Shown here: positions 1 to 64,000 of the stretch, piece by piece | Layout of the letters: every line of letters begins with the position of its first letter | Numbering within the stretch: position 1 is the first letter of the stretch | Assembly: GCA_036704125.1 (NCBI GenBank) | Contig: DATNQI010000076.1 | Coordinates: forward strand, 27,157 to 91,156 | Direction: 5' to 3' | Source of the DNA: Pantanalinema sp. | GTDB lineage: Bacteria > Cyanobacteriota > Sericytochromatia > S15B-MN24 > UBA4093 | DNA: 64,000 nucleotides | Position numbers and translations under genes: made by a program | Notes under the pieces: generated by a model | What the model saw: only the letters and a program-made list of their open reading frames with translations | The model's database searches: none | Told to the model about the DNA's origin: nothing

Positions 1-515
1 TGGGCGGCGGGGCCTCCTTCCCCGCCACCGACAGCATCGGCACCAACGTGGTGCCCGACCCGCTCTCGCTCTCGCTCAACACGACCTTCCTCGGCATGGC
101 GACCGACGCGAACGACAACATGGCGATCGCTGACTCCGGAAGACGCAAGATCTTCCTGGTATGCCGCAAGAGCGGCCCGCTGTTCGGCCAGCAGATGGAG
201 GCGGGCCAGGTCTACCTCCTGCGCCAATGGGCGACCGGCGGCCCCAAGCCCAGGCAGGTGGCCTTCGATCGCGACGGGCACCTGTACTTCACCGTCAACA
301 GCGATCACACCGTGCGCAGGATCGACCGGGCGACCAGGGCCGAGACCATCGTGGCCGGACAGGCGGGGGTGTTCACCTCTTCCGGGACCCTCGGCAACGA
401 CGCCCCCGCCCGCCAGGCGACGCTCAACACCCCCATGGGGCTCGTCATATCGCCCGGCAACCGCCTGCTCATCGCAGACAAGCTGAACCACCAGATCCGC
501 CTGATTCACCTGTAG
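1..515 (+). CDS. NHL-repeat protein, C-terminal fragment (5' end outside window)
   Basis: ORF frame 48..515 continues to the window edge without a start. It shows NHL-type beta-propeller repeat signatures (DGHLYFT, NRLLIAD) like the downstream paralogs. Confidence 0.55.
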   Translation, partial: GGGASFPATDSIGTNVVPDPLSLSLNTTFLGMATDANDNMAIADSGRRKIFLVCRKSGPLFGQQMEAGQVYLLRQWATGGPKPRQVAFDRDGHLYFTVNSDHTVRRIDRATRAETIVAGQAGVFTSSGTLGNDAPARQATLNTPMGLVISPGNRLLIADKLNHQIRLIHL

Positions 516-523
516 GAACACTC

Positions 524-940
524 ATGGCCACTCCTCGAAACCTTCTGCCCGGCGCCCTCCTCTGCACCCTGAGCCTGCTTGCGGGCTGCGACATGCTGGG
601 CCCGAGAGCCCCGGGCGATACCCAGAGCGCCCCCCTCGCGCTCGAAGCGCTGGCGCTCAGCCCGCAGAGCTTGACCCTGAGCCTGCCGGGCGAGGGCGAG
701 GGCCAGGACCTGTTCGCGGCGCGCCAGCGCCTCGCGGTGGTTCTCACCCCGCAGGACGCGACGGCGAGCCTCGCGTGGGCCTCAAGTCACCCGGAAATCG
801 CCTCGGTGGACGGCACGGGCCTCGTGACGGCCGCGGGCACCGGCACCACCGAGGTGAGCGTCCGCATCGACGCGGAGCGCTTCGCCACCGCGTCGGTCAC
901 GGTGCTGGATCGCGGGCAGGCGAACGTCACCCTGCATTGA
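524..940 (+). CDS. small lipoprotein with Big_2 (bacterial Ig-like) domain
   Basis: ATG at 524 lies in frame with ORF 161..940. It has a signal peptide with lipobox LLAGC and a Big_2-like segment (SVDGTGLVTAAGTGTTEVSV). Confidence 0.55.
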   Translation: MATPRNLLPGALLCTLSLLAGCDMLGPRAPGDTQSAPLALEALALSPQSLTLSLPGEGEGQDLFAARQRLAVVLTPQDATASLAWASSHPEIASVDGTGLVTAAGTGTTEVSVRIDAERFATASVTVLDRGQANVTLH

Positions 941-1014
941 CCAAACGACGATGAATTGCCTCCTCATTGGATGGTTGGTAAAGTAGAGAGAAGCAACCAA
1001 GCATCCGAGGTGAG

Positions 1015-3234
1015 ATGACCCGACCGAGCCCCGCGCGCAAGCTTGCGATCCTCCTGGCCACGGCGCTGGGCGTCGCGGGCTGCCCGGCAAAGCAGCTCGA
1101 GACGTCGCTTCCGATCCGCGGGGCGCAGGACGGCGTCTCCCAGACCATCCCCCTGATCGCGGGGCGCCTCCTGGACCCCCAGGGCAAGCCGGTCGTCGGG
1201 GCTACGGTGCGGGCCTACTCGCCCCCCTACCGGATCGCGGGGACCGCAGCCCCGTCCAGGCCCCCCGCGCTCGCCAGGACCGACGCCGACGGCACCTTCG
1301 TGCTGAGCGATCCGCCCCTGGGCAGCGTCGCGGTCGAAGCCGAGGGCGCGGCGGGAATGAAAGCCCTCAAAACCGGCATCGCCGTCGCCGAGGGCGCGCA
1401 GATCGAGCTGGGGACCCTCACCCTGCGCCCCACCGGCACCGTCCGCGGCCGGGTGACGACCGCCGACGGGGGCTCCATGCTCGGCACCGACGTCTTCATC
1501 CCCGGCACCGACTACCTGGGCAGGACCGACGCCGAGGGGAGCTACGCCCTCACCGGGGTGCCCGAGGGCTCCTTGGCGATCGCGGCCATGCGGCCACGCT
1601 ACCGCCCCCGCGTTGTCGAGGGGCTCCAGCTGGCCCCAGGCGCCGAGCTGATCGCTCCGGTGCTTGAGCTGAGCCTCGACGCGCCCGTCCTCTCGGCGCT
1701 CACCCCCGATCACGGAGGACCGGGCGCCATCGTGCGCCTCTCGGGCGAGAACTTCGGAGCGAGCGAACACCGCGTCCTGCAGGTGAGCTTCGACGACACC
1801 CTGGCCGTCACCGTCCGGCGCCTCGGCGACACCCTCATCGAGGCGGTGGTGCCCCCGGGGGCGACCAGCGGCGACGTGGTGGTCCGCACCGACGGGATCG
1901 CGAGCGAAGGACGGCCCTTCAGGGTCCTATCGAGCATCGTCGTGGAACCGCCCTACGCGGGGCTTTTCGCCGGCGCACGCCAGGCCTACCGCGCCGTGGC
2001 GCGGGACACCACGGGGACGGTCGTTCCCGGCGCGCGCCTCGACTGGGAGCTCGGCAGCCCGGCCCTCGCCAAGCTCGACGCCGACGGCTCGCTCACCAGC
2101 CTGAGTCCGGGCTGGAGCGAGGTGCGCGCGCGCAGCGGCACGGTGACGGGCCTCGCGGCGGTTGGCATCACGCCCTACCGGCAGGTGCTCGAGCGCAAGA
2201 TCGACGCGCCACCGGGCGGCCTGTGGCTCGACCTCGCCCACGGCCCGGACGGCAGCACCTACCTCTGCGACTGGCAAGCCAGCCGTATCCTTCGCCTGGA
2301 CGGGGGCTCCACCGCCCAGGTCGTCGCGGGCACCGGCACGGCCGGCAGCAGCCCGGATGGCACCCCGGCCCAAAGCGCCCTCCTGAACCATCCCTACGGG
2401 ATCGCGCTGGACTCCGAGGGCACCCTGTACATCGCCGAGAACGAGGGACACCGCCTGCGGGCGATCCCCGCCAGGGACACCACCCTGTTCGGAATCCCCA
2501 TGCAGACGGGGCGCGTCTACACCATCGCGGGCACCGGCACCAAGGGCTACAACGGCGACGGCCCGGACGCCCGTACCCGGCAGCTCAGCTCCCCGGGTGG
2601 CCTGCTGCTGGAGCGGGATGGATCCGTGCTCTTCACCGACACCAAAAACGCCCGGATCCGCCGGCTGACGCTCGATGGCGCGCTGGAGACCGTGCTGGGC
2701 GGCGGTGCTCGCCCCGTCACGAGCGCCGGCATCGAGGCCGCGAGCTACGGCGAGCCCATCAGATCCAGCCTCGCGCTCGACGCTTCGGGCAACATCGCCT
2801 TCGCCGACGGCTACCGCATGCTGGTGCTTTGCCGATCAGCCGGCCGCTTCCTGGGGCGCGACATGACCCCCGGAATGGCCTACCCGGTCGCGGGTTACGT
2901 GAAGGCCGGGTTCAACGGCGACGGGCGAGGGCTCTCGACCCTGCTCTCCGCCCCCACCGGGATGACCTTCACCCCCCAGGGCGAGCTCCTGTTCTGCGAC
3001 AGCGGCGGCAGCCTCCTGCGGGTGCTGCGCGCGGATGGCGAGGTCCGCACCCTCGCGGGCCAGCGCTACCCGGACGGGCTCGGCACGCTGAATCGCACCG
3101 ACCTGCTACCCTTGCCGGCACCCGCGAGCGGGCGCCTCTTCGGCGCGAGCGCGATCGGATTCCAGCCGGACGGCTCCTTGATCGTCCCCGCCTCCTCCCC
3201 CCTTGTCCTCTACCGACTGGAACCATCCCCATGA
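1015..3234 (+). CDS. large surface lipoprotein: CarbopepD_reg-like, IPT/TIG, Big_2 and C-terminal NHL repeats
   Basis: 739-aa ORF with signal peptide and lipobox (LGVAGC). Gly/Thr/Asp-rich composition fits beta-propeller and Ig-like folds. An RBS-like gaggtga precedes the ATG. Confidence 0.75.
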   Translation: MTRPSPARKLAILLATALGVAGCPAKQLETSLPIRGAQDGVSQTIPLIAGRLLDPQGKPVVGATVRAYSPPYRIAGTAAPSRPPALARTDADGTFVLSDPPLGSVAVEAEGAAGMKALKTGIAVAEGAQIELGTLTLRPTGTVRGRVTTADGGSMLGTDVFIPGTDYLGRTDAEGSYALTGVPEGSLAIAAMRPRYRPRVVEGLQLAPGAELIAPVLELSLDAPVLSALTPDHGGPGAIVRLSGENFGASEHRVLQVSFDDTLAVTVRRLGDTLIEAVVPPGATSGDVVVRTDGIASEGRPFRVLSSIVVEPPYAGLFAGARQAYRAVARDTTGTVVPGARLDWELGSPALAKLDADGSLTSLSPGWSEVRARSGTVTGLAAVGITPYRQVLERKIDAPPGGLWLDLAHGPDGSTYLCDWQASRILRLDGGSTAQVVAGTGTAGSSPDGTPAQSALLNHPYGIALDSEGTLYIAENEGHRLRAIPARDTTLFGIPMQTGRVYTIAGTGTKGYNGDGPDARTRQLSSPGGLLLERDGSVLFTDTKNARIRRLTLDGALETVLGGGARPVTSAGIEAASYGEPIRSSLALDASGNIAFADGYRMLVLCRSAGRFLGRDMTPGMAYPVAGYVKAGFNGDGRGLSTLLSAPTGMTFTPQGELLFCDSGGSLLRVLRADGEVRTLAGQRYPDGLGTLNRTDLLPLPAPASGRLFGASAIGFQPDGSLIVPASSPLVLYRLEPSP

Positions 3235-4748
3235 CCCGACGGCTCCTCCTGTGCCTGCTTGCGCTCCCTTCGCTGACCGCGTGCCGCCAGGCCCCGCTCA
3301 CCCCCTCGACCCCGCGCCCGGCGCCTCAGGCGACGGAGCTCGGCCAGCTCCGGGTCACGGTCCGCTGGCCCGAGGCGAGCGCATACGCCCCCCAGGCCAT
3401 TCCGGAGGCGAGCGTCCGGGCCTACCTCTACGTCTCGACCGAGGGGGGGCAACCCCTGGGGACCGTGACCCTCGCGCGGAAAGAGGCCGGCTCGCTCGCG
3501 AGCGCCTCGATCGAACTGCCCCCCGGGGAAGGTTACACGCTCTCGGCGGTCCTCACGGAGCAAGGCGAACAGAACATCGCGCTCGGCGCCAGCGCTCCCT
3601 TCGCCATCCGGCGCGACCGCGCGACCTCGGTCTCGCTCCTCATGGAGCCCGTGATCGCGACCGTCGCGGGGACGGGCACCACCACCTACGACGCGACGGC
3701 CTCGACGGCCCTCGACACGACGTTAAGTGTCCCGTCGGGGCTGGGGATCGACGCGGCGGGCAACCTCTACGTGGCCGTCCTGAGCCACAACGTCATCCGC
3801 AAGGTCACCCCCGAGGGGCGGATCGGCACCGTCGTGGGCACCGGCACCGCGACCACCACCGACCTGGCCAACCTTGGCGACGGCGCCGCGGCGGGCGCGG
3901 CGACCCTCAACAGGCCCCAAGGCGTGGCGGTCTCGCCCACGGGGGATCTCGTCATCGCGGACACGAACAACAGGCGCCTGCGCCTCGTGCCGGCGAGCGA
4001 CGGGCGGCGCTTCGGGCAGGAGGTCCTGGCCGGCCGCATCTACACCATCGCGACCACGAGCCTCACCCCCAACGCCGTGACCCTGGGCCCGGACGGCAGC
4101 GCCTACTTCTCGGAAGGATCCAATCCGAGCAATCCGCCTCGCGTCACCCATCTGGATCCCGACGGACGGCTGAGCGTGGCCGCAGGGATCCAGGCGAGCC
4201 TCACCAATGGTGACGACCGCCCGGGGACGAGCACGGCGCTCGACACACCCGACGGCATCGTCGTGGATGCGCGCGGCAACCTGATGGTCGCGGACCGGGG
4301 CGCGCACCGGGTGCGCATGGTCTGCCGCGAGGCCGGGACCTACTTCGGCATCGCGATGCAAGCAGGACGCCTCTACACCATCGCGGGCACGGGCACGCCG
4401 ACCACCGGCGACGTCTCCCCTCTGGGCGACGGGGGACAGGGGCTCGACGCGAGCCTCAAGAGCCCGCGTGGCCTGACCCTCGACGCCGCAGGCAACCTCT
4501 ACATCGTGGACTCCGCCAACTGCCGGGTGCGATGCCTGAAGACGAGCGGCATCATCACCACGATCGCAGGAAATGCGATCGCCGCCGCCGCGGATAAGCC
4601 CGCTCTCTGGACCAACCCGCGCCTCGGCGACGGCGGCTCGGCGCTCAAGGCCCTGCTCAACTTCCCCGCCGGCACGGCCATCGGGCCGGGCGGGGCGCTC
4701 TACATCAGCGACACGCTAAACCAGCGGATCCGCAGGCTCTGGCTCTGA
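3231..4748 (+). CDS. NHL-repeat lipoprotein
   Basis: ATG at 3231 is in frame with ORF 2223..4748 and overlaps the upstream stop by 4 nt (ATGA). Lipobox LTAC, an Ig-like N-terminus resembling 8544..9503, then NHL repeats. Confidence 0.75.
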   Translation: MTRRLLLCLLALPSLTACRQAPLTPSTPRPAPQATELGQLRVTVRWPEASAYAPQAIPEASVRAYLYVSTEGGQPLGTVTLARKEAGSLASASIELPPGEGYTLSAVLTEQGEQNIALGASAPFAIRRDRATSVSLLMEPVIATVAGTGTTTYDATASTALDTTLSVPSGLGIDAAGNLYVAVLSHNVIRKVTPEGRIGTVVGTGTATTTDLANLGDGAAAGAATLNRPQGVAVSPTGDLVIADTNNRRLRLVPASDGRRFGQEVLAGRIYTIATTSLTPNAVTLGPDGSAYFSEGSNPSNPPRVTHLDPDGRLSVAAGIQASLTNGDDRPGTSTALDTPDGIVVDARGNLMVADRGAHRVRMVCREAGTYFGIAMQAGRLYTIAGTGTPTTGDVSPLGDGGQGLDASLKSPRGLTLDAAGNLYIVDSANCRVRCLKTSGIITTIAGNAIAAAADKPALWTNPRLGDGGSALKALLNFPAGTAIGPGGALYISDTLNQRIRRLWL

Positions 4749-4757
4749 GCCGAAAAA

Positions 4758-4797
4758 GAGGCCCCCTCGCCGGCGTCGGCGAGGGGGCTGGCTTCTT
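4758..4797. terminator. bidirectional rho-independent terminator between convergent genes
   Basis: Perfect 12-bp stem gccccctcgccg/cggcgagggggc (4761-4772 and 4777-4788) with loop gcgt, flanked by an A-run and a T-rich tract. It sits between the stop at 4748 (+) and the stop at 4796 (-). Confidence 0.55.
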
Positions 4798-5773
4798 AGT
4801 AGACCTCGGTGAACTCGCCCATCCGGCGGTACTTCTGGTACCGGTTCTCAAGGAGCTGCCAGGTGGGGACCCGCATCAGGTCGGCCAGCTGCTCCGAGAG
4901 GGCCGCGGCCAGGTGCTTCGCGCTCAGGACGGGGTCCTTGTGGCAGCCTCCAAGCGGCTCCGGGATGACGCCGTCGATCACCTCGAACGCCATCAGGTCG
5001 CTCGAGGTGAGCTTGAGGATCTCGGCCGCCCGAGGAGCCATGCCGGCGTCCTTCCAGAGGATCGCAGCACAGCCCTCGGGCGAGATGACGCCGTAGTAGG
5101 CGTGCTCGAACATCAGGACGCGATCGCCCATGCCGATGCCGATGGCGCCGCCGCTCGACCCCTCCCCGATGACCACCGAGATGATGGGCGTCTCGAGGGT
5201 GGCCATCTGGGCGAGGCTCTCGGCGATGGCGATGGACTGGCCGCGCTCCTCGGCGGCGATGCCGGGGTAGGCGCCCTGGGTGTCGATCAGGGTGATGATC
5301 GGCATGCCGAACTTGGCCGCGTGCGCCATCAGGCGCTGGGCCTTGCGGTAGCCCTCGGGGTGGGCCATGCCGAAGTTGCGAAGGATGTTCTCCTTGGTGT
5401 CGCGCCCCTTCTGGTGGCCGATGAACATGACGCTCTGGCCCTCGAAGCGGCCGATGCCGCCCACGATGGCCCGGTCGTCGTAGCCCATGCGATCGCCGTG
5501 CATCTCGAAGAATTCCTCGGAGATGGACTGGATGTAGTCCAGGGCGGTGGGCCGCGCCGGATGACGGGCGATCTGGATGCGCTGGAGCGGGGTGAGGCCC
5601 TCGTAGATGGCCCGCCGGATGTTCTGGGCGCGCTCCTCGAGGCGGCGGACCTCCTCGCTCAGGTCCACCTCGCCGGAGCCGGCGAGCTTCTTGAACTCGG
5701 AGATCTTCTCTTCCAGCTCGAGCAGGGGCTGCTCGAACTCCAGGGAAATCGTGCGCTTCTTGGTCTGCGACAT
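4796..5773 (-). CDS. accA: acetyl-CoA carboxylase carboxyltransferase alpha subunit
   Basis: 325-aa protein with the full AccA signature (…IARHPARPTALDYI…GGSSGGAIGIGMGDRVLM…). Confidence 0.95.
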   Translation of the reverse strand: MSQTKKRTISLEFEQPLLELEEKISEFKKLAGSGEVDLSEEVRRLEERAQNIRRAIYEGLTPLQRIQIARHPARPTALDYIQSISEEFFEMHGDRMGYDDRAIVGGIGRFEGQSVMFIGHQKGRDTKENILRNFGMAHPEGYRKAQRLMAHAAKFGMPIITLIDTQGAYPGIAAEERGQSIAIAESLAQMATLETPIISVVIGEGSSGGAIGIGMGDRVLMFEHAYYGVISPEGCAAILWKDAGMAPRAAEILKLTSSDLMAFEVIDGVIPEPLGGCHKDPVLSAKHLAAALSEQLADLMRVPTWQLLENRYQKYRRMGEFTEVY

Positions 5774-5780
5774 GCTGCCT

Positions 5781-6665
5781 CTAATTCCTCACCGCTTCGA
5801 GCTTGCGGACGTGATGCAGGGCGATGAGCTGGCCGATCGTGTCGCGCAGGCGAGGGCGCGGCACGATCTGGTCGATCTGCCCGTGCTTGAAGACCCACTC
5901 GGCCGTCTGGAAGTCGGCCGGAGCCTTCTGGCGGATGGTCGCCTCGATGACGCGGCGGCCCGCGAAGCCGATGATGGCGCCGGGCTCGGCCAGGATGAGG
6001 TCGGCCTGGTTGGCGAAGCTCGCGCTCACCCCGCCCGTGGTCGGGTTGGAGAGGACGCTGATGTACAGGAGGCCCTCCTTGGCGAAGCGCGCGAGCGCCG
6101 CGCTGGTCTTGGCCATCTGCATCAGCGAGAGGGTCCCCTCCTGCATGCGGGCGCCGCCCGAGGCGGCCACCAGCACCAAGGGCAGGCGGCGCTCGATGCT
6201 CTCCTCGACGGTTCGGGTGAGCTTCTCGCCCATCACCGAGCCCATGGAGCCGCCCATGAAGGCGAAGTCCATGCACGCGATGCTCAGGCCGTGGCCGTTG
6301 ATCGTCCCCTGGCCGGTGATGACGCTGTCCCCGTCACCCGCCTTGGCGCGGCTCTCGATCAGGCGCTGGGCGTAGGGCTTGCTGTCCACGAAGGCGAGCG
6401 GATCCACCGAGCGCAGCTGGGTGTGGGTCTCGCGGAACGAGCCGGGATCGAGCAGCTGCAGGATGCGCTCGCGGCCGCCGACCCTGAAGTGGTGGCCGCA
6501 CTTGGGGCAGACGTTGAGGTTGGCGCTAAGGTCCTTGGTGAACAGGGCCTCCGTGCAGGCATCGCACTTGGTCCAGAGGCCGTCGGCCACCTCGCGCTTC
6601 TCGCGATCGGTGTCGACCAGCTGGCCTTTGCGGCGCGCGGCGAACCAGTCCCTTAGTGACGACAT
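5781..6665 (-). CDS. accD: acetyl-CoA carboxylase carboxyltransferase beta subunit
   Basis: Start trimmed to ATG at 6665 (MSSLRDWF), which has a gaaggag RBS. Zn-ribbon CDAC…CPKC and AccD carboxyltransferase domain. Confidence 0.92.
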   Translation of the reverse strand: MSSLRDWFAARRKGQLVDTDREKREVADGLWTKCDACTEALFTKDLSANLNVCPKCGHHFRVGGRERILQLLDPGSFRETHTQLRSVDPLAFVDSKPYAQRLIESRAKAGDGDSVITGQGTINGHGLSIACMDFAFMGGSMGSVMGEKLTRTVEESIERRLPLVLVAASGGARMQEGTLSLMQMAKTSAALARFAKEGLLYISVLSNPTTGGVSASFANQADLILAEPGAIIGFAGRRVIEATIRQKAPADFQTAEWVFKHGQIDQIVPRPRLRDTIGQLIALHHVRKLEAVRN

Positions 6666-6891
6666 GAAAACTCCTTCGCGTATTTCCCCTCGCCGAACGT
6701 CGGCCGCGACGGCCGCCGGAGCCCGGCTGGCGGGCAAGACGCCTCATTATACGCGGGCTCCAGGGGCTTGTACACTCGCACGGCAAGCAAGCTTAATTCA
6801 GGGGTCACGCAACCTTTACTCGCGCTTTACCGGATCCCCGCCCCCTGCGCCGACAAGACGGGTAATGCCGGTTGTTCTTGGAGGGCGCCCC

Positions 6892-8490
6892 ATGGCCGTA
6901 CGTCTCGATTCGATCCAGTCCTACCAGCGCCCCCGCGTGCTGGCCGGCGGCGGCGTGCAGAAGCCCGGGGTCATCCAGATGCCCTCGCCGAACTTCAACG
7001 ACCGTCCCGGCGGCAGCAAGGACATCTCGGCCATCGTCCTGCATCACACCTCGGGCGGCACCCTCGAGAGCAACGCCAACTACTTCAAGAACCCCTCGGC
7101 CGAGGTCAGCTCCCACTACATCGTGGGCAAGGACGGCCGCATCGTGCAGTCGGTCGCCGACGGCAAGCGCGCCTGGCACGCCGGCACCAGCGACTTCAAG
7201 GGCCGCAACGACGTCAACGACTTCAGCCTCGGCATCGAGATCGTCAACTCGGGCTCCGGCAGCGACCCCTTCACCGATGCCCAGTACCGGGGCCTGATCG
7301 ACCTGGTCGCCTGGATGTGCCAGACCTACAACATCTCGCTCGACCGCATCACCGGCCACAAGGACATCGCCCTGCCCCGCGGCCGCAAGAACGATCCGGC
7401 CGCCAACTTCGACTGGAGCCGCGTGCGCGCGGGCGTCGAGGCCAAGCTCAAGGGCCGCTCGGCACCCGCCGCGAGCCAGCCCAAGCCCGTCGCGAAGCCC
7501 GCCTCGGCTTCGGGCGATCAGGGCCTCTACGCCGTCAAGGACGGCGACACCCTCTACGGCATCGCCAAGAAGCAGCTCGGCAACGGCAACCGCTGGCCCG
7601 AGATCTACGACCTCAACAAGGACAAGATCAAGGACCCCAACGTCATCGGCATCGGCATGGCCCTTCGCATGCCCGGCGGCGCCAAGCCCACCACCACCGT
7701 CCAGGGCACCTACACCGTCAAGGACGGCGACACCCTCTACGGCATCGCCAAGAGGCTGCTCGGCGACGGCACCCGCTGGCCCGAGCTCTACGAGCTGAAC
7801 AAGGACAAGATCAAGGACCCCAACGTGATCTACCCCGGCATGGTCCTGCGCCTGTCGGCCGAGAGCGCCAAGCCCGAGGCCCCCAAACAGGAGACCAAGC
7901 CCGCGCCCCAGAAGCCCGAGCCCCCCAAGGCCCCGGACCTGAGCGCCAACCCCATCGGCAAGCTCCCCACGGTGCCCGGCACCCAGCCCTCGAAGCCCGC
8001 ACAGCCCCCGGTCTCGCAGCCAAAGCCTCCCGTCACCCAGCCCGTGGCGCCCGGCGAGGTCGGTCTTTCCGGCGGCCTGCGCATCGGCGGCGGCCTGGCG
8101 CAGAACTACCTGAACTCGCCCATCTCGAGCGGCGGCATCGCGACCGGCGTGATGAAGGGCGGCTTCCTCTACGGCCTCCCCGGCCTGCTCAAGCGCAACT
8201 TCGCGGTCGCCGCCGTCGTCTCGGGCGCCACCAACCTGATGGACTTCATCAAGGGTCGCGTCACCGGCAAGCAGGCGGCCGCCGGCTTCGCCGCGGACAC
8301 CGCGGCCTACACCGGCATCGGCGCCGCCTCGAGCGCCATCGGCGCGGCCGTCGGCAGCGTGCTCGGCCCGGTGGGCACCCTCGGCGGCTTCCTGGTCGGC
8401 AGCGTCGTGGGCCTCGGCCTCGGCTGGGCCTACGAGAAGTTCGGCCGCAGCAAGCTCGTCGGGGCGATCGCCGGCCTCATCGGCAAGTAA
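6892..8490 (+). CDS. N-acetylmuramoyl-L-alanine amidase (amidase_2/PGRP-like) with two LysM domains, Pro-rich linker and C-terminal Gly-rich hydrophobic domain
   Basis: ATG at 6892 has a ggaggg RBS. Amidase_2 motifs (IVLHHTSGG…AWHAG) and two LysM repeats (YTVKDGDTLYGIAK). The C-terminal ~110 aa are homologous to the protein at 17657..18322. Confidence 0.85.
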   Translation: MAVRLDSIQSYQRPRVLAGGGVQKPGVIQMPSPNFNDRPGGSKDISAIVLHHTSGGTLESNANYFKNPSAEVSSHYIVGKDGRIVQSVADGKRAWHAGTSDFKGRNDVNDFSLGIEIVNSGSGSDPFTDAQYRGLIDLVAWMCQTYNISLDRITGHKDIALPRGRKNDPAANFDWSRVRAGVEAKLKGRSAPAASQPKPVAKPASASGDQGLYAVKDGDTLYGIAKKQLGNGNRWPEIYDLNKDKIKDPNVIGIGMALRMPGGAKPTTTVQGTYTVKDGDTLYGIAKRLLGDGTRWPELYELNKDKIKDPNVIYPGMVLRLSAESAKPEAPKQETKPAPQKPEPPKAPDLSANPIGKLPTVPGTQPSKPAQPPVSQPKPPVTQPVAPGEVGLSGGLRIGGGLAQNYLNSPISSGGIATGVMKGGFLYGLPGLLKRNFAVAAVVSGATNLMDFIKGRVTGKQAAAGFAADTAAYTGIGAASSAIGAAVGSVLGPVGTLGGFLVGSVVGLGLGWAYEKFGRSKLVGAIAGLIGK

Positions 8491-8498
8491 AAGTCGCT

Positions 8499-8542
8499 CC
8501 AAGTAAAAGGACGCCTCCGCTCGGGGGCGTCCTTTTACTTGG
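8499..8542. terminator. strong bidirectional terminator (17-bp perfect stem)
   Basis: ccaagtaaaaggacgcc (8499-8515) and ggcgtccttttacttgg (8526-8542) with a 10-nt loop. It lies between the convergent stops at 8490 (+) and 8544 (-). Confidence 0.6.
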
Positions 8543-8543
8543 A

Positions 8544-9503
8544 CTACTCGATCACTTCCAGCGAGGCCGTGCTCACCAGGCGTCCTGAGCGGACCGAAAG
8601 GATGGCCGAGCCCGTGCCCGTCGCGGTGAAGACGGTGCTGGAGCCCGTCGCGGGGAAGAAGGTGCCCTCGGCCGGGAGGGTCGCCCCGCTCTGATCCGCC
8701 GTCAGCAGGGTCCACTCCACGTTGGGCGCGGGCTCCGGGCCAGCCGAGGAGCTCGCCGAGACGCTCAGGGCGATCGGCTGGCCGAGCGTCACCGCCCCGG
8801 GGAACGGCGCGATGGCCGAGAGGGCGCTGAGCGTCCAGAAGGCGCCGCTCGGCTCGCTCGGCACCCCGTCCACCCGGACCACGATGCTCCCGCTCGCCAC
8901 CCCCTCGGGCACCGTGACGCGCAGGCGCTCCTCATCGACCCGGTACAGGCCCGGAGCCTCGAGGCCGTCGAAGGTAACCGAAACGGGCTTGTTGGCGGCC
9001 GCCCCGAAGCCGCTGCCCACGAGCTCGATCGTCGCCCCCGGGCCTGCGTTGAGGGGATACGCGCTCAGCGCCGGGACGAAGCGCGGCGCCAAGTGCACGG
9101 CAAGCGGCTGCCGCTGGTTGACCTTCACCGACGCGGTGGCCGCCCCCTCGGCCACCACGTCGAAGTCCTGGTAGGCCTTGACCTCGACCCGCAAATCATC
9201 ACCGGCGGGCACCGCCAGCTGCGCCTGGCTGGTCTGGTTCCCCGCGGCCTTCTCGAGGTCGTGCGACACCAGCAGCGAGGCATTCGCATCCAGGACGCGC
9301 ACCCGGATCAGATTGGCGCTGTAAGGGATGAGCTGGATCTGGCGCGGCCAGCGCACGGTGATGACCAGCTGGCCCATCGCGGCCGGCGCGTCGGCCGCGG
9401 GCCCGTCGCCCGTCGCCGGGCTCAGCGCGCGCAGGGCAGGCGAGGCGCAGGCGCAAAGGAGCAGGCACAGCGTCGAGGCGGCGATGGGACGGACAAGGCG
9501 CAT
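8544..9503 (-). CDS. lipoprotein with Ig-like N-terminal domain and IPT/TIG domain
   Basis: Signal peptide and lipobox (LLCAC). The N-terminus (GQLVITVRWP…) resembles the N-terminus of 3231..4748. An IPT-like segment follows (PGATIELVGSGFG…VSVTFDG). Confidence 0.7.
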   Translation of the reverse strand: MRLVRPIAASTLCLLLCACASPALRALSPATGDGPAADAPAAMGQLVITVRWPRQIQLIPYSANLIRVRVLDANASLLVSHDLEKAAGNQTSQAQLAVPAGDDLRVEVKAYQDFDVVAEGAATASVKVNQRQPLAVHLAPRFVPALSAYPLNAGPGATIELVGSGFGAAANKPVSVTFDGLEAPGLYRVDEERLRVTVPEGVASGSIVVRVDGVPSEPSGAFWTLSALSAIAPFPGAVTLGQPIALSVSASSSAGPEPAPNVEWTLLTADQSGATLPAEGTFFPATGSSTVFTATGTGSAILSVRSGRLVSTASLEVIE

Positions 9504-9517
9504 GGCTACCGGGCCTC

Positions 9518-10141
9518 CTAATCGATGACGAGATCAAGCAGGCCATCGGCCTTGACCGTGACGGTGACGCTCGCGGTGCGATCGGGGTCTCGGCGCGCGG
9601 CGGCCGTGACGCGCACCGTCCCGACCTGCCGGGCGCTCACCAGCCCGCCCGCGACGGTGACTGCCGGGCCGCTCACGCTCCAGCTCACGTCGTGATCGGT
9701 GCTCCCGTCGCCGTAGCGGACGGTGGCGACCAGCTGAACGGACGAGGGCAGGACCCCCACCTGGTCGGGATCCGCCGGGGGCAGGTTCAGGGTCGCCTCG
9801 CCCGGCGTGAGCGTCACGGTGCTCACGGCGACGGTGGGGGCCGGGGTCGGGGCGCGCGTGGGGGTCGGGCTCGGCGCGGGCGAGCCGGTCTCGGTCCCGC
9901 CCCCCACCTGCACCGGGGTGGGCGTCGGCGCGGGCGTCACGAAGATCGGGGTGGGCGTCGGCGCCGGCGTGCGGATCGGGGCAACGGTCGGCTGCGGGTC
10001 CTCGCTCGGAGCGACGTTTCCGGCCCCCGGCGCGAGCCCCGTCGTCGTGACGGGGTCGTCGGCCGGGCAAGCCGCGAGGAGGGCCGCGATCGCCACGATC
10101 GCGAGGCCCCATCCGAACCGAACCCTGCTGCTCGTCACCAC
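9518..10141 (-). CDS. lipoprotein with Pro/Thr-rich linker and Big_2 domain
   Basis: Lipobox LLAAC, a PTPTP low-complexity linker and a C-terminal Big_2-like fold. Confidence 0.6.
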   Translation of the reverse strand: MVTSSRVRFGWGLAIVAIAALLAACPADDPVTTTGLAPGAGNVAPSEDPQPTVAPIRTPAPTPTPIFVTPAPTPTPVQVGGGTETGSPAPSPTPTRAPTPAPTVAVSTVTLTPGEATLNLPPADPDQVGVLPSSVQLVATVRYGDGSTDHDVSWSVSGPAVTVAGGLVSARQVGTVRVTAAARRDPDRTASVTVTVKADGLLDLVID

Positions 10142-10147
10142 GTCGCC

Positions 10148-12757
10148 TCAGTAGGTCGCGCCGTAAACCCGGCCCGCGTTCGAGCCGGGCGGCAGGGCCC
10201 CGGTAAGCGCGCGGTAGAACACCTTGATGGTGCCGCCCGAGACGGCGCTCGTCGCACCCGCACCGCCGTCGCCGCCGGGAAAAATCGAGAACCCGCCGCT
10301 GTCGATGGCGGCAAAGGAGCCGTTTGCGCCGTTGGCGCCGCCGCGCGCGTCCATGGTGCCCTGCAGGGTCACCTGAGGGGCCTGCAGCACGATCGAACCG
10401 CCCGAGCCCCCCCCTCCGCCGCCGGAGCCTGGGGTGTTGTTGGCCCCGCCCCCGCCGCCCGCTGCCCCCACGACGATGAGCTTGGCCGTGTTCGCGACGC
10501 TCAGGGCGCTTCCCGCCTTGAGGACGATGGCCCCGCCGCCGGCTCCTCCGCCGGCACCGGCCGTGTACTCCCCGGCGCCGCCGAGCCTCGCGGCGTTCCC
10601 GCCCGCGCCGCCCGAGCCCAGGACCCAGCTCGCATCCGTCGAGACATCGGCCGAGGGCAGGTAGGATCCCGCCGGACCGCCCTTCCCGTCCTCGGCGATG
10701 GCCAGGGTCCCGGGCGCCCAGCCCAGCCCGCGCGTCGCAGCGCCGAAGACGCCGCCTCCCGTGCCACCGGCCCCGCCGCCGCCCCGGCCCGCGCTGCCGC
10801 CCGATCCGCCGCCGCCCGCGCCATAGCCCGCCGCGCCGGTGCCACCCCCGTTGTCGTCATAGCCGCCCAGGCCGCCACCGTAAGGGGCGGCCCCGCCGGC
10901 GCGCGTGGGGATGGCCAGGGGGCCCCAGCTCGGGTTGCCGTAGGCTTCGCCGCCCGCCGTCGTCGCATCGTTCCCTGCCGAGGCCGTCGCGACGGGGCCA
11001 TCGGCGCCCCCGCCGCCCGCGCCGCCGAAGTAGCCGCCGCGACCGCCCGCGCCCGAGACGCAGCCTCCGCCGCCGGCCGCCCCGTAGCCGAGGCCGCCGC
11101 TGGTGAACCCGCCGTTGCCCGAAAGGCCCGCGACGCCGCCGCGACCGTACTCGGCCGTGATGGAGCCGCCGGGGCCGCCGCCGTAACCGCGCCCCGCCCC
11201 GTCGATGGTGCCGTTCACGGTGATGGTGTTGGCGTAGAGACCGAGCCAGCCGTCCTTGGGGGAGCGGACCCGCTGATCGTACATGGAGGCGCCTTCCCCG
11301 ATGGCGTCCGCCCTTCCGAAGGGCTGCACGTAGGTCGTCGTCCCGTTCGCGATCGAAACCGTCTCGAAGTAGTGGTTGCCGAAGAACTGGGTCTTGTTGC
11401 TGCCTGCCGGGAAGTTGACCGAGTAGCCCGCGTCCGAGGCGTTGCGCACCCCGCTGGTCGTCGCCCCGTCCCAGGAAGCCCCCTCGGCCACCTGGACCCC
11501 GTCGCTGATGACGGTCGTCCCGTTCCCGGTCGCGAGCACCGGCGTCACGCTCACGTAGTAGGTCGCCCCCGCCCAGGCCCCCGCCAGGCTGAGGGCGTCC
11601 GTCCGGCAACTGGTGCCCAAGCCCACGGGCCGGTCGGCCATGACGTCGCCGGCGCCGGGGGTCGTGCCGACCCGCACCACGTAGCCCGACGCGTTGGGAT
11701 TGGCGCTCCAGTTGGCGTAGAGGTAGCCCGCGCCCGAGGTCACCGGGCTGTACTGGTAGGCGACGTCCACTGCCGCCGAGGTGGTGCCGTCGTTGACCTT
11801 GAAGGGCGAAACCGTGAAGGCGGGCCCCTGGTAGACGAGGCTGCCCACCTGGACGGTGACGGCCCCGGCACCGAGCCCGCGCATGGACACGTCGAGGCGG
11901 GTCGGCGAGGCGCTCGTGACCACGCCGGGCACCCCGTTGAACTTGACCACGTTGTTGGCGGGCGTGGGATCGAAGCCCACGCCGAGCAGGGTCACGCTCG
12001 CGCCCTCCATCAGGGCGGCGAGGGACGATTGGTCGGTGACCTTGGGGCCGCCCGTGATCCGGAAGCGTCCGGTGGCGCTCTCGTAGGCCACGTCGCCCAG
12101 AGGGTCGCGGTCCTGGGCGATGAGCGCGTCGACCAGAGGAAGGACGGCGGCGTACTCGGCGACCGAGCAGTTGGTCACGGGCGAGAAGACGTCCGGGGCG
12201 CCCGTCACCACGCGGCCGATCAGGCTCGCGGGGCTCACCTGCAAGGCGGGCGCGAGGGCGGCCTTGAGGCCCGCGATGATCGAAAGAGCCGTGCTCGATC
12301 GCCCGAGCATGATGCTCGACCCCGTGATGCTCTGCCACGTCCCGTCCGCGTGGGAGAGCACGGTGCGAAGGGCCGCGGTGTTGCTGCCCGCCTGGTTCCC
12401 GTTGAGCCCCTTGACCGCTTCGAGGTAGTAGGGCTGCTCTCCCGGCACGAAGCCCGGGATGCTCAGCGAGAAGGCGCCGGTCGTCGGGTCGGTGACGGCC
12501 GAGGCGATGGTGCGGTTCTGGGTCGGATCGATCAAGGAGACGGTGGCGGCGAGGGTCACGTCAGCGAGTGCCGCCTGCGTGGTGCGCCCGAGGGCGGCAG
12601 GCTCCACCCGGCCGCTGAGCGTCACGGCCTCGCGCGCCGCGGGCATTGGCAGCTGCGCGCTCGGCGTCGTGGCCGGACGGATGCAGCCGGCCAGGAGCGC
12701 CAGGACGATCGCGAGCGACAGCGCCAGGCGCCGCAGGGCATCAGTAGGTGGCCGCAT
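10148..12757 (-). CDS. large lipoprotein paralog B: CarbopepD_reg-like, IPT/TIG and FN3-like domains, then ~350-aa glycine-rich (PGRS-like) C-terminal region
   Basis: 869 aa with lipobox LLAGC. Domains are recognised by eye. The C-terminus is Gly/Ala tracts interspersed with short hydrophobic strands and ends …GGTIKVFYR…AGRVYGATY. It overlaps the upstream paralog stop by 17 nt. Confidence 0.7.
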   Translation of the reverse strand: MRPPTDALRRLALSLAIVLALLAGCIRPATTPSAQLPMPAAREAVTLSGRVEPAALGRTTQAALADVTLAATVSLIDPTQNRTIASAVTDPTTGAFSLSIPGFVPGEQPYYLEAVKGLNGNQAGSNTAALRTVLSHADGTWQSITGSSIMLGRSSTALSIIAGLKAALAPALQVSPASLIGRVVTGAPDVFSPVTNCSVAEYAAVLPLVDALIAQDRDPLGDVAYESATGRFRITGGPKVTDQSSLAALMEGASVTLLGVGFDPTPANNVVKFNGVPGVVTSASPTRLDVSMRGLGAGAVTVQVGSLVYQGPAFTVSPFKVNDGTTSAAVDVAYQYSPVTSGAGYLYANWSANPNASGYVVRVGTTPGAGDVMADRPVGLGTSCRTDALSLAGAWAGATYYVSVTPVLATGNGTTVISDGVQVAEGASWDGATTSGVRNASDAGYSVNFPAGSNKTQFFGNHYFETVSIANGTTTYVQPFGRADAIGEGASMYDQRVRSPKDGWLGLYANTITVNGTIDGAGRGYGGGPGGSITAEYGRGGVAGLSGNGGFTSGGLGYGAAGGGGCVSGAGGRGGYFGGAGGGGADGPVATASAGNDATTAGGEAYGNPSWGPLAIPTRAGGAAPYGGGLGGYDDNGGGTGAAGYGAGGGGSGGSAGRGGGGAGGTGGGVFGAATRGLGWAPGTLAIAEDGKGGPAGSYLPSADVSTDASWVLGSGGAGGNAARLGGAGEYTAGAGGGAGGGAIVLKAGSALSVANTAKLIVVGAAGGGGGANNTPGSGGGGGGSGGSIVLQAPQVTLQGTMDARGGANGANGSFAAIDSGGFSIFPGGDGGAGATSAVSGGTIKVFYRALTGALPPGSNAGRVYGATY

Positions 12758-15344
12758 AGACCCTCCCTGCCGTCGTCAGCGTCGGCATCGCCCCGATGAA
12801 GCTACGGTAGAAGACCTTGACGGTCCCGCCGGTGAGCGCGCTCGCCCCGCCGTTGCCGCCGTCACCGCCGGGCCCGCCCGCGACGGGATTGCCGGTTCCG
12901 CCTCCCGTGCCGCCCAGGCAGCTCACGACGCCCGAGAGGTCGATCGTCCCGGCATCCATGAGGATCGTCCCCCCCGATCCTCCTCCTCCGCCGCCGCCCG
13001 AGGGCGAGTTGTTGGCGGCACCACCTCCGCCGGCCGCCCCGACCGCGATCAAGCGCCCCGAGACGGTCAAGGTCCTGGCCTTGAGGATGATGGCCCCGCC
13101 ACCTGCCCCCCCGCCGCCGCCCGTCGTACGCTCGGTCGTCATCTGGACGCCCGGGTTGCCCCCGGCCCCGCCGGACCCCAGGACCCAGGAGCGATCCGTG
13201 GTGGTATCGGGCGAGGGCAAGTAGCGGCCGGCGGGCCCGCCCAGCCCGTCCTGCGCCTTCGCCAGCACCCCGGGCTCCCAGCCGAGCCCGCGCGTGGCGC
13301 CGAGCGAGTAGCCGCCGCCGGTGCCGCCGGCGCCGCCGCCGCCGGCGTAGGTCGTGTTGCAGCCGCCGACCCCTCCGCCACCGCCCGCCCCGTAACCGGA
13401 GCCGCCGCTCCCGGGCGAGTTGTCGACGCGGCCGCCGGATCCGCCGCCGTACGGCAGGGCCGCGACGGGAGGAAAGGTCGGCGAGCCGGTGATGCCGCCC
13501 TGGCCCGTCGCGTCGCTGCCGCTGCCGCCCACCACCGGCCCGACGGCCCCGTAGCCGCCGTTGGCCCCCGCGCCGGCGCCGCCGAAGTAGCCGCCGCGCC
13601 CGCCGTTGGAATCCCCGAGGCAGCCGCCTCCCTGGCCGCCACCGCCCGCCGCCCCGAAGCCCAGGCCGCCGAGGCCCGCGCCCTCGGTTCCCCCGTTGCC
13701 CGAGAGGCCTCCGATCCCGCCGTGGCCGAAGGTGGCCACGCTGTCCGAGGCCGTCAAGCCGGGTCCCCCGCCGTAGCCGCGCCCGGCCGCGTCGATGGCC
13801 CCGCTCACCGTGAGGGTGTTGGCGTAGAGACCGAGCCAGCCGTCCCTGGGGGTGCGGACCCGCACGTCGTTCATGGAGGCGGCCTCCGTGATGTTGTCCG
13901 CCTTGCCGAAGGGCTGCACGCTCACCGTGGCGTTCGAGGGGATCGAGACCGTCTCGAAGTAGTGGTTGCCATAGAACTGGGTCTTGTTGCTGCCCGCCGG
14001 GAAGTTGGCCGAGTAGCCCGCATCCGAGGCGTTGCGCACCCCGCTGGTCGTCGTCCCGTCCCAGGAGGCCGCCTCGGCCACCTGGACCCCGTCGCTGGTG
14101 ACGGCGGTCCCGTTGCCGGTCGCAAGCACCGGCGTCACGCTCACGTAGTAGGTCGTCCCCGCCCAGGCCCCGTCCAGGCTCAAGCCGGTCGCCTGGTAAT
14201 CCGTCACGGCGCCGACCGACACCTCGGCCTTCACGTCGGCGGCCCCCGGCGTCTTGCCGATCCGCAGGCGGTAATCCGTGGCGTTCGGGTTGGCGCTCCA
14301 GTTGGCGTAGAGATAGCCCGCCCCCGCCGTCACCGGGCTGTACTGGTACAGGTTGTCCACCCCGATCGAGCGGGTGCCGTCGTTGAGCGCGAAGGGCGAA
14401 ACCGTGTAGGGCGGCCCCTGATAGATGGTGCTTCCGACCTGCACCGTGACGGTCCCGGCGCCGAGCCCGCGCATGGAGACCGTGAGGCGCGTCGGGGTCG
14501 CGGCGGTGACGACGGCACTCGCCCCGTTGAACTTGACGGTGTTGTTGGCCGGGGTGGGATCGAAGCCGCTGCCCTCGAGGATGACGCTCGCACCCTCCAT
14601 CAGGCCGGTCAGGGGCGAGGTGGACGTGATCCCGAGCCCCGCGTTCAAGAGGAACCTGGCGTTCGCCGTGTCGTAGGCGATCGCCCCGAGGGGATCGAGG
14701 TCCCGCGCCAGGGCCGCGGCGACCACCTCGCGGGCGCCGTCGAACTCGGGCCCCGTGCAGTTGGGGATGGGCGAGAAGACGTCGGGCGAGCCGGGCGCCA
14801 GGCTCCCCAGAAGCGCGCTCAGGGCCGGGCGCTGGGGAGCGGGGAGAGCCTGCTTCAGGCTGACGATCGCGCACAGGGCGGTGGTCGAGAGGCCGAGGCG
14901 CACCGGCCCCGGCTGGGAGTTGGTCACCGAGCGCCACCCGTCGCCTTGCGCCGCGATCGCGGTGCGCAGGCGCGCCACGCGCTGCCCCACCCGGTTGGAG
15001 CCCAGGCGCTTGAAGGCCTCGAGGTAGTAGGTGGCGCTGCCCGGCTGGAAGCCGCCGTAGTAGAGGGCGAAGGCGCCGTCCGCATCGGTGGTCGCGGTCG
15101 CCACCGTGCGATTGGTCGCAGGGTCGATGAGCACGACCGTCGCGGCCTGGGCCACCTCCGCGGCCTGGGCCTGAACCTCGCGGCCGAAGGCATCGAGCTC
15201 CACGCGGCCCCGGATGACCGCGGCGGCGGCCTCGCTCGTCGCAGGCGCCGGGCTTCCCGCGTGCGGGAGGGGCGCCCCGAGGCAGCCCACCAGAAGAAAG
15301 AGACACAGCGCGAAAACCCACTGTCTGGAGCGTCGCATCCTCAC
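12741..15344 (-). CDS. large lipoprotein paralog A (same architecture as 10148..12757)
   Basis: 867 aa with lipobox LLVGC and the same domain order. The conserved C-terminus reads …GGTVKVFYR…AGRVYAATY. DNA segments are ≥90% identical to paralog B. Confidence 0.7.
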   Translation of the reverse strand: MRMRRSRQWVFALCLFLLVGCLGAPLPHAGSPAPATSEAAAAVIRGRVELDAFGREVQAQAAEVAQAATVVLIDPATNRTVATATTDADGAFALYYGGFQPGSATYYLEAFKRLGSNRVGQRVARLRTAIAAQGDGWRSVTNSQPGPVRLGLSTTALCAIVSLKQALPAPQRPALSALLGSLAPGSPDVFSPIPNCTGPEFDGAREVVAAALARDLDPLGAIAYDTANARFLLNAGLGITSTSPLTGLMEGASVILEGSGFDPTPANNTVKFNGASAVVTAATPTRLTVSMRGLGAGTVTVQVGSTIYQGPPYTVSPFALNDGTRSIGVDNLYQYSPVTAGAGYLYANWSANPNATDYRLRIGKTPGAADVKAEVSVGAVTDYQATGLSLDGAWAGTTYYVSVTPVLATGNGTAVTSDGVQVAEAASWDGTTTSGVRNASDAGYSANFPAGSNKTQFYGNHYFETVSIPSNATVSVQPFGKADNITEAASMNDVRVRTPRDGWLGLYANTLTVSGAIDAAGRGYGGGPGLTASDSVATFGHGGIGGLSGNGGTEGAGLGGLGFGAAGGGGQGGGCLGDSNGGRGGYFGGAGAGANGGYGAVGPVVGGSGSDATGQGGITGSPTFPPVAALPYGGGSGGRVDNSPGSGGSGYGAGGGGGVGGCNTTYAGGGGAGGTGGGYSLGATRGLGWEPGVLAKAQDGLGGPAGRYLPSPDTTTDRSWVLGSGGAGGNPGVQMTTERTTGGGGGAGGGAIILKARTLTVSGRLIAVGAAGGGGAANNSPSGGGGGGGSGGTILMDAGTIDLSGVVSCLGGTGGGTGNPVAGGPGGDGGNGGASALTGGTVKVFYRSFIGAMPTLTTAGRVYAATY

Positions 15345-16327
15345 CTCCCGGTCTCCACGCCGCCCGCCACGACGCCCGTGACCGTGAAGACGGGCCCATC
15401 GATCGACAGTCCCCCGATTTTCAGGCCGACCCGGCCGCTGGTGGCGCCTGCCGGGACGGTGGCGACGAGGGTCGTGGCGCTCACGGAGTTCACGAAGGCG
15501 CTCACGCCGTTGAAGGTCACCGAGTTGCTCGCGGGCGTCGGCAAAAAGCCCGAGCCTATTACGGTCACGAGCGTGCCCACGCTCCCGCTCGCCGGGCTCA
15601 CGCTCGCGAGGGTCAGGGGCTGGTTCACCTGGACCCAGGCATCCGGCAAGACCAGTCCGACGCCGGCGACCGGATCCAGGTCGGCCGCAAGCGCCTGTTT
15701 GACCAGGATCAGCAGCGCGTCGAAATCCTGTCCCGACACAGCGGCGGCCGGCGCGTAGCTCGCGGACGCCCCCGGGGTCACGCGCCCGATGAGCGAGGAG
15801 AAGTCGAGGGGGGCGGGGTTTTCGTTGCGCAGGGCCGCCCCGATGGCGAGCGCCGTGGTCGCCTCGTCGACGACGATGCCCTGGTTGGGCACGGTGTTGG
15901 TGAGCGACATCCAGCCCTTGTTGTACTTGACGAGGGTGCGCACGCGCGCCGCCTGGTGACCCGGCATGTTGGAGGCCAGGCCCTTCACCGCCTCCAGGTA
16001 GTAGGTGGCGGCCGGATCGGGCTTGAACGAGCGGGGGAACGTCAGCTGGAAGGATCCGCTCGCGGTGGTCAGGCTCGTGACGACGGTGACGTTGAGCGCG
16101 GCCTGGATCAAGGAAACGGTCGCCGCGTCCGCCACCTGACCGATCTCGGCCTGCACGCGGCGCTCCGGGAAGGACACCCTTCCGGAAAGCGGCTCGCTCG
16201 TTTCAGGCGCGCGGACGGGACTCGCCTGGCAAGCCACGAGCAGGAGCGCGAGAAGGCCGGCGCCGAGCAGCGCGCGGCGCGGCTTCCCCTCGAGGCATCG
16301 ATGCCGGAACCATCCGAAGGCGGCCAT
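15341..16327 (-). CDS. truncated paralog: N-terminal CarbopepD_reg/IPT module only
   Basis: 328 aa with lipobox LVACQ. Homologous to the first ~330 aa of the two large paralogs. ATGA overlap with the downstream gene at 15341-15344. Confidence 0.65.
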   Translation of the reverse strand: MAAFGWFRHRCLEGKPRRALLGAGLLALLLVACQASPVRAPETSEPLSGRVSFPERRVQAEIGQVADAATVSLIQAALNVTVVTSLTTASGSFQLTFPRSFKPDPAATYYLEAVKGLASNMPGHQAARVRTLVKYNKGWMSLTNTVPNQGIVVDEATTALAIGAALRNENPAPLDFSSLIGRVTPGASASYAPAAAVSGQDFDALLILVKQALAADLDPVAGVGLVLPDAWVQVNQPLTLASVSPASGSVGTLVTVIGSGFLPTPASNSVTFNGVSAFVNSVSATTLVATVPAGATSGRVGLKIGGLSIDGPVFTVTGVVAGGVETGR

Positions 16328-16446
16328 CAGGACCTCTTATCCCGGTGAACCCGATGAGATTATGGTATCTCGAACAAGGAGACCATGCCCGATGGGGGCG
16401 CGCTCAAAACCGCCAAAAAAATGAAGACTTCGTGAAAGAGGATCGT

Positions 16447-17520
<1,074 letters not shown>

Positions 17521-17589
17521 ACCGCGCTGGTTCTCCTTACTCAACATGCGCCGAGACCCCTAGATTCTGGCACATCACGGCCATTAGAG

Positions 17590-17616
17590 CAAAACCCCCC
17601 GGCATACGCCGGGGGG
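17590..17616 (-). terminator. rho-independent terminator for the gene at 17657..18322
   Basis: Perfect 9-bp stem ccccccggc/gccgggggg (17595-17603 and 17608-17616) with loop atac. On the minus strand it is followed by a T-run (plus-strand aaaa at 17591-17594). Confidence 0.45.
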
Positions 17617-17656
17617 TCCTGGTGAAGGAGCGGTACCGACCGCTGGGGAGGTGGCC

Positions 17657-18322
17657 CTACTGGGCCGGGGGAACGGTGGCGGGCTGGGTGGCCTGGCTGT
17701 TCATGCCCTTGGCCGAGGCCATCATGCTCTGGATGCCCTGCTGGACCTGACCCGAGAAGCTGGTGCGGACCTTGTCCTCGTAGAATTTGCCGAGCAGGAG
17801 GCCGACGCCGGCGCCTGCCGCGATGCCGAGGGCGGTGCCCAGGAAGGGGATGGGGATCAGGCTGCCGATCATCCCGCCGATGGTGGTCGAGGCGGCGCCG
17901 ATGCCCGTGTAGGCGGCGGTGTCGGCGATGAAGTTCCCGGCGGCCTGCATCGGCTTGACCTTGCCGGTCATCATCTCGTAGAGGTTGCTGACGCCCGAGA
18001 GCAGGGCCGAGATGGCGAAGTTGGACTTGAGGGCGCCGACGAAGTTCTTGAGGCCGCCGCTCAGGGTCCCCCAGATGCGGCTACCGATGCCGCTCGAGAA
18101 GGTCATGCCGCTCGCGGCGTTGGCGACCATGCTGGCGCCGACGGCCTCGGTCCGGGCGCCTTCCGCCACGGTCTTGGCGATCTTGAGCGTGTCGAAGGTC
18201 TTGATCACGGGCGCTGCCATCCGCATGCCGGCCATGTTGTCGGTGTTGGCCGCAGGCAGGAAGGCCTTGGCCTTGGCGGCCATCGTGCTGGTCAGGTTCG
18301 CGTTGTTGCTCTGAATCGCCAT
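17657..18322 (-). CDS. hypothetical protein sharing a Gly-zipper-like hydrophobic domain with the C-terminus of the LysM amidase
   Basis: 221 aa, low Arg content (real-looking in a high-GC genome), with an aaggagg RBS. Residues ~75-180 align with amidase residues ~420-525 (NFA[IV]…ADTAAYTGIGAAS…LG…GLG…YE). Confidence 0.6.
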   Translation of the reverse strand: MAIQSNNANLTSTMAAKAKAFLPAANTDNMAGMRMAAPVIKTFDTLKIAKTVAEGARTEAVGASMVANAASGMTFSSGIGSRIWGTLSGGLKNFVGALKSNFAISALLSGVSNLYEMMTGKVKPMQAAGNFIADTAAYTGIGAASTTIGGMIGSLIPIPFLGTALGIAAGAGVGLLLGKFYEDKVRTSFSGQVQQGIQSMMASAKGMNSQATQPATVPPAQ

Positions 18323-18527
18323 CGTGGGCCTCCTTGGTCAGTGACCAACCGCAGGGTGTTTTTCCTTCACACCCCTCTTATCGGGGGGTGGGGGAGGCAA
18401 TTCGGTAAAGAAGAGCCTAAGACATGCGTAAGTCGGGTCTAAGGTTTTAAATCCAGATCAAATCGGCGCTCGCGCCGTTGCTTGACACTCCGTTTCTCGT
18501 TCAGCTATCATCAGCCTCACGCCGCGT

Positions 18528-18601
18528 TGGGGAGTAGCCAAGTGGTAAGGCATCGCTCTTTGGAAGCGACTACCGTAGGTTCGATTCCTACCTCCCCAGC
18601 C
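18528..18601 (+). tRNA. tRNA-Gln(TTG): tRNA-Gln (anticodon TTG)
   Basis: Cloverleaf built by hand: acceptor TGGGGAG/CTCCCCA, anticodon stem TCGCT/AGCGA with loop CTTTGGA, T-arm GTAGG-TTCGATT-CCTAC. It starts UGGGG and ends CCCCAGCC like E. coli tRNA-Gln. Confidence 0.85.
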
Positions 18602-18605
18602 TAAA

Positions 18606-18636
18606 GCCCCCTGATCCGGAACTCGGATCAGGGGGC
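18606..18636. repeat. 13-bp-stem hairpin (tRNA terminator); copy 1 of a hairpin pair bracketing the vapBC-like module
   Basis: gccccctgatccg-gaact-cggatcagggggc. It is nearly identical to the hairpin at 19470..19504. Confidence 0.5.
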
Positions 18637-18725
18637 ACTTCTCATGGTTCGATGCCATCGGAGATGGCGGGCAGGAATAGACAAGCGTTGATTGACGGGT
18701 AATTCTTACGTGCGCAGCGCTCTTC

Positions 18726-19103
18726 TCAAGCGGGCAGAATCGCCACCTCGTAATGCCGGAAGCGCTCGTCTCGACTGACGAGCACCATCTCCTCCGCCTG
18801 CGCCTGCGCTATCAGCATCCGATCGAACGGATCGTCATGATGTCGTGGTAACGAGCCGGCCCGCAGAGCGTGAGCCCAGGCGATCGGAAGCGGCTCGAAC
18901 CCCCCTTCCTCCAGCGCCCCTATCAGCTCACCGGGGATATCCAGCTTCCCGATCGCTTGCTTGATGGCGATCTCCCAGACGCTGGCGGCGCTCAGGAATA
19001 CCTGATTCTCGCCCTTGGAGATCGCCTCGCGGGCCGCCCTCGAAAGGGTGGGATCATCCGCCAACCACCACAGCAGGGTGTGGGTGTCCAAGAGCAGCTT
19101 CAA
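18726..19103 (-). CDS. vapC: type II toxin-antitoxin toxin, PIN domain (VapC family)
   Basis: 125 aa. The N-terminus MKLLLDTHTLLWW and acidic PIN residues are typical of VapC. It overlaps the antitoxin stop by 4 nt. Confidence 0.88.
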   Translation of the reverse strand: MKLLLDTHTLLWWLADDPTLSRAAREAISKGENQVFLSAASVWEIAIKQAIGKLDIPGELIGALEEGGFEPLPIAWAHALRAGSLPRHHDDPFDRMLIAQAQAEEMVLVSRDERFRHYEVAILPA

Positions 19104-19339
19104 GGCAGCTCACCCCGGAACGCCGCCGCCATTTCCCCCGGAAGCTCATCGAAGTCGGGCGCGATCTTGACCTTGTCGCGCCAGAGCCCCGGCACCCGCG
19201 AGGGCTGCTCGGCTCGGAAGGGGACAAGACGGGCAACCGGTTTTCCGGCACGCGCAATCAGGACATCCTCGCCCGCCTCTGCTCGTTCCAACAAGCGAGA
19301 GAGGTGGGTCTTCGCCTGATGAACATTCACAACGGCCAT
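19100..19339 (-). CDS. type II antitoxin, Phd/YefM family
   Basis: 79 aa. MAVVNVHQAKTHLSRLLERAEAGE…ARAGKPVARLVP is the Phd/YefM fold signature. It is translationally coupled to vapC. Confidence 0.8.
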   Translation of the reverse strand: MAVVNVHQAKTHLSRLLERAEAGEDVLIARAGKPVARLVPFRAEQPSRVPGLWRDKVKIAPDFDELPGEMAAAFRGELP

Positions 19340-19469
19340 CTCAAGCCTCCTTTTCAGGCAAGGAGAAAAACGACTTAGCTAAGTCTAGTCCACAGGCGCC
19401 GCAAAATCAAGCGCAGGAGATTCACGGCCAGCAGCCAAAGTTCGAACACGGTCCAACCAAGCCAGCATC

Positions 19470-19504
19470 GGGCCCCCTGAGCCGGAACTCGGCTCAGGGG
19501 GCCC
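19470..19504. repeat. hairpin copy 2 (15-bp stem) bracketing the vapBC-like module
   Basis: gggccccctgagccg-gaact-cggctcagggggccc. Same loop and near-identical stem to 18606..18636. Confidence 0.5.
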
Positions 19505-19528
19505 GATGCTTTCAACGAGGGGGGACGG

Positions 19529-19930
19529 CTACTTCAGCAAGCCCATCAGGACTTCCCGCGCCCTGAGGTTCTGGGCCAGGGGCCACTCCCACTGGTTCCC
19601 GTTCTTGTAGTGGAGGACGATCTTCTTCGCGGTCAGGACTCCGCCCTTGGCTTCGACGTTGACGATGTTGGCGACCGGGACGGTGGCCACGACCTTCCAC
19701 TTCCCGAAAAAGCCCTTTTCCCAGATCTCGAAGCGGTTCTGGTAGATCTTGAAGACGTAGGTGCCCGAGGCGTGGACTTCCTCGAACAGGGGGGTCATGT
19801 CCGCCGCATCCTTGGCTTCAACTTGCGTCTGCTTTTCCGTGACCGTGGGAGCAACCATCGGCGCCGTGCCGCACCCGCTCAGGGTGAGCGCCACCAAGCC
19901 AGCCAGGCCCAGACGATGGAAGTTATTCAT
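19529..19930 (-). CDS. small lipoprotein of unknown function, in an AT-rich stretch
   Basis: Start chosen at MNNFHRLGLAGLVALTLSGCG (lipobox LSGC), which has a ggag RBS. The gene and its upstream region are far more AT-rich than the rest of the window. Confidence 0.55.
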   Translation of the reverse strand: MNNFHRLGLAGLVALTLSGCGTAPMVAPTVTEKQTQVEAKDAADMTPLFEEVHASGTYVFKIYQNRFEIWEKGFFGKWKVVATVPVANIVNVEAKGGVLTAKKIVLHYKNGNQWEWPLAQNLRAREVLMGLLK

Positions 19931-20058
19931 ATCAAGACGCTGCTCCGTTTCATCATGAATCTTTACTACAAAATTAACCATAATTTATTATAGGCAAGCA
20001 AAATCAACGACTTTCTTAAGCAATAACAATGATTATATTAAGTAAAGGTTAACACTCC

Positions 20059-20604
20059 CTACCCTTCCTCCTCGATGTTCGCCCGCTGCGCGATCAGGTC
20101 CCGCATCTCCGAGGCGTGCAGCTCGGTCTCGCACAGGATGTCCTCCAGGACCCTGCGGGTGGTGGGGTCGTCGAAGGCGATCTCGCGGATCAAGGCGGTG
20201 TAGGCCTTGATCTGCTCTCGCTCTACCGCGAGATCCTCCCGGATCATCCCGGCCAGGGTGGGAGCCTCCTCCGCGTGGATGTGCTGATACTCGGCCTGGG
20301 TCGCGATCTCCTCCGGCCGGAAGACGGGGACGCCACCCAGCTGCTGGATCCTGGCGGCGAGCAAGTCGGCATGGCGCTCCTCGGCGGCCGCGTGCTCGAG
20401 GAACTCATCCTTGACCCCGGGCAGCAGCATGCTCACCGCCATGTAGGCGTGATGCTTGTACTGCAGATGCGCCACGATCTCGGTGCTGCGCAGGTGGTTC
20501 AGCTTCTTGACCAGCTCGGCGGTGCTTCCCCGGTATTCCTCGGTGATGGGCCCCATCATCAGGATGCGGAGCTGCTCCTGTTGCTGCTTTTTCGTCCCTG
20601 CCAT
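20059..20604 (-). CDS. ferritin-like (bacterioferritin/Dps-superfamily) protein
   Basis: Only the C-terminal 181 codons of the 556-aa six-frame ORF are real; ATG at 20604. E/H-rich di-iron helix pattern and a C-terminus …IEEEG like Bfr. The upstream part of the ORF is Arg/Gly noise antisense to the MBL gene. Confidence 0.65.
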   Translation of the reverse strand: MAGTKKQQQEQLRILMMGPITEEYRGSTAELVKKLNHLRSTEIVAHLQYKHHAYMAVSMLLPGVKDEFLEHAAAEERHADLLAARIQQLGGVPVFRPEEIATQAEYQHIHAEEAPTLAGMIREDLAVEREQIKAYTALIREIAFDDPTTRRVLEDILCETELHASEMRDLIAQRANIEEEG

Positions 20605-20793
20605 CTGTCGCCCCCTTTCACGCGCCCGGTCCGTCCTCTCCGGACGCAGCCATGGTGTACGGCCGGAACGCATGAATGACAAGGAGCGGCGGGAGGCTAC
20701 GATGAGGAGGGTCACCCGGCATTCAGGTGAAGTACGATGTTCATCGGGCGTCCCCTTCTTCGCCGTCGAGCGAGACCTCGCAAGGAGCAAGCC

Positions 20794-21618
20794 ATGCAAG
20801 CCATCCCCCTGGAAGACGACTTCAACGACATCCTCGGCAAGGCGATCCGCGGCCGCAAGCTCGACCTTGACGCCCTCGCCTCGCGCGCGAGCCTGACGCC
20901 GGACGCGCTCCGGCAGCTCCTGGACGGCTCGTTCGACGAGGGGGCCGTGAGGCGATTGGCCCCCCTGCTCGATCTTGGGACCGAGACCCTGGTTGCGATC
21001 GCAAAGGAATCCTATCACCCGGGCGCCGGCGCCCCGGATGGCCTGCTCGGCTTCAACACGCCCTACGCCGACTTCTTCGTCAACGCCTACCTCGTCTGGG
21101 ATCCCGCGACGCGCAAGGCAGTGGTCTTCGACACGGGCAGCGACCTCTCGCCTATCCTGAAGGAGGCCGAGGCGCGCCGGCTCGAGATTTCGCTGATCCT
21201 GGTGACCCACACCCACCACGACCACATCATGTGCCTCGACGCGCTGAAGCTGGCCACCGGGGCCCCGGCCTTCGCCTCCGAGCGGGAGCCCGCCAAGGGC
21301 GCCGAGACCCTGAAGGAAGGCCGGCGCTTCCAGGTCGGAGGCCTCAGCGTCGAGGCCCGATCGACCACGGGCCACTCCCGGGGCGGCACCTCGTACGTGG
21401 TCACGGGCCTCGAGAAGCCGCTGGTGGTCGTGGGCGACGCCCTCTTCGCGGGCTCCATGGGGGGCGGGGTGGTGTCCTACGAGGACGCGCTCGCGAGCAA
21501 CCGGCGCGAGGTCTTCACCCTGCCGGACGAGACGATCGTCTGCCCCGGCCACGGCCCGCTGACCACCATCGGCCTCGAGAAGCGGCACAACCCCTTCTAT
21601 CCGGAGTTCCAGGCTTGA
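20794..21618 (+). CDS. MBL-fold metallo-hydrolase with N-terminal HTH-like segment
   Basis: ATG at 20794 has an aaggag RBS. Metallo-beta-lactamase motif THTHHDH and downstream His/Asp ligands. Confidence 0.8.
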   Translation: MQAIPLEDDFNDILGKAIRGRKLDLDALASRASLTPDALRQLLDGSFDEGAVRRLAPLLDLGTETLVAIAKESYHPGAGAPDGLLGFNTPYADFFVNAYLVWDPATRKAVVFDTGSDLSPILKEAEARRLEISLILVTHTHHDHIMCLDALKLATGAPAFASEREPAKGAETLKEGRRFQVGGLSVEARSTTGHSRGGTSYVVTGLEKPLVVVGDALFAGSMGGGVVSYEDALASNRREVFTLPDETIVCPGHGPLTTIGLEKRHNPFYPEFQA

Positions 21619-21633
21619 GAAGGAGGTCTCCTC

Positions 21634-22247
21634 ATGAAGCGTCCCATCGGCTTCGTCGGCGTCGGCCGCATGGGGGCCAACATGGCCCGGCGGCTCAAGG
21701 ATTGCGGCTACGCGATCGCGGCGCTCCACGACGTCAACCGCGAGGCTGCCCGCTCCCTGGCCACCGAGCTCGACGCCAGGGCCTGCGAGACGCTCGCGGA
21801 GGTCACGGCGAGCGCGGAGATCGTCTTCACGGTGATCTCCGATGACGCGGGGATGCGCGAGATCTTCCTGCGGCCCGGCGACAACCTGCTCGCGGGCGCC
21901 AAGGGCAAGCTGTTCATCAACTGCGCGACCCTCACCCCCGGCCTACACCGGGCGATCGAGCAGCATGCGCATGCCGCCGGAGCCGAGACCCTCGAAGCCT
22001 GCATGGCCTCGAGCATCCCGCAGGCCCGCGGCAGCTCCGCGAGCACAGCTGCTACTTCTCGGCGGCCCACGCCGCCAAGGACTCCTGCATCGCGGCCACC
22101 CTCGGCCGGGAGGCGGGGCTCGTTCTGCCCCTGGCCGAGGCGACCCTGAAGCAGTACCAGCGCATGGTCGATCTGGGGCTCGGCGAGCTGGACAAGTCCG
22201 GCATCGCAGAGCTGACGTTCAAGGAGCGCCTGGCCACGCCACGCTGA
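21634..22247 (+). pseudogene. disrupted 3-hydroxyisobutyrate/2-hydroxy-3-oxopropionate reductase (HIBADH/GarR family) gene
   Basis: The N-terminal Rossmann part (GFVGVGRMGANMA… to …LEACMASSIPQAR) is in frame 1. The C-terminal ~70 aa (…YFSAAHAAKDSCIAATLGREAGLVLPLAEATLKQYQRMVDLGLGELDKSGIAEL*) are in a different frame. About 100 aa of the middle are missing. Confidence 0.55.
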
Positions 22248-22329
22248 GCCGCATCTCCGGGCTGCCGCTTCGCTCAGGGGGGCTGCTCGGGTATGGTGGC
22301 GACGCATCCCCTGCGGTGAGGGCGCGTGC

Positions 22330-23169
22330 ATGGCGGGCTTCGGCTTCAGCGACCTGATCAAGCTCTTTCTGAGCATCGCCGTGCCGGTGATGATGATCGG
22401 CATCGGGACGCACCCGGGGCGCGACGAGCTCGTCGCGCTGTGGCGCAGGCCGGGCTTGCTCGCTCGATCGCTCCTGGCGAGCCTCGTCCTCTGCCCGCTC
22501 ACGGCCTACCTGCTGACGAGCTGGCTCAAGGCCCCCTTGCCTGTTGCGATCGGGCTGCTGCTCACCGTCGCGTCTCCCAGCGCGCCGCTCGGCTTCGTCC
22601 AGACCCTCAAGGCGCAAGGCGACACGGCCTACGCTGCGGACATGATCGCGCTTCTCGCCCTGCTCGCCTTCGTGAGCATGCCGCTCACCGTCTGGGCCGC
22701 CATCGGGGACCCGCGCCTGAGGCCCGAGAGCGTCCTGGGAGCCGTGGGCCTCAAGATGATCCTGCCCCTGGGGGCCGGCATGGCCCTGCGCGCGCTCTTC
22801 CCAAAGCTCAGCCAGCCGATCCGGCAGTGGGTGCCCCGCTTGATCCCTCCCTTGCTCGCGCTCGCCGTCCTGCCGGTCCTCTTCCGGTACCGGGCGCACC
22901 TCGCCATCGGGTGGCCCACGGCGCTCACCATGCTCGCCGTGGCAGGCGCGATGCTCGCGATCGGCTACGGCCTCGGCGGCCCCCCGCCCCAGCTGCGCCT
23001 CTCGCTGGCCCTGCTCTGCGGCTTTCGCAACGCGGCAATCCCGATGATGCTGGTCGCCCCCTACCTTCCCCAGGCCCTCCTGCCCATCGCCGTCTTCTCG
23101 GTCCTCTCGGCGATCCTCTCCTTCGGCTTCGCGATCCTGTGGCGCAAAGGCCATCCCCCGTCCCGCTGA
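22330..23169 (+). CDS. polytopic membrane transporter (BASS/AEC-like fold)
   Basis: 279 aa, very hydrophobic (Leu/Ala-rich) with about 8 predicted TM segments. The antisense ORF 22219..23154 is compositional noise. Confidence 0.55.
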   Translation: MAGFGFSDLIKLFLSIAVPVMMIGIGTHPGRDELVALWRRPGLLARSLLASLVLCPLTAYLLTSWLKAPLPVAIGLLLTVASPSAPLGFVQTLKAQGDTAYAADMIALLALLAFVSMPLTVWAAIGDPRLRPESVLGAVGLKMILPLGAGMALRALFPKLSQPIRQWVPRLIPPLLALAVLPVLFRYRAHLAIGWPTALTMLAVAGAMLAIGYGLGGPPPQLRLSLALLCGFRNAAIPMMLVAPYLPQALLPIAVFSVLSAILSFGFAILWRKGHPPSR

Positions 23170-23211
23170 GGGGACGCGAGGGAAGGTCGCGAATCAACGA
23201 TCACGCAACCC

Positions 23212-23245
23212 TTGACCTTCCCCCCACCGGGAAGGTTTAGGCTGA
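23212..23245 (+). promoter_or_regulatory. CueR-type MerR-family promoter/operator upstream of copZ
   Basis: TTGACCTTCCccccaccGGGAAGGTTTAGGCT. The -35 is TTGACC and the dyad ACCTTCC/GGAAGGT sits in a long spacer. This is nearly the same arrangement as E. coli PcopA. Confidence 0.6.
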
Positions 23246-23281
23246 GCGGACTTCCAGGACTTGAACGAAAGGAACTCCCAG

Positions 23282-23533
23282 ATGGAACCCTCAGCCCTTA
23301 CCTCTGCCTCGCTCACCCTTGCCATCGAGGGAATGGGCTGCCGGAGCTGCGTGACCAAGATCGAGCAAGCTCTTGCCAAGTTGCCCGGCCTCGAGGCCGC
23401 CACCGTCGACCACGCGAACAAGCAAGCGCATGTCCGCTTCGATCCCGGCGCCGTCTCCCCCGCCGAGATCGCGCAAGCGATCTTGGCCCTCGACTATGGC
23501 GTGACGATCCTCGCCAAAGGAGCTCAGACATGA
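23282..23533 (+). CDS. copZ: heavy-metal-associated (HMA) copper chaperone
   Basis: ATG at 23282; GMGCRSC metal-binding motif; about 83 aa. Confidence 0.85.
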   Translation: MEPSALTSASLTLAIEGMGCRSCVTKIEQALAKLPGLEAATVDHANKQAHVRFDPGAVSPAEIAQAILALDYGVTILAKGAQT

Positions 23534-23735
23534 TTCGGATTTTCACCCCGCTTCTCGCTCTGACCCTCGTCGCCGCGACGGGAGCGTGACCCGATGGCCG
23601 TACACGCTCCGGTGACCCCGGCCAGGCGCATTCCTGCCAGGACCTCGCGGAGAAAGTCCCGCCGCCTTTAGACAAATCGGCCCCATCCTCCGCGCACCCT
23701 CCCCGTTACCATGGCCTTGGAAGGGGGGGTGGAAA

Positions 23736-25070
23736 ATGAAAAACAGCTCGGCCCTCGCGGCCACGGGATTGGTGAGCGTTCTCATGCTGGGCTCGGCCCC
23801 TGCAGCCTTCGCCCAGCATGAGGGGCACGCGGTGACACGTCCCGGGGGCGCGATCGCCCCTGGAGACCTGGCGCGAGATCCCGCCGACGAACTGATGCGC
23901 CGGACGAGCCTCATGGGATCGGGCACCAGCCTCCAGCCCGCCTCCTCGCCCATGTGGATGTGGCAGCAAATGACGGGGCCCTGGCTCCTCAGGACGCACG
24001 GGAACGCCGTTCTCGCCTGGAACCAGGGGACGAGGCCGCGCGGCACCGGCGAGCCGTCGCTCGCCAACTGGGCGATGATGATGGGCTCCCGGATCCTGGG
24101 CCCGGGGATCCTCGATTTGACGGCGATGGGAAGCCTCGAGCCCGCCACCATGCCTCCCGGCGGCACGCCGCAGCTCTTCCAGACGGGCGAGACCTACGGG
24201 GGACGGCCCCTCATCGATCGCCAGCACCCGCACGATCTCTTCATGGAGCTTTCAGCGCGCTACACCCTGCCCTTGAACGGGCGAGCCGCCGCCTTTTTCT
24301 ACGGCGCCCCCGTGGGCGAGCCCGCGCTCGGCCCCGTCGCCTTCATGCACCGCCCCTCGGCGGCGGACAACGGGCTCGCCCCGCTTGGCCACCACCTCCA
24401 GGACTCGACCCACATCACGATGGGCGTCCTGAGCGCGGGCCTGCAATGGGAGCACTGGCAAGTGGAGGGGTCGCTCTTCCGCGGCAGGGAGCCCGACGAG
24501 AACCGCTGGAACCTCGATCTGGGCCCCCTCGACTCCTGCTCCGGTCGCCTCAGCTATGCGCCGGGCCCGAACTGGGCCCTCCAGATCTCGAGCGGCCGTC
24601 TGAGCAACCCGGAGGCGCTCGAAGCGGGGGATCTCCGCCGTACCACGGCCTCGATCCAGCACAACCTGCCCCTTTCGCGGGGCAACTGGGCCACCGCCAT
24701 GATCTGGGGGCAGAACACCAAGTTCGGCCTTTCCCCGGCCCCGATCACGAATGGGCTGCTGCTCGAATCCACCCTGGACCTCGATCGCAACCACCTCTAC
24801 GGCCGCTTCGAGGCGGTGGACAAGACGGGCCTCCTCGCGAACCTCCCGGGCGGCGAGGCCGACGAGCGGATCGTGCGCCCGATCCAGGCCCTCACCCTCG
24901 GCATCATCCACGACCTGAAGCTTCAGCCCTTGGTCGTCGGGATCGGGGCGGATGCGACCCTCTACGCCCAGCCCGGAGATCTCGTGGCCCTGTACGGCAG
25001 CAACCCCATGGCCTTGCGGATCTTCCTGAGAATGCGCCCGCCTCTCATGGCGCACCGCTCTTCCCCCTGA
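23736..25070 (+). CDS. secreted protein of unknown function, co-oriented downstream of copZ
   Basis: 444 aa with signal peptide (…GSAPAAFAQ). Trp/Met-containing N-terminal region, then a long domain with alternating-polarity strands (possible beta-barrel). No motif recognised. Confidence 0.6.
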   Translation: MKNSSALAATGLVSVLMLGSAPAAFAQHEGHAVTRPGGAIAPGDLARDPADELMRRTSLMGSGTSLQPASSPMWMWQQMTGPWLLRTHGNAVLAWNQGTRPRGTGEPSLANWAMMMGSRILGPGILDLTAMGSLEPATMPPGGTPQLFQTGETYGGRPLIDRQHPHDLFMELSARYTLPLNGRAAAFFYGAPVGEPALGPVAFMHRPSAADNGLAPLGHHLQDSTHITMGVLSAGLQWEHWQVEGSLFRGREPDENRWNLDLGPLDSCSGRLSYAPGPNWALQISSGRLSNPEALEAGDLRRTTASIQHNLPLSRGNWATAMIWGQNTKFGLSPAPITNGLLLESTLDLDRNHLYGRFEAVDKTGLLANLPGGEADERIVRPIQALTLGIIHDLKLQPLVVGIGADATLYAQPGDLVALYGSNPMALRIFLRMRPPLMAHRSSP

Positions 25071-25093
25071 TCGTCGCACCCCACCGCTCGAAA

Positions 25094-25141
25094 AATATTA
25101 CCCGGGTAATATTGACTCCCTCAATATTACCCGGGTAATAT
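25094..25141. promoter_or_regulatory. two tandem perfect palindromes (putative operator) upstream of the DUF2239 gene
   Basis: AATATTACCCGGGTAATATT at 25094-25113 and AATATTACCCGGGTAATAT at 25123-25141. Centres are 29 bp apart and lie 30-60 bp upstream of the ATG at 25171. Confidence 0.55.
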
Positions 25142-25170
25142 CATGCCAACCATCGGAAAGGATCACGGAT

Positions 25171-25779
25171 ATGGACATGCAAGCGCACACGTACACGGCC
25201 TTCGGGGACACGCGCCTCGTCGCCACGGGCCCCATCGAGGAGGTGGCCCTCAGGACCAAGGAATGGCTCGAGCAGGGCGGGGTACCGGTGCTCATCTTCG
25301 AGGACAAGACCGGCCAGCAGCTCGATCTCGACCTCCGGGGCACCCACGACGAGGCCCTGGCGCGCCTTCGGTCGCACCCCTGGCTCCAGCAAGAGCAAGA
25401 AGAGAAGCGCACCGGTCCCGGGCGCCCCAAGCTCGGCGTCGTGTCGCGCGAGGTCTCGCTCTTGCCCCGGCACTGGGACTGGCTGAACGAGCAGCCGGGC
25501 GGCGCCTCGGTGACGCTTCGCAAGCTGGTCGAGGAGAAGATGAAGCAGAGCCAGGGCAAGGATCGCGCCCGCAAGTCCCGCGATGCCGCCTCCAAGTTCA
25601 TGTGGGTGGTGGGCGGCAATCTCCCCGATTTCGAGGAGGCCTCGCGCGCCTTCTCCCGCAAGGAATACGAGCGCTTCGACCGGCTGATCGAGGCCTGGGC
25701 GCCCGACGTCCGGGCGCACATGCGAAAGCTCGTGGCAACGGCCATTCAAGACGAGCAGGAGGCGGCAAATGAGTCTTAA
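25171..25779 (+). CDS. DUF2239-family protein
   Basis: 202 aa with an aaagga RBS. Overall resemblance to DUF2239 proteins, recalled from memory. ORF 25143..25772 in another frame and the antisense ORFs here are Arg/Gly-rich noise. Confidence 0.6.
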   Translation: MDMQAHTYTAFGDTRLVATGPIEEVALRTKEWLEQGGVPVLIFEDKTGQQLDLDLRGTHDEALARLRSHPWLQQEQEEKRTGPGRPKLGVVSREVSLLPRHWDWLNEQPGGASVTLRKLVEEKMKQSQGKDRARKSRDAASKFMWVVGGNLPDFEEASRAFSRKEYERFDRLIEAWAPDVRAHMRKLVATAIQDEQEAANES

Positions 25780-26134
25780 GGAAGAACTCAAGGCCGATTA
25801 CCGGCAGAACTGGCACCGGCTCAGGAAGATGGGCGTTTACCAGATCAAGAACCAGGTCAACGGCAAGGTCTTCATCGAGGCGAGCCTCAACCTCGACGGC
25901 GCGATCGCACGCGATCGCCTGTGGCTGCCCCGGGGCGGTCACCTCAACCACAAGCTCCAGCAGGACTGGAAAACGTTCGGGCCAGACGCCTTCACCTTCG
26001 AGATCCTCGAGACCCTGACGCCGACGGACGATCCGCGCGATTACGCGGGAGAGGTCGCGCTCTTGCTCGAGGTCTGGAAGGAGCAGCTCGAACCCTACGG
26101 CGACAAGGGTTACCTCTCGCCGCCGCGCCGCTGA
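25769..26134 (+). CDS. GIY-YIG nuclease-family protein
   Basis: GVYQIKNQVNGKVFIEAS…R…H…N is a GIY-YIG-like core. The start overlaps the DUF2239 stop by 11 nt. Confidence 0.65.
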   Translation: MSLKEELKADYRQNWHRLRKMGVYQIKNQVNGKVFIEASLNLDGAIARDRLWLPRGGHLNHKLQQDWKTFGPDAFTFEILETLTPTDDPRDYAGEVALLLEVWKEQLEPYGDKGYLSPPRR

Positions 26135-26160
26135 CCCCTCGATCCCACAGGAGACTCCCC

Positions 26161-27408
26161 ATGCCAAAACCCGCCAAGAGCCCCGGCATGCTCTTCATCT
26201 TCATCACGGTGCTGCTGGACATCGTCGGGATGGGGATCCTCATCCCCATCACGCCCCAGCTCGTCGCCCAGTTCGTGGGCGGCGATCTCTCGGACGCCTC
26301 GCGCTTCTACGGGCCCTCGATCGCCCTCTACACCGCGATGCAGTTCATGTGCGCCCCCATGCTCGGCGCGCTGTCCGATCGCTTCGGGCGCAAGCCCATC
26401 TTGCTGCTGTCGCTCCTGGGCACGGCGCTCGCCTACCTGATGACGGCCTTCGCCCCCAACCTGTGGTGCCTGTACGCCGCCCGCATGCTGGGTGGCATGG
26501 CCGGCGCCAGCATGACGGTCGCCACCGCCTACATCGCGGACGTCAGCAGCCCCGAGAACCGGGCCCAGAACTTCGGGATGCTGGGGGCGGCCTTCGGGAT
26601 CGGCTTCATCATCGGGCCGGCGCTCGGCGGGATGCTCGGGCACTTCAGCCTGCGGCTCCCCTTCCTCGTCTCGGCCGCGGTGTCGCTCATCAACTTCACC
26701 TACGGGCTCTTCGGCCTCCCCGAGTCCCACCGCCTCGAGAACCGCCGGGCCTTCACCTGGGCCAAGGCGAACCCGCTCTCCTTCGTCCCCATGCTCCGGA
26801 AGTACCCCCAGATCATGGGGGTGGTGGCGACCTTCATCCTGGTGGGGCTGGCGCAACAGTGCCAGCAGAGCAACTGGGTGCTGTACACCACCCTGCGCTT
26901 CAACTGGTCGCCGATCGAGACCGGGGCGTCGCTCGCGGTTGCGGGAATCTGCCTGGCCCTGGTCCAGGGCGGGCTGATCCGGGTGATCCTGCCCCGGCTC
27001 GGAGAAAAGCGGGCGATCCTGTACGGTCTTGCGCTCCTCGCGGTGTCGATGATGCTCTTCGGCTTCGCGACCCGGGGCTGGATGATGTACGCGGTCACGA
27101 TAGTCTCCAGCGTGGCTGCGATCGCGGGCCCCGCGGCCCAGGCCATCATCTCGCGCCAGGTCGGCCCCGAGGAGCAGGGCGCCATCCAGGGCTCGCTGAC
27201 CAGCCTCATGAGCCTGACGGGCGTCGTCGGCCCCATCGTTGCCAACCAGCTGTTCGCCACCTTCACCGCCGCCGCGGCCCCCATCCGGGTGCCGGGAGTC
27301 GCCTTCTTCCTCGCGGCGCTGCTCGTCGGGCTGAGCCTCGTGAACATGATCCGGTACTTCTCGAAGCAGCCGCAGGCGGCCGTGGCGCCGCAGCCCGCCC
27401 AGGTCTAA
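26161..27408 (+). CDS. MFS transporter (TetA/multidrug-efflux-like, 12 TM)
   Basis: ATG at 26161 has an aggag RBS. MFS motif A-like [11 protein letters not shown] and a polytopic profile. Confidence 0.85.
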
Positions 27409-27423
27409 GCTCTGCCTGAAACC

Positions 27424-27480
27424 TCCCCGCCCCCCGGTGGGGCGGGGTCGGGGGTGGGGGGTTCTAACCGCTCCGAGTCT
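27424..27480 (+). repeat. intergenic GC-hairpin repeat element, copy 1
   Basis: CCCCGCCCCcCGGTGGGGCGGGG hairpin followed by a gggggtgggggg…ccgctccgagtc tail. About 85% identical to 62896..62950. Confidence 0.65.
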
Positions 27481-27508
27481 CCAGGCGAGGGCATGAGGAA
27501 CTTGATTT

Positions 27509-27633
27509 TATCCCCCCACCCCTCACATCCAACAAAACCGGGCATGTGTTGTGGTGGCCGCTGTAAGCGGCTTGATGGAACAGTTTCGTTAGACGTTCCC
27601 CCTAGCCCCGCCCCACCGGGGGGCGGGGAATCA
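27509..27633 (-). repeat. reverse-orientation copy of the same element, interrupted by a ~75-bp insertion flanked by a 5-bp direct repeat (cccct)
   Basis: tatccccccacccct (27508-27522) and ctagccccgccccaccggggggcgggg (27603-27629) together form the reverse complement of the element. The intervening 27523-27602 is extra and contains its own stem GCCGCT-gta-AGCGGC. Confidence 0.5.
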
Positions 27634-27670
27634 AGCGGATGCCAATCTCAATTCGAGTCTGCTTGGCGGG

Positions 27671-28105
27671 CTACAGCAGGAAGAGCCCGCCGACCACGAC
27701 CAGCGCGGCGCCCACGATCTGCTTGGCGCTGAGGGTCTCCTTGAGGCCGAACACCCCGAACAGCATCGTCACGACCGGCGCCGCGCTGAACAGGAAGGGA
27801 AAGACCCGCGAGACGTCGGCGCGCTGCAAGAGCAGGTAGTAGCAGTACTGCGCGAGCAGCATCGAGGTGATCCCGCTCGCCAAAAACAGGCCTATGGCGA
27901 GCGGCGACATCTCCCGGACCATGCGGGCGCCCTTGCCGATGGTGAGCGCGAGCGGCAAGGCGATCGCCGAGACCCCAAGCGTTCGGATGGCGATCCCGAC
28001 CAGGGGCGAGGCCGAGAAGTGCGAAAGGGCCAGCTTGTCGAAGATGGGAATGAGCCCCCAGAGGAAGATGGTGACGAGGGTCAACAGGATCGTCTGAAGG
28101 CTCAT
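27671..28105 (-). CDS. small EamA/DMT-like membrane protein
   Basis: 144 aa, 4-5 TM. A half-size EamA domain. Confidence 0.55.
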   Translation of the reverse strand: MSLQTILLTLVTIFLWGLIPIFDKLALSHFSASPLVGIAIRTLGVSAIALPLALTIGKGARMVREMSPLAIGLFLASGITSMLLAQYCYYLLLQRADVSRVFPFLFSAAPVVTMLFGVFGLKETLSAKQIVGAALVVVGGLFLL

Positions 28106-28127
28106 GAATATTGGCTCCTGGGTTAGG

Positions 28128-28388
28128 CTACTTCTTCGAAGCGGGCTTCATCTCGGTCTTCTCGAGATTCATCTTGCACTTCGGGCAACGGCCGGGCTTG
28201 TCCGAGACCACGTCGGGGTCCATGGGACAAGTATAGACCACCACCTTGCCCGCAACCTGCTTGCCGTGCTGATGGGAGTGCGCCGCCGGCTTGCCCTGAG
28301 GTGCCGGGGCCGCCCAGCCGGGAGCGCTCGTGAGCAGGATCGCCCCGGCGAGCACGCTCAGGGTCAACAGGTTACGCTTGAAGGTCAT
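28128..28388 (-). CDS. periplasmic heavy-metal-binding protein (YTCPMxP…CPxC motif domain, CusF-like accessory)
   Basis: Signal peptide, then VYTCPMDPDVVSDKPGRCPKCKMNL. The same motif domain is fused to the N-terminus of CusB at 31560..32882. Confidence 0.65.
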   Translation of the reverse strand: MTFKRNLLTLSVLAGAILLTSAPGWAAPAPQGKPAAHSHQHGKQVAGKVVVYTCPMDPDVVSDKPGRCPKCKMNLEKTEMKPASKK

Positions 28389-28422
28389 GGATGGGGTTCC
28401 TTTCGTCAAAAGGGCGCGAAGG

Positions 28423-31400
28423 TCAGTGCTCCAGGCCGGACGGGACGAGCGTCCCGCGCTTGAGCTGCCGGGTCTTCCAGAGGGTGAAGAGGACGGGGAT
28501 CACGATCAGGACGAGCACCGTGGAGGTGAAGAGCCCGCCGATCATGGGAGCCGTGATCGGCCTCATCAGGTCAGATCCGGTTCCCTGACTCCACATGATA
28601 GGCATCAGGCCGATGAAGTCCACTGCCACCGTCATCAGCTTCGGTCTCAGACGGAAAACAGCCCCCTCCATCGTCGCCGTTTCGATGTCGGCCGGGGTGA
28701 TGGCGCCCCCCAAAAGCATCCGGTCAAGGGCCTCGTTCAGGTACACGAGCATGACCACGCCCGTCTCGACGGCGACCCCCGCCAGCGCGATGTAGCCGAC
28801 CCAGACGGCGACGCTGAAGTTGTAGCCGAGCACCTTCTGGAGCACGAGCCCCCCGATCAGGGCGAAGGGGATGGAGAGCACGACCATCGCCGACGAGGCC
28901 AGCGACCGGAAGGTCAGGTACAGGAAGAACAGGATGACCGCGAGCACGATCGGCACCAGGACGCGCAGCCGCGCGGCCGCCCGGCTCTGGTTCTCGTACT
29001 GGCCGCTCCAGGAGAGATAGGTCCCCTTCGGCAGCTCGAGGTCGCTAGAAAGGCGCGCCTTCGCCTCATCGACGAAGCTGCCCATGTCCCGGCCTCGGAC
29101 GTTCAGGAACACGATCGAGCGCAGAAGACCGTTCTCGCTGTTGATCATCGGAGCACCCGTCGTCAAGCGCACGTCGGCGAGCTGGGAGAGGGGGATCTGG
29201 GCGCCCGTGGGCGTGGGCACCAGGATGCTTCCGAGGGACTCGGGGTCCCCCCTCAGCTCCCGGGCGTAGCGGACCCGCACGGGGAAGCGCTCGCGGCCCT
29301 CGACGGAGGTGGTGAGGTTCATCCCGCCGATGGCCGTCTCGATGACGTCCTGGACGTTCTCCACCATCAGGCCGTAGCGGGCGATCGCCTCCCGGTTCGG
29401 GGTGATGTCCACGAACCGGCCGCCGATGACCCGCTCGGCGAAGACGTCCTGGGCCCCCGGGATCCCCTTCAGGATGCCCTCGGCCTTGACCGCCAGGTGC
29501 TCCAGCTCGCGCAGGTCCGAGCCGTAGATCTTCAGGCCGAGATCCGTCCGGACGCCCGTGGCCAGCATGTTGATCCGGTTGATGATGGGCTGGGTCCAGC
29601 CGTTGCTGACGCCCGGGATCGAGAGCTTATGGTTCATCTCGGCGATCAGGTCGTCCTTGGGCTTGCGCGGGTCGGGCCACTCCGAGCGCGGCTTGAGGTT
29701 GATGATCGTCTCGATCATGCTGACCGGCGCCGGATCGGTGGATGTCTCGGCGCGTCCCACCTTGCCGAGCACCGACTCCACCTCGGGGAAGGCGCGCAGG
29801 ATCTTGTCCTGGACCTGCAGGATGCGCTTGGCCTCGGTGATGTTCACGTCGGGCAGGGTGGTCGGCATGAAGAGCAGGCTCCCCTCGTCGAGCGGGGGCA
29901 TGAACTCGTTTCCGATGCTCATGGCGAGCGGCACGCTCAAAACGACGCTCGCCACGGCCAGACCCACGGTCATCTTCTTGAAGCGAAGGGCCGTCGTGAG
30001 CACGGGCTTGTAGAGCCGGATGAAGAAGCGCGAGACGGGGTTCTCCTCCTCGGGCCGCACCCGGCCGCGCAAGAGGAAGCTCATGAGCACCGGGACGACG
30101 GTGATGGCGATGACGGCCGCCCCCGCGATCGCGAAGCTCTTGGTGAAGGCCAGGGGATGGAACATCTTCCCCTCCTGCCCCTCGAGCATGAAGACCGGCG
30201 TGAAGGAGAGCAGCACGATGAGCAGCGAGAAGAAGATGGGTCGCCCCACCTGCTTGGCCGAGACGATCACGGTCTCGAGGTAGTCCGGCTCCTCACCCGC
30301 CTCCCGCTGCTCGGCCAGGTGGCGGTACGCGTTCTCGACCATGACGATGGCGGCGTCCACCAGCACGCCCACGGCGATCGCGACCCCGCCCAGGCTCATG
30401 ATGTTGCTGGTGATGCCGAACTGGCGCATCAGGATGAAGCTCACCAGCACCGCGACGGGCACCGAGAGGACGATGATGAGCGCCGAGCGGATGTGGAAGA
30501 GGAAGGCCAGCACCACGAGGCTGACGATGACCGCCTCCTCGACCAGCGCCTCCTTGAGGGTGTCGACGGCGCGCTCGATGAGATCCGAGCGGTCGTAGGC
30601 CGCATGGACGCTCACGCCCGCGGGCAGGCCCTTCTCGAGCTCGACGAGCTTCGCCTTGACCCGGTCGATGACCGCCTTGGCGTTCTCGCCGTGGCGCATC
30701 ACGACGATGCCGCCGACGACCTCGCCATCGCCGTTCTTGTCGAGGACCCCGCGCCGCGTCTCGGCGCCAAGCTGGACGCTCCCCACGTTGGCGATCGTCA
30801 CCGGGATGCCGCCCGGAGCGGTCTTGACGACGATCTTCTCGAGGTCGGAAGCGCTCTGGATGTAGCCCCGGCCCCGGACCGAGTACTCGGCCGCGTTCTG
30901 CTCGACCAGGCCGCCGCCCACCTCGTTGTTGCTCATCCGGACGGCATCCGCCACTTCCTTCAGGCTGACGCCGTAGGTGAAGAGCTTGGCCGGATCGACC
31001 TCGATCTGGTACTGGCGGACGAAGCCCCCGATGGAGGCCACCTCGGCGACGCCCGGCACGCTCTGGAGCTGGAGGCGCAGGTACCAGTCCTGGATGGCGC
31101 GCAGGCGGCCGAGATCGAGGCCCTTGCCCTCGACGGTGTACCAGTAGACGTGGCCCACCCCGGTCCCGTCGGGACCGAGCGCCGGGGTCACCCCGGCGGG
31201 GAGGTTGCCCGACACCGAGGCCAGGCGCTCCAGGATGCGGGTCCGCGCGAAGTAGAGGTCCGTCTTGTCGTCGAAGATCACGTAGATCATCGAGAAGCCG
31301 AAAGCCGAGCTGGCCCTTACCGCCTTGACGTCGGGCAGCCCCTGGAGGCTCGCCGAGAGCGGGTAGGTGATCTGGTCCTCGATGACCTGCGGGCTGCGCC

Positions 31401-31563
31401 CCGGCCACTCGGTGAAGACGATGACCTGGTTCTCGGACAGGTCCGGGATCGCATCCAGCGGGGTCCGGGTGATGGACCAGGTGCCCCAGCCGATCAGGCC
31501 GACCAGCGCGATGATGACGATGAAGCGGTTGCGAACCGACCATTCAATGATGCGCTCGATCAT
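28423..31563 (-). CDS. cusA: CusA/CzcA-family heavy-metal efflux RND permease
   Basis: 1046 aa with the HME-RND signature and a 12-TM plus large periplasmic-loop architecture. Start overlaps the cusB stop (ATGA). Confidence 0.95.
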   Translation of the reverse strand: MIERIIEWSVRNRFIVIIALVGLIGWGTWSITRTPLDAIPDLSENQVIVFTEWPGRSPQVIEDQITYPLSASLQGLPDVKAVRASSAFGFSMIYVIFDDKTDLYFARTRILERLASVSGNLPAGVTPALGPDGTGVGHVYWYTVEGKGLDLGRLRAIQDWYLRLQLQSVPGVAEVASIGGFVRQYQIEVDPAKLFTYGVSLKEVADAVRMSNNEVGGGLVEQNAAEYSVRGRGYIQSASDLEKIVVKTAPGGIPVTIANVGSVQLGAETRRGVLDKNGDGEVVGGIVVMRHGENAKAVIDRVKAKLVELEKGLPAGVSVHAAYDRSDLIERAVDTLKEALVEEAVIVSLVVLAFLFHIRSALIIVLSVPVAVLVSFILMRQFGITSNIMSLGGVAIAVGVLVDAAIVMVENAYRHLAEQREAGEEPDYLETVIVSAKQVGRPIFFSLLIVLLSFTPVFMLEGQEGKMFHPLAFTKSFAIAGAAVIAITVVPVLMSFLLRGRVRPEEENPVSRFFIRLYKPVLTTALRFKKMTVGLAVASVVLSVPLAMSIGNEFMPPLDEGSLLFMPTTLPDVNITEAKRILQVQDKILRAFPEVESVLGKVGRAETSTDPAPVSMIETIINLKPRSEWPDPRKPKDDLIAEMNHKLSIPGVSNGWTQPIINRINMLATGVRTDLGLKIYGSDLRELEHLAVKAEGILKGIPGAQDVFAERVIGGRFVDITPNREAIARYGLMVENVQDVIETAIGGMNLTTSVEGRERFPVRVRYARELRGDPESLGSILVPTPTGAQIPLSQLADVRLTTGAPMINSENGLLRSIVFLNVRGRDMGSFVDEAKARLSSDLELPKGTYLSWSGQYENQSRAAARLRVLVPIVLAVILFFLYLTFRSLASSAMVVLSIPFALIGGLVLQKVLGYNFSVAVWVGYIALAGVAVETGVVMLVYLNEALDRMLLGGAITPADIETATMEGAVFRLRPKLMTVAVDFIGLMPIMWSQGTGSDLMRPITAPMIGGLFTSTVLVLIVIPVLFTLWKTRQLKRGTLVPSGLEH

Positions 31564-32882
31564 CGGTGGGCTCCCTGGTGCGCATCCGCAGCGCCCATTC
31601 CGGCCTGGATCTGGCTGTCCGCGTCGAGTAAGAAGCCGCCCGACGTCGCGACCTTCTCACCCTTCGAGAGGCCCGAGAGCACGGGGTAGTGGTCCCCCGC
31701 CTTCTGGCCGAGGGACACCTCGCGGGGCCTGAAGACCCCCGGGGCCGTCTCGACGTAGACGAGCTTGCGGCGGCCGGTGTCGATGACCGCGGAGGCTGCG
31801 ACCGCGAGCGGCTGGGCTCCGAGCGCGGGGGCCTTGAAGGTCGTCGCGACGAACATGTCGGGCTTGAGCCTGCCGTCCTGGTTGGCGAGATCCACCCGGA
31901 TCCTCACCGTCCGGGATTCCGGGTTGAGGAAGGGATAGATGAACGAGACCCGCCCCACGAAGGTCTTGCCGGGATGGGCGGGGGTGGTGATCTCGGCGCG
32001 CTGGCCGACCTTCACGTCCTTCATCTGGGCCTCGAACACGTCGGCCTCGGCCCAGACGCGCGAGAGATCGGCGATCTCGTAGAGGACGTCGCCGGTCTTC
32101 ACGTACTGGCCCGGCTGCACCAGCTTCTTGAGCACCACCCCGGACGTGTTCGCGTTGATGGCCAGGGCGAGGGTCGGGGACTGCGTCCGCTCCAGCTGCT
32201 TGATCTGCGCCGGGGTGATGCCCCAGAGCTTGAGGCGCTGGCGCGAGGCCTCGACCAGGCTCTTGGCCCCCTCGGCGAGGTCGGGATAGGCGCTGCCCTT
32301 CATCTCGCGGTAGGAGCGCAGGGCCACCAGGTACTCCTGCATGGCCGCGACCGCCTCGGGGCTGTAGAGGGTGCCGATGGGCTGGCCCTTCGAGACGCGA
32401 TCGCCGGTGGCATCGACGTACAGCCGCTCGATGCGGCCCTCGATCCACGCGGTGAGCTGCGAGAGGCGCGTCTCGTCGTAGGTGATCTTGCCGGGGGCCG
32501 ACACCGCGCTCGAAAGCGAGCGAGGAGCGACCGCCTCGGTCTTCACGTTCGCCAGCACCTGCTGCTCGGGCGAGAGCACCACCTCCTGGAGCCCCTCGGG
32601 CGCCGGCGCGGCGTGCTGCTGGTCATGAGCCTGGGGGGCGGGCGCGGCCTTCACGGCCACCAGGTCCATGCCGCAGATCGGGCAGGATCCCGGCTTGTCC
32701 GATTTCACCTGGGGGTGCATGGGGCAGGTGTAGGTCTCTTCGCCGTGCGCGTGATCCGCATGCACGCTCGCGGAGCGCGATTGGAGCCAGGTGTAGCCCA
32801 CCCCGGTGCCCGCGGCCAGGATGGCCGCCCCCAGGAGGGGGACCAGGATCCGGGTGGTCTTGTGTTGCCAGTCGAAGGTCAT
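31560..32882 (-). CDS. cusB: efflux RND periplasmic adaptor (CusB-like) with N-terminal heavy-metal-binding domain
   Basis: N-terminal YTCPMHPQV…CPICGM domain, then HlyD/MFP biotinyl-lipoyl and beta-barrel domains. Confidence 0.9.
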   Translation of the reverse strand: MTFDWQHKTTRILVPLLGAAILAAGTGVGYTWLQSRSASVHADHAHGEETYTCPMHPQVKSDKPGSCPICGMDLVAVKAAPAPQAHDQQHAAPAPEGLQEVVLSPEQQVLANVKTEAVAPRSLSSAVSAPGKITYDETRLSQLTAWIEGRIERLYVDATGDRVSKGQPIGTLYSPEAVAAMQEYLVALRSYREMKGSAYPDLAEGAKSLVEASRQRLKLWGITPAQIKQLERTQSPTLALAINANTSGVVLKKLVQPGQYVKTGDVLYEIADLSRVWAEADVFEAQMKDVKVGQRAEITTPAHPGKTFVGRVSFIYPFLNPESRTVRIRVDLANQDGRLKPDMFVATTFKAPALGAQPLAVAASAVIDTGRRKLVYVETAPGVFRPREVSLGQKAGDHYPVLSGLSKGEKVATSGGFLLDADSQIQAGMGAADAHQGAHR

Positions 32883-32886
32883 TGTC

Positions 32887-34167
32887 CTACTCCGTCACTT
32901 TGGGTTGCCGGGCGCCCAGCGGGGCACCGATGGTGGCTTCAAGCTTGGCGAGCGCCTGGTGGTGATCCGCCTTGGCCCGGGCCACGGCCGTCTGGACCTC
33001 GAATATCGCCAGCTGACTCTCCAGCACGGCGTTGAAGTCCAGCTTGTTGACCTGGTACGCGGCCAGGGAGGCCTTGAAAGCCTGCGTGGCCTGCGGCAAG
33101 ACGCCCTGGTCGTAGAGTTGAAGCTGGCGCTCGATCTGGCGCAGCCTCGATCGAAGGTCGCTGACCTCGTAGCGCAGGCGATTGCGCTCCGCCTGGACCT
33201 GCGCGCTGGCCTCATTCAGGCCGGCCTCGACCTCGCGGATCCGGCCGTCGAAGCGGTTCGCCGAGAGCCATGGCAGGTTGATGCCGACCATGCCACCCAG
33301 GTAGACCATGTCGCCCGGCATGCTGCGGCCCGTCTCCAGGCCCACGTCGAAGTCGGGCACCCCCTTGTCCCGCTGCGCCAGCGCGAGCTCCGAGCGCTGG
33401 ACCTCGGTCTTGGCCAGCATCGCCTTGAGCGCGGGGCTTTGCGCCTCCGCCCGGGCAAGCAGGATCCCCGCGTCGGGCACCGGGGCGATCGCAGGAAAGT
33501 CCCTGGGCAGCTGGATCGCGGCGTCCACCGGGCGATTCGCGAGCGCGTTGATCCGGGCACGCCCGGCCTCCACCTGCTGCTCCAGCGAAAGACCGCGCTC
33601 CAGCACCTTCGAGAGCTCGAGCTGCGCGCGCAAGGGCTCCACCTGCAGGCCGGCCCCCACCGCGTACTTGGCGTCGGCGATCTTGCGGATGTTGCGGAGC
33701 TGCTCCAGGGATTGCCGGTAGATGGCAAGGGACCGATCCAGGTAGAGCTGCTCAAAGTAAGCCTGGCGCAAGTCGCTTTGAACGCTCAGGCGTGCCTGCC
33801 GGTACTGGGCCTCGGCCATCTCGGCCTCGCGTCGCGCGACCTCGACCACAAGCTCCCGCTTGCCCCCACCCGGGAACATCTGGGACAGCGCGATCTTCGG
33901 CCCTCCCAGGCTGGCGAAGTCCATGATCGAGGCCGAAACCTTCGGCGCCTCCAGGTCGCCCGCGTAGCCCGCCCTGGCCCGGACGGTCTCCCAGCGCAGC
34001 CGCGCCGCGGCCACTTCCGGGTTGTTCCGCTCGGCTTGATCCAGGAGCTCGGCCAGGGTTGCGCTCTCGGCCGCGAGCGCCGCCGGAGCGATCGCCACGA
34101 GGCACAGGCAAGCTGCCAGCACAACGCGGAATCGAGACAGGACCGAGCATCGAAGGGAGTCACGCAT
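32887..34167 (-). CDS. cusC: TolC-family outer-membrane efflux protein (CusC/CzcC-like)
   Basis: 426 aa with signal peptide and two OEP repeats. Confidence 0.88.
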   Translation of the reverse strand: MRDSLRCSVLSRFRVVLAACLCLVAIAPAALAAESATLAELLDQAERNNPEVAAARLRWETVRARAGYAGDLEAPKVSASIMDFASLGGPKIALSQMFPGGGKRELVVEVARREAEMAEAQYRQARLSVQSDLRQAYFEQLYLDRSLAIYRQSLEQLRNIRKIADAKYAVGAGLQVEPLRAQLELSKVLERGLSLEQQVEAGRARINALANRPVDAAIQLPRDFPAIAPVPDAGILLARAEAQSPALKAMLAKTEVQRSELALAQRDKGVPDFDVGLETGRSMPGDMVYLGGMVGINLPWLSANRFDGRIREVEAGLNEASAQVQAERNRLRYEVSDLRSRLRQIERQLQLYDQGVLPQATQAFKASLAAYQVNKLDFNAVLESQLAIFEVQTAVARAKADHHQALAKLEATIGAPLGARQPKVTE

Positions 34168-34339
34168 GAGGGAGGTCCTTCCAGAGGAGGTGAACTACTA
34201 AGTTGATTAGTACACCCGAAAGGGGCACGAGCGCAAGCCCTTTCCGAAATCGTTCGCCGTCATCCTAAACCTTCCCGTCAGGTGGAGGGTCAACCCTTCA
34301 GGGGTCATCGTGGGGTTTGACCTGGAGCGAATCAGGGCA

Positions 34340-34355
34340 GTAGACTACTGTCTAC
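34340..34355. promoter_or_regulatory. candidate BlaI-family operator palindrome in the cusC / blaI-like divergent region
   Basis: GTAGAC-tact-GTCTAC is a perfect 6-4-6 palindrome 67 bp upstream of the repressor ATG. It is reminiscent of the TACA..TGTA boxes of BlaI/MecI/CopY repressors. Confidence 0.4.
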
Positions 34356-34421
34356 GAAGCCGCTTCATACGTACCCGCATCGGAGAGAAGGATTACCCCT
34401 CCCTCGCCCGCAGGAGCGACC

Positions 34422-34802
34422 ATGACCCACGAACCCGAAGGCGGTGCCTTTCACCCCGGACGCCCGGGCCTCAAGAAGCTCCTCGGCGAGCTCGAGGCCG
34501 ACATCATGCAGGTCGTCTGGGCTCGCCCCGACGCCGCGATCACGGTTCGCGAGGTGTACGAGGTGCTGGGGGAGACCCGGAAGATCGCCTACACCACCGT
34601 GATGACGGTCATGGGCAACCTCGCCAAGAAGGGGCTGCTCGCCGTCGAGCAGACCGGCAAGGCGTACGCCTACCGCGCGACCCAGACCTACGAGCGCTTC
34701 ACCGAGGCGGCGGTCACCCGCATCGTGGACGAGCTGCTCAAGGACTTCACCGACCCTGCCATCGCGTGCTTCACGCGCGCCATCGGCCACAAGCAGCCAT
34801 GA
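34422..34802 (+). CDS. BlaI/MecI/CopY-family winged-helix transcriptional repressor
   Basis: 126 aa with a penicillinase-repressor-type wHTH. It lacks the C-terminal Cys cluster of true CopY. Confidence 0.8.
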   Translation: MTHEPEGGAFHPGRPGLKKLLGELEADIMQVVWARPDAAITVREVYEVLGETRKIAYTTVMTVMGNLAKKGLLAVEQTGKAYAYRATQTYERFTEAAVTRIVDELLKDFTDPAIACFTRAIGHKQP

Positions 34803-35620
34803 CGGCGGCGGTCTCGCCTCGCCGGATCCTGCTGGCCGAGGGCAGCGCGGCGCTCGCCGCCCTCGGCTTGCCCGTCTCCCTCTTGCTCGCCACCGGCCTG
34901 GGGGTCGGCATGATGGCGTACGCGGGCTGCCAGCACACCTCCCCGACCCTCGGGATCGCGGGGAGCGCCGTGGCCCTGGCCTCGGCCGGCGGGCTCTGCT
35001 CGAGCCTCGTCGGGAATCTGCTCAGGGCCCGCCGCTCCCGCAGGCTCGCCGACCAGGCCTCCGTCGAGGTGGACGACCCGGAGCGCCTCGCGGTGATCGA
35101 GCGCCTGGCACGAAGGCTGGGCGTGAGCGTCCCCTCGCTGCGGGCCGTCGTCCTGGATTCCCCGCTGGCCTTCAGCGTGCTGGACAATCCCCCGAGCATC
35201 GTCGTCTCGACCTGGACCTTCGACCGGCTCGACGACCGGGAGTGGGAAGCGCTCGTCGCCCACGAGCTGGCCCACACGCGGCGCGGGGATCGGCTGTACC
35301 GCTGGTTCGGCTCGCTGTTCTGGCGCGCCGTCAAGGGGGTCCCCGGCGCCCACGGCGCCTGGCAGCAGCTCGACAGCGCGATGGAGGAAGCGGCGGATCG
35401 ATCCGCCGGCGAGGTCCTCGGCACCGACGAGGCCCTGCGCTCCGCTCGGCAGAAGTTCCTCGACGCCGGGCCCCAGGCCCCCGAGCCTGCGCTCGCCAAG
35501 GCGCTCGCCCCGCCCACGATGCCCATGCAGCTCGCGATCGCGGGGCTGGGCCTGGTCGCGGCGCTGCCGCTCATTCCCTTCGTCGCCGTGCCCCTCTGCA
35601 TGCGGCTCTGCTCCCCCTGA
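34799..35620 (+). CDS. M56-family (BlaR1-like) membrane zinc metalloprotease lacking a sensor domain
   Basis: ATG at 34799 overlaps the repressor stop (ATGA). It has N-terminal TM helices and an HELAH zinc motif. Confidence 0.7.
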   Translation: MTAAVSPRRILLAEGSAALAALGLPVSLLLATGLGVGMMAYAGCQHTSPTLGIAGSAVALASAGGLCSSLVGNLLRARRSRRLADQASVEVDDPERLAVIERLARRLGVSVPSLRAVVLDSPLAFSVLDNPPSIVVSTWTFDRLDDREWEALVAHELAHTRRGDRLYRWFGSLFWRAVKGVPGAHGAWQQLDSAMEEAADRSAGEVLGTDEALRSARQKFLDAGPQAPEPALAKALAPPTMPMQLAIAGLGLVAALPLIPFVAVPLCMRLCSP

Positions 35621-35721
35621 TCCTTCCTCCCCTTCCGAAAGGTTGGCGAGATCGATCCTGGTCCCGGCAGCAGCGATCGCTGATGCTGATCAGGCGACAC
35701 CCCATGACGAGGGAGGAAGGC

Positions 35722-36453
35722 ATGGACCACGAAGCTGCCACCACGCGCCGCGGGTTCTTTCGCCTGGCGAGCGCCTTTGGCGCCGGGCTCGCCCTGTCCG
35801 CCTGCCTGCCGACGGATCGCGTCGGCGGCGCGAAGGCCCTGGCTGCGAGCGAGCCCACCGTGAAGGCGGATGTCGAGGAGGTCCTCCCGGTCGAGGACCT
35901 CATGCGCGAGCACGGCGTCCTGCGCCGGATCCTGCTCATCTACCGCGAGGCCGAGCAGCGCCTGCTCGGCAGCCAGGACGTCGACCCCAAGCTGCTCTCG
36001 GGTGCCGCCGAGCTCGTCAAGCGCTTCATCGAGGACTACCACGAGAAGCTGGAGGAGGATCACCTGTTCCCGCACTTCGAGCGTGCCGGCAAGCACGTCG
36101 ATCTGGTGAAGGTCCTCAGGCAGCAGCACGAGGGCGGGCGCCGCCTGACCGCGGAGATCCTCGCCCAGGCCGAGCGCGCGGGACGTCTGGCGGAGGCGCG
36201 CCGCGCGCTGGCCGACGCCTTGCATGCGTTCGTTCGCATGTACGAGCCCCACGCCGCCCGGGAGGACACCGTCCTCTTCCCCGCCTTCCGCAGCGTCGTG
36301 ACCCCCAAGGAGTACGACCGGTACGGCGACCTCTTCGAGGACAAGGAGAAATCGCTCTTCGGCACGAACGGCTTCGAGAACGTGGTCGCTCGCGTGGCGG
36401 ACATGGAGAAGGCGCTGGGGCTCTACGAGCTCGCGCAGTTCACCCCGCGATGA
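35722..36453 (+). CDS. hemerythrin-like (HHE cation-binding) domain protein with Tat signal
   Basis: ATG at 35722 has a gggagg RBS. Twin-arginine signal TTRRGFFRLASAFGAGLA, then His/Glu-rich 4-helix ligands (…HG.LRRIL…DYHEKLEEDHLFPHF…). Confidence 0.7.
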   Translation: MDHEAATTRRGFFRLASAFGAGLALSACLPTDRVGGAKALAASEPTVKADVEEVLPVEDLMREHGVLRRILLIYREAEQRLLGSQDVDPKLLSGAAELVKRFIEDYHEKLEEDHLFPHFERAGKHVDLVKVLRQQHEGGRRLTAEILAQAERAGRLAEARRALADALHAFVRMYEPHAAREDTVLFPAFRSVVTPKEYDRYGDLFEDKEKSLFGTNGFENVVARVADMEKALGLYELAQFTPR

Positions 36454-37178
36454 GCTTCGACCTCTGGATCCTGCTCGCCTCGGTGGTGGCGGGGGCCGTC
36501 GCGGCCGTCTCGGGCTTCGGGATCGGCAGCATGCTCACCCCCCTGCTGGCCCTCCAGATGGACACCAAGCTGGCGGTCGCCGCGGTCTCGATCCCGCACG
36601 CCGCGGCGACCGCCTACCGCTTCTGGATCCTGCGCGCGCACCTGGACCGCCGCGTGCTCGCGGGCTTCGGCGCGAGCAGCGCCGCCGGCGGCCTCACGGG
36701 GGCGCTGCTCCACGCCTACGCGCCGGGGCAGGCGCTCACGCTGGTCTTCGGCGGCCTGCTCGTGTTCGTGGGGCTGAGCGGCCTGAGCGGGCTCGCCGAG
36801 CGCCTTGCCTTCCGGGGGCCCTGGGCCTGGGGGGCCGGGGCCCTCTCCGGCCTGCTCGGAGGCCTGGTCGGAAACCAGGGGGGCATCCGTTCAGCAGCCC
36901 TGCTGGGGTTCGACGTGCCCAAGGAGGCGTTCGTCGCCACCGCGACCGCCGTCGGGCTCCTGGTGGACGGGGCGCGCTTGCCCGTTTACCTCGTCACCCA
37001 GGGCGATCAGCTCGCCGGCCAGTGGCCCAGCATCGCGATCGCCACCGCGGGGGCGCTCGTGGGGACCTGCGTGGGCAACCGGGTGCTGAGGCGGATCCCC
37101 GAGGCCGTGTACCGGCCCCTGGTGTCGGGGGTCGTCCTCGTGCTCGGCCTCTACATGCTCGCGCGGGGCCTGCTTTGA
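36450..37178 (+). CDS. TSUP-family (TauE/SafE) membrane permease
   Basis: ATG at 36450 overlaps the upstream stop. Gly-rich TM helices typical of TauE. Confidence 0.75.
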   Translation: MSFDLWILLASVVAGAVAAVSGFGIGSMLTPLLALQMDTKLAVAAVSIPHAAATAYRFWILRAHLDRRVLAGFGASSAAGGLTGALLHAYAPGQALTLVFGGLLVFVGLSGLSGLAERLAFRGPWAWGAGALSGLLGGLVGNQGGIRSAALLGFDVPKEAFVATATAVGLLVDGARLPVYLVTQGDQLAGQWPSIAIATAGALVGTCVGNRVLRRIPEAVYRPLVSGVVLVLGLYMLARGLL

Positions 37179-37205
37179 TCCGATCGTCCCGCTCTGAGGC
37201 CGACG

Positions 37206-39134
37206 TCAGTCGGCATGCTCGCGTAGGGGCAGCGTGAACCAGAAGGTACTGCCCTTGCCCAGCCCTTCGCTGCGCGCCCCGATCCGGCCTCCGTGGGCCT
37301 CCACGATGGCCTTGCAGATGCTCAGCCCCAGGCCGCTCCCGCCCGCGCTGCGGGTCATGCTCATGTCCAGCTGCATGAAGCGCCGGAAGAGCTTGGACAG
37401 GTCTTCGGCGGCGATGCCGATTCCCGTGTCGCTCACCTCGGTGACCAGCTCGGTGCCGTTCAGGTAGGCCCGGACAGCGATTTCACCGCCCGGGGCCGTG
37501 AACTTGCTGGCGTTCTCGACCAGGTTAGTCAGCACCTGGACGATCCGCTGACCGTCAATCTCGATCTCCCCCGGGACGGCGACGTCGCACGCGATGCGCT
37601 GCCCCTTCTCCTTGAGGATCGGTTCCAGGGTGTTGAGCACCTGGCTCACGATGGGCATGTAAAGCGTGGGCGCCGGGCTCAGGGTGAACGAGCCTGCCAC
37701 GATCCGGCTCACGTCGAGCAGGTTGTTGATCAGCACGAGCATCCGGTCGGCCCCGCTCATGATCTTGCCGAGGTAGGCACGCTGCTCGGAGGTAAGAGGA
37801 CCGGCGGTCTCGTCCTCGATGATGCTGGCGAAGCCCGTGATGAGGTTCAGGGGGGTTCGCAGCTCGTGGCTGATGACCGACAGGAACTCGTCCTTCATGC
37901 GGTCGGTCTCCTCCAGCACCTTGAGCCTCCCCTGGATCTCCTCGATGATCTTGCGCTGGGTGAGATCCCGGATGATCCGGGCGAATCCGACGTGCCGCCC
38001 CCGCTCGTCGAACATGGCGGTCGTCGTGACGTTGGCCAAGTAGCGCGTGCCGTCCTTCCGGACGCGCCACCCCTCTTCCTCGGCATTTCCCCTGCTCAAC
38101 GCCTCCTCGAGCACCCGTCTCGGCCTGCCCGCCTGGACGTCCTCGGGCGTGAACAGGATGTCGACGGGCTGCCCGAGGACCTCGGCCTCGTGGTAGCCGG
38201 TCGTCTTCGTCGCCCCCTCGTTCCAGGTGACGATGCGGCCGTCGGGGCCGATCATGAAGATCGCGTACTCCTTGACGCTCTTGACCATCAGCTCGAACTC
38301 GCGCCGTTGCAGGCGCCGCAGCCGCTCGATCTCTTGCTCGGCGCGCTTGCGCTCGGTGATGTCCCGGACGACCGCCATGACGTGGCCGCTGCCGGTGCTG
38401 AGGGGGCTCAGGCTCACCTCGATGGGAAGCTCGCTCCCGTCCTTGCGGCGGGCGCGGAGCTCGAGGCCGATCCCCATGGGGCGCATGCGGGCGTGCTCGG
38501 CGTAGTGCGTGCGGTCGGTGACGTGCTGCGTCCGGTATCGATCGGGGACCAGCAGCTCGATCCTACGTCCGATCAGCTCGTCCTGCCGGTAGCCGAAGGT
38601 GCGCTCGGCCTCGGGGTTGACCAGGACGATCACGCCGCGCGGGTCCACCAGGACGATCGAGTCGGGCGAGGCCTCGAGGATGCCTCGAAAGAGCGTCTCG
38701 CGCTCACGCAGCGAGTCGCTCAGCGCGACCTCTGCTTGCTTTTTGGCGGTGATGTCGTTGCAGATGACGGCTATCTCGTAGGGGGTCCCTGCTTCGTCCC
38801 GGCGCAAGATCCATCGGCTGGCGACGTCCATCGCGGAGCCGTCGCGCCTGAAGTGGAGCAGCTCCCCTTCCCACTGGCCCGTCCGGTGCAGGGCGCTCAT
38901 GACCTCCTCGAACGAGCTCGGGAAGCGCGTCCTCAGCAGGTGGTGGGCGACCTGCCCGATCACCTCGGCGCTCGACCAGCCGTAAAGCAGCTCGGCCCCA
39001 CGGTTCCAGAAGGTGATCCGGTTGCTCAGGTCGCGGACCGTCACGGCGTCGTGGATGACGTCGAGCAGCTCCGCACGGCGTCTCAACTGGTCATGAGCGG
39101 CCTCAGCGGCGCTATTCTCGGCTGAATCCGGCAT
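37206..39134 (-). CDS. sensor histidine kinase with three PAS domains (orphan)
   Basis: 642 aa. H-box ISHELRTPLN, an HATPase_c domain, and three PAS repeats. No response regulator is adjacent. Confidence 0.9.
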   Translation of the reverse strand: MPDSAENSAAEAAHDQLRRRAELLDVIHDAVTVRDLSNRITFWNRGAELLYGWSSAEVIGQVAHHLLRTRFPSSFEEVMSALHRTGQWEGELLHFRRDGSAMDVASRWILRRDEAGTPYEIAVICNDITAKKQAEVALSDSLRERETLFRGILEASPDSIVLVDPRGVIVLVNPEAERTFGYRQDELIGRRIELLVPDRYRTQHVTDRTHYAEHARMRPMGIGLELRARRKDGSELPIEVSLSPLSTGSGHVMAVVRDITERKRAEQEIERLRRLQRREFELMVKSVKEYAIFMIGPDGRIVTWNEGATKTTGYHEAEVLGQPVDILFTPEDVQAGRPRRVLEEALSRGNAEEEGWRVRKDGTRYLANVTTTAMFDERGRHVGFARIIRDLTQRKIIEEIQGRLKVLEETDRMKDEFLSVISHELRTPLNLITGFASIIEDETAGPLTSEQRAYLGKIMSGADRMLVLINNLLDVSRIVAGSFTLSPAPTLYMPIVSQVLNTLEPILKEKGQRIACDVAVPGEIEIDGQRIVQVLTNLVENASKFTAPGGEIAVRAYLNGTELVTEVSDTGIGIAAEDLSKLFRRFMQLDMSMTRSAGGSGLGLSICKAIVEAHGGRIGARSEGLGKGSTFWFTLPLREHAD

Positions 39135-39348
39135 GGGCGAGATCTCCCCACGACTGGCTGAGCAGGCCCTCCGTATTTTCCCAGGTCGGGCCGTTCATTA
39201 CAAAGGCTCATTGGCCGCCATGCATCGGGCCCCGCTTTGACATTCTCCCGCGATGCGGCTACGATGGCGCCGGTTTTGAAGGGCCGAGGGCTTCTGCCGG
39301 CGTGGGGCGTGCCGGACAGGGGCTTTTTCGTTATCGAGGGCACGAATC

Positions 39349-39729
39349 GTGTGGGAGCTGGTGTGGGTCGGGAGCGGCGGGTTCTTCGGGGCCATCAGCC
39401 GCTATGCGCTGGGGAACTGGATCGCCTCGAGGCTGGGGACGGCCTTCCCCTACGGGACGCTCCTCATCAACCTGACGGGCTGTCTGGCCCTCGGCTTCTT
39501 CGGGACGCTCGCGCTCCGGCGCGCCACCCTCATCCCGCCCGAAGCCCGGCTGCTCGTCGCCGTCGGCTTCCTGGGGGCCTACACCACCTTCTCGACCTTC
39601 GGCTTCGAGACCATCCGGCTGCTCGAGGAGAACAACCTCGCCCTGGCCTTCGCCTACGTCCTGGGCAGCGTCCTTGCCGGCTTGCTGACGACCTACCTCG
39701 GCGTCGTCGCGGCGCGCGCCCTCGGTTGA
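39349..39729 (+). CDS. crcB: fluoride ion channel CrcB/FluC
   Basis: GTG at 39349 has a gaggg RBS. The 126-aa protein is canonical CrcB (…GAISRY…TGCLALGF…GAYTTFSTF…). Confidence 0.9.
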   Translation: MWELVWVGSGGFFGAISRYALGNWIASRLGTAFPYGTLLINLTGCLALGFFGTLALRRATLIPPEARLLVAVGFLGAYTTFSTFGFETIRLLEENNLALAFAYVLGSVLAGLLTTYLGVVAARALG

Positions 39730-39744
39730 GACAGGAGGCACCCC

Positions 39745-40083
39745 ATGCACCTCGAAGGCCCCGGCAAGCTCCTGAGCATCTACCTCGGCGAAACCGACAA
39801 GTGGCACCACCAGCCCCTCTACGTGGCCATCATCGAGCGGGCGCGCCGTGAAGGCCTCGCCGGCGCGACCGTCCTGAGAGGCGAGGCCGGCTTCGGCGCC
39901 CACAGCCGGATCCACACGGCCCACCTCCTGACGCTCTCCACCGATCTGCCCGTCGTGATCCAGATCGTCGACTCCGCCGAGCGCATCGCGCGCTTCCGGC
40001 CGATCCTCGACGAGATGGTGCAGGAGGGGCTGGTGACCCTGCAGGACGTCGAGGTCGTGACCTACCGGCACCGCGACGCCTGA
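39745..40083 (+). CDS. DUF190 (PII-like) protein, the usual crcB partner
   Basis: 112 aa reading MHLEGPGKLLSIYLGETDKWHHQPLY… The gene sits directly downstream of crcB. Confidence 0.8.
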   Translation: MHLEGPGKLLSIYLGETDKWHHQPLYVAIIERARREGLAGATVLRGEAGFGAHSRIHTAHLLTLSTDLPVVIQIVDSAERIARFRPILDEMVQEGLVTLQDVEVVTYRHRDA

Positions 40084-40105
40084 CCAAACGGGCCCGCAGC
40101 GCGCT

Positions 40106-40918
40106 CTACTCGCCGCCCCGGCGCCAGAAGGGCCGCCAGAACTGCCGGTCCCCCGTGATCGAGGTGGGCAGGTCCGCCGAGGCGCCCAGCTTGGTGACGC
40201 GGAGGTTGTCGGGGTCGAGCCAGACCCGGATCCACGAGGTGTTGTTGCCGGTGTTGGTCTCGATGAACTTGCGCTGCGGATCCAGGATGATCAGGAGGTA
40301 GTACTCGCCTGCGGGCAAGCCGGCCACGTCGAGGTCCTGCTCCGGGACCTCGGCGCCGTAGACGTCCGCCCAGCCCACCGAGATGCCCTGCAGGTTGGGC
40401 TGGCACTCGGCGTAGCGGCGCACCACTCCGCCGGTCCCGTAGGGGATCGTGTCGGTCATGCAGAAGCTGACCTTGTCGGCCTGGCGCACGAGCGCTCCGG
40501 TGGGGCTGCCGCGCCTCAGCTCGTAGTTGCAGACGTCGTCGAGGTGGGTGTGCTGGTGGCTGGGGTGATAGACGAACTCGCCGACCATCCGGGTCTGCAC
40601 GATCTCTCCGGCGTCGTCCATGATCTCCTGGCTCGCGCTCGTCACCGCACCGCGGGGCACCGCCCTGATCTGGAAGTGGCCCGGCCCCGCGTTGCCGATG
40701 GTGTTGCTGAAGCGGAACTCGATCTTGCGCCCGTTGGGTTTGAGGTACTCGGAAGCCGCGGGCGTCGCGACGAGATCGGGGTAGCGGGCCGAGACCTCGG
40801 CGCTGATCTTGAGCAGGCCGCTCTTCGAGGAGAAGAGATCGCCTTGCTCGGCCTTGCTGCAGCCCCCGACCAGGAGTCCGACGCCCACGAGCGAAATCAT
40901 GACCTTCGCGGTCCTCAT
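40106..40918 (-). CDS. lysyl-oxidase-like (LOX copper-binding motif) lipoprotein
   Basis: Lipobox LVGGC. YHPSHQHTHLDD matches the LOX copper site WHSCHQHYHSMD (H-x2-H-Q-H-x-H). Confidence 0.55.
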   Translation of the reverse strand: MRTAKVMISLVGVGLLVGGCSKAEQGDLFSSKSGLLKISAEVSARYPDLVATPAASEYLKPNGRKIEFRFSNTIGNAGPGHFQIRAVPRGAVTSASQEIMDDAGEIVQTRMVGEFVYHPSHQHTHLDDVCNYELRRGSPTGALVRQADKVSFCMTDTIPYGTGGVVRRYAECQPNLQGISVGWADVYGAEVPEQDLDVAGLPAGEYYLLIILDPQRKFIETNTGNNTSWIRVWLDPDNLRVTKLGASADLPTSITGDRQFWRPFWRRGGE

Positions 40919-41281
40919 CCATGCTCTCCTTCACGAAAGAAAATCGTCCAGGGAACCCTGCTGGCGACCATCTAAGCGCAGCGCGAGCGATCCCATGAAG
41001 GCTGGAAGTGCTGAAGGATCGAGGGGTGAGCAATCAAGTGACCCGCGGAGGCGCGATCGCAAATGACGTAGATCCTACGGATTCTTCCACGCCCCGCTTC
41101 GTCTAGAATTTTCCCGCGGGACTTCGTGCTTTTTGACTTTGTTTCGCACAATCAATCGATCATCATCAGATCGTTGAGAAAATGATAATTTTTCATCAAA
41201 TCACGAAGCGCCGACCATCCCCCTGACGACAAGGGGATCCAGAGGGCCACTCGTCCCGGCCCGGTATCAGGAGCAGGTGGA

Positions 41282-42097
41282 ATGTTGTACCCAGGCACCC
41301 AGACACTCGAGCCCGTCCAGGAACCCGACCAGCTCATCGCCGAGGCGAAGGCCCAGATCAAGGCTTGCCGATCCTTCAAGTCCGGCAAGATCAACAAGTA
41401 CGCCCAGGTCGAGGGCGTCCGGGAGTACCCGAAGGGGCAGGCCCCCTTCGATCGCCAGGTCCACCACCACGACGACCGGGGCCGGGTGGTCTTCTTCGAG
41501 AAGTTCGTCCGCGAGTTCTCGAGGCCCTCGCTGCGGGTCTACCGCTACCGGGACGCGAGCCCGGAGATCGCGGACGCCATCTGGATCGATCGCTACGGCC
41601 GGATCGAGAACTACCACGTCTACCACTGCGACCCGGTCACGGGCCTGATGCTCTGGCGCGCGGAGTACGACATTCACGGCAACCTCTTCTACTCGATCCG
41701 CTCGGGGTACGACGCGCGATCGCAGCTGGTCGAGGAGTCGTGGTACGACCCGCAGAACCGGCTGCTCAAGCGCCACGGCTACACCTACGACGCCAAGGGG
41801 GAGCTTGCCTCCGAGCTGCACCACGACGCCCAGAACCGCCTGCGCGGCTTCAACGCCTTCTCCTACGACGCGCGGGGCAACCTGCTGGAGCGCCGGTGGC
41901 ACGACGGCCAGGGGACCTGCCGCAGCCGCTTCGTCTACACCATCGACAAGCAGGACCGGGTGGCCTCGCTCAAGCTGATCGGCCCCAGCGAGAAGCTCCA
42001 GGTCAAGCAGGACTTCACCTACGACGCGCAGAACAACGTGATCAAAGAGGTCTGGACCGACGAAAAGGGCGCCGTCGTCAAGGAGCTGCGCTTCTAG
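41282..42097 (+). CDS. hypothetical protein with YD-repeat-like motifs
   Basis: 271 aa with recurring Y(T)YDA(K/R/Q)GNL… motifs. An AT-rich promoter-like region precedes it (41100-41260). Confidence 0.5.
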   Translation: MLYPGTQTLEPVQEPDQLIAEAKAQIKACRSFKSGKINKYAQVEGVREYPKGQAPFDRQVHHHDDRGRVVFFEKFVREFSRPSLRVYRYRDASPEIADAIWIDRYGRIENYHVYHCDPVTGLMLWRAEYDIHGNLFYSIRSGYDARSQLVEESWYDPQNRLLKRHGYTYDAKGELASELHHDAQNRLRGFNAFSYDARGNLLERRWHDGQGTCRSRFVYTIDKQDRVASLKLIGPSEKLQVKQDFTYDAQNNVIKEVWTDEKGAVVKELRF

Positions 42098-42152
42098 GCA
42101 GGCCTGAACTCTCGTCAGAATCCGCACGAATCGACGAAAAGGAGCACGCGAT

Positions 42153-43418
42153 ATGGCCATCGACGGCGTCAACATCAACCCCCTGCAGAACCTCCCGCGC
42201 AACTCGGGCACCGGGCCGCTCACGGCCCCTGCCGAGGCACCAGCGACGGAAGCCCCCGGTGCTGCCCCCTCGGTGAGCGGCGACTCGAGCCAGTTCGGCA
42301 CCGTCGGCGCCGGATCCCAGCTCGGCCAGGCGGGTACGGTGGAGGGCCGCTTCTCCGAGGCGGTCGATCCCTTCTTCACCCCCGCCTACCACGAGGCCAA
42401 GGACATCACGCCCATCGTGGCGCCCGGGATCGAGGTCACCGCCCCCACCGATCCCCCCGCCGGCCCCAGCGCCGCCACGCCCACCCCGACCCCGACCGAG
42501 GTGCAGGCCCCGCCTACCACCAGGCCGCCCGAGACCGTCTCGATGCCGCCCGCCCCGCCCGCCCCGCCGCCCGAGCAGGTCATCGAGGTCGCGGGCTCGG
42601 GCATGGGCGCCGACAAGTCGTTCAAGATGTACCCGAGCGAGCTGGCTGCCGTGTACGCCATCCTCAAGCAGGGCGGCGTCATGTCCCTCGAGGAGATGCA
42701 GAAGCAGCTGAGCGAGAGCTACGGCATCGACACCAAGATCGAGAACGGCACCCTCATCAACACCGAGAACGGCCACGCCCTGATCGCCGACACCAACGGC
42801 AACGGCGCCCTGGACATGGGCGACATGAACTTCGAGGCGGCCCTGTCGGCGGCGGGCATCGACCCCAGCAGCATTCCGGGGCCCGGCGAGCACAAGAAGG
42901 TGGACGCTCTGGCCTACTGGTCCAACTACTGGGGCAATCAGCTCGTCAAGGAGATGGAGGGCAGCTCGGGAGGCCCCAGCGACACCCCCGAGGACAAGGG
43001 CCCCGCCAAGGCCGGCGGCGCCAAGACCCCGGTCGGCGGCCTGACCAAGGTCGGCGGGATCGGGGACGCCCAGCGCGACCTGAAGCTGATCGAGGTCAAG
43101 GGCGGCGACGACCTGTTCAAGATGTACGGCGTCGAGCTCTTCGCCATGTACGCCACCCTCAAGCAGGAGGGCAAGCCCGTCTCCCTCGATGAGCTCAAGG
43201 ACCTCCTGAAGAAGGAGGTGGGCATCGACTGCGACATCCAGCAGGTCAACGGCAAGGACACCCTGGTCAACAAGCTGACCGGCAACGCCCTGATCGCCGA
43301 CACCGACGGCAGCGGCAAGATCGACCTCAAGGACCTCAACTTCGAGGACACCCTGCGCGGGGCGGGCTACCACCCCGAGGACGTCCCCGCCAAGGCCCCC
43401 GAAAGCACCGCGAAGTAG
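42153..43418 (+). CDS. hypothetical protein: Pro-rich N-terminus plus two tandem ~110-aa repeats each carrying an EF-hand-like loop
   Basis: aaggag RBS. Repeats are DKSFKMYPSELAAVYAILKQ…DTNGNGALDMGD and DDLFKMYGVELFAMYATLKQ…DTDGSGKIDLKD (canonical 12-residue EF-hand loop). Confidence 0.6.
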   Translation: MAIDGVNINPLQNLPRNSGTGPLTAPAEAPATEAPGAAPSVSGDSSQFGTVGAGSQLGQAGTVEGRFSEAVDPFFTPAYHEAKDITPIVAPGIEVTAPTDPPAGPSAATPTPTPTEVQAPPTTRPPETVSMPPAPPAPPPEQVIEVAGSGMGADKSFKMYPSELAAVYAILKQGGVMSLEEMQKQLSESYGIDTKIENGTLINTENGHALIADTNGNGALDMGDMNFEAALSAAGIDPSSIPGPGEHKKVDALAYWSNYWGNQLVKEMEGSSGGPSDTPEDKGPAKAGGAKTPVGGLTKVGGIGDAQRDLKLIEVKGGDDLFKMYGVELFAMYATLKQEGKPVSLDELKDLLKKEVGIDCDIQQVNGKDTLVNKLTGNALIADTDGSGKIDLKDLNFEDTLRGAGYHPEDVPAKAPESTAK

Positions 43419-43427
43419 GACCCTACC

Positions 43428-43712
43428 ATGCTGAAGCTACTGACCCAAGACGAAGTGAAGGCGCGCATCAAGCGCCTCGGTGAGCTCGTGGAGCGCGAGT
43501 ACGCCCTCAAGGAGCGCCTGATCGGCCTCAAGCTGAGCGGCCCGCGCGACCACGTGCTCGAGGCCCGCAAGGAGCACGACGCCATCCTGGCCGAGATCGA
43601 CCGGCTGCGCCTGGAGGAGCAGCTGCCCGTGATGGCCGAGCTCTCGGACTTCAACAAGGCCGCCGAGCTCTTCCTCGGCGTCAACGCCCACCTCAAGCGG
43701 AAGCTGCAATGA
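43428..43712 (+). CDS. small (94-aa) charged, predicted coiled-coil protein translationally coupled to the radical SAM gene
   Basis: Its stop overlaps the radical SAM ATG (ATGA at 43709-43712). Composition is real-looking (K/E/L-rich). Confidence 0.5.
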   Translation: MLKLLTQDEVKARIKRLGELVEREYALKERLIGLKLSGPRDHVLEARKEHDAILAEIDRLRLEEQLPVMAELSDFNKAAELFLGVNAHLKRKLQ

Positions 43713-45583
43713 GCGATCCCGGCGCCCGGCACGAGGGGCGCGCCCCGCGCGTCCTGCTGATCTTCCCTCCCCAGTGGTCCCCCCAGAACCCGCACTACTC
43801 GCTGCGGACCCTGATGGGCCACCTGCGGGCCAACGGCGTCGAGGTCGCCGTGCGCGACCTCAACGTCGAGTACTACGACCAGATGCTCAGCCCGGAGACC
43901 CTCTCGATGGCGCTCTCCCGGCTGCGGCTGGACTACGAGTACCTGGGCACCCGCAGCACCCTGCGCATGCTGGGAGGGGACGACTGCATCGACGCGCGGC
44001 TCGACGCCCTGCGCGCCAAGGCCATCCGGGACTACGTGGACGAGAAGGGGCCGCTGCTGGAGCAGCTGCCCCGGGTCATCCTGGACGCCAAGGAGACCCT
44101 CAAGGACCCCCGGCGCTTCTACAACCCCGACATGCTGATCGAGGCCTTCCAGACCATCGACCAGGCCCTCGAGCTGATCTCCATGCCGTACTACCCGGCG
44201 CACCTGAGCTTCAACTACTTCGAGCAGCCGGACATCCGGCTGAACCTCGAGAGTCTGACGGCGATCGCCTCCGATGCCAAGCGCAACCTCTTCTACAACT
44301 TCTTCGAGCGCCAGCTTGAAGACCTGCTCTCGATCGAGGCCGACTACGTGGGCATCTCGATCAGCTCCTTCTCGCAGGTGGTGCCCGGGCTGACGCTCGC
44401 GCGCCTGCTCAAGCAGGCCGCCCCCGAGGGATGCCACATCGGGATCGGCGGCAACTTCTTCTCCCGGCTCAAGGACGTGCTCCTGGAGAAGCCCGCGTTC
44501 TTCGAGACCTTCGCCCACAGCCTGGCGCTCGGCGAGGGCGAGGACCAGCTGGTCCAGCTCTCCGAGATCCTGGCCGAGGGCAAGGACCTGGCCCTTGCTC
44601 CCAACCTCCTGTACCTGAGCGAGGACGGCACGGTCAAGGAGACCAAGAAGCAGGCCGTCCCCCGCATGGACAAGACCGGCATCCAGGACCTCGCCGGCCT
44701 GCCCCTCGACAAGTACCTGACCCCGGAGCTGGTGCTGACCATCCAGGCGAGCAAGGGATGCTACTGGGGCCAGTGCACCTTCTGCGACACCGACTTCGGC
44801 ATCCAGGTGGACACCAAGACCCTGGACAGGCTGGTCGCCGAGATCCGTCACCTGCGCGACACGTACGGGGTGCGGCACTTCCAGTTCGTCGACGAGGCCA
44901 TCCGGCCGGTCTACATGCGCCGCATGGCCCAGCGCTTCATCGACGAAGAGCTCGACATCGAGTGGTTCTGCAACGGGCGACTGGAGAAGGCCATCACGCC
45001 CGATCTGCTTCAGCTCTTGCACCGCTCGGGGCTGAGGATGGTGCTGTGGGGCTTCGAGTCGGGCTCGGCGCGGATCCTGGATCTGATCAAGAAGGGGATC
45101 GACCCGGAGAAGCGGTTCGACATCCTGAAGGCCTCGACCGAGGCGGGGGTCTGGAACTTCGCCTACATCTTCTTCGGCTTCCCCACCGAGACCCTGGAGG
45201 AGGCACGCAGCACCATCGACGCCATCACCTCCAACACCGACATCATCCACTCTTACGGCCGCTCGGTGTTCACCCTCGGCAAGCAGAGCCCGCTGTACCT
45301 GGACGCCGAGGAGCTCGGCATCGTGGACATCGTGGAGGACAGCGAGGAGCTGTCCACCAACCTTCATTACCGCATGAGCAAGGGCATGACCCCCGCCGAG
45401 CTGAAGGGTGTCCTCAAGGAGTGCACCCAGCGCAGCGGCGAGGCCTACCAGTACGCGCTGTGGTTCTTCCTGCGCTACCGGGAGAACATCCACCTCTACC
45501 TGTCCCGCTTCGGGCTGGACCACGTCCGCAACTACAAGCTGACGCGCTTCGCCATCCCGACGACCTGCGAGGAAGTGTTCTAG
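43709..45583 (+). CDS. B12-binding-domain radical SAM protein (class B-like) with atypical CX4CX2C cluster motif
   Basis: 624 aa. The N-terminus VLLIFPPQW is a cobalamin-binding Rossmann fold. Cluster motif CYWGQCTFCD, then a radical-SAM TIM-barrel-like region and a long C-terminal extension. Confidence 0.8.
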   Translation: MSDPGARHEGRAPRVLLIFPPQWSPQNPHYSLRTLMGHLRANGVEVAVRDLNVEYYDQMLSPETLSMALSRLRLDYEYLGTRSTLRMLGGDDCIDARLDALRAKAIRDYVDEKGPLLEQLPRVILDAKETLKDPRRFYNPDMLIEAFQTIDQALELISMPYYPAHLSFNYFEQPDIRLNLESLTAIASDAKRNLFYNFFERQLEDLLSIEADYVGISISSFSQVVPGLTLARLLKQAAPEGCHIGIGGNFFSRLKDVLLEKPAFFETFAHSLALGEGEDQLVQLSEILAEGKDLALAPNLLYLSEDGTVKETKKQAVPRMDKTGIQDLAGLPLDKYLTPELVLTIQASKGCYWGQCTFCDTDFGIQVDTKTLDRLVAEIRHLRDTYGVRHFQFVDEAIRPVYMRRMAQRFIDEELDIEWFCNGRLEKAITPDLLQLLHRSGLRMVLWGFESGSARILDLIKKGIDPEKRFDILKASTEAGVWNFAYIFFGFPTETLEEARSTIDAITSNTDIIHSYGRSVFTLGKQSPLYLDAEELGIVDIVEDSEELSTNLHYRMSKGMTPAELKGVLKECTQRSGEAYQYALWFFLRYRENIHLYLSRFGLDHVRNYKLTRFAIPTTCEEVF

Positions 45584-45587
45584 CGCG

Positions 45588-46043
45588 CTACTTGTGGAAC
45601 ACCGTGGGCAGCTCCACCGCCGGGACGTGGAACTGGCCGGCCGCCACCCCCGCGATGTGCTTGCAGGGGGTGTTCGGCGATCGCTCCATGCGATCCACCC
45701 TCTCCTTGTAGGTCCGCAGGTTGTCGCGGAAGGCGACCAGCTCCGCGATGCGCCGGTCGAGCTCGACAAGGCGCGCGTCGAGCAGGTGGCTCACGTGGTC
45801 GCACGGCGCCTCGCCCGCGCCCCATGCCATCACGATGTCCTTGATGTCGTGCAGGGAGAGGCCCAGCGCCTTGGCCCCCAGGATGAAGCGCATGCGCTCC
45901 GCGTCGGACTCGACGTAGAGGCGATAGCCCGACTCCGAGCGCTGCGGCTCGGATAGCAACCCCAGCGACTCGTAGTAGCGGATGGTCTTGGGGTTCACCC
46001 CGACCCGCTTGGCCAGCTCCCCGATGAACAAGCCCCCTTCCAT
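45588..46043 (-). CDS. cueR: MerR-family metal-responsive regulator (CueR-like)
   Basis: HTH GELAKRVGVNPKTIRYYESLGLL, a dimerisation helix and C-terminal Cys residues. It is divergent from copA, with a CueR box in between. Confidence 0.8.
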   Translation of the reverse strand: MEGGLFIGELAKRVGVNPKTIRYYESLGLLSEPQRSESGYRLYVESDAERMRFILGAKALGLSLHDIKDIVMAWGAGEAPCDHVSHLLDARLVELDRRIAELVAFRDNLRTYKERVDRMERSPNTPCKHIAGVAAGQFHVPAVELPTVFHK

Positions 46044-46091
46044 GCTTTTCCCTCCTCGGCCCCGGTCGCATAATGGACGGCGCGCTCCCCC

Positions 46092-46125
46092 TTGACCTTC
46101 CAGTCAACTGGAAAGAGTACCTTGG
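46092..46125 (+). promoter_or_regulatory. CueR-type promoter/operator of copA
   Basis: TTGACCTTCCAGTcaACTGGAAagagTACCTT. The -35 is TTGACC. The dyad CTTCCAGT/ACTGGAAG lies in a long spacer. Confidence 0.6.
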
Positions 46126-46164
46126 AGTCGTTGCCCCCGCAAGCCGCCGTGAAAGGAATCCGCC

Positions 46165-64000: not shown

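Follow-up and report, generated by a model that had tools for sequence, protein, structure and literature searches.

The C-terminal part of a LysM-bearing amidase and a free-standing protein of 221 aa, both encoded in a 64,000-nucleotide stretch of a Pantanalinema sp. contig (the whole stretch is hereafter called the window), are, as judged from their sequences, copies of one homologous domain of ~105–110 residues. This module defines a domain family with clear boundaries and invariant residues for which Pfam and NCBIfam have no model at threshold. Our preferred reading, to which we assign a probability of about 0.4, is that the module may be a hairpin which inserts itself into the membrane, oligomerises there and anchors or exports wall hydrolases that have no signal peptide, with the free-standing protein as its partner.

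Features of the amidase and free-module locus (positions are those of the window)
Feature	Position	Strand	Basis and remarks
accA and accD (acetyl-CoA carboxylase carboxyltransferase subunits)	4796..6737	-	ORFs; mark a conserved housekeeping locus
Amidase gene	6892..8490	+	532 aa; exact protein deposited as HEY9899927.1
Amidase N-terminal 28 residues, ending ...RVLAGGG, before the catalytic domain	6892..6975	+	Alignment on the [VM][QLA]AG[GM][GR] motif
Amidase_2 catalytic domain (residues 43–170)	7018..7401	+	Pfam PF01510, E 1.6e-36, 125.9 bits
LysM domain 1 (residues 213–261)	7528..7674	+	Pfam LysM, one of two stretches
LysM domain 2 (residues 274–322)	7711..7857	+	Pfam LysM, best stretch 274–321; E 3.1e-22 for the protein
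Pro/Lys/Gln-rich spacer (residues 323–387), TonB-like composition	7858..8052	+	Sequence
GEVGLSGGLRIGGG motif and Gly-rich stretch into the module (residues 388–424)	8053..8163	+	Aligns with GMRMAAP / IRMGTP of free-standing proteins
Three-helix glycine-zipper module in the amidase (residues 425–528)	8164..8475	+	Profile match; BLASTP against the 221-aa protein; AlphaFold2; hydropathy
~8 kb block of lipoprotein and IPT/TIG-domain genes	8544..16327	-	ORFs; Pfam TIG
MalK/MsmX-type ABC ATPase gene	16447..17547	-	Pfam ABC_tran, OB_MalK and TOBE_2
Free-standing module protein gene (P0001; V6D00_12185)	17657..18322	-	221 aa; identical protein in NCBI MAG
Three-helix glycine-zipper module in the free-standing protein (residues 90–198)	17729..18055	-	Profile match E 6.8e-48; invariant residues; hydropathy
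N-terminal 40 residues of the free-standing protein, MAIQSNN... and GMRMAAPV motif	18203..18322	-	Family alignment; N-terminal alignment

By BLASTP with composition-based statistics, amidase residues 398–526 align with residues 61–193 of the 221-aa protein at 42% identity and 58% positives (E = 9e-22), the identity spanning 135 residues. The Smith–Waterman score of the pair is 229, as against 45.9 ± 8.1 for full shuffles (z = 22.6) and 59.4 ± 11.7 for shuffles inside 10-residue blocks, which preserve local composition (z = 14.5); the highest shuffle score was no greater than 107. Common descent is opposed by the notion that we are seeing a compositional artefact of two Gly/Ala-rich hydrophobic tails, a notion prompted by the make-up of the module (17–20% Gly, 13–18% Ala) and by the ease with which composition can produce short glycine-zipper matches: the 29-residue zipper peptide of EsxX, the only part of that toxin compared, scored 3.8–6.1 bits, no better than some of its own shuffles (0 ± 1.5, maximum 7.5). 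We give it almost no credence, as the BLASTP and shuffle tests refute it: the E-value was obtained despite compositional adjustment, the z-score is still 14.5 when local composition is kept, the conserved residues include the non-glycines K, N, D, T, Y, E and R, and the family has 54 recovered members, with 62 library representatives at E ≤ 1e-10. The initial annotation had noticed both reading frames and found their alignment convincing by eye; the pairwise alignment it proposed bears this out, and the z-scores lie far from the value near 0 that it had named as the mark of compositional bias. The motifs it quoted (NFA[IV]SA, ADTAAYTGIGAAS and YE) are all present, several of them on invariant columns of the family alignment. 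The similarity begins somewhat further upstream than the boundaries it gave (residues ~420–525 and ~75–180), and a short GLRIGGG / GMRMAAP motif ahead of a Gly-rich stretch is common to both proteins in the family alignment. A tblastn search of the window returned these two copies of the module only.

The module opens with an amphipathic helix in which Lys, Asn and Ser are conserved; two glycine-zipper helices follow, joined by a Pro-x-Pro (or Gly-Pro) turn. The zipper hairpin, ~44 residues long, is capped at both ends by an invariant Tyr and is followed by Y-E-x3-R. Invariant positions, in the numbering of the 221-aa protein, are N113, G120, D134, Y138, T139, G142, G149, G153, G162, G166, G178, Y181 and R186; the last six of the glycines, together with the nearly invariant G170, form an extended (G/A/S)xxxG zipper in hydrophobic helices, and a D-T-x-x-Y-T motif is likewise invariant. 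Mean Kyte–Doolittle values in the 221-aa protein are 1.82 for helix 3 and 1.07 for helix 2b, a hydropathy close to that of the transmembrane helices of lambda holin S105, and the segment KFYEDKVR then follows. AlphaFold2 run on a 65-sequence alignment gave three helices with a mean pLDDT of 71.4 and a pTM of only 0.37, and a search with this model found no structural neighbour; the three helices were predicted twice, in two AlphaFold2 runs. For the whole 221-aa protein (32 sequences) the pLDDT was 49.6, and therefore only its secondary structure was used. The Gly/Ala-rich character and small-xxx-small spacing described in the initial annotation are both found here. Its suggestion of a glycine-zipper membrane or oligomerisation segment agrees with sub-threshold matches to zipper families in Pfam and with the S105-like hydrophobicity, while membrane insertion and oligomerisation themselves we infer from the sequence pattern.

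An exhaustive profile search of a 1.84-billion-protein library, which returned 414 representatives at E ≤ 1e-3, was required to make the family visible; the amidase module alone, compared with a word-indexed collection, retrieved one fragment. Close relatives were found only in metagenome-assembled genomes of Candidatus Sericytochromatia, where several paralogues occur per genome, either as free-standing proteins or as modules placed behind signal-less LysM wall enzymes. Three kinds of unit precede the module, namely Amidase_2, a DUF1287/NlpC-like enzyme and LysM by itself; LysM and a Pro-rich spacer, 65 to 150 residues long, are present in every case. The search for this domain on other cell-wall hydrolases, suggested beforehand, was thus answered positively. 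No family member has a signal peptide, with start codons fixed by upstream stops and conserved N-termini. Weak Pfam matches were obtained to DUF1269 (PF06897) in 23 of 32 members (best E 4.5e-6) and to Gly-zipper_Omp (PF13488) in six of 32 (best E 7e-5); the 221-aa protein scores 19.9 bits against DUF1269, short of the gathering cut-off of 26.9, and the amidase module matches neither model. These repeated weak matches place the likeness in the second and third helices, but the first helix and the D-T-A-A-Y-T motif fall outside their coverage and all scores lie below the gathering cut-offs. NCBIfam has no model for the module family, and a sequence-profile search of the PDB returned marginal glycine-zipper matches only (an OmpA-family protein, E 0.014; the tape measure protein 9ki1_g, E 0.003). 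The literature searched held nothing on this module family or on Sericytochromatia wall biology.

The amidase shows no hydrophobic signal-like stretch at its N-terminus, which begins MAVRLDSIQ in the orthologues as well, unlike the product of the adjacent gene (8544..9503), which carries a canonical lipoprotein signal. Its first 28 residues align, through the [VM][QLA]AG[GM][GR] motif, with the free module proteins and with module-less amidase paralogues, and are thus a possible leader or targeting segment. The catalytic domain covers profile positions 3–130 of 131 in PF01510 (cut-off 26 bits) and contains the motifs HHT (in VLHHTSGG, from ~residue 49), GHKD (~153–158) and NDP (~166), which we presume to supply the zinc ligands as in AmpD and T7 lysozyme. 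PHROG endolysin families match this domain at E 1e-35 to 1e-43. The best named match is the NCBIfam AmpD equivalog (NF008758; 128.1 bits, E 2.5e-37). An assignment to AmpD was rejected, the score being below the curated cut-off of 143 and the protein having 532 aa with LysM, spacer and module rather than being a cytoplasmic single-domain protein of ~185 aa. Among relatives of the catalytic domain, P0219, with a Sec signal, is 59% identical and PG_binding_1 fusions 54–56%, compared with 43% for the cytoplasmic AmpD of Pseudomonas; that the exported and wall-binding versions are the closer ones points to action on the wall. LysM (PF01476) is matched at 78.7 bits (cut-off 20.9) over two stretches. 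The spacer is the fastest-evolving part of the protein (34–47% identity between orthologues) and varies in length; the region of the GEVGLSGGLRIGGG motif that follows it recurs in other hydrolase fusions.

Free module proteins are 190–250 aa long, with long Gly-rich N-terminal halves in which GMRMAAPV is nearly invariant (R34, P38). Orthologues of the 221-aa protein have an in-frame stop 12–40 codons upstream of the start, and a hidden signal peptide is therefore not possible. An amidase paralogue lacking both module and signal peptide also exists (P0208/P0210), and its N-terminus, MAMGFNSINTASL, recalls those of flagellins. Flagellar-type export was considered and set aside, this paralogue lying outside any flagellar locus and the searched literature offering nothing on Sericytochromatia flagella. 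A double-glycine leader with a PCAT exporter stays a speculation: the hydrophobic spacing is a misfit by eye and no C39-ABC gene was seen.

Family members occupy two conserved housekeeping loci, accD/accA–MalK and pth-prs-glmU-rsgA. In five other genomes (loci L006 and L008–L011) a single ATPase gene lies between the gene for the free module protein and that for the amidase fusion, next to accD/accA; the proximity of the free copy to the amidase, remarked upon in the initial annotation, is thus a conserved gene neighbourhood there. Synteny of the ATPase gene holds in L004, L006 and L008–L011, and accA/accD adjoin the amidase fusion also in L004 and L006. The window locus is otherwise the same as L006 and L008–L011, the sole difference being an insertion of ~8 kb, peculiar to this genome, that sets the amidase apart from the genes for the ATPase and the free module and is missing from that position in those five; a block homologous to it adjoins another family member in L002. 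Its importer-type OB/TOBE domains and lack of a membrane domain led us to reject the MalK-like ATPase as a functional partner, and it is probably merely a neighbour. Between genomes, identity is 68–79% for the module, 73–85% for MalK and 68–88% for accD/accA, so the module changes at roughly the same slow pace as the housekeeping genes around it. No conserved immunity-like gene stands beside the Sericytochromatia members in the loci compared, no secretion-system genes occur in the window or in the related loci fetched, and no phage genes or lysis cassette lie near, the surroundings being accD/accA, a sugar-type ABC ATPase and a tRNA, the only RNA element found with Rfam. Searches around the two genes showed neither a terminator nor a notable promoter. 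We rejected a phage origin, there being no relative of the Sericytochromatia family in IMG/VR viral contigs and no phage genes nearby, and also a defence system, for which the sole match was weak (PADLOC PDC-M09B, E 1e-3).

Beyond these close relatives, the distant significant matches to the full module are C-terminal domains of LXG, RHS, PAAR, DUF4280 and WXG100-type proteins. In the 1.84-billion-protein library the LXG protein P0116 is matched at E 1.1e-10 over profile positions 6–97, and the RHS proteins P0170 and P0182 at E ~1e-6; hhalign gave a probability of 99.8 for alignments A2 and A4, of which A4 had itself been selected using A2. The LXG relative belongs to a classic T7SSb cassette with a polytopic immunity-like membrane ORF directly downstream. 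The strongest outside relatives are C-terminal toxin domains of LXG/RHS proteins rather than holins, of which the initial annotation had been reminded. The same kind of helix-turn-helix glycine zipper is present in the LXG toxins TelE, EsxX and TspA, in the Rhs/T6SS toxins Tse5 and Tse4 and in CdzC/D, and the C-terminal zipper domains of TelE and EsxX depolarise membranes (PMC10434224, PMC12744356). PDB profile searches matched no entry for EsxX, TelE, TspA or Tse5-type toxins; the likeness seen to characterised toxins is one of zipper type, and it is in uncharacterised LXG/RHS proteins that the extreme C-terminus shows significant homology to the module over its full extent. Polymorphic toxins have a trafficking domain and an immunity gene, whereas the window proteins, in which Pfam detects no LXG, RHS, PAAR or WXG domain, have neither and are core and slowly evolving. 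Matches of the hairpin only, at E 1e-2 to 1e-6, were obtained to PHROG profiles of unknown-function, tail (tail-lysin, tape-measure) and ‘endolysin’ type, and weak hairpin matches also to P0130 (TMP_3) and P0188 (Hydrolase_2). Phage tape-measure and tail-lysin proteins resemble the amidase fusion in joining a glycine-zipper hairpin and a wall-hydrolase domain in one polypeptide, but only the hairpin half matches, at marginal E-values, and these virion proteins are very long and work on the cell from outside. Neither the 221-aa protein nor the module sequences match PHROG lysis or holin families.

We suggest that the hairpin may insert into the lipid bilayer, its two ends staying on one side, and pack with other copies via its Gly faces, and that in Candidatus Sericytochromatia a toxin-type module may have become a slowly evolving chromosomal gene family. 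Inserted into the cell's own cytoplasmic membrane, the module would either bring signal-less LysM hydrolases to the peptidoglycan independently of Sec or tether them there: the Pro-rich spacer would bridge the gap to the wall, LysM would hold the wall, and the amidase would cut stem peptides from the glycan. The free-standing paralogue would be the likely co-oligomerising partner, holin-like or regulator-like. By analogy, and with the same tentativeness as the reading itself, the logic may be that of phage endolysins with C-terminal transmembrane domains and of holin–endolysin pairs, here owned by the host. Lysis of E. coli by M4Lys of Salmonella phage BSPM4 depends on the enzyme's C-terminal transmembrane domain but on neither a holin nor Sec (PMC7143992), and the Enc34 endolysin and LysAP of Acidovorax phage AP1 are further endolysins of this type (PMC8943055, PMC8879335). 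Like these, the amidase and its orthologues are wall hydrolases with no signal peptide, followed by a C-terminal hydrophobic domain and a charged tail. The comparison is one of architecture and not of sequence. The M4Lys-type enzymes belong to phage lysis cassettes, their catalytic folds differ and each has a single predicted helix, whereas the amidase is chromosomal and syntenic, with LysM, a long Pro-rich spacer, a three-helix module and free-standing paralogues. Holin–endolysin pairs likewise combine a small membrane protein (here a predicted one) that has a charged C-terminal tail with a signal-less wall hydrolase encoded nearby, but here the hydrolase itself also bears the membrane module, the surroundings are not those of a phage, and no PHROG holin is matched. 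A mechanistic, non-sequence precedent for zipper-assisted translocation of a fused domain is the T6SS DNase Tde1, whose glycine zipper permeabilises membranes and is needed to carry the fused enzyme across (PMC10240207); in Tde1, unlike the amidase, the zipper is N-terminal, transport is into the target cell's cytoplasm, and the process is T6SS-dependent. Of the endolysin/holin or autolysin-anchoring logic originally proposed, the part that stands is thus the hydrolase fusions, the conserved neighbouring free copy and the endolysin precedent; the phage context, the PHROG holin and the IMG/VR relative that would go with it are absent.

Several considerations weigh against the preferred reading. 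With a hairpin, the N-terminal enzyme stays on the side where it began, so that export of the ~420-residue folded part would need a pore or a flip. The existence of the module-less, signal-less amidase paralogue means that the module cannot be the sole export device, and true targeting could lie with the shared N-terminal motif instead. A protein that permeabilised the membrane constitutively would, moreover, have to be under regulation; we saw none, and this counts against the reading. In a further-reaching version, Sericytochromatia would have turned a toxin-type pore module to house-keeping, Sec-independent export and anchoring of their wall hydrolases, in which several signal-less enzymes with the leader-like AGG(G) motif, with or without a module in cis, would need the free proteins as a built-in, non-lytic, holin-like gate. 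We regard this version as improbable.

Because the wider superfamily is used as toxin, a role against other cells is the natural alternative and the main rival, though in our judgement an unlikely one. The free proteins would be pore-forming, bacteriocin-like glycine-zipper toxins and the amidase fusion a bacteriolysin that binds and cuts a competitor's wall and then depolarises its membrane, both exported by a pathway that would recognise the shared N-terminal segment. Signal-less proteins with Amidase_2 and peptidoglycan-binding domains can indeed be secretion-system effectors, as is AmpDh3 of P. aeruginosa, and the leader-like motif ending in AGG(G), common to free proteins and to fused and module-less amidases, would fit such a role, as would the number of paralogues per genome, the C-terminal toxin kinship with its one T7SSb cassette, and the depolarising activity of the TelE and EsxX zippers. 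Against it stand the conserved housekeeping loci, a module as slow as housekeeping enzymes and not diversifying, and the lack of an adjoining immunity-like gene at any Sericytochromatia member, of secretion-system genes in the window or fetched loci, and of LXG, RHS or PAAR trafficking domains on the window proteins. The hairpin topology, which would keep the N-terminal enzyme on the side of its synthesis, and the missing signal peptide would also suit an AmpD-like recycling amidase tethered to the inner membrane on its cytoplasmic face, perhaps close to a muropeptide permease, with LysM binding incoming muropeptides and the free paralogues being unrelated small membrane proteins that share the fold. 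Wall-binding-type domains do occur on cytoplasmic proteins (Kbp/YgaU of E. coli, which has LysM, and CwlM of mycobacteria), and AmpD is both the best named match and, in Pseudomonas, 43% identical. We hold such an anchor to be quite unlikely, however: the AmpD score is below its curated cut-off, closer relatives have a Sec signal or PG_binding_1, two LysM domains with a Pro-rich spacer of this length are typical of envelope-spanning proteins, the same module is borne by an NlpC-like/DUF1287 enzyme and by LysM alone, and an anchor does not account for the conserved presence of a free module gene alongside.

The definition of the domain family stands whatever its physiological role, and since LXG, RHS or PAAR toxins account for many of the distant relatives that were examined, the module profile can be used to annotate such toxins. 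Should the preferred reading be true, a whole bacterial class would be using on its own membrane a domain familiar chiefly as the lethal tip of contact-dependent toxins, in order to place wall-cutting enzymes that have no classical export signal. It would link holin–endolysin lysis, endolysins with C-terminal membrane domains and glycine-zipper toxins, which are usually treated apart; the house-keeping gate, if that version were true, would amount to a means of translocating proteins, common to the whole lineage, for which cell-wall maintenance offers no described parallel. For the Sericytochromatia, non-photosynthetic relatives of the cyanobacteria, the module would then offer an entry point to the biology of the cell envelope.

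The C-terminus of the amidase and the small free-standing protein, both deposited proteins of the NCBI metagenome-assembled genome, share a Gly-rich domain of about 105 residues, hereafter the module. BLASTP with compositional adjustment aligned residues 398-526 of the amidase to 61-193 of the small protein (42% identical, E 9e-22). The Smith-Waterman score of 229 stood against 45.9 +/- 8.1 when whole sequences were shuffled (z = 22.6) and 59.4 +/- 11.7 for shuffles within 10-residue blocks (z = 14.5), far from the z near 0 that would have spoken against the observation. Thus the similarity, originally picked out by eye, is real rather than an artefact of composition alone. The accompanying reading of the larger protein as an Amidase_2-LysM enzyme was confirmed by Pfam (Amidase_2 at residues 43-170, two LysM domains). 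For the 221-aa protein the only Pfam match was a sub-threshold DUF1269 and NCBIfam gave none; no third module copy was found within the window. Long 'shadow' ORFs that overlap the amidase gene in other frames and on the opposite strand, together with an upstream extension to 6379 that is antisense to accD (6379..8715 in all, both strands), were rejected as high-G+C products rather than genes.

Features of the window and their coordinates
Feature	Position	Strand	Remarks
accA/accD	4796..6737	-	
Amidase_2-LysM-module gene	6892..8490	+	532 aa
N-terminal motif region, amidase	6892..6975	+	
Shadow ORFs (rejected)	6768..8588; 6805..8715	+; -	
Inserted block	8544..16327	-	~8 kb
Lipoprotein gene	8544..9503	-	in block
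Two paralogues, 867/869 aa	10148..12757; 12741..15344	-	60% identical; in block
IPT/TIG protein	15341..16327	-	328 aa; in block
MalK-like ATPase	16447..17547	-	
Free module gene (MAIQ-type)	17657..18322	-	221 aa
N-terminal motif region, free protein	18203..18322	-	
Promoter-like site	18482..18511		TTGACA-18-TATCAT, near consensus
tRNA-Gln	18528..18601	+	anticodon TTG; divergent from 221-aa gene
PIN-domain (VapC-like) toxin	18726..19103	-	just past tRNA
CusCBA-like heavy-metal RND operon and two P-type ATPases	28423..34167; 46165..48606; 48610..51255	-; +; -	joint coordinates

The amidase begins with a 28-residue segment without any hydrophobic core, followed by the Amidase_2 domain (His/His/Asp-type motifs present), the LysM domains, a TonB-like Pro/Lys/Gln-rich spacer of 65 residues, a short GLRIGGG motif with a Gly-rich stretch, and the module. 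In the 221-aa protein a conserved MAIQSNN... start, a nearly invariant GMRMAAPV and a Gly/Ser/Ala-rich stretch precede the module, and a Gln/Pro-rich tail follows it. Two AlphaFold2 runs gave the module three helices (full protein, pLDDT 49.6, used for secondary structure alone; module with 65 sequences, pLDDT 71.4, pTM 0.37), and Foldseek returned no structural neighbour of the module model. Helix 1, which is amphipathic, has K, N, S and N conserved; an invariant D-T-x-x-Y-T opens helix 2, the rest of which is a glycine zipper. The turn after it is Pro-Ile-Pro (in the amidase, Gly-Pro), and a second zipper helix then ends in Y-E-x3-R, about 44 residues separating the two invariant tyrosines. 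Kyte-Doolittle means of the hairpin arms (1.07 and 1.82) are close to those of the three lambda holin S105 helices in the same computation. The glycine-zipper, hydrophobic character proposed in the initial annotation therefore stands, while its membrane placement is a prediction: a helical hairpin that would enter the bilayer from one side and keep both its ends there.

A word-indexed search recovered 54 relatives, nearly all 190-250 aa and all from metagenomes or MAGs, while scanning a single genome for each species gave 11 loci, seven labelled Candidatus Sericytochromatia and the others 'bacterium' or 'Stenomitos'. Several paralogue types occur per genome: free-standing proteins with MAIQ, MAGISG or MSQVNA starts, LysM-module and Amidase_2-LysM-module proteins and, in some, an additional DUF1287/NlpC-like-LysM-module protein, so the suspected joining of the domain to wall hydrolases does recur in other genomes. 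A signal peptide is absent from every paralogue type examined, and in-frame stops upstream of the starts leave no room for a hidden one; the product of the gene adjoining the amidase differs in carrying a classic lipoprotein signal. NCBI assigns the source MAG to Pantanalinema sp. (Leptolyngbyaceae), a filamentous cyanobacterium. Given the window's G+C of 69%, and that every close relative of both genes belongs to a MAG of Candidatus Sericytochromatia or of an unclassified 'bacterium', this label is probably wrong and the genome a sericytochromatian one. Five metagenomic proteins of ~430-510 aa (P0077, P0080, P0091, P0096, P0098) carry the module mid-protein, between a long Ala/Lys-rich helical N-terminal region (start MAGIPQIGGDSQ...) and a Pro/Gln-rich tail. 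Another, P0089 (523 aa; JGI contig, 30.6 kb), combines an N-terminal transmembrane helix with a good module copy (E 1.1e-16); its gene lies inside a locus of Tad-pilus type that also encodes TadB/C-like T2SSF proteins and a TadE-like one.

The neighbourhood of the pair is conserved. In five loci from other genomes (L006, L008-L011) a free MAIQ-type gene is followed by the MalK-like ATPase, the amidase-LysM-module gene on the other strand, accD and accA (retrieved sequence stops short of accD in L010 and L011). The window differs from this order only by the ~8 kb insert of lipoprotein and IPT/TIG-domain genes, present in this genome only among those compared; the 9 kb gap between amidase and free gene is therefore derived, and the neighbourhood is otherwise tight. 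In another genome a homologous block (30-38% identity; L002, 1..7769) adjoins a different module-family gene, P0044, and the two co-locations may reflect chance or a functional link. A second syntenic locus, beside pth-prs-glmU-rsgA-rlmN-rsmB, holds a MAGISG-type gene, or an MSQVNA-type gene and then a LysM-module gene. In L004 the gene upstream of the free module gene (5995..7614) encodes a 539-aa LysM protein that has acidic helical repeats but lacks the module, and the retrieved stretch holds no amidase fusion. Between the window and six other genomes, identities were 68-79% for the module of the free protein, 73-85% for the MalK-like ATPase, 68-88% for accD, and 66-72%, 53-72% and 34-47% for the amidase catalytic domain, module and spacer, respectively. 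Judged by these identities, the module is constrained to the same degree as housekeeping enzymes. Elsewhere in the window, the RND operon encodes an AcrB-family protein of 1046 aa and a CusB-like fusion protein that includes a heavy-metal-binding domain; it also encodes an outer-membrane factor, which marks the organism as diderm. Of the two P-type ATPases that follow, one has HMA domains.

Module-less, signal-less amidase paralogues occur in the same MAG (P0208, catalytic domain 85% identical) and in another genome (P0210). Next in similarity of the catalytic domain come a planctomycete protein that has a normal Sec signal (59%), PG_binding_1 fusions from myxobacteria (54-56%) and only then cytoplasmic AmpD (43%), and the amidase scores under the cut-off of the AmpD equivalog model. 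Together with the LysM domains and TonB-like spacer, this favours action on the sacculus rather than in cytoplasmic recycling. Over their first 20-35 residues, free module proteins, fused amidases and the module-less paralogue (window regions in the table; P0208, P0209, P0210) align on [VM][QLA]AG[GM][GR], perhaps a leader or targeting signal that they have in common. On its separate contig of the same MAG, the module-less paralogue has an N-terminus that looks flagellin-like (MAMGFNSINTASL...); no flagellar locus was found around it.

When 1.84 billion representatives were searched exhaustively with a profile, 414 proteins matched at E <= 1e-3, 62 of them at E <= 1e-10. Pfam domains among 81 longer matches included delivery and toxin domains (LXG, 6; RHS repeats, 5; DUF6861, 4; WXG100, 3; PAAR; DUF4280; T7SS signal domain), a tape measure domain, and wall-related domains (LysM, 7; Amidase_2; CHAP; Hydrolase_2; DUF1287; Amidase_6). 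LXG and RHS proteins carry the module at their very C-terminus; the alignment runs from helix 1 through the whole of helix 3 and keeps IG..[IL]GS.IP.P.[VL]GT..G and the upstream Asp. The gene of one LXG relative belongs to a T7SSb cassette of typical make-up, in which DUF4176 and two small genes precede it and a 195-aa polytopic membrane ORF follows. Membrane depolarisation by glycine-zipper C-terminal domains is documented for the LXG toxins TelE and EsxX (PMC10434224, PMC12744356). The 29-residue EsxX zipper, the only EsxX/TelE sequence compared, scored inside the range of its own shuffles, and PDB profile searches with the module found none of TelE, EsxX or Tse5. IMG/VR contained no relative of the Sericytochromatia family. 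Among phage proteins, PHROGs of tape-measure, tail-lysin and long 'endolysin' type gave matches, as did one solved tape measure protein, but these were marginal and covered the hairpin part only.

As the best-supported reading we suggest, with a probability of roughly 0.4, that the module inserts itself into the membrane as a hairpin and self-associates, that Sericytochromatia would apply it to their own cytoplasmic membrane for tethering or exporting signal-less wall hydrolases, and that the neighbouring free paralogue would be the co-assembling partner. Precedents are the M4Lys phage endolysin, whose C-terminal transmembrane domain is needed for holin- and Sec-independent lysis (PMC7143992), and Tde1, in which a glycine zipper carries a fused enzyme across the membrane (PMC10240207). 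The weakest point is the crossing of the membrane by the ~420-residue N-terminal part; and since a module-less paralogue exists, something besides the module in cis must be able to bring about this crossing.

The main rival, that the whole set consists of secreted antibacterial proteins, draws on the kinship to toxin domains and the common N-terminal motif ending AGG(G), but core synteny and slow evolution speak against it, as does the lack of a polytopic or other conserved immunity-like gene beside the Sericytochromatia members in the loci examined; we consider it unlikely. Less probable still is a cytoplasmic anchor or recycling role, which agrees with the hairpin topology but accounts poorly for the LysM domains and spacer, for the other enzymes joined to the module and for the conservation of fused and free genes as a pair.

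Amidase_2 and LysM domains, glycine-zipper hairpins, endolysins with C-terminal membrane domains and glycine-zipper toxin domains are all known kinds. What is new is a defined three-helix family, captured by no curated model, that forms a conserved multi-paralogue chromosomal family within one bacterial class, is repeatedly fused to signal-less LysM hydrolases, and has its fused and free copies kept as a pair.

Follow-up and report, generated by a model that had tools for sequence, protein, structure and literature searches.

A conserved tandem-palindrome promoter cassette points to DUF2239 as a probable autoregulating repressor of an operon with a GIY-YIG-fold protein and an efflux pump

A gene of the DUF2239 family lies directly behind two tandem palindromes in the window, by which we mean the whole 64,000-nucleotide stretch of DNA that was analyzed, and comparison with related loci leads us to consider it likely that its product is an autoregulating DNA-binding repressor of a three-gene operon in which DUF2239 is followed by a GIY-YIG-like gene and the gene of a Tet(A)-like MFS transporter (Table 1). 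Two observations make DUF2239 the likely autorepressor: it is the only constant neighbor of the palindromes, and its conserved core is also found without the remainder of the protein, as a kinase fusion located behind the same palindrome. The nuclease-like gene and the efflux pump that follow would probably be under its control as well. The preliminary description of this region had held that no regulator is encoded next to the palindromes; given that the comparative evidence marks DUF2239 itself as the likely binder, that claim is probably wrong.

Table 1. Features of the candidate DUF2239 operon in the window
Feature	Position	Strand	Description
Candidate operator O1	25094-25113	.	perfect 20-bp palindrome AATATTACCCGGGTAATATT
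Predicted promoter	25112-25141	+	sigma-70-like; TTGACT 25112-25117, 18-nt spacer, TAATAT 25136-25141
Candidate operator O2	25123-25142	.	AATATTACCCGGGTAATATC, 19/20 match, perfect 18-bp palindrome core ATATTACCCGGGTAATAT
DUF2239 gene	25171-25779	+	202 aa; Pfam PF09998, E=1.9e-68
Invariant DUF2239 module	25414-25536	+	GPGRPKLGVVSREVSLLPRHWDWLNEQPGGASVTLRKLVEE, codons 82-122; invariant columns cluster here; proposed DNA-binding segment
Stand-alone GIY-YIG-fold gene	25769-26134	+	121 aa; fold type of the I-TevI catalytic domain; lacks a DNA-binding domain
Tet(A)-like MFS efflux transporter gene	26161-27408	+	415 aa; NCBIfam NF012174, E=3e-106 (below equivalog cut-off); Pfam MFS_1

The two palindromes were first described as perfect over 20 bp, which holds for O1 and slightly overstates O2; the center-to-center distance of 29 bp given with them agrees with the coordinates of the pair. 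Matches to the palindrome with up to three mismatches were absent from 100 dinucleotide-preserving shuffles of the window, and within its 64 kb the 12-mer core TTACCCGGGTAA, allowing two mismatches, is found at O1 and O2 only. The palindromes are interlocked with a promoter predicted from the sigma-70 consensus, the sole such match between positions 24800 and 27800 (one found against 0.2 expected). Specifically, the -35 hexamer takes its first two bases from the last two T residues of O1 and is thus fused to it, and the -10 hexamer lies inside the right arm of O2. The strong operator signature that had been read into the palindromes is supported both by their overlap with the only sigma-70-like promoter of the region and by the retention of the motif, usually in tandem, upstream of DUF2239 operons across many phyla. 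Judged from these sequences, the palindrome pair is an operator-type element within a conserved promoter-operator cassette.

The extent of this conservation was examined in 80 DUF2239 loci of 8 kb each, drawn from a one-genome-per-species collection. The motif TACCCGGGTA, with at most two mismatches, lies within -200 to +30 of the DUF2239 start in 73 of the 80, including loci from Sericytochromatia, Myxococcota, Acidobacteriota, Planctomycetota, Bdellovibrionota, Chloroflexota, Desulfobacterota, Verrucomicrobiota, Armatimonadota and the Alpha-, Beta- and Gammaproteobacteria; the set as a whole also takes in Hydrogenedentota, Chlorobi-type bacteria and Limnochordia. Sites with at most one mismatch number 94 in the 18.2 kb of upstream sequence and 12 in the other 617 kb, an enrichment of about 265-fold. 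Seven of these 12 background sites belong to four further loci, where they precede operons in which another gene comes first and DUF2239 is a later member; this first gene is an MFS gene (two Bdellovibrio-type loci) or an AAA_33 kinase-like gene (two loci), and three of the four loci carry a tandem pair within the one-mismatch cut-off, the remaining one (L035) having a single site. Counted in this way, 77 of the 80 loci have sites of the TACCCGGGTA type at a promoter, either that of the DUF2239 gene itself or that of its operon. REP- or MITE-like elements can be rejected: a dispersed repeat unrelated to the genes, which the preliminary description had named as a danger to its reading, is at odds with two copies in 64 kb and with the concentration of the motif at DUF2239 promoters.

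The arrangement of the sites is conserved along with their sequence. At least two sites are present in 57 loci, successive sites are spaced by 28 bp (23 loci), 27 bp (16 loci), 29 bp (5 loci) or 26 bp (4 loci), and in 45 of the 59 tandem loci the first site runs at its 3′ end directly into TTGAC, the same configuration as in the window. The logo of 147 sites, AATTTTACCCGGGTAATATT, has an invariant central CC/GG flanked by AT-rich arms. Covariation between operator and protein was looked for at the loci with deviant centers (L068, L073 and L044), which show no matching change in the protein module; both partners are near-invariant. All loci have DUF2239 and no other gene in common, and the neighbors vary.

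The gene directly 3′ of the palindromes had been correctly placed in the DUF2239 family, as its product scores 230 bits against a PF09998 cut-off of 25 and covers profile positions 1–181 of 182. From an alternative start at 25177 the gene encodes a 200-amino acid database protein, 100% identical to that of the window, from a metagenome-assembled genome labeled Pantanalinema whose nearest relatives are Sericytochromatia-type genomes. The family as a whole comprises roughly a thousand clusters at 50% identity. In an AF2 monomer model (pLDDT 84), the protein is predicted to consist of an N-terminal α/β domain (residues 7–67), an invariant central module and a C-terminal helical domain. The invariant residues are concentrated at positions 82–117, within the 45-residue core listed in Table 1, and follow the pattern GPGRPKLG..RE.SLLPRHW.WL..QPGGAS..LR.LV. 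Residues 80–94, which contain the GRP arm, are disordered in the monomer model (pLDDT <50), and the rest of the core is modeled as a short helix (99–107), a GG-A-S turn and a long helix (111–148). We infer a resemblance of the GRP motif to an AT-hook; the helix, G-x-S turn and helix fit a ribbon-helix-helix (RHH) or a helix-turn-helix (HTH) reading equally well, the latter with helix 99–107, a PGGA turn and a helix from residue 111. That the core is a portable module is indicated by a 432-amino acid metagenome protein (L092) in which the core alone (Pfam profile positions 70–123) is fused to an APH-type kinase, and this kinase-fused core is encoded directly behind the same palindrome.

PF09998 is the only Pfam family matched by the DUF2239 protein, which has no TetR_N HTH, S24 peptidase or winged-HTH match, and a search of the central module against Pfam at E up to 10 returned DUF2239 alone and no known DNA-binding domain. 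A profile search of the PDB gave nothing relevant and no RHH protein; its matches, PtpB at E=0.11 and the N4BP2 Smr domain at E=0.41 against the N-terminal domain, were weak and non-significant. Alignment of the module with 13 hand-typed RHH sequences by hhalign (P=0.13) covered only the GGAS turn and the second helix, and Foldseek found no match to the monomer model below E=2.8. Likewise, when a 60-amino acid version of the module was compared with 1.84 billion representatives, only canonical proteins of about 200 amino acids appeared among the 150 matches listed, with no bridge to a known DNA-binding family. On the Pfam, PDB-profile and hhalign results we do not assign the module to the RHH class by profile similarity, and we retain RHH membership as a conjecture.

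It is informative to consider these two conserved elements together. An invariant protein segment and an invariant operator are what a cognate pair predicts, and the combination of an invariant basic module with an invariant operator over its own promoter makes autoregulation the best explanation; tandem operators that cover the promoter of a regulator usually indicate this mode of control. The alternative that survives best, which we nonetheless regard as unlikely, is that the palindromes are operators of a different, unlinked and equally conserved transcription factor, with the DUF2239 and GIY-like genes being only its targets. This alternative gains from the fact that DUF2239 can be assigned no known DNA-binding domain and from a GIY-like gene of Bradyrhizobium that is unlinked and also has the site, pointing to a factor that acts in trans; moreover, loci of 8 kb cannot reveal a distant conserved regulator of DUF2239. 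However, it needs a second protein with the phyletic pattern of DUF2239, whereas DUF2239 is itself the only constant gene at the sites in 77 of 80 loci and its basic GRP-containing module is found alone, as a kinase fusion, behind the palindrome.

In the mechanism that would follow from autorepression by DUF2239, a dimer of the protein would bind each 20-bp palindrome through the invariant central module, and occupation of O1 (on the -35 element) and O2 (on the -10 element) would shut off its own operon in a classical manner. One of the flanking domains, the N-terminal α/β domain or the C-terminal helical one, would sense a signal that releases DUF2239. The GIY-like protein and the efflux pump encoded on the same transcript would then be switched on, as would unlinked targets with the same site in other genomes. 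We infer repression as the sign of regulation from the overlap of operator and promoter only; a single O1-type site abutting a -35 element could in principle serve activation instead, and the GIY-like promoter of Bradyrhizobium has such a site.

The second gene of the operon begins with an ATG that overlaps the TAA stop of DUF2239 (25777–25779) by 11 nucleotides, in agreement with the stop/start overlap noted earlier. By itself the 121-amino acid open reading frame has no Pfam hit and only a sub-threshold NCBIfam hit. Nevertheless, a profile of its family aligns with the whole I-TevI catalytic domain (1ln0/1mk0) at E=4.5e-13, PF01541 is matched by 11 of 26 relatives, and an AF2 model of the protein (pLDDT 91.5) superposes on I-TevI with a TM score of 0.80–0.84 and an rmsd of 2.1–2.8 Å; the top Foldseek matches of this model are again I-TevI (1mk0/1ln0, E 1e-5 to 3e-5, probability 1.00). 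On profile and modeled structure, then, the product is a true I-TevI-like GIY-YIG fold, and the earlier assignment to the GIY-YIG family was right at the level of the fold. Beyond the catalytic domain the protein has only an additional helix at the N-terminus, and its active-site residues are only partly preserved. In I-TevI numbering, the GIY tyrosine Y6 is kept (as GVY; Tyr in 23 and Phe in 4 of 27 family members), as is H40 (kept in 23 of 27). Y17 is replaced by Phe (family F16/W6/L4/Y1) and G19 by Glu (Gly in only 11 of 27), such that the second motif reads F-I-E and has neither the Tyr nor the Gly of YIG. R27 is Ala (with an Arg three residues later in 20 of 27), E75 is Leu (with a Glu in the adjacent column in 15 of 27) and N90 is Leu, an alignment shift of 1–3 residues being possible at all three. 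Because several catalytic residues are substituted, nuclease activity of the GIY-like protein appears uncertain.

Adjacent pairs of DUF2239 and a GIY-like gene were found at two of the 80 genome loci (L001 and L002), with identical operator layout, and no GIY-like gene lies within 4 kb of DUF2239 in the other 78. The closest homologues of the two proteins share contigs down to approximately 57–60% identity, and adjacency is confined to a Sericytochromatia-like clade. A wider view comes from 120 metagenome stretches that contain the exact 16-mer TATTACCCGGGTAATA: the 16-mer stands at a DUF2239 start in 25–29 of them and at a GIY-like gene in 17 (family HMM, E<1e-4), many of these 17 without DUF2239 nearby, and about 60% of the matches have neither gene nearby, many of them probably by chance in a collection of that size. 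Four arrangements recur. DUF2239 is followed by an overlapping GIY-like gene in the clade of the window; the operators are followed by the GIY-like gene, a MarR-like gene and DUF2239 at L089 and L168; the GIY-like gene is divergent from DUF2239 across the operator at L087 and L117; and in Bradyrhizobium an unlinked 110-amino acid GIY-like gene lies behind one perfect copy of AATATTACCCGGGTAATATT that is fused to TTGACG. This Bradyrhizobium arrangement was confirmed in a soil contig and two complete genomes, all chosen without regard to the motif, and the gene has core-genome synteny there (htpX, apt, trpG). Bradyrhizobium also carries DUF2239 with tandem sites (for example L034, L036 and L040); membership of the GIY-like genes in the same regulon thus seems to be a recurrent feature.

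Thus the DUF2239/GIY pairing put forward in the preliminary description is supported in part: adjacency holds in the close clade only, and a functional link is real, because GIY-like genes recur behind the same palindrome in other arrangements and at unlinked loci. It is reasonable to regard the unit as a putative DNA-acting or stress module. In Firmicutes, homologues of the GIY-like gene, there without the motif, are overlapped by an upstream GerE-HTH/DUF2087 gene, so the small GIY-like protein habitually pairs with transcription-factor-like partners. This habit, together with the 11-nucleotide overlap, the order of regulator first and small nuclease-fold gene second, and the palindromes over the promoter, could be taken as the mark of a type II toxin-antitoxin-like pair, in which a DNA-binding antitoxin autoregulates and the small nuclease is the toxin. 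We consider this quite improbable: 78 of the 80 DUF2239 loci have no GIY-like neighbor and mostly have efflux pumps, the GIY-like gene stands alone behind the operator within the conserved Bradyrhizobium synteny, its place in the gene order varies to the point of being first or divergent, and several of its catalytic residues are substituted. Furthermore, sequence and operator are kept across phyla, unlike those of mobile toxin-antitoxin loci, and an obligate pair in particular is rejected on the two adjacent loci in 80 and the four arrangements, unlinked copies included.

A very unlikely alternative is that the GIY-like protein, and not DUF2239, reads the palindrome; it might, for example, specifically nick or cut the CCCGGG-centered site in the manner of GIY-YIG restriction enzymes. 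Some GIY-YIG enzymes do cut GC-rich palindromes, as Eco29kI cuts CCGCGG, and the 17 exact 16-mer loci at GIY-like genes, many without a nearby DUF2239, would be in keeping with this. We reject it because a catalytic domain without any DNA-binding domain is all that the protein has, and because its gene is missing within 4 kb at 78 of the 80 palindrome-bearing DUF2239 loci; in addition, Y17, G19, R27, E75 and N90 are all substituted in the window copy and there is no adjacent methyltransferase. Least credible of all is that the palindromes act as nucleic acid structures, as an RNA hairpin that terminates or stabilizes the transcript of the upstream gene (23736–25070) or as a DNA cruciform, for although plus-strand RNA over both copies folds into a 21-bp hairpin (-39.1 kcal/mol, z=-5.6) 24 nucleotides after the stop of that gene and the minus strand has a predicted terminator-like site, the hairpin is followed by no U tract on the plus strand and coincides with the end of no minus-strand gene, different loci have different upstream genes, no compensatory changes were seen, and what is conserved across phyla is the sequence, with its invariant CC/GG center and embedded -35 and -10 elements, and not the pairing potential, on which grounds an intrinsic terminator is rejected.

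Downstream of the GIY-like gene, the MFS gene starts 26 nucleotides after its stop, and a scan of the plus strand from 24800 to 27800 predicted no terminator-like site; the transporter is probably the third gene of the operon. It is not conserved even in the close clade, as L001 has a convergent mutS in its place. Elsewhere, the commonest operon partners of DUF2239 are MATE or MFS efflux pumps. MatE neighbors occur in 14 (Pfam census) to 26 (BLAST clusters) of the 80 loci and score nearer to generic and NorM models than to DinF, DSBA-like neighbors occur in 8–19 loci, mostly of the Bradyrhizobium group, and other neighbors include MFS pumps, a divergent GST and a histidine kinase, among others. 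The range of partners (MATE and MFS pumps, GST, DSBA-like proteins, a dienelactone hydrolase and kinases) suggests a response to xenobiotics, electrophiles or antibiotics.

Our literature search found no paper naming DUF2239, PF09998 or IPR018715, and a search for the motif strings returned primers and cloning sites only, with no use as an operator. A COG4321 gene, which is only a candidate DUF2239 member, is induced by erythritol in Brucella (PMC3522698). The regulatory logic proposed here is classical; what would be new is a DUF acting as the regulator, an operator that is near-invariant across phyla and a putative DNA-binding module with no family match. Conserved pairs of factor and operator that extend across phyla are few; known examples include NrdR, HrcA/CIRCE and, in part, LexA, and each has proved a useful regulon marker. 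More speculatively, and with less assurance than we attach to autorepression of the operon, DUF2239 could represent an unrecognized family of transcription factors across many phyla, with a new or divergent module (a GRP minor-groove arm and an HTH-like hairpin), with the operator AATWTTACCCGGGTAAWATT and its tandem cassette near-unchanged from Sericytochromatia to Proteobacteria, and with a small stress regulon of efflux pumps, detoxification enzymes and a degenerate GIY-YIG protein. Within such a family, the stand-alone GIY-YIG protein may be a co-regulator or sensor and not a nuclease. The analysis provides a Pfam DUF with a concrete putative function and an exact DNA site, and connects this site with efflux pumps of the multidrug type as well as with stand-alone GIY-YIG proteins of an orphan family. 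If confirmed, it would allow scans of genomes with the motif to yield the regulon and a hint at the inducing stress, and would make possible the annotation of thousands of genes now called “hypothetical”.

It is also worth comparing the proposed system with those already known. Like DUF2239, the RHH repressors (Arc, Mnt, CopG, omega and ParD-type antitoxins) have a basic arm at the N-terminus, next an extended segment and then two helices, the first of them short, joined by a G-x-S turn, and they use palindromic, often tandem operators over their own promoter, with the regulator gene first in the operon. However, profile or structural similarity between the two is not demonstrable, the alternation of hydrophobic and polar residues in the putative strand fits Arc or CopG poorly, and DUF2239 differs in its length of about 200 amino acids, with extra N- and C-terminal domains, and in an operator that is near-invariant across phyla. 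The 121-amino acid product likewise shares with I-TevI the whole catalytic domain by profile and structure, with the GIY tyrosine and H40 kept, and differs in having no linker or DNA-binding domain, in its extra N-terminal helix and in its lack of association with introns or phages. With TetR/TetA units the operon of the window has in common a local regulator, palindromic operators over the promoter and an adjacent efflux transporter, Tet(A)-like here and a MATE pump in 14–26 of the 80 related loci; it differs from them in that the regulator has no TetR-type HTH and is co-directional with the pump in one operon instead of divergent from it. A further parallel is lexA-dinF of Escherichia coli, in which an autorepressor with two tandem operators shares its operon with a MATE transporter and has the GIY-YIG gene cho in its regulon. 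DUF2239 has neither an S24 peptidase nor a winged HTH by Pfam, and its MATE neighbors are closer to the generic and NorM types than to DinF; nonetheless, DUF2239 loci likewise combine a probable autorepressor gene with two operators in tandem, and their partners include MATE pumps and, as probable regulon members, GIY-YIG-like genes, and this resemblance leaves room for a reading of the DUF2239 regulon as one that may respond to DNA damage.

A third recurrent context for this motif comes from five soil contigs that are Bradyrhizobium-like. Each carries an extended form of the palindrome (such as CCATATATTACCCGGGTAATATATGG) 15–110 nt past the stop codon of a gene encoding 380–700 aa, and where the contig includes rpsL (L161, L103 and L126) the rpsL operon (rpsL-rpsG, with fusA added in L103) lies ~600–750 nt downstream of the palindrome. 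The element is a candidate regulon site or hairpin. In complete Bradyrhizobium genomes, an unlinked gene for a 110-aa GIY-like protein, flanked by ParA-like/htpX genes on one side and apt/trpG on the other, is preceded by one perfect copy of AATATTACCCGGGTAATATT, with TTGACG fused to it, ~60–70 nt upstream of the GTG start. The palindrome also lies directly upstream of a fusion gene (L092) in whose product an N-terminus consisting of the invariant DUF2239 core only is joined to an APH/choline-kinase-type phosphotransferase domain. On one soil contig (L118), palindrome, GIY-like promoter and gene are present twice, inverted and 1.9 kb apart; the arrangement may reflect an inverted duplication or an artefact of the assembly. 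Nine human-gut metagenome contigs (GC ~0.37; L086, L105, L113, L119, L125, L167, L189, L193 and L199) share one gene, for a 263-aa product, that has the exact 16-mer 23 nt before its start, and DUF2239 was not found near it in these nine; it is probably one chance occurrence in a single common gut species, repeatedly sampled.

In Sporomusa (L201), Fontibacillus (L204) and a MAG labelled Methylocystaceae (L203), a DUF2087 gene overlaps the 5′ end of the GIY-like homologue, and in the full-length DUF2087 proteins of this set the N-terminus is Zn-ribbon-like and a GerE/LuxR HTH is present. The TACCCGGGTA motif is absent from these three loci. Transcription-factor-like genes of unrelated families seem to be habitual partners of the small GIY-like protein.

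Coordinates of features in the window and in comparison loci
Feature	Location	Strand
HMA-domain protein	window 23261-23533	
Gene immediately upstream of operon, 444 aa, signal-peptide-like N-terminus	window 23736-25070	
HMBD protein	window 28128-28409	minus
CusA-like RND pump	window 28423-31563	minus
DUF2087 + GIY-like homologue	L201:3219-4366; L204:3255-4411; L203:3706-4363	
Extended palindrome	L161:3416-3455; L109:2817-2856; L103:2760-2799; L126:7790-7829; L163:505-544	
DUF2239-core/kinase fusion protein, 432 aa	L092:6912-8210	
Two palindrome copies	L118:1373-1388 and 3239-3254	
One perfect copy of AATATTACCCGGGTAATATT with TTGACG fused to it	L207:2915-2945 and L206/L208 equivalents	

Within the window, a metal-resistance neighbourhood surrounds the DUF2239 operon (23261-25070 and 28128-31563), with genes for the HMA-domain protein, the HMBD protein and the CusA-like RND pump; the 444-aa upstream product has no match in Pfam or NCBIfam. 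Should COG4321 be the same family as DUF2239, induction by erythritol in Brucella would be the sole expression data for that family. In Brucella abortus (BAB1_1219/1220), the COG4321-annotated gene is ~4.8-fold up with erythritol, and the adjacent DJ-1/PfpI gene is induced 13–20-fold (PMC3522698).

When the N-terminal alpha/beta domain of DUF2239 (residues 6–95; window 25171-25400) is compared by profile with the N4BP2 Smr domain (2vkc), the match is weak and not significant (E=0.41); in it, the LDLHG..EAL motif of the Smr domain aligns with the conserved DLDLRGT..EAL of DUF2239.

Follow-up and report, generated by a model that had tools for sequence, protein, structure and literature searches.

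Three exact copies of one perfect 23-nt hairpin, CCCCGCCCCCCGGTGGGGCGGGG, lie between genes in a single 64-kb stretch of bacterial DNA, and they raise the question of whether such copies are signals that the host keeps at the ends of its genes or small elements that have come in by insertion. In this study, we analysed the whole stretch (64,000 nt; hereafter, the window) together with loci fetched from related and unrelated genomes. No occurrence of the hairpin was expected in the window on the basis of dinucleotide-preserving shuffles. The host genome is Sericytochromatia-like, and the evidence set out below makes it probable that the three copies (A, B and C) are recently inserted, non-coding palindromic mobile repeats akin to REP, REPIN and MITE elements. 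The repeat family is new for this lineage; to our knowledge, no such family has been described in Sericytochromatia.

The repeat unit and its three copies

The genes that flank the copies and the parts of each unit are located in the window as follows.

26161 to 27408, plus strand: MFS transporter gene; its stop codon (27406-27408) adjoins the leader of copy A
27409 to 27488, plus strand: copy A, whole unit (nhmmer E 3.5e-22)
27409-27424, plus strand: leader of copy A, GCTCTGCCTGAAACCT, beginning right after the MFS TAA stop
27425-27447, plus strand: hairpin of copy A, exact CCCCGCCCCCCGGTGGGGCGGGG
27450-27461, plus strand: G-tract of copy A, GGGGGTGGGGGG, after the spacer TC
27462-27488, plus strand: tail of copy A, TTCTAACCGCTCCGAGTCTCCAGGCGA
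27484 to 27664, minus strand: copy B, whole unit, interrupted, tail-to-tail with copy A
27511 down to about 27484, minus strand: tail of copy B
27512-27523, minus strand: remaining G-tract of copy B
27524-27598, no strand assigned: inserted block of 75 nt within copy B
27599-27605, minus strand: spacer and start of the G-tract of copy B
27606-27628, minus strand: hairpin of copy B, exact CCCCGCCCCCCGGTGGGGCGGGG
27629-27664, minus strand: leader of copy B
27409 to 27664, no strand assigned: whole insertion of A, B and the block, about 256 nt relative to the empty sites of relatives
27671 to 28105, minus strand: EamA-family transporter gene, convergent with the MFS gene, with copy B downstream of it
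62109 to 62873, plus strand: nusB, whose TAA stop directly precedes copy C
62874 to 62957, plus strand: copy C, whole unit (nhmmer E 2.1e-27)
62874-62895, plus strand: leader of copy C
62896-62918, plus strand: hairpin of copy C, exact CCCCGCCCCCCGGTGGGGCGGGG
62922-62932, plus strand: G-tract of copy C, after the spacer CTA
62933-62957, plus strand: tail of copy C, containing TATAAT at 62934-62939
62969 to 64000, plus strand: ftsY, with its ATG at 62969, extending past the end of the window

Each unit is about 80 nt in length and consists, in this order, of a leader of 16-36 nt, a 9-bp GC hairpin, 2-3 nt, a G-tract and a tail of about 25 nt. The G-tract, GGGGTGGGGGG, is a near-copy of the 3′ arm of the hairpin and is present 3′ of all three hairpins, and the tails are AT-richer and less conserved (TTCTAACCGCTCCGAGTC in copy A, ATATAATCGTTCCGAGTC in copy C and ATAAAATCAAGTTCC in copy B). 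From the hairpin through ...CCGAGTC, copy A shares 48 of 55 positions (87%) with copy C, comprising 23/23 in the hairpin, 0/3 in the spacer, 11/11 in the G-tract and 14/18 in the tail, which agrees with the value of about 85% given for the copies at 27424 and 62896 in an initial annotation made from the sequence. The left part of copy B is identical to copy C at 33 of 33 positions. The likeness of A and C therefore goes beyond the GC hairpin, a limit that the annotation had named as the outcome that would speak against a repeat family. A search with a profile of the units (nhmmer) revealed no further copy in the 64 kb, and the count of three refers to the window.

Copies A and B form an inverted doublet with 31-nt arms that are 90% complementary. 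The predicted single-strand fold of A and B together has an energy of -142.8 kcal/mol (z -5.8); in it the G-tract of A is paired to the C-tract of B, and pairing between the two hairpins is possible as well. The suggestion that the two opposed copies could form a large cruciform is not supported, given that such a structure is unlikely across a 144-nt spacer in duplex DNA and that the long-range pairing is predicted for the single strand only. Copy C occupies the interval between the stop codon of nusB (62871-62873) and an SD-like GGAG with its spacer (62958-62968). The position of copies at the 3′ ends of the MFS and nusB genes had been described before, and both gene identities match ours.

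The NusB homologues place the lineage of the window in or near Sericytochromatia: the named matches, at about 50% identity, are 'Candidatus Sericytochromatia bacterium' and 'Cyanobacteria bacterium REEB65', and closer relatives are 64-95% identical. The EamA protein, on the other hand, is 100% identical to P0121 in an NCBI MAG labelled Pantanalinema sp., while the NusB relatives are Sericytochromatia. Pantanalinema is a photosynthetic cyanobacterium and Sericytochromatia are the non-photosynthetic sister class of cyanobacteria; the MAG may be mislabelled or a chimeric bin. The cyanobacterial HIP1 octamer, GCGATCGC, is present in 49 copies in the window, where base composition predicts 2.6, and is similarly dense in the relatives looked at (L129, L134 and L136; 14 in 20.8 kb and 19 in 20.4 kb), and we found no literature that pairs HIP1 with Sericytochromatia.

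Other inverted sequences are also present in the window. Mutually inverted copies of TTGACCTTCC-N-GGAAGGTTTAGG at 23212-23245 and 34260-34293, which we take to be putative CueR/MerR-type operators, flank a copper/heavy-metal efflux region with an RND pump (28426-31563), CusB-like and OEP genes and HMBD proteins; the region also includes a MerR regulator (45591-46103) and P-type ATPases (46153-51264). A 94-nt inverted repeat (8271-8364 and 17855-17948; 80% complementary, 9.5 kb apart) surrounds two large duplicated Gly/Ala-rich ORFs on the minus strand (875 and 1153 codons; 10151-16202), which share 300-nt segments with 86% identity and neither of which has a Pfam match.

Insertions relative to related genomes

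The spacer between the MFS and EamA genes is 262 nt in the window but only 6-12 nt in four related contigs, namely L134 and L135 (EamA 91% identical), L136 (92%) and L137 (94%). In L134, L135 and L137 the convergent MFS and EamA stops are 6 nt apart, and their alignment to the window (alignment A1) contains conserved coding flanks on both sides of a clean gap of about 256 nt; in L136 the EamA gene lies 12 nt from a different downstream ORF. The MFS stop codon is TAA in the window and TGA in the relatives. Similarly, the nusB-ftsY spacer is 95 nt in the window versus 1-10 nt in four related contigs (10 nt in L138 and L139, with NusB 76% identical; 9 nt in L129, 71%; 1 nt in L132, 64%). A closer relative, L133 (95% identical), does carry the element after nusB, and its leader is closer to that of window copy B (24/36) than to that of copy C. 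Presence of the element is thus polymorphic, with both loci empty in four related contigs each and the nusB site occupied in one 95% relative. These comparisons provide direct evidence that both window loci are insertions relative to the relatives. Taken together with the likeness of the copies in G-tract, tail and leader, the empty sites bear out the earlier proposal of a REP/MITE-like repeat family.

The sequence GGAGACCCCCC, just 5′ of the ftsY ATG, resembles the short spacers of the relatives (GGAGGCGCC and GGCGCCTACC), so that the inserted copy C spans about 62874-62957 and does not include the Shine-Dalgarno sequence. Copy C was also considered as the source of the ftsY Shine-Dalgarno and rejected for the same resemblance of GGAG and its spacer to the ancestral spacer. 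At all gene-proximal ends the junction reads (T)AA followed by GC, and no target-site duplication was found around the A, B and C units when the junctions were compared with the empty sites (alignments A1 and A2). Short-read contigs break at the repeat, which matters for assembly; L001 and L133 both stop within it, as would be expected if the sequence is repeated in those genomes. About 100 kb of the relatives' DNA contained no further full copy and one cousin module only, in L129. This module, CCCCCACCCC-TAT-GGGGCGGGGG-TCA-GGGGGCGGGGG, lies at 11960-12000 in a convergent ftsY/NT5C spacer and has the same design of a hairpin and a repeated G-arm as the window copies, with a different sequence.

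On the reading that the copies are mobile repeats, the units would have entered two very short spacers right after stop codons, copy C between nusB and ftsY, and A and B, tail-to-tail as a REPIN-like inverted doublet, between the MFS and EamA genes; copy B would later have been struck by a second insertion of 75 nt that duplicated 5 nt. We infer that the copies owe their movement to an enzyme acting in trans, whose gene would lie elsewhere in the genome and which would recognise the hairpin and the G-tract, probably on single-stranded DNA as for REP/RAYT. The inserted copies may be tolerated passengers that provide, at most, a stable 3′ stem-loop on the upstream transcript. Small selfish repeats are probably active in Sericytochromatia and can wedge themselves into spacers of 1-12 nt, even that of the adjacent nusB and ftsY, with the genes not destroyed. 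Recombination or repair, instead of transposition, may also have brought about the insertions. No transposase, RAYT or DUF559 gene was found among the 48 ORFs called in the window (family matches at E<=1e-5, or <=1e-3 for ten of the ORFs); RAYT genes are single-copy, and the lack of a RAYT match in 64 kb carries little weight. Rfam recognised only a tRNA in the whole window, the best sub-threshold match scoring 22 bits against a gathering score of 64.

A direct repeat, CCCCT (27519-27523 and 27599-27603), borders the block that interrupts copy B on both sides. After removal of the block and one CCCCT, copy B reads ...GGGGCGGGGCTAGGGGTGGGGGGATAAAATC against ...GGGGCGGGGCTAGGGGTGGGGGGATATAATC in copy C, and the restored sequence is CTAGGGGTGGGGGGATAAAATC against CTAGGGGTGGGGGGATATAATC in C. 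The description of B as a copy split by an insertion of about 75 nt with a 5-nt CCCCT duplication is therefore accurate, and the stem GCCGCT/AGCGGC noted inside the block is real (GCCGCT-GTA-AGCGGC). The fold of the block is not exceptional (z -1.55). The block ends are weakly inverted (ACATCCAACAAAAC and GTTTCGTTAGACGT; 11/14 by eye). A miniature element repeated elsewhere had been envisaged, yet neither blastn-short against the window and about 1.1 Mb of fetched loci nor a scan of viral contigs revealed a second copy of the block.

It is quite possible, if somewhat short of probable, that the block is filler DNA left by microhomology-mediated repair of a break in the G-tract, with CCCCT being the microhomology and not a target-site duplication. 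G-rich structured DNA is prone to breaks, and the uniqueness of the block in all sequence searched, its weak terminal inverted repeat and its unexceptional fold all fit such an origin. However, transposition yields just such a clean duplication, of 5 nt here, between flanks that are otherwise intact, and no donor sequence for a filler was found in the window. In addition, REP-type repeats are known targets of IS insertion (PMC1525189).

Possible roles of the hairpin and its 35-nt core

The place of the hairpins behind genes could reflect host selection for 3′-end signals, either terminators or mRNA-stabilising stem-loops, with the likeness among copies arising by convergence on a strong GC hairpin. 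All three hairpins begin shortly after a stop codon (16 nt for copy A after the MFS gene, 42 nt for copy B after the EamA stop at 27671-27673 and 22 nt for copy C after nusB), the hairpin comes first in the upstream transcript and its predicted fold is very stable (-20.7 kcal/mol for the hairpin alone). REPs also stabilise upstream mRNA (PMC3733652). Nevertheless, we consider this explanation quite improbable. No U-run is present 3′ of any hairpin, the terminator scan gave 0 at both loci, and the sequence after the hairpins is G-rich and not U-rich (tails UCGGGGGUGG and CUAGGGGUGG), so the copies resemble an intrinsic (Rho-independent) terminator in having a stable GC hairpin soon after a stop but differ from it in what follows the hairpin, where a terminator would have a U-rich run within 0-2 nt. 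Moreover, the likeness extends to the G-tract, tail and leader, and the relatives manage with spacers of 1-12 nt at both sites, which indicates that no terminator is needed at either. A strong terminator between nusB and ftsY would also cut off the adjacent gene, which in the relatives is probably co-transcribed. The proposal that the copies double as terminators is accordingly not upheld, and the hairpins should not be named terminators in annotation.

A tRNA gene elsewhere in the window (18528-18599) is followed by a 12-bp GC-rich hairpin, CCCCCTGATCCG-GAAC-TCGGATCAGGGGG, without a T-run (18528-18636 in all), which fits a genome whose 3′-end hairpins are generally without U-tracts. An occurrence of GGGGTGGGG near this tRNA, at 18385, was examined and rejected as a copy of the repeat. 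Next to the tRNA gene, where the GC content of the window is lowest (about 61%, 18-20 kb), there is a PIN-domain gene (18729-19109) that probably encodes the toxin of a toxin-antitoxin pair; it may represent a small horizontally acquired islet.

Copy C might alternatively serve as an outward promoter or 5′-UTR module, with a TATAAT -10 box and a leader driving ftsY. The hexamer reported earlier does exist at 62934-62939, 30 nt upstream of the ftsY ATG, and an insertion that parts ftsY from nusB might require a new promoter. There is, however, no -35 element and no TG extension, and the scan for sigma-70 promoters (-35 and -10 hexamers at 16-18 nt spacing) gave 0 at both loci; the hexamer stands alone, and a promoter role is not supported. 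The homologous hexamer is TTCTAA in copy A and ATAAAA in copy B, and the SD-like GGAG and spacer by the ATG lie outside the unit and resemble the ancestral spacer of the relatives. We think this reading very improbable.

A scan of species-representative genomes with the pattern CCCCGCCCC-N5-GGGGCGGGG-N3-GGGGTGGGG revealed that the 35-nt core of the repeat is carried by at least 120 loci in other genomes, where it forms the ends of short hairpin-rich elements. Among the matches listed, most are from Terricaulis, Hyphomonadaceae and Caulobacteraceae MAGs, with some from Chloroflexota and others. In the alphaproteobacterial matches listed, the core is the first of three hairpins, and a long second hairpin is closed by the G-tract and a downstream CCCCACCCC. 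At the centre of the stem, G:C and T:A replace each other by covariation; among the matches listed with the stems CCCCTCCCC/GGGGAGGGG, the third segment mostly stays GGGGTGGGG (8 of the 11 that have one), which indicates covariation at the stem centre together with sequence conservation of the G-tract. Of the cores among the matches listed, about 13% lie inside long open frames. An exact search of metagenomes with the 23-mer gave seven contigs, none from the source organism. One of the unrelated metagenome contigs, L122, has the same hairpin, loop and inverted-doublet layout with 40-nt inverted ends and no 75-nt block. The core pattern was absent from viral contigs (scan) and the A+B composite from plasmids (blastn). 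The likeness between the window core and the alphaproteobacterial core could be convergence, judging from the low complexity of the core (C4GC4 / G4CG4 / G4TG4).

The conserved G-tract invites the idea of a structural switch, in which the C-rich arm would pair with either the adjacent G-arm or the distal G-tract and a competition between hairpin and G-quadruplex would regulate replication, transcription or translation. The four G-runs GGGGCGGGG-NNN-GGGGTGGGGGG constitute a predicted canonical four-tetrad G-quadruplex motif, the candidate G-quadruplex-forming sequence being GGGGCGGGGCTAGGGGTGGGGGG. By the criterion of four runs of at least 4 G with loops of 1-7 nt, matches begin at 27439 and 62910 (predicted G4Hunter scores 3.22 and 3.04), so that, of only three such motifs in the 64 kb, two fall in copies A and C. 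When the hairpin and G-tract are folded by themselves, pairing of the 5′ arm with the distal tract is predicted to be the optimum (-23.5 versus -20.7 kcal/mol), and in copy C the sequence UGGGGGG could, by prediction, pair with the CCCCCCA immediately 5′ of the ftsY AUG and thereby enclose the GGAG. On the opposite side, the third segment usually keeps T in the stems with a T:A centre and hence fails to follow the 5′ arm in covariation; its partner in full elements is instead the downstream CCCCACCCC; and the G4 motif of copy B is broken by the 75-nt insertion, which is tolerated there. Such a switch is, in our judgement, very improbable, and the G-tract as an alternative, attenuator-like partner of the 5′ arm was rejected as a conserved role for lack of covariation with the stem.

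Relation to known repeats and to DUF559-bracketed elements

The mobile-repeat reading finds its closest parallels in REP, BIME and REPIN sequences, which are mobilised by RAYT (TnpA-REP) Y1 transposases in E. coli and Pseudomonas (PMC3116915, PMC3337134, PMC3733652). A RAYT-associated REP is a GC-rich, imperfect extragenic palindrome of 20-40 nt, and the window has a 23-nt hairpin in three intergenic copies. Such REPs number tens to hundreds per genome; the count here is three in 64 kb. Like such repeats, these copies are found downstream of genes and between convergent genes, both as an inverted doublet (A+B) and as a singlet (C), and their presence differs between related genomes; the ability of an inverted doublet to form a long hairpin, a REPIN trait, is seen in A+B, the one doublet. 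On the other hand, neither GTAG nor CGTC adjoins the stem in the window copies, its neighbours in A, B and C being ...ACCT, ...GATT and ...TATT on the 5′ side and TCG, CTA and CTA on the 3′ side (GTAG occurs 9 nt upstream of copy C and is absent from A and B). The window copies possess, in addition, a G-tract module and a tail of about 25 nt.

The CGTC-tagged REPs of alphaproteobacteria, among which are the Rickettsia palindromic elements (RPE), are without a dedicated transposase (PMC3733652, Di Nocera et al.). The cousins with the 35-nt core include tagged copies, in which ttCGTC directly precedes CCCCGCCCC (L011, L043, L077 and L083), and alphaproteobacterial cousins can, like RPEs, sit in frame inside genes such as glyS, whereas the window copies are untagged, extragenic and from another phylum. 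Bacterial MITEs (Correia/NEMIS, ERIC, RUP and Nezha) are likewise non-coding elements of about 80-260 nt adjoining genes. Terminal inverted repeats of their kind bound the A+B composite alone (31-nt ends, strong fold), and presence or absence at orthologous sites, as seen at both loci, is a MITE trait too. Unlike MITEs, the units have no target-site duplication (the nested 75-nt block alone has one, of 5 nt), and there is no related IS with matching terminal repeats, the ends of the window element being themselves hairpins. Elhai and colleagues are said to have described, in 2008, nested small dispersed repeats of cyanobacteria, which share with copy B that a repeat was hit by a second insertion. 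In the case of IS that target REP sequences, too, the repeat is a landing site, as copy B is here for the block (Tobes & Pareja, 2006; PMC1525189). In comparison with both systems, the block is short, at only 75 nt, is without coding capacity and has no known relatives.

Among the matches listed, 17 fetched alphaproteobacterial loci hold a small DUF559 gene (Pfam E 1e-21 to 1e-35), and 15 of these 17 genes are bracketed on both sides by inverted modules made of a GC hairpin, 3 nt and a G-rich near-copy of the 3′ arm. The bracketed units are often wedged between co-transcribed genes (glyQ/glyS, the site in six loci, or pntAA/pntAB), with an open frame that crosses both hairpins. Loci with such DUF559 genes include the following.

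L011, 6596-7107
L043, 6303-6814
L083, 2566-3077
L088, 2153-2702
L087, 2616-3173
L016, 5228-5794
Others: L018, L056, L077, L120, L098, L104 and L107, and the isolates L140, L141 and L142

All three plasmid-borne DUF559 genes examined in cultured isolates lie between hairpin repeats. In Sphingomonas parapaucimobilis the gene is located between pntAA and pntAB and has the clearest inverted hairpin and G-rich ends of the three; in Novosphingobium sp. THN1 it lies between 40-nt inverted repeats with other hairpins adjoining; and in Azospirillum lipoferum 4B it is preceded by a short element of three hairpins and followed by one hairpin. The Vsr clan, of which DUF559 is part, also counts a group I intron homing endonuclease among its members (PMC3424549), and we found no literature linking DUF559 to palindromic repeats.

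The window copies share 35-37 nt with the DUF559-bracketing module and are nearly identical there to L124 and L122. From this resemblance in sequence, the window repeat might belong, as a member without a gene, to a class of palindromic mobile elements that spans phyla and has so far gone unrecognised, and whose full-length members would encode a DUF559 (Vsr-like PD-(D/E)xK) nuclease and not a RAYT, a proposal that we regard as unlikely. Given that searches of the window and of 167 kb of Sericytochromatia DNA found no DUF559 gene, what links the window to DUF559 is only the shared 35-37 nt core, which is of low complexity and for which convergence is possible. Were the proposal true, DUF559 would gain a function and the 'orphan' REP-like repeats, both CGTC-tagged and untagged, would gain a mobilising enzyme; by connecting the window repeat to the very abundant DUF559-bracketing elements of alphaproteobacteria, the core offers a testable candidate mover of RAYT-less REP-like repeats.

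Short gene-less alphaproteobacterial elements are also found in frame inside protein-coding genes, where they add about 40 residues (e.g., SPSPLAGEG...TPTPNPAPQGGGES). They were seen in glyS in L013, L046, L056 and L120, and also in L008 and L050 and in L014 and L040; the in-frame glyS examples read ...GRQLY[...TPTPNPAPQGGGES]IAAAIEDH, as in the RPEs of Rickettsia.

Follow-up and report, generated by a model that had tools for sequence, protein, structure and literature searches.

A conserved, undescribed radical SAM enzyme system of class B with unnamed partner proteins in Pantanalinema sp. and in genomes of several bacterial phyla

Investigation of 64,000 nucleotides of DNA from Pantanalinema sp. 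(the window, meaning this whole stretch) revealed four genes belonging to an enzyme system that is real and undescribed, since two or three unnamed proteins recur beside its radical SAM (rSAM) enzyme in hundreds of genomes of several bacterial phyla. As the initial annotation had proposed, these genes make up a unit that is both conserved and unannotated; its members recur next to each other under generic NCBI names ('radical SAM protein', 'hypothetical protein'), and literature searches on rSAM enzymes in Melainabacteria, Gastranaerophilales or Sericytochromatia and on TIGR03975, YD repeats and EF-hands returned no description of the family. Regarding function, we favour, with less than even confidence, a B12-dependent protein-modification module in which the small protein (g3) would act as adaptor and the neighbouring protein of calcium-binding type (g2) as the client that the rSAM enzyme (g4) may modify.

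The features of the locus, numbered from the first letter of the window, are as follows:
41100-41260, strand not applicable: AT-rich tract in a 363-nt divergent intergenic region between a lysyl-oxidase-like gene (- strand) and g1 (+ strand)
41282-42097, + strand: g1, YD/RHS-repeat protein of 271 aa (ORF call)
42153-43418, + strand: g2, acidic protein of 421 aa (ORF call, composition)
42573-42878, + strand: domain copy 1 of g2 (aa 141-242), weakly winged-helix-like, with the loop DTNGNGALDMGD at aa 213-224 (nt 42789-42824)
43074-43388, + strand: domain copy 2 of g2 (aa 308-412, profile envelope), 47% identical to copy 1, with the loop DTDGSGKIDLKD at aa 383-394 (nt 43299-43334)
43428-43712, + strand: g3, charged protein of 94 aa (ORF call)
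43709-45583, + strand: g4, class B rSAM enzyme of 624 aa (ORF call, PF04055, AF2 model)
43859-44329, + strand: helical insertion of about 150 aa in g4 (aa 51-207), which interrupts the Rossmann (B12-type) domain at the N-terminus (AF2 secondary structure)
44759-44785, + strand: [4Fe-4S]-cluster motif of g4, CYWGQCTFC (CX4CX2C; C351, C356, C359; aa 351-359)

All four reading frames were found co-oriented and tightly packed on the + strand, as previously annotated, with gaps of 55 nt (g1-g2) and 9 nt (g2-g3) and a 4-nt ATGA overlap between g3 and g4, and their third-position GC content (0.94-0.96) is like that of the remaining window. The upstream tract had been called promoter-like; its AT-richness was evident (GC 38% at 41100-41199 vs. 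a background of ~68%) and a small inverted repeat lies inside it (41157-41173), but a sigma-70 consensus scan of the tract gave no match, and it is regarded as a candidate promoter/operator region. Genes encoding a MerR protein and a Cu-ATPase adjoin the cluster in the window. A link to copper, considered on their account, was dropped for lack of conservation in the flanks of the cluster, which have no genes in common even with those of the closest locus. None of the four proteins matched the PADLOC defence models.

Of the 600 matched stretches from species-representative genomes, at least 581 encode relatives of g4, which correspond to 810 matching protein clusters and span Sericytochromatia, Melainabacteria/Gastranaerophilales, Vulcanimicrobiota/Eremiobacterota, Armatimonadota, Chloroflexota, Bacillota, and Myxococcota; no relative was found in viral contigs. 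Neighbourhoods were compared over 81 loci, comprising the best 80 matched loci and the window, and this comparison showed that the rSAM homologues keep the neighbours seen in the window across phyla, contrary to the missing context that the initial annotation had named as a refutation. The rSAM gene has a small helical ORF directly beside it on the same strand in 79 of the 81 loci (median gap ~10 nt) and a protein with the g2 domain adjoins it in about 70, so that the small helical protein is the most universal partner, and the YD and EF-loop proteins are less so. The layout depends on the lineage, g2 being either co-directional or divergent and the small ORF and the YD gene each either upstream or downstream. 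The next commonest neighbours are lineage-specific housekeeping genes (at most 16 loci), and no metabolic, biosynthetic, protease, transporter or HD-domain genes are conserved beside the rSAM gene in the 81 loci. In one sub-group (L009, L019, L081), g3 and the YD protein are present and g2 is absent within 8-10 kb, showing that g2 is not universally adjacent. Throughout gut Gastranaerophilales MAGs the cassette is kept in single copy.

The rSAM domain of g4 was detected well above the cut-off of PF04055 (60.3 bits vs. 29.5, E=3.5e-16). Foldseek searches with the AF2 model (pLDDT 89.3) gave TsrM, MgmA, OxsB, AprD4, CysS, and TokK as top matches, with the alignments to TsrM, OxsB, TokK, CysS, and MgmA extending over the B12 as well as the rSAM domain; among solved structures, the best relative by sequence is OxsB (E=9.7e-15), with MgmA (9ccb) also among the top matches. 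The protein had been described as cobalamin-binding, which is supported as regards its class, since g4 is a class B (cobalamin-type) rSAM enzyme by predicted fold and PF02310 is recorded for several of its homologues, but not for its own Pfam B12-binding score, which is below threshold (14.4 bits vs. 32.1). Best of all fold matches is TsrM, a tryptophan 2-C-methyltransferase (PDB 6wte; E=7e-17, TM 0.53-0.61 over the B12 and rSAM domains), at 13-15% sequence identity. Reductive cleavage of SAM does not take place in TsrM, whose cluster motif is the canonical CX3CX2C, and CX4CX2C is carried by OxsB (PMC9204698). Throughout the g4 family the spacing is likewise CX4CX2C (CYWxxCxFC) in place of CX3CX2C, and in 29 homologues sharing 39-71% identity with the window protein C351, C356, and C359 are invariant, as are the surrounding residues G350-C351-Y352-W353 and F358-C359-D360. 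The non-canonical motif noted earlier is present but, given OxsB, not itself new.

The long C-terminal extension previously ascribed to g4 turned out to be an ordinary domain of ~110 aa, and the unusual part of the AF2 model is the N-terminal helical insertion, a region conserved throughout the family alignment that might, speculatively, offer a docking surface. SPASM/twitch enzymes have a Cys-rich C-terminal domain for auxiliary clusters; in the g4 family only two C-terminal cysteines, C572 and C576, are near-invariant, the window protein having Ser at 576, and SPASM/DUF4070 models had no match on g4 in Pfam. Regarding NCBIfam, g4 reached no curated family cut-off: the best match was TIGR03975 (123.4 bits, cut-off 281.85, E=9.7e-36, aa 189-541), and scores were also obtained against PhpK (97.5 bits, cut-off 600), HpnJ (70.7 bits, cut-off 578), TIGR04014 (the model compared for MgmA; 60 bits, cut-off 360, E=1.3e-16), BchE (44.5 bits, cut-off 481), HpnR (34.8 bits, cut-off 650), and BzaD (31 bits, cut-off 450), while the match to TIGR04428, the model compared for TsrM, was insignificant (E=0.007). 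Membership of a housekeeping subfamily, which the initial annotation had named as evidence against a new cluster, is thus contradicted by HMM scores far below all characterised cut-offs.

The second protein, g2, begins with a Pro/Ala/Thr-rich, disordered N-terminus (residues 1-140, 63% P/A/T/G/S), and the identity between its two halves extends over 106 aa (E=5e-27). Each repeat unit of ~105 aa, weakly winged-helix-like in its predicted fold, has an EF-type loop at its end, and this loop, DxNGNGx[LI][ED]xx[ED], is the best-conserved feature of the domain (D1 100%, N3 94%, G4 100%, N5 93%, acidic at position 12 98%); the PROSITE EF-hand loop pattern PS00018 is matched by 75 of the 111 domain copies in the family, and both loops of the window fit it. 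From the loop sequence, Ca2+ binding appears plausible, although sub-threshold Pfam EF-hand scores and the entry into the loop from a strand count against it. The Pro-rich N-terminus, the two repeats and the loops of the earlier description were all recovered, but not a helix-loop-helix EF-hand: g2 has the 12-residue loop pattern in common with EF-hand proteins, but no helix-loop-helix is predicted and its loops are unpaired, the AF2 model showing strand-loop-helix with a single loop per domain. The unit is not a canonical EF-hand, and its EF-type loop is entered from a strand. Pfam EF-hand_1/5/6/7 models scored 12.7-17 bits on g2, below their cut-offs of 25-30, and weak profile matches in the PDB include EF-hand proteins (9k6m, E=7e-4). 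An exhaustive HMMER search of 1.84 billion proteins, used instead of a word-indexed database of 5.8 billion proteins in which the profile had 2 matches, returned 108 representatives of the family; the domain is confined to g2-like proteins, which range from 92 to 584 aa (median 322 aa) and carry it in 1-3 copies.

The small protein g3 is rich in charged residues (37% K/R/D/E) and has no family match in Pfam or NCBIfam; a PDB sequence search gave weak matches to helical hairpins, none of them usable, and the protein is probably helical, as a hairpin or coiled coil. Its charge and its overlap with g4 agree with the earlier description; the predicted helix or coiled coil is deduced from the sequence pattern and these weak hairpin matches. 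The g3 type lies directly upstream of the rSAM gene in 34 loci, and a related type of ~110 aa adjoins it in 45, of which 43 were measured and 41 have it downstream; homology between the two types is moderately supported by profile comparison (hhalign probability 64%, E=6.6e-5). In the window, g3 continues in the reading frame of g2 beyond a TAG and three further codons, an in-frame arrangement across a single TAG that recurs in four relatives, and natural g2-g3 fusions were detected (L011-13, L018, L077, P0126, P0134, P0155). Mean identity for g3 is 25% and conservation is confined to positions of structural type (L, G, heptad hydrophobics), and the family alignments show no modification-site-like residue common to both small-protein types. 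A WXG100-like or carrier-protein-like identity was dropped, there being no Pfam match and no conserved Ser or WxG.

The YD-repeat-like motifs reported for g1 were verified by scores above the curated cut-offs of RHS_repeat PF05593 (30.9 bits vs. 22) and YD_repeat_2x TIGR01643 (29.6 bits vs. 15.8). The protein has no signal peptide, and a PDB sequence search gave no usable match. An orthologue adjoins the rSAM gene in 25 of the 81 loci, either upstream or downstream, and g1 is an accessory component limited to a subset of lineages; its distant YD-repeat relatives, when checked for rSAM context, had none and occur in unrelated contexts instead. Rhs polymorphic toxins have a large shell, a secretion signal or domain and a C-terminal toxin, and this identity was ruled out for g1, which has 271 aa only and no domain beyond the repeats.

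In the explanation that we tentatively favour, the module would be self-contained, vertically conserved and built around the class B rSAM enzyme, with g3 as the other half of a core pair, translationally coupled and most likely bound as adaptor or subunit; g2, a disordered-linker protein with a new domain, would be a dedicated client delivered via g3, and g1 a lineage-specific fourth component, serving as an extra binding partner or an extra client. The most likely reaction would be a B12-dependent radical methylation at an unactivated carbon of the client protein. The genes with their conservation and linkage, the class of the enzyme and the features of the domains are shown here, whereas binding of g3 to the enzyme, g2 as substrate, methylation, and Ca2+ binding by the loop are inferred. 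Physical coupling is indicated by the g2-g3 fusions, the in-frame TAG and the g3/rSAM overlap, and one locus (L033) with five diverged rSAM paralogues, one g2 and one small ORF fits several enzymes acting on a shared client. That structural positions alone are conserved in g3, with no common modification-site-like residue, suggests an adaptor rather than a substrate. The linkage across phyla, the rarity of the g2 domain and its nearly invariant loop also favour this reading, as does the lack of conserved metabolic, protease or transporter genes nearby that might provide another substrate. The enzyme class is supported by the best fold matches, B12-dependent rSAM enzymes including the protein-modifying MgmA, together with TIGR03975 as best profile. 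MgmA and Mmp10, B12-dependent rSAM enzymes whose methylation targets are Gln or Arg residues in methyl-coenzyme M reductase (MCR), provide a precedent for a class B enzyme that acts on a folded protein of full size encoded close to it; unlike them, the g4 system lacks MCR and occurs in different taxa, and MgmA (~450 aa) is without the helical insertion of g4. Regarding the type of reaction, g4 stays far under the cut-off of every methyltransferase family that it matches and its sequence relative OxsB is no methyltransferase, both of which speak against methylation. The g2-less sub-group and the moderate homology between the two small-protein types likewise count against the favoured explanation.

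Action of the rSAM enzyme on a small molecule (a nucleotide, lipid or cofactor), with g3 as an obligatory subunit in the manner of OxsA and g2 as a metal-responsive regulator or scaffold, is in our view rather unlikely. OxsB, the B12-dependent rSAM enzyme of oxetanocin A, acts on a nucleotide and requires OxsA, an HD-domain phosphohydrolase. This best solved sequence relative (PDB 5ul2) resembles g4 in its CX4CX2C motif, extra N-terminal helical material and C-terminal domain, many class B enzymes use small or carrier-bound molecules, the fold matches include TokK, CysS, and AprD4, and the g2-less sub-group shows the enzyme without an adjacent g2. However, structural alignment of OxsB and g4 gives only 14% identity (TM ~0.47), the g4 loci have no OxsA-like HD-domain neighbour, just as biosynthetic and transport genes are not conserved in the 81 loci, the conserved neighbours are solely non-enzymatic proteins, and by profile g4 is most similar to enzymes that modify peptides.

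That g3 is itself the substrate, as a protein-sized precursor, with g2 binding the modified g3 or acting as its effector, appears improbable. In its favour, no neighbour is more universal than the g3-type proteins, which are always co-transcribed, and the combination of a single small ORF with five rSAM paralogues in L033 would fit multi-site tailoring. Their C-terminal tails, varying in length and sequence beyond a conserved body of ~75 aa, are loosely leader/core-like, but they resemble continuations of amphipathic helices and have no cleavage motif; in addition, no conserved candidate target residue is common to both small-protein types and g3 tolerates fusion of g2 to its N-terminus.

Very improbable is a classical RiPP natural-product cluster yielding a secreted, cleaved peptide, the framing that had been suggested at first and for which no positive evidence was obtained. 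A small ORF is coupled to the rSAM gene, and the best NCBIfam match, TIGR03975 (rSAM_ocin_1), is a RiPP maturation C-methyltransferase family to which PoyB and PoyC of the proteusin pathways belong in type; its enzymes have a class B architecture like that of g4, for which peptide or protein substrates are plausible also. The 123 bits scored by g4 nevertheless fall well short of the 282-bit cut-off, and, unlike TIGR03975 systems, g4 has no adjacent NHLP/Nif11-type precursor, protease or transporter and its partners are structured proteins without a Pfam or NCBIfam model. No leader/core pattern was detected either, and g1-g3 had no match to a precursor or RRE model in Pfam or NCBIfam, in line with the earlier statement that none of the partners fits a known precursor or RRE pattern; the gaps of 55, 9, and -4 nt are too short for a hidden precursor gene, and single-copy retention in Gastranaerophilales MAGs is core-like rather than that of a sporadic secondary-metabolite cluster. 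PqqE/PqqD, MftC/MftB, and PlpX/PlpY are pairs of an rSAM maturase and a co-translated accessory protein of ~90 aa, which g3 and g4 resemble in arrangement. PqqD-like partners are RRE winged-helix domains and their enzymes are of SPASM/twitch types, whereas g3 is predicted to be all-helical with no PqqD match in Pfam and g4 is of B12 type with no SPASM match. Chance juxtaposition of four unrelated genes has a negligible probability and is refuted: the genes recur side by side in at least seven phyla although their order changes, fusions occur, and the g2 family, so rare in the proteins searched, is found beside the rSAM gene in most loci.

Among the C-H functionalisations known, some of the most difficult are performed by class B rSAM enzymes, very few of which, to our knowledge, act on whole proteins. 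g4 defines a large unnamed rSAM subfamily that inhabits the human and animal gut (Gastranaerophilales MAGs) and soil (Sericytochromatia, Eremiobacterota), accompanied by two families, g2 and g3, without a Pfam or NCBIfam model. The module comprises three or four genes and has no further conserved partner, so that its function is directly testable, and several 'hypothetical' families would gain an annotation together, in lineages where experimental biology is almost absent. The broader proposal, a post-translational modification system undescribed until now, in which an adaptor-guided B12-dependent rSAM enzyme would place a carbon-based modification (e.g., C-methylation) on a metal-binding disordered scaffold as a core feature of these taxa, is doubtful at present; if true, such a system would be core to the non-photosynthetic relatives of cyanobacteria (Sericytochromatia and gut Melainabacteria) and to other little-cultured phyla.

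The four co-oriented open reading frames proposed in the initial annotation are all present on the forward strand of the window:

Genes of the cluster in the window
41282-42097, + strand, g1, YD/RHS-repeat protein, 271 aa
42153-43418, + strand, g2, two-domain protein with EF-type loops, 421 aa
43428-43712, + strand, g3, small helical protein, 94 aa
43709-45583, + strand, g4, cobalamin-type (class-B) radical SAM enzyme (rSAM), 624 aa

The third-position GC content of these genes (0.94-0.96) equals that of other genes in the window (68-70% GC overall), and they are therefore considered real, native coding sequences; the NCBI annotation reads 'radical SAM protein' for one of them and 'hypothetical protein' for the other three (HEY9899961-63). 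A gap of 55 nt separates g1 from g2, which is preceded by the Shine-Dalgarno-like sequence AAAGGAG, the g2 stop codon is TAG with g3 starting 9 nt further on in the same frame, and the stop codon of g3 overlaps the rSAM start (caATGAgc), as had been claimed. A convergent MerR gene ends 4 nt from the rSAM stop. The g3 ATG, in frame 2-3 codons after the g2 TAG (window 43416-43430), has counterparts in four of the compared rSAM-homologue loci: L001 (7732-7743), L002 (7705-7716), L003 (7732-7743), and L020 (1350-1361). The divergent intergenic region upstream of the cluster is 363 nt long; the tract described there as AT-rich and promoter-like does have a low GC content (38% at 41100-41199), but no sigma-70 site was detected in it by consensus scan. 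An inverted repeat within this tract 5' of g1 (CGATC-N7-GATCG, 41157-41173) is a possible operator, although the match is short and chance could explain it.

Regarding the radical SAM enzyme, the protein matches PF04055 (E=3.5e-16) while the B12-binding domain was detected only below the Pfam threshold. The AlphaFold2 model is confident (pLDDT 89.3), with the cobalamin-dependent enzymes TsrM, MgmA, OxsB, CysS, and TokK and the related AprD4 as top structural matches, and by predicted fold and cluster motif the enzyme belongs to class B, as assigned initially. In the model, a helical insertion of ~150 aa (aa 51-207) splits the N-terminal Rossmann domain. The motif CYWGQCTFC has the CX4CX2C spacing read from it, and G350-C-Y-W, C356, and F358-C-D are invariant among 29 homologues with 39-71% identity to the window enzyme; the spacing is, however, not a novelty, as it is shared by OxsB, the solved relative closest in sequence (PMC9204698). 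Among NCBIfam models the highest score was obtained with TIGR03975, a RiPP C-methyltransferase family (123 bits; cut-off, 282), followed by PhpK, ApyD, HpnJ, MgmA, and BchE, each far under its cut-off. The enzyme scores under the cut-off of all the named subfamilies considered (TIGR03975, PhpK, HpnJ/R, BchE, MgmA, BzaD, and TsrM), including the housekeeping types, such as HpnJ/R and BchE, to which it might have mapped, and neither a SPASM nor a DUF4070 domain was detected with Pfam.

The N-terminal 140 residues of g2 are rich in Pro, Ala, and Thr, and the protein contains two units of ~105 aa which are 47% identical (E=5e-27) and are each closed by a 12-residue EF-hand-type loop. None of the Pfam EF-hand models reached its cut-off (12.7-17 bits against 25-30), and an AlphaFold2 model of copy 1 based on 37 family sequences (pLDDT 83.5) has the order strand-strand-helix-helix-strand-strand-strand, loop, helix. 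This order points to a new, weakly winged-helix-like domain, with the EF-type loop predicted to be grafted behind its last strand; the tandem units and loops described earlier are thus confirmed, but the unit is not a helix-loop-helix EF-hand. When 1.84 billion representative proteins were scanned exhaustively with HMMER, the domain gave 118 hits. Of these, 108 genuinely belong to the family; they are 92-584 aa long (median 322) and usually have one domain, although P0124, like the window protein, has two and P0123 has three. The loop, with the consensus D(100%)-x-N(94%)-G(100%)-N(93%)-G/A/N-x-[LI]-[ED]-x-x-[ED](98%) in 110 domain copies, is the best-conserved feature of the family. A short aromatic motif follows the domain in the window clade (AYWSNYW; window 42912-42932, g2 aa 254-260), and FFQAYxxA or FFLRAYQYAA is found at the C-termini of g2 proteins in Myxococcota and related loci (L010, L022, L023, and L024). 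The Vulcanimicrobiota homologues in L016 (6015-7391) and L017 (6072-7436) have extreme Gly/Met-rich low-complexity flanks with GGMGMGM and PMGGMGG repeats where the window protein has its Pro/Ala-rich linker.

The YD-like character ascribed to g1 holds, since the protein exceeds the curated thresholds for RHS/YD repeats; no other domain was detected in it with Pfam or NCBIfam. Similarly, g3 is highly charged as reported (37% charged residues), has no match among the Pfam, NCBIfam, and PADLOC models, and shows only insignificant likeness to helical hairpins in the PDB.

Homologues of the rSAM form at least 810 protein clusters, and relatives occur in at least 581 of the 600 pattern-matched stretches listed (one genome per GTDB species). 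Host labels among the matches listed include Sericytochromatia, Melainabacteria/Gastranaerophilales/Vampirovibrio, Vulcanimicrobiota/Eremiobacterota/Xenobia, Armatimonadota, Chloroflexota, Bacillota, Myxococcota, and 'Deltaproteobacteria'; no relatives were found in viral contigs. Open reading frames were called in the 80 best loci, which together with the window give 81 loci, and iterative profile searches with g1, the g2 domain, and g3 identified the following neighbors:

Neighbors of the rSAM gene in 81 loci
g3 type: 34/81 loci, always directly upstream of the rSAM gene, same strand
~110-aa helical ORF: 45 other loci of the 81, adjoining the rSAM gene, same strand
either small ORF: 79/81 loci, median gap to the rSAM gene about 10 nt
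g2-domain protein: about 70/81 loci, neighbor of the rSAM gene
YD protein: 25/81 loci, upstream of the rSAM gene in the closest relatives of the window, downstream elsewhere

The neighborhood comparison that the initial annotation had proposed thus shows a conserved context. The two small types never occur together in one locus; the ~110-aa ORF aligns with the g3 profile (hhalign probability 64%, E=6.6e-5) and lies directly downstream of the rSAM gene in 41 of the 43 cases measured, while in L039 it is upstream and overlaps the rSAM start, as g3 does. The g2 gene is co-directional and upstream of the rSAM gene in Sericytochromatia, Eremiobacterota, and Myxococcota, divergent and upstream in Gastranaerophilales, and occasionally downstream. 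Single-ORF fusions of g2 and g3 are present in five loci (L011, L012, L013, L018, and L077) and, independently, in the representative proteins P0126, P0134, and P0155; with such true fusions elsewhere, the in-frame g2/g3 junction suggests a history of fusion and fission or possibly stop-codon read-through. When all ORFs of the 81 loci were clustered against one another, no other conserved family appeared in more than 16 loci, the families reaching up to that number being housekeeping genes confined to one order, and the four cluster genes are all that the window shares with its closest relative, L001 (rSAM 70% identical). Two rSAM paralogues are found in L031 and in L039, and two g2 genes in L046. 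A sub-group of three loci (L009, L019, and L081) encodes g3 and a YD protein but has no g2 gene in the surrounding 8-10 kb; the YD proteins of this sub-group (L009 9900-11090; L019 9916-10887; L081 12017-13324) have a long disordered N-terminal extension, where L081 has two copies and L009 has one copy of the motif [SA][RK]FAAL[KM]KTAxxF. It is established that the module is conserved and repeatedly rearranged yet not separated, with the rSAM and the small helical protein as its universal core, joined almost universally by the g2 protein and, in particular lineages, by the YD protein as a fourth member, and the four genes almost certainly constitute one functional system.

A putative lipoprotein with a lysyl-oxidase-like domain (PF01186), uncommon in bacteria, is encoded divergently from the cluster (40106-40918, - strand), and in other genomes this gene is not a conserved neighbor of the cluster. 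Around the cluster lie metal-resistance genes (45588-51255 and 28423-32882), including a MerR/ZntR-like regulator and two P-type ATPases, one of them with a heavy-metal domain, and the upstream ORFs at 28423-31563 and 31560-32882 resemble an RND-type efflux pair; as this synteny is not conserved, these genes are regarded as unrelated to the cluster. At 10148-15344 (- strand), in the zone of highest GC content (up to 77%), two tandem ORFs of ~870 aa have no Pfam match apart from a single IPT/TIG domain in one of them, and both strands of this stretch contain long open frames. The taxonomic label of the source MAG appears doubtful, because Pantanalinema is a filamentous oxygenic cyanobacterium while the window has 68-70% GC and the closest cluster loci are all from Sericytochromatia MAGs; the label 'Stenomitos sp.' of L020 is likewise doubtful.

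Regarding function, g3 would be an adaptor or subunit of the rSAM rather than a substrate, because the g3 and rSAM genes are co-transcribed in all cases and in many also coupled translationally, and because g3 tolerates tethering to the g2 C-terminus and is conserved only at structural positions (Leu, loop Gly, and heptad hydrophobics; mean identity 25%), with no candidate target residue common to the upstream and downstream types. The g2 protein may be the client or substrate, as its family seems confined to the module context and, in several lineages, is fused to g3, the nearest profile relatives of the rSAM modify peptides, MgmA provides a precedent for whole proteins, and conserved metabolic, protease, and export genes are absent, so that a small-molecule or secreted-peptide product is not indicated. 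Class-B enzymes are by default methylating enzymes, although OxsB and BchE catalyze other reactions. The locus L033 (12-9806; Cyanobacteria bacterium OH_PDB_230), with five tandem, diverged rSAM paralogues (42-55% identical, all with CYWxKCxFC), a single g2-type gene, and a single small helical ORF, fits several enzymes sharing one client. This combined reading is put forward tentatively. The rSAM could alternatively be a small-molecule enzyme with accessory proteins, similar to OxsB/OxsA, as its likeness to OxsB and the three loci with g3 and a YD protein but no adjacent g2 would allow; this appears rather unlikely, no metabolic neighbor being conserved across the 81 loci. That g3 is itself the substrate, to which its universality and variable C-terminal tails might point, is improbable given the conservation pattern of the small proteins. 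A classical RiPP cluster is very improbable, since no leader/core, protease, transporter, or RRE was found, the intergenic gaps are too short for a hidden precursor, and the distribution is like that of a core gene; chance proximity of g1-g4 is excluded.

The enzyme resembles OxsB in Cys spacing and in its probable need for a partner, and it would resemble MgmA and Mmp10 if its substrate is a protein. With PqqE/PqqD-type pairs it shares a small partner encoded alongside, for which no PqqD/RRE match was found here with Pfam. Full-text literature searches did not find a paper on this rSAM family. While the enzyme class itself is familiar, the cluster is a real, conserved, and undescribed system of the rSAM maturase type whose partner families are novel, forming a compact, testable, and widely distributed module in poorly studied lineages.
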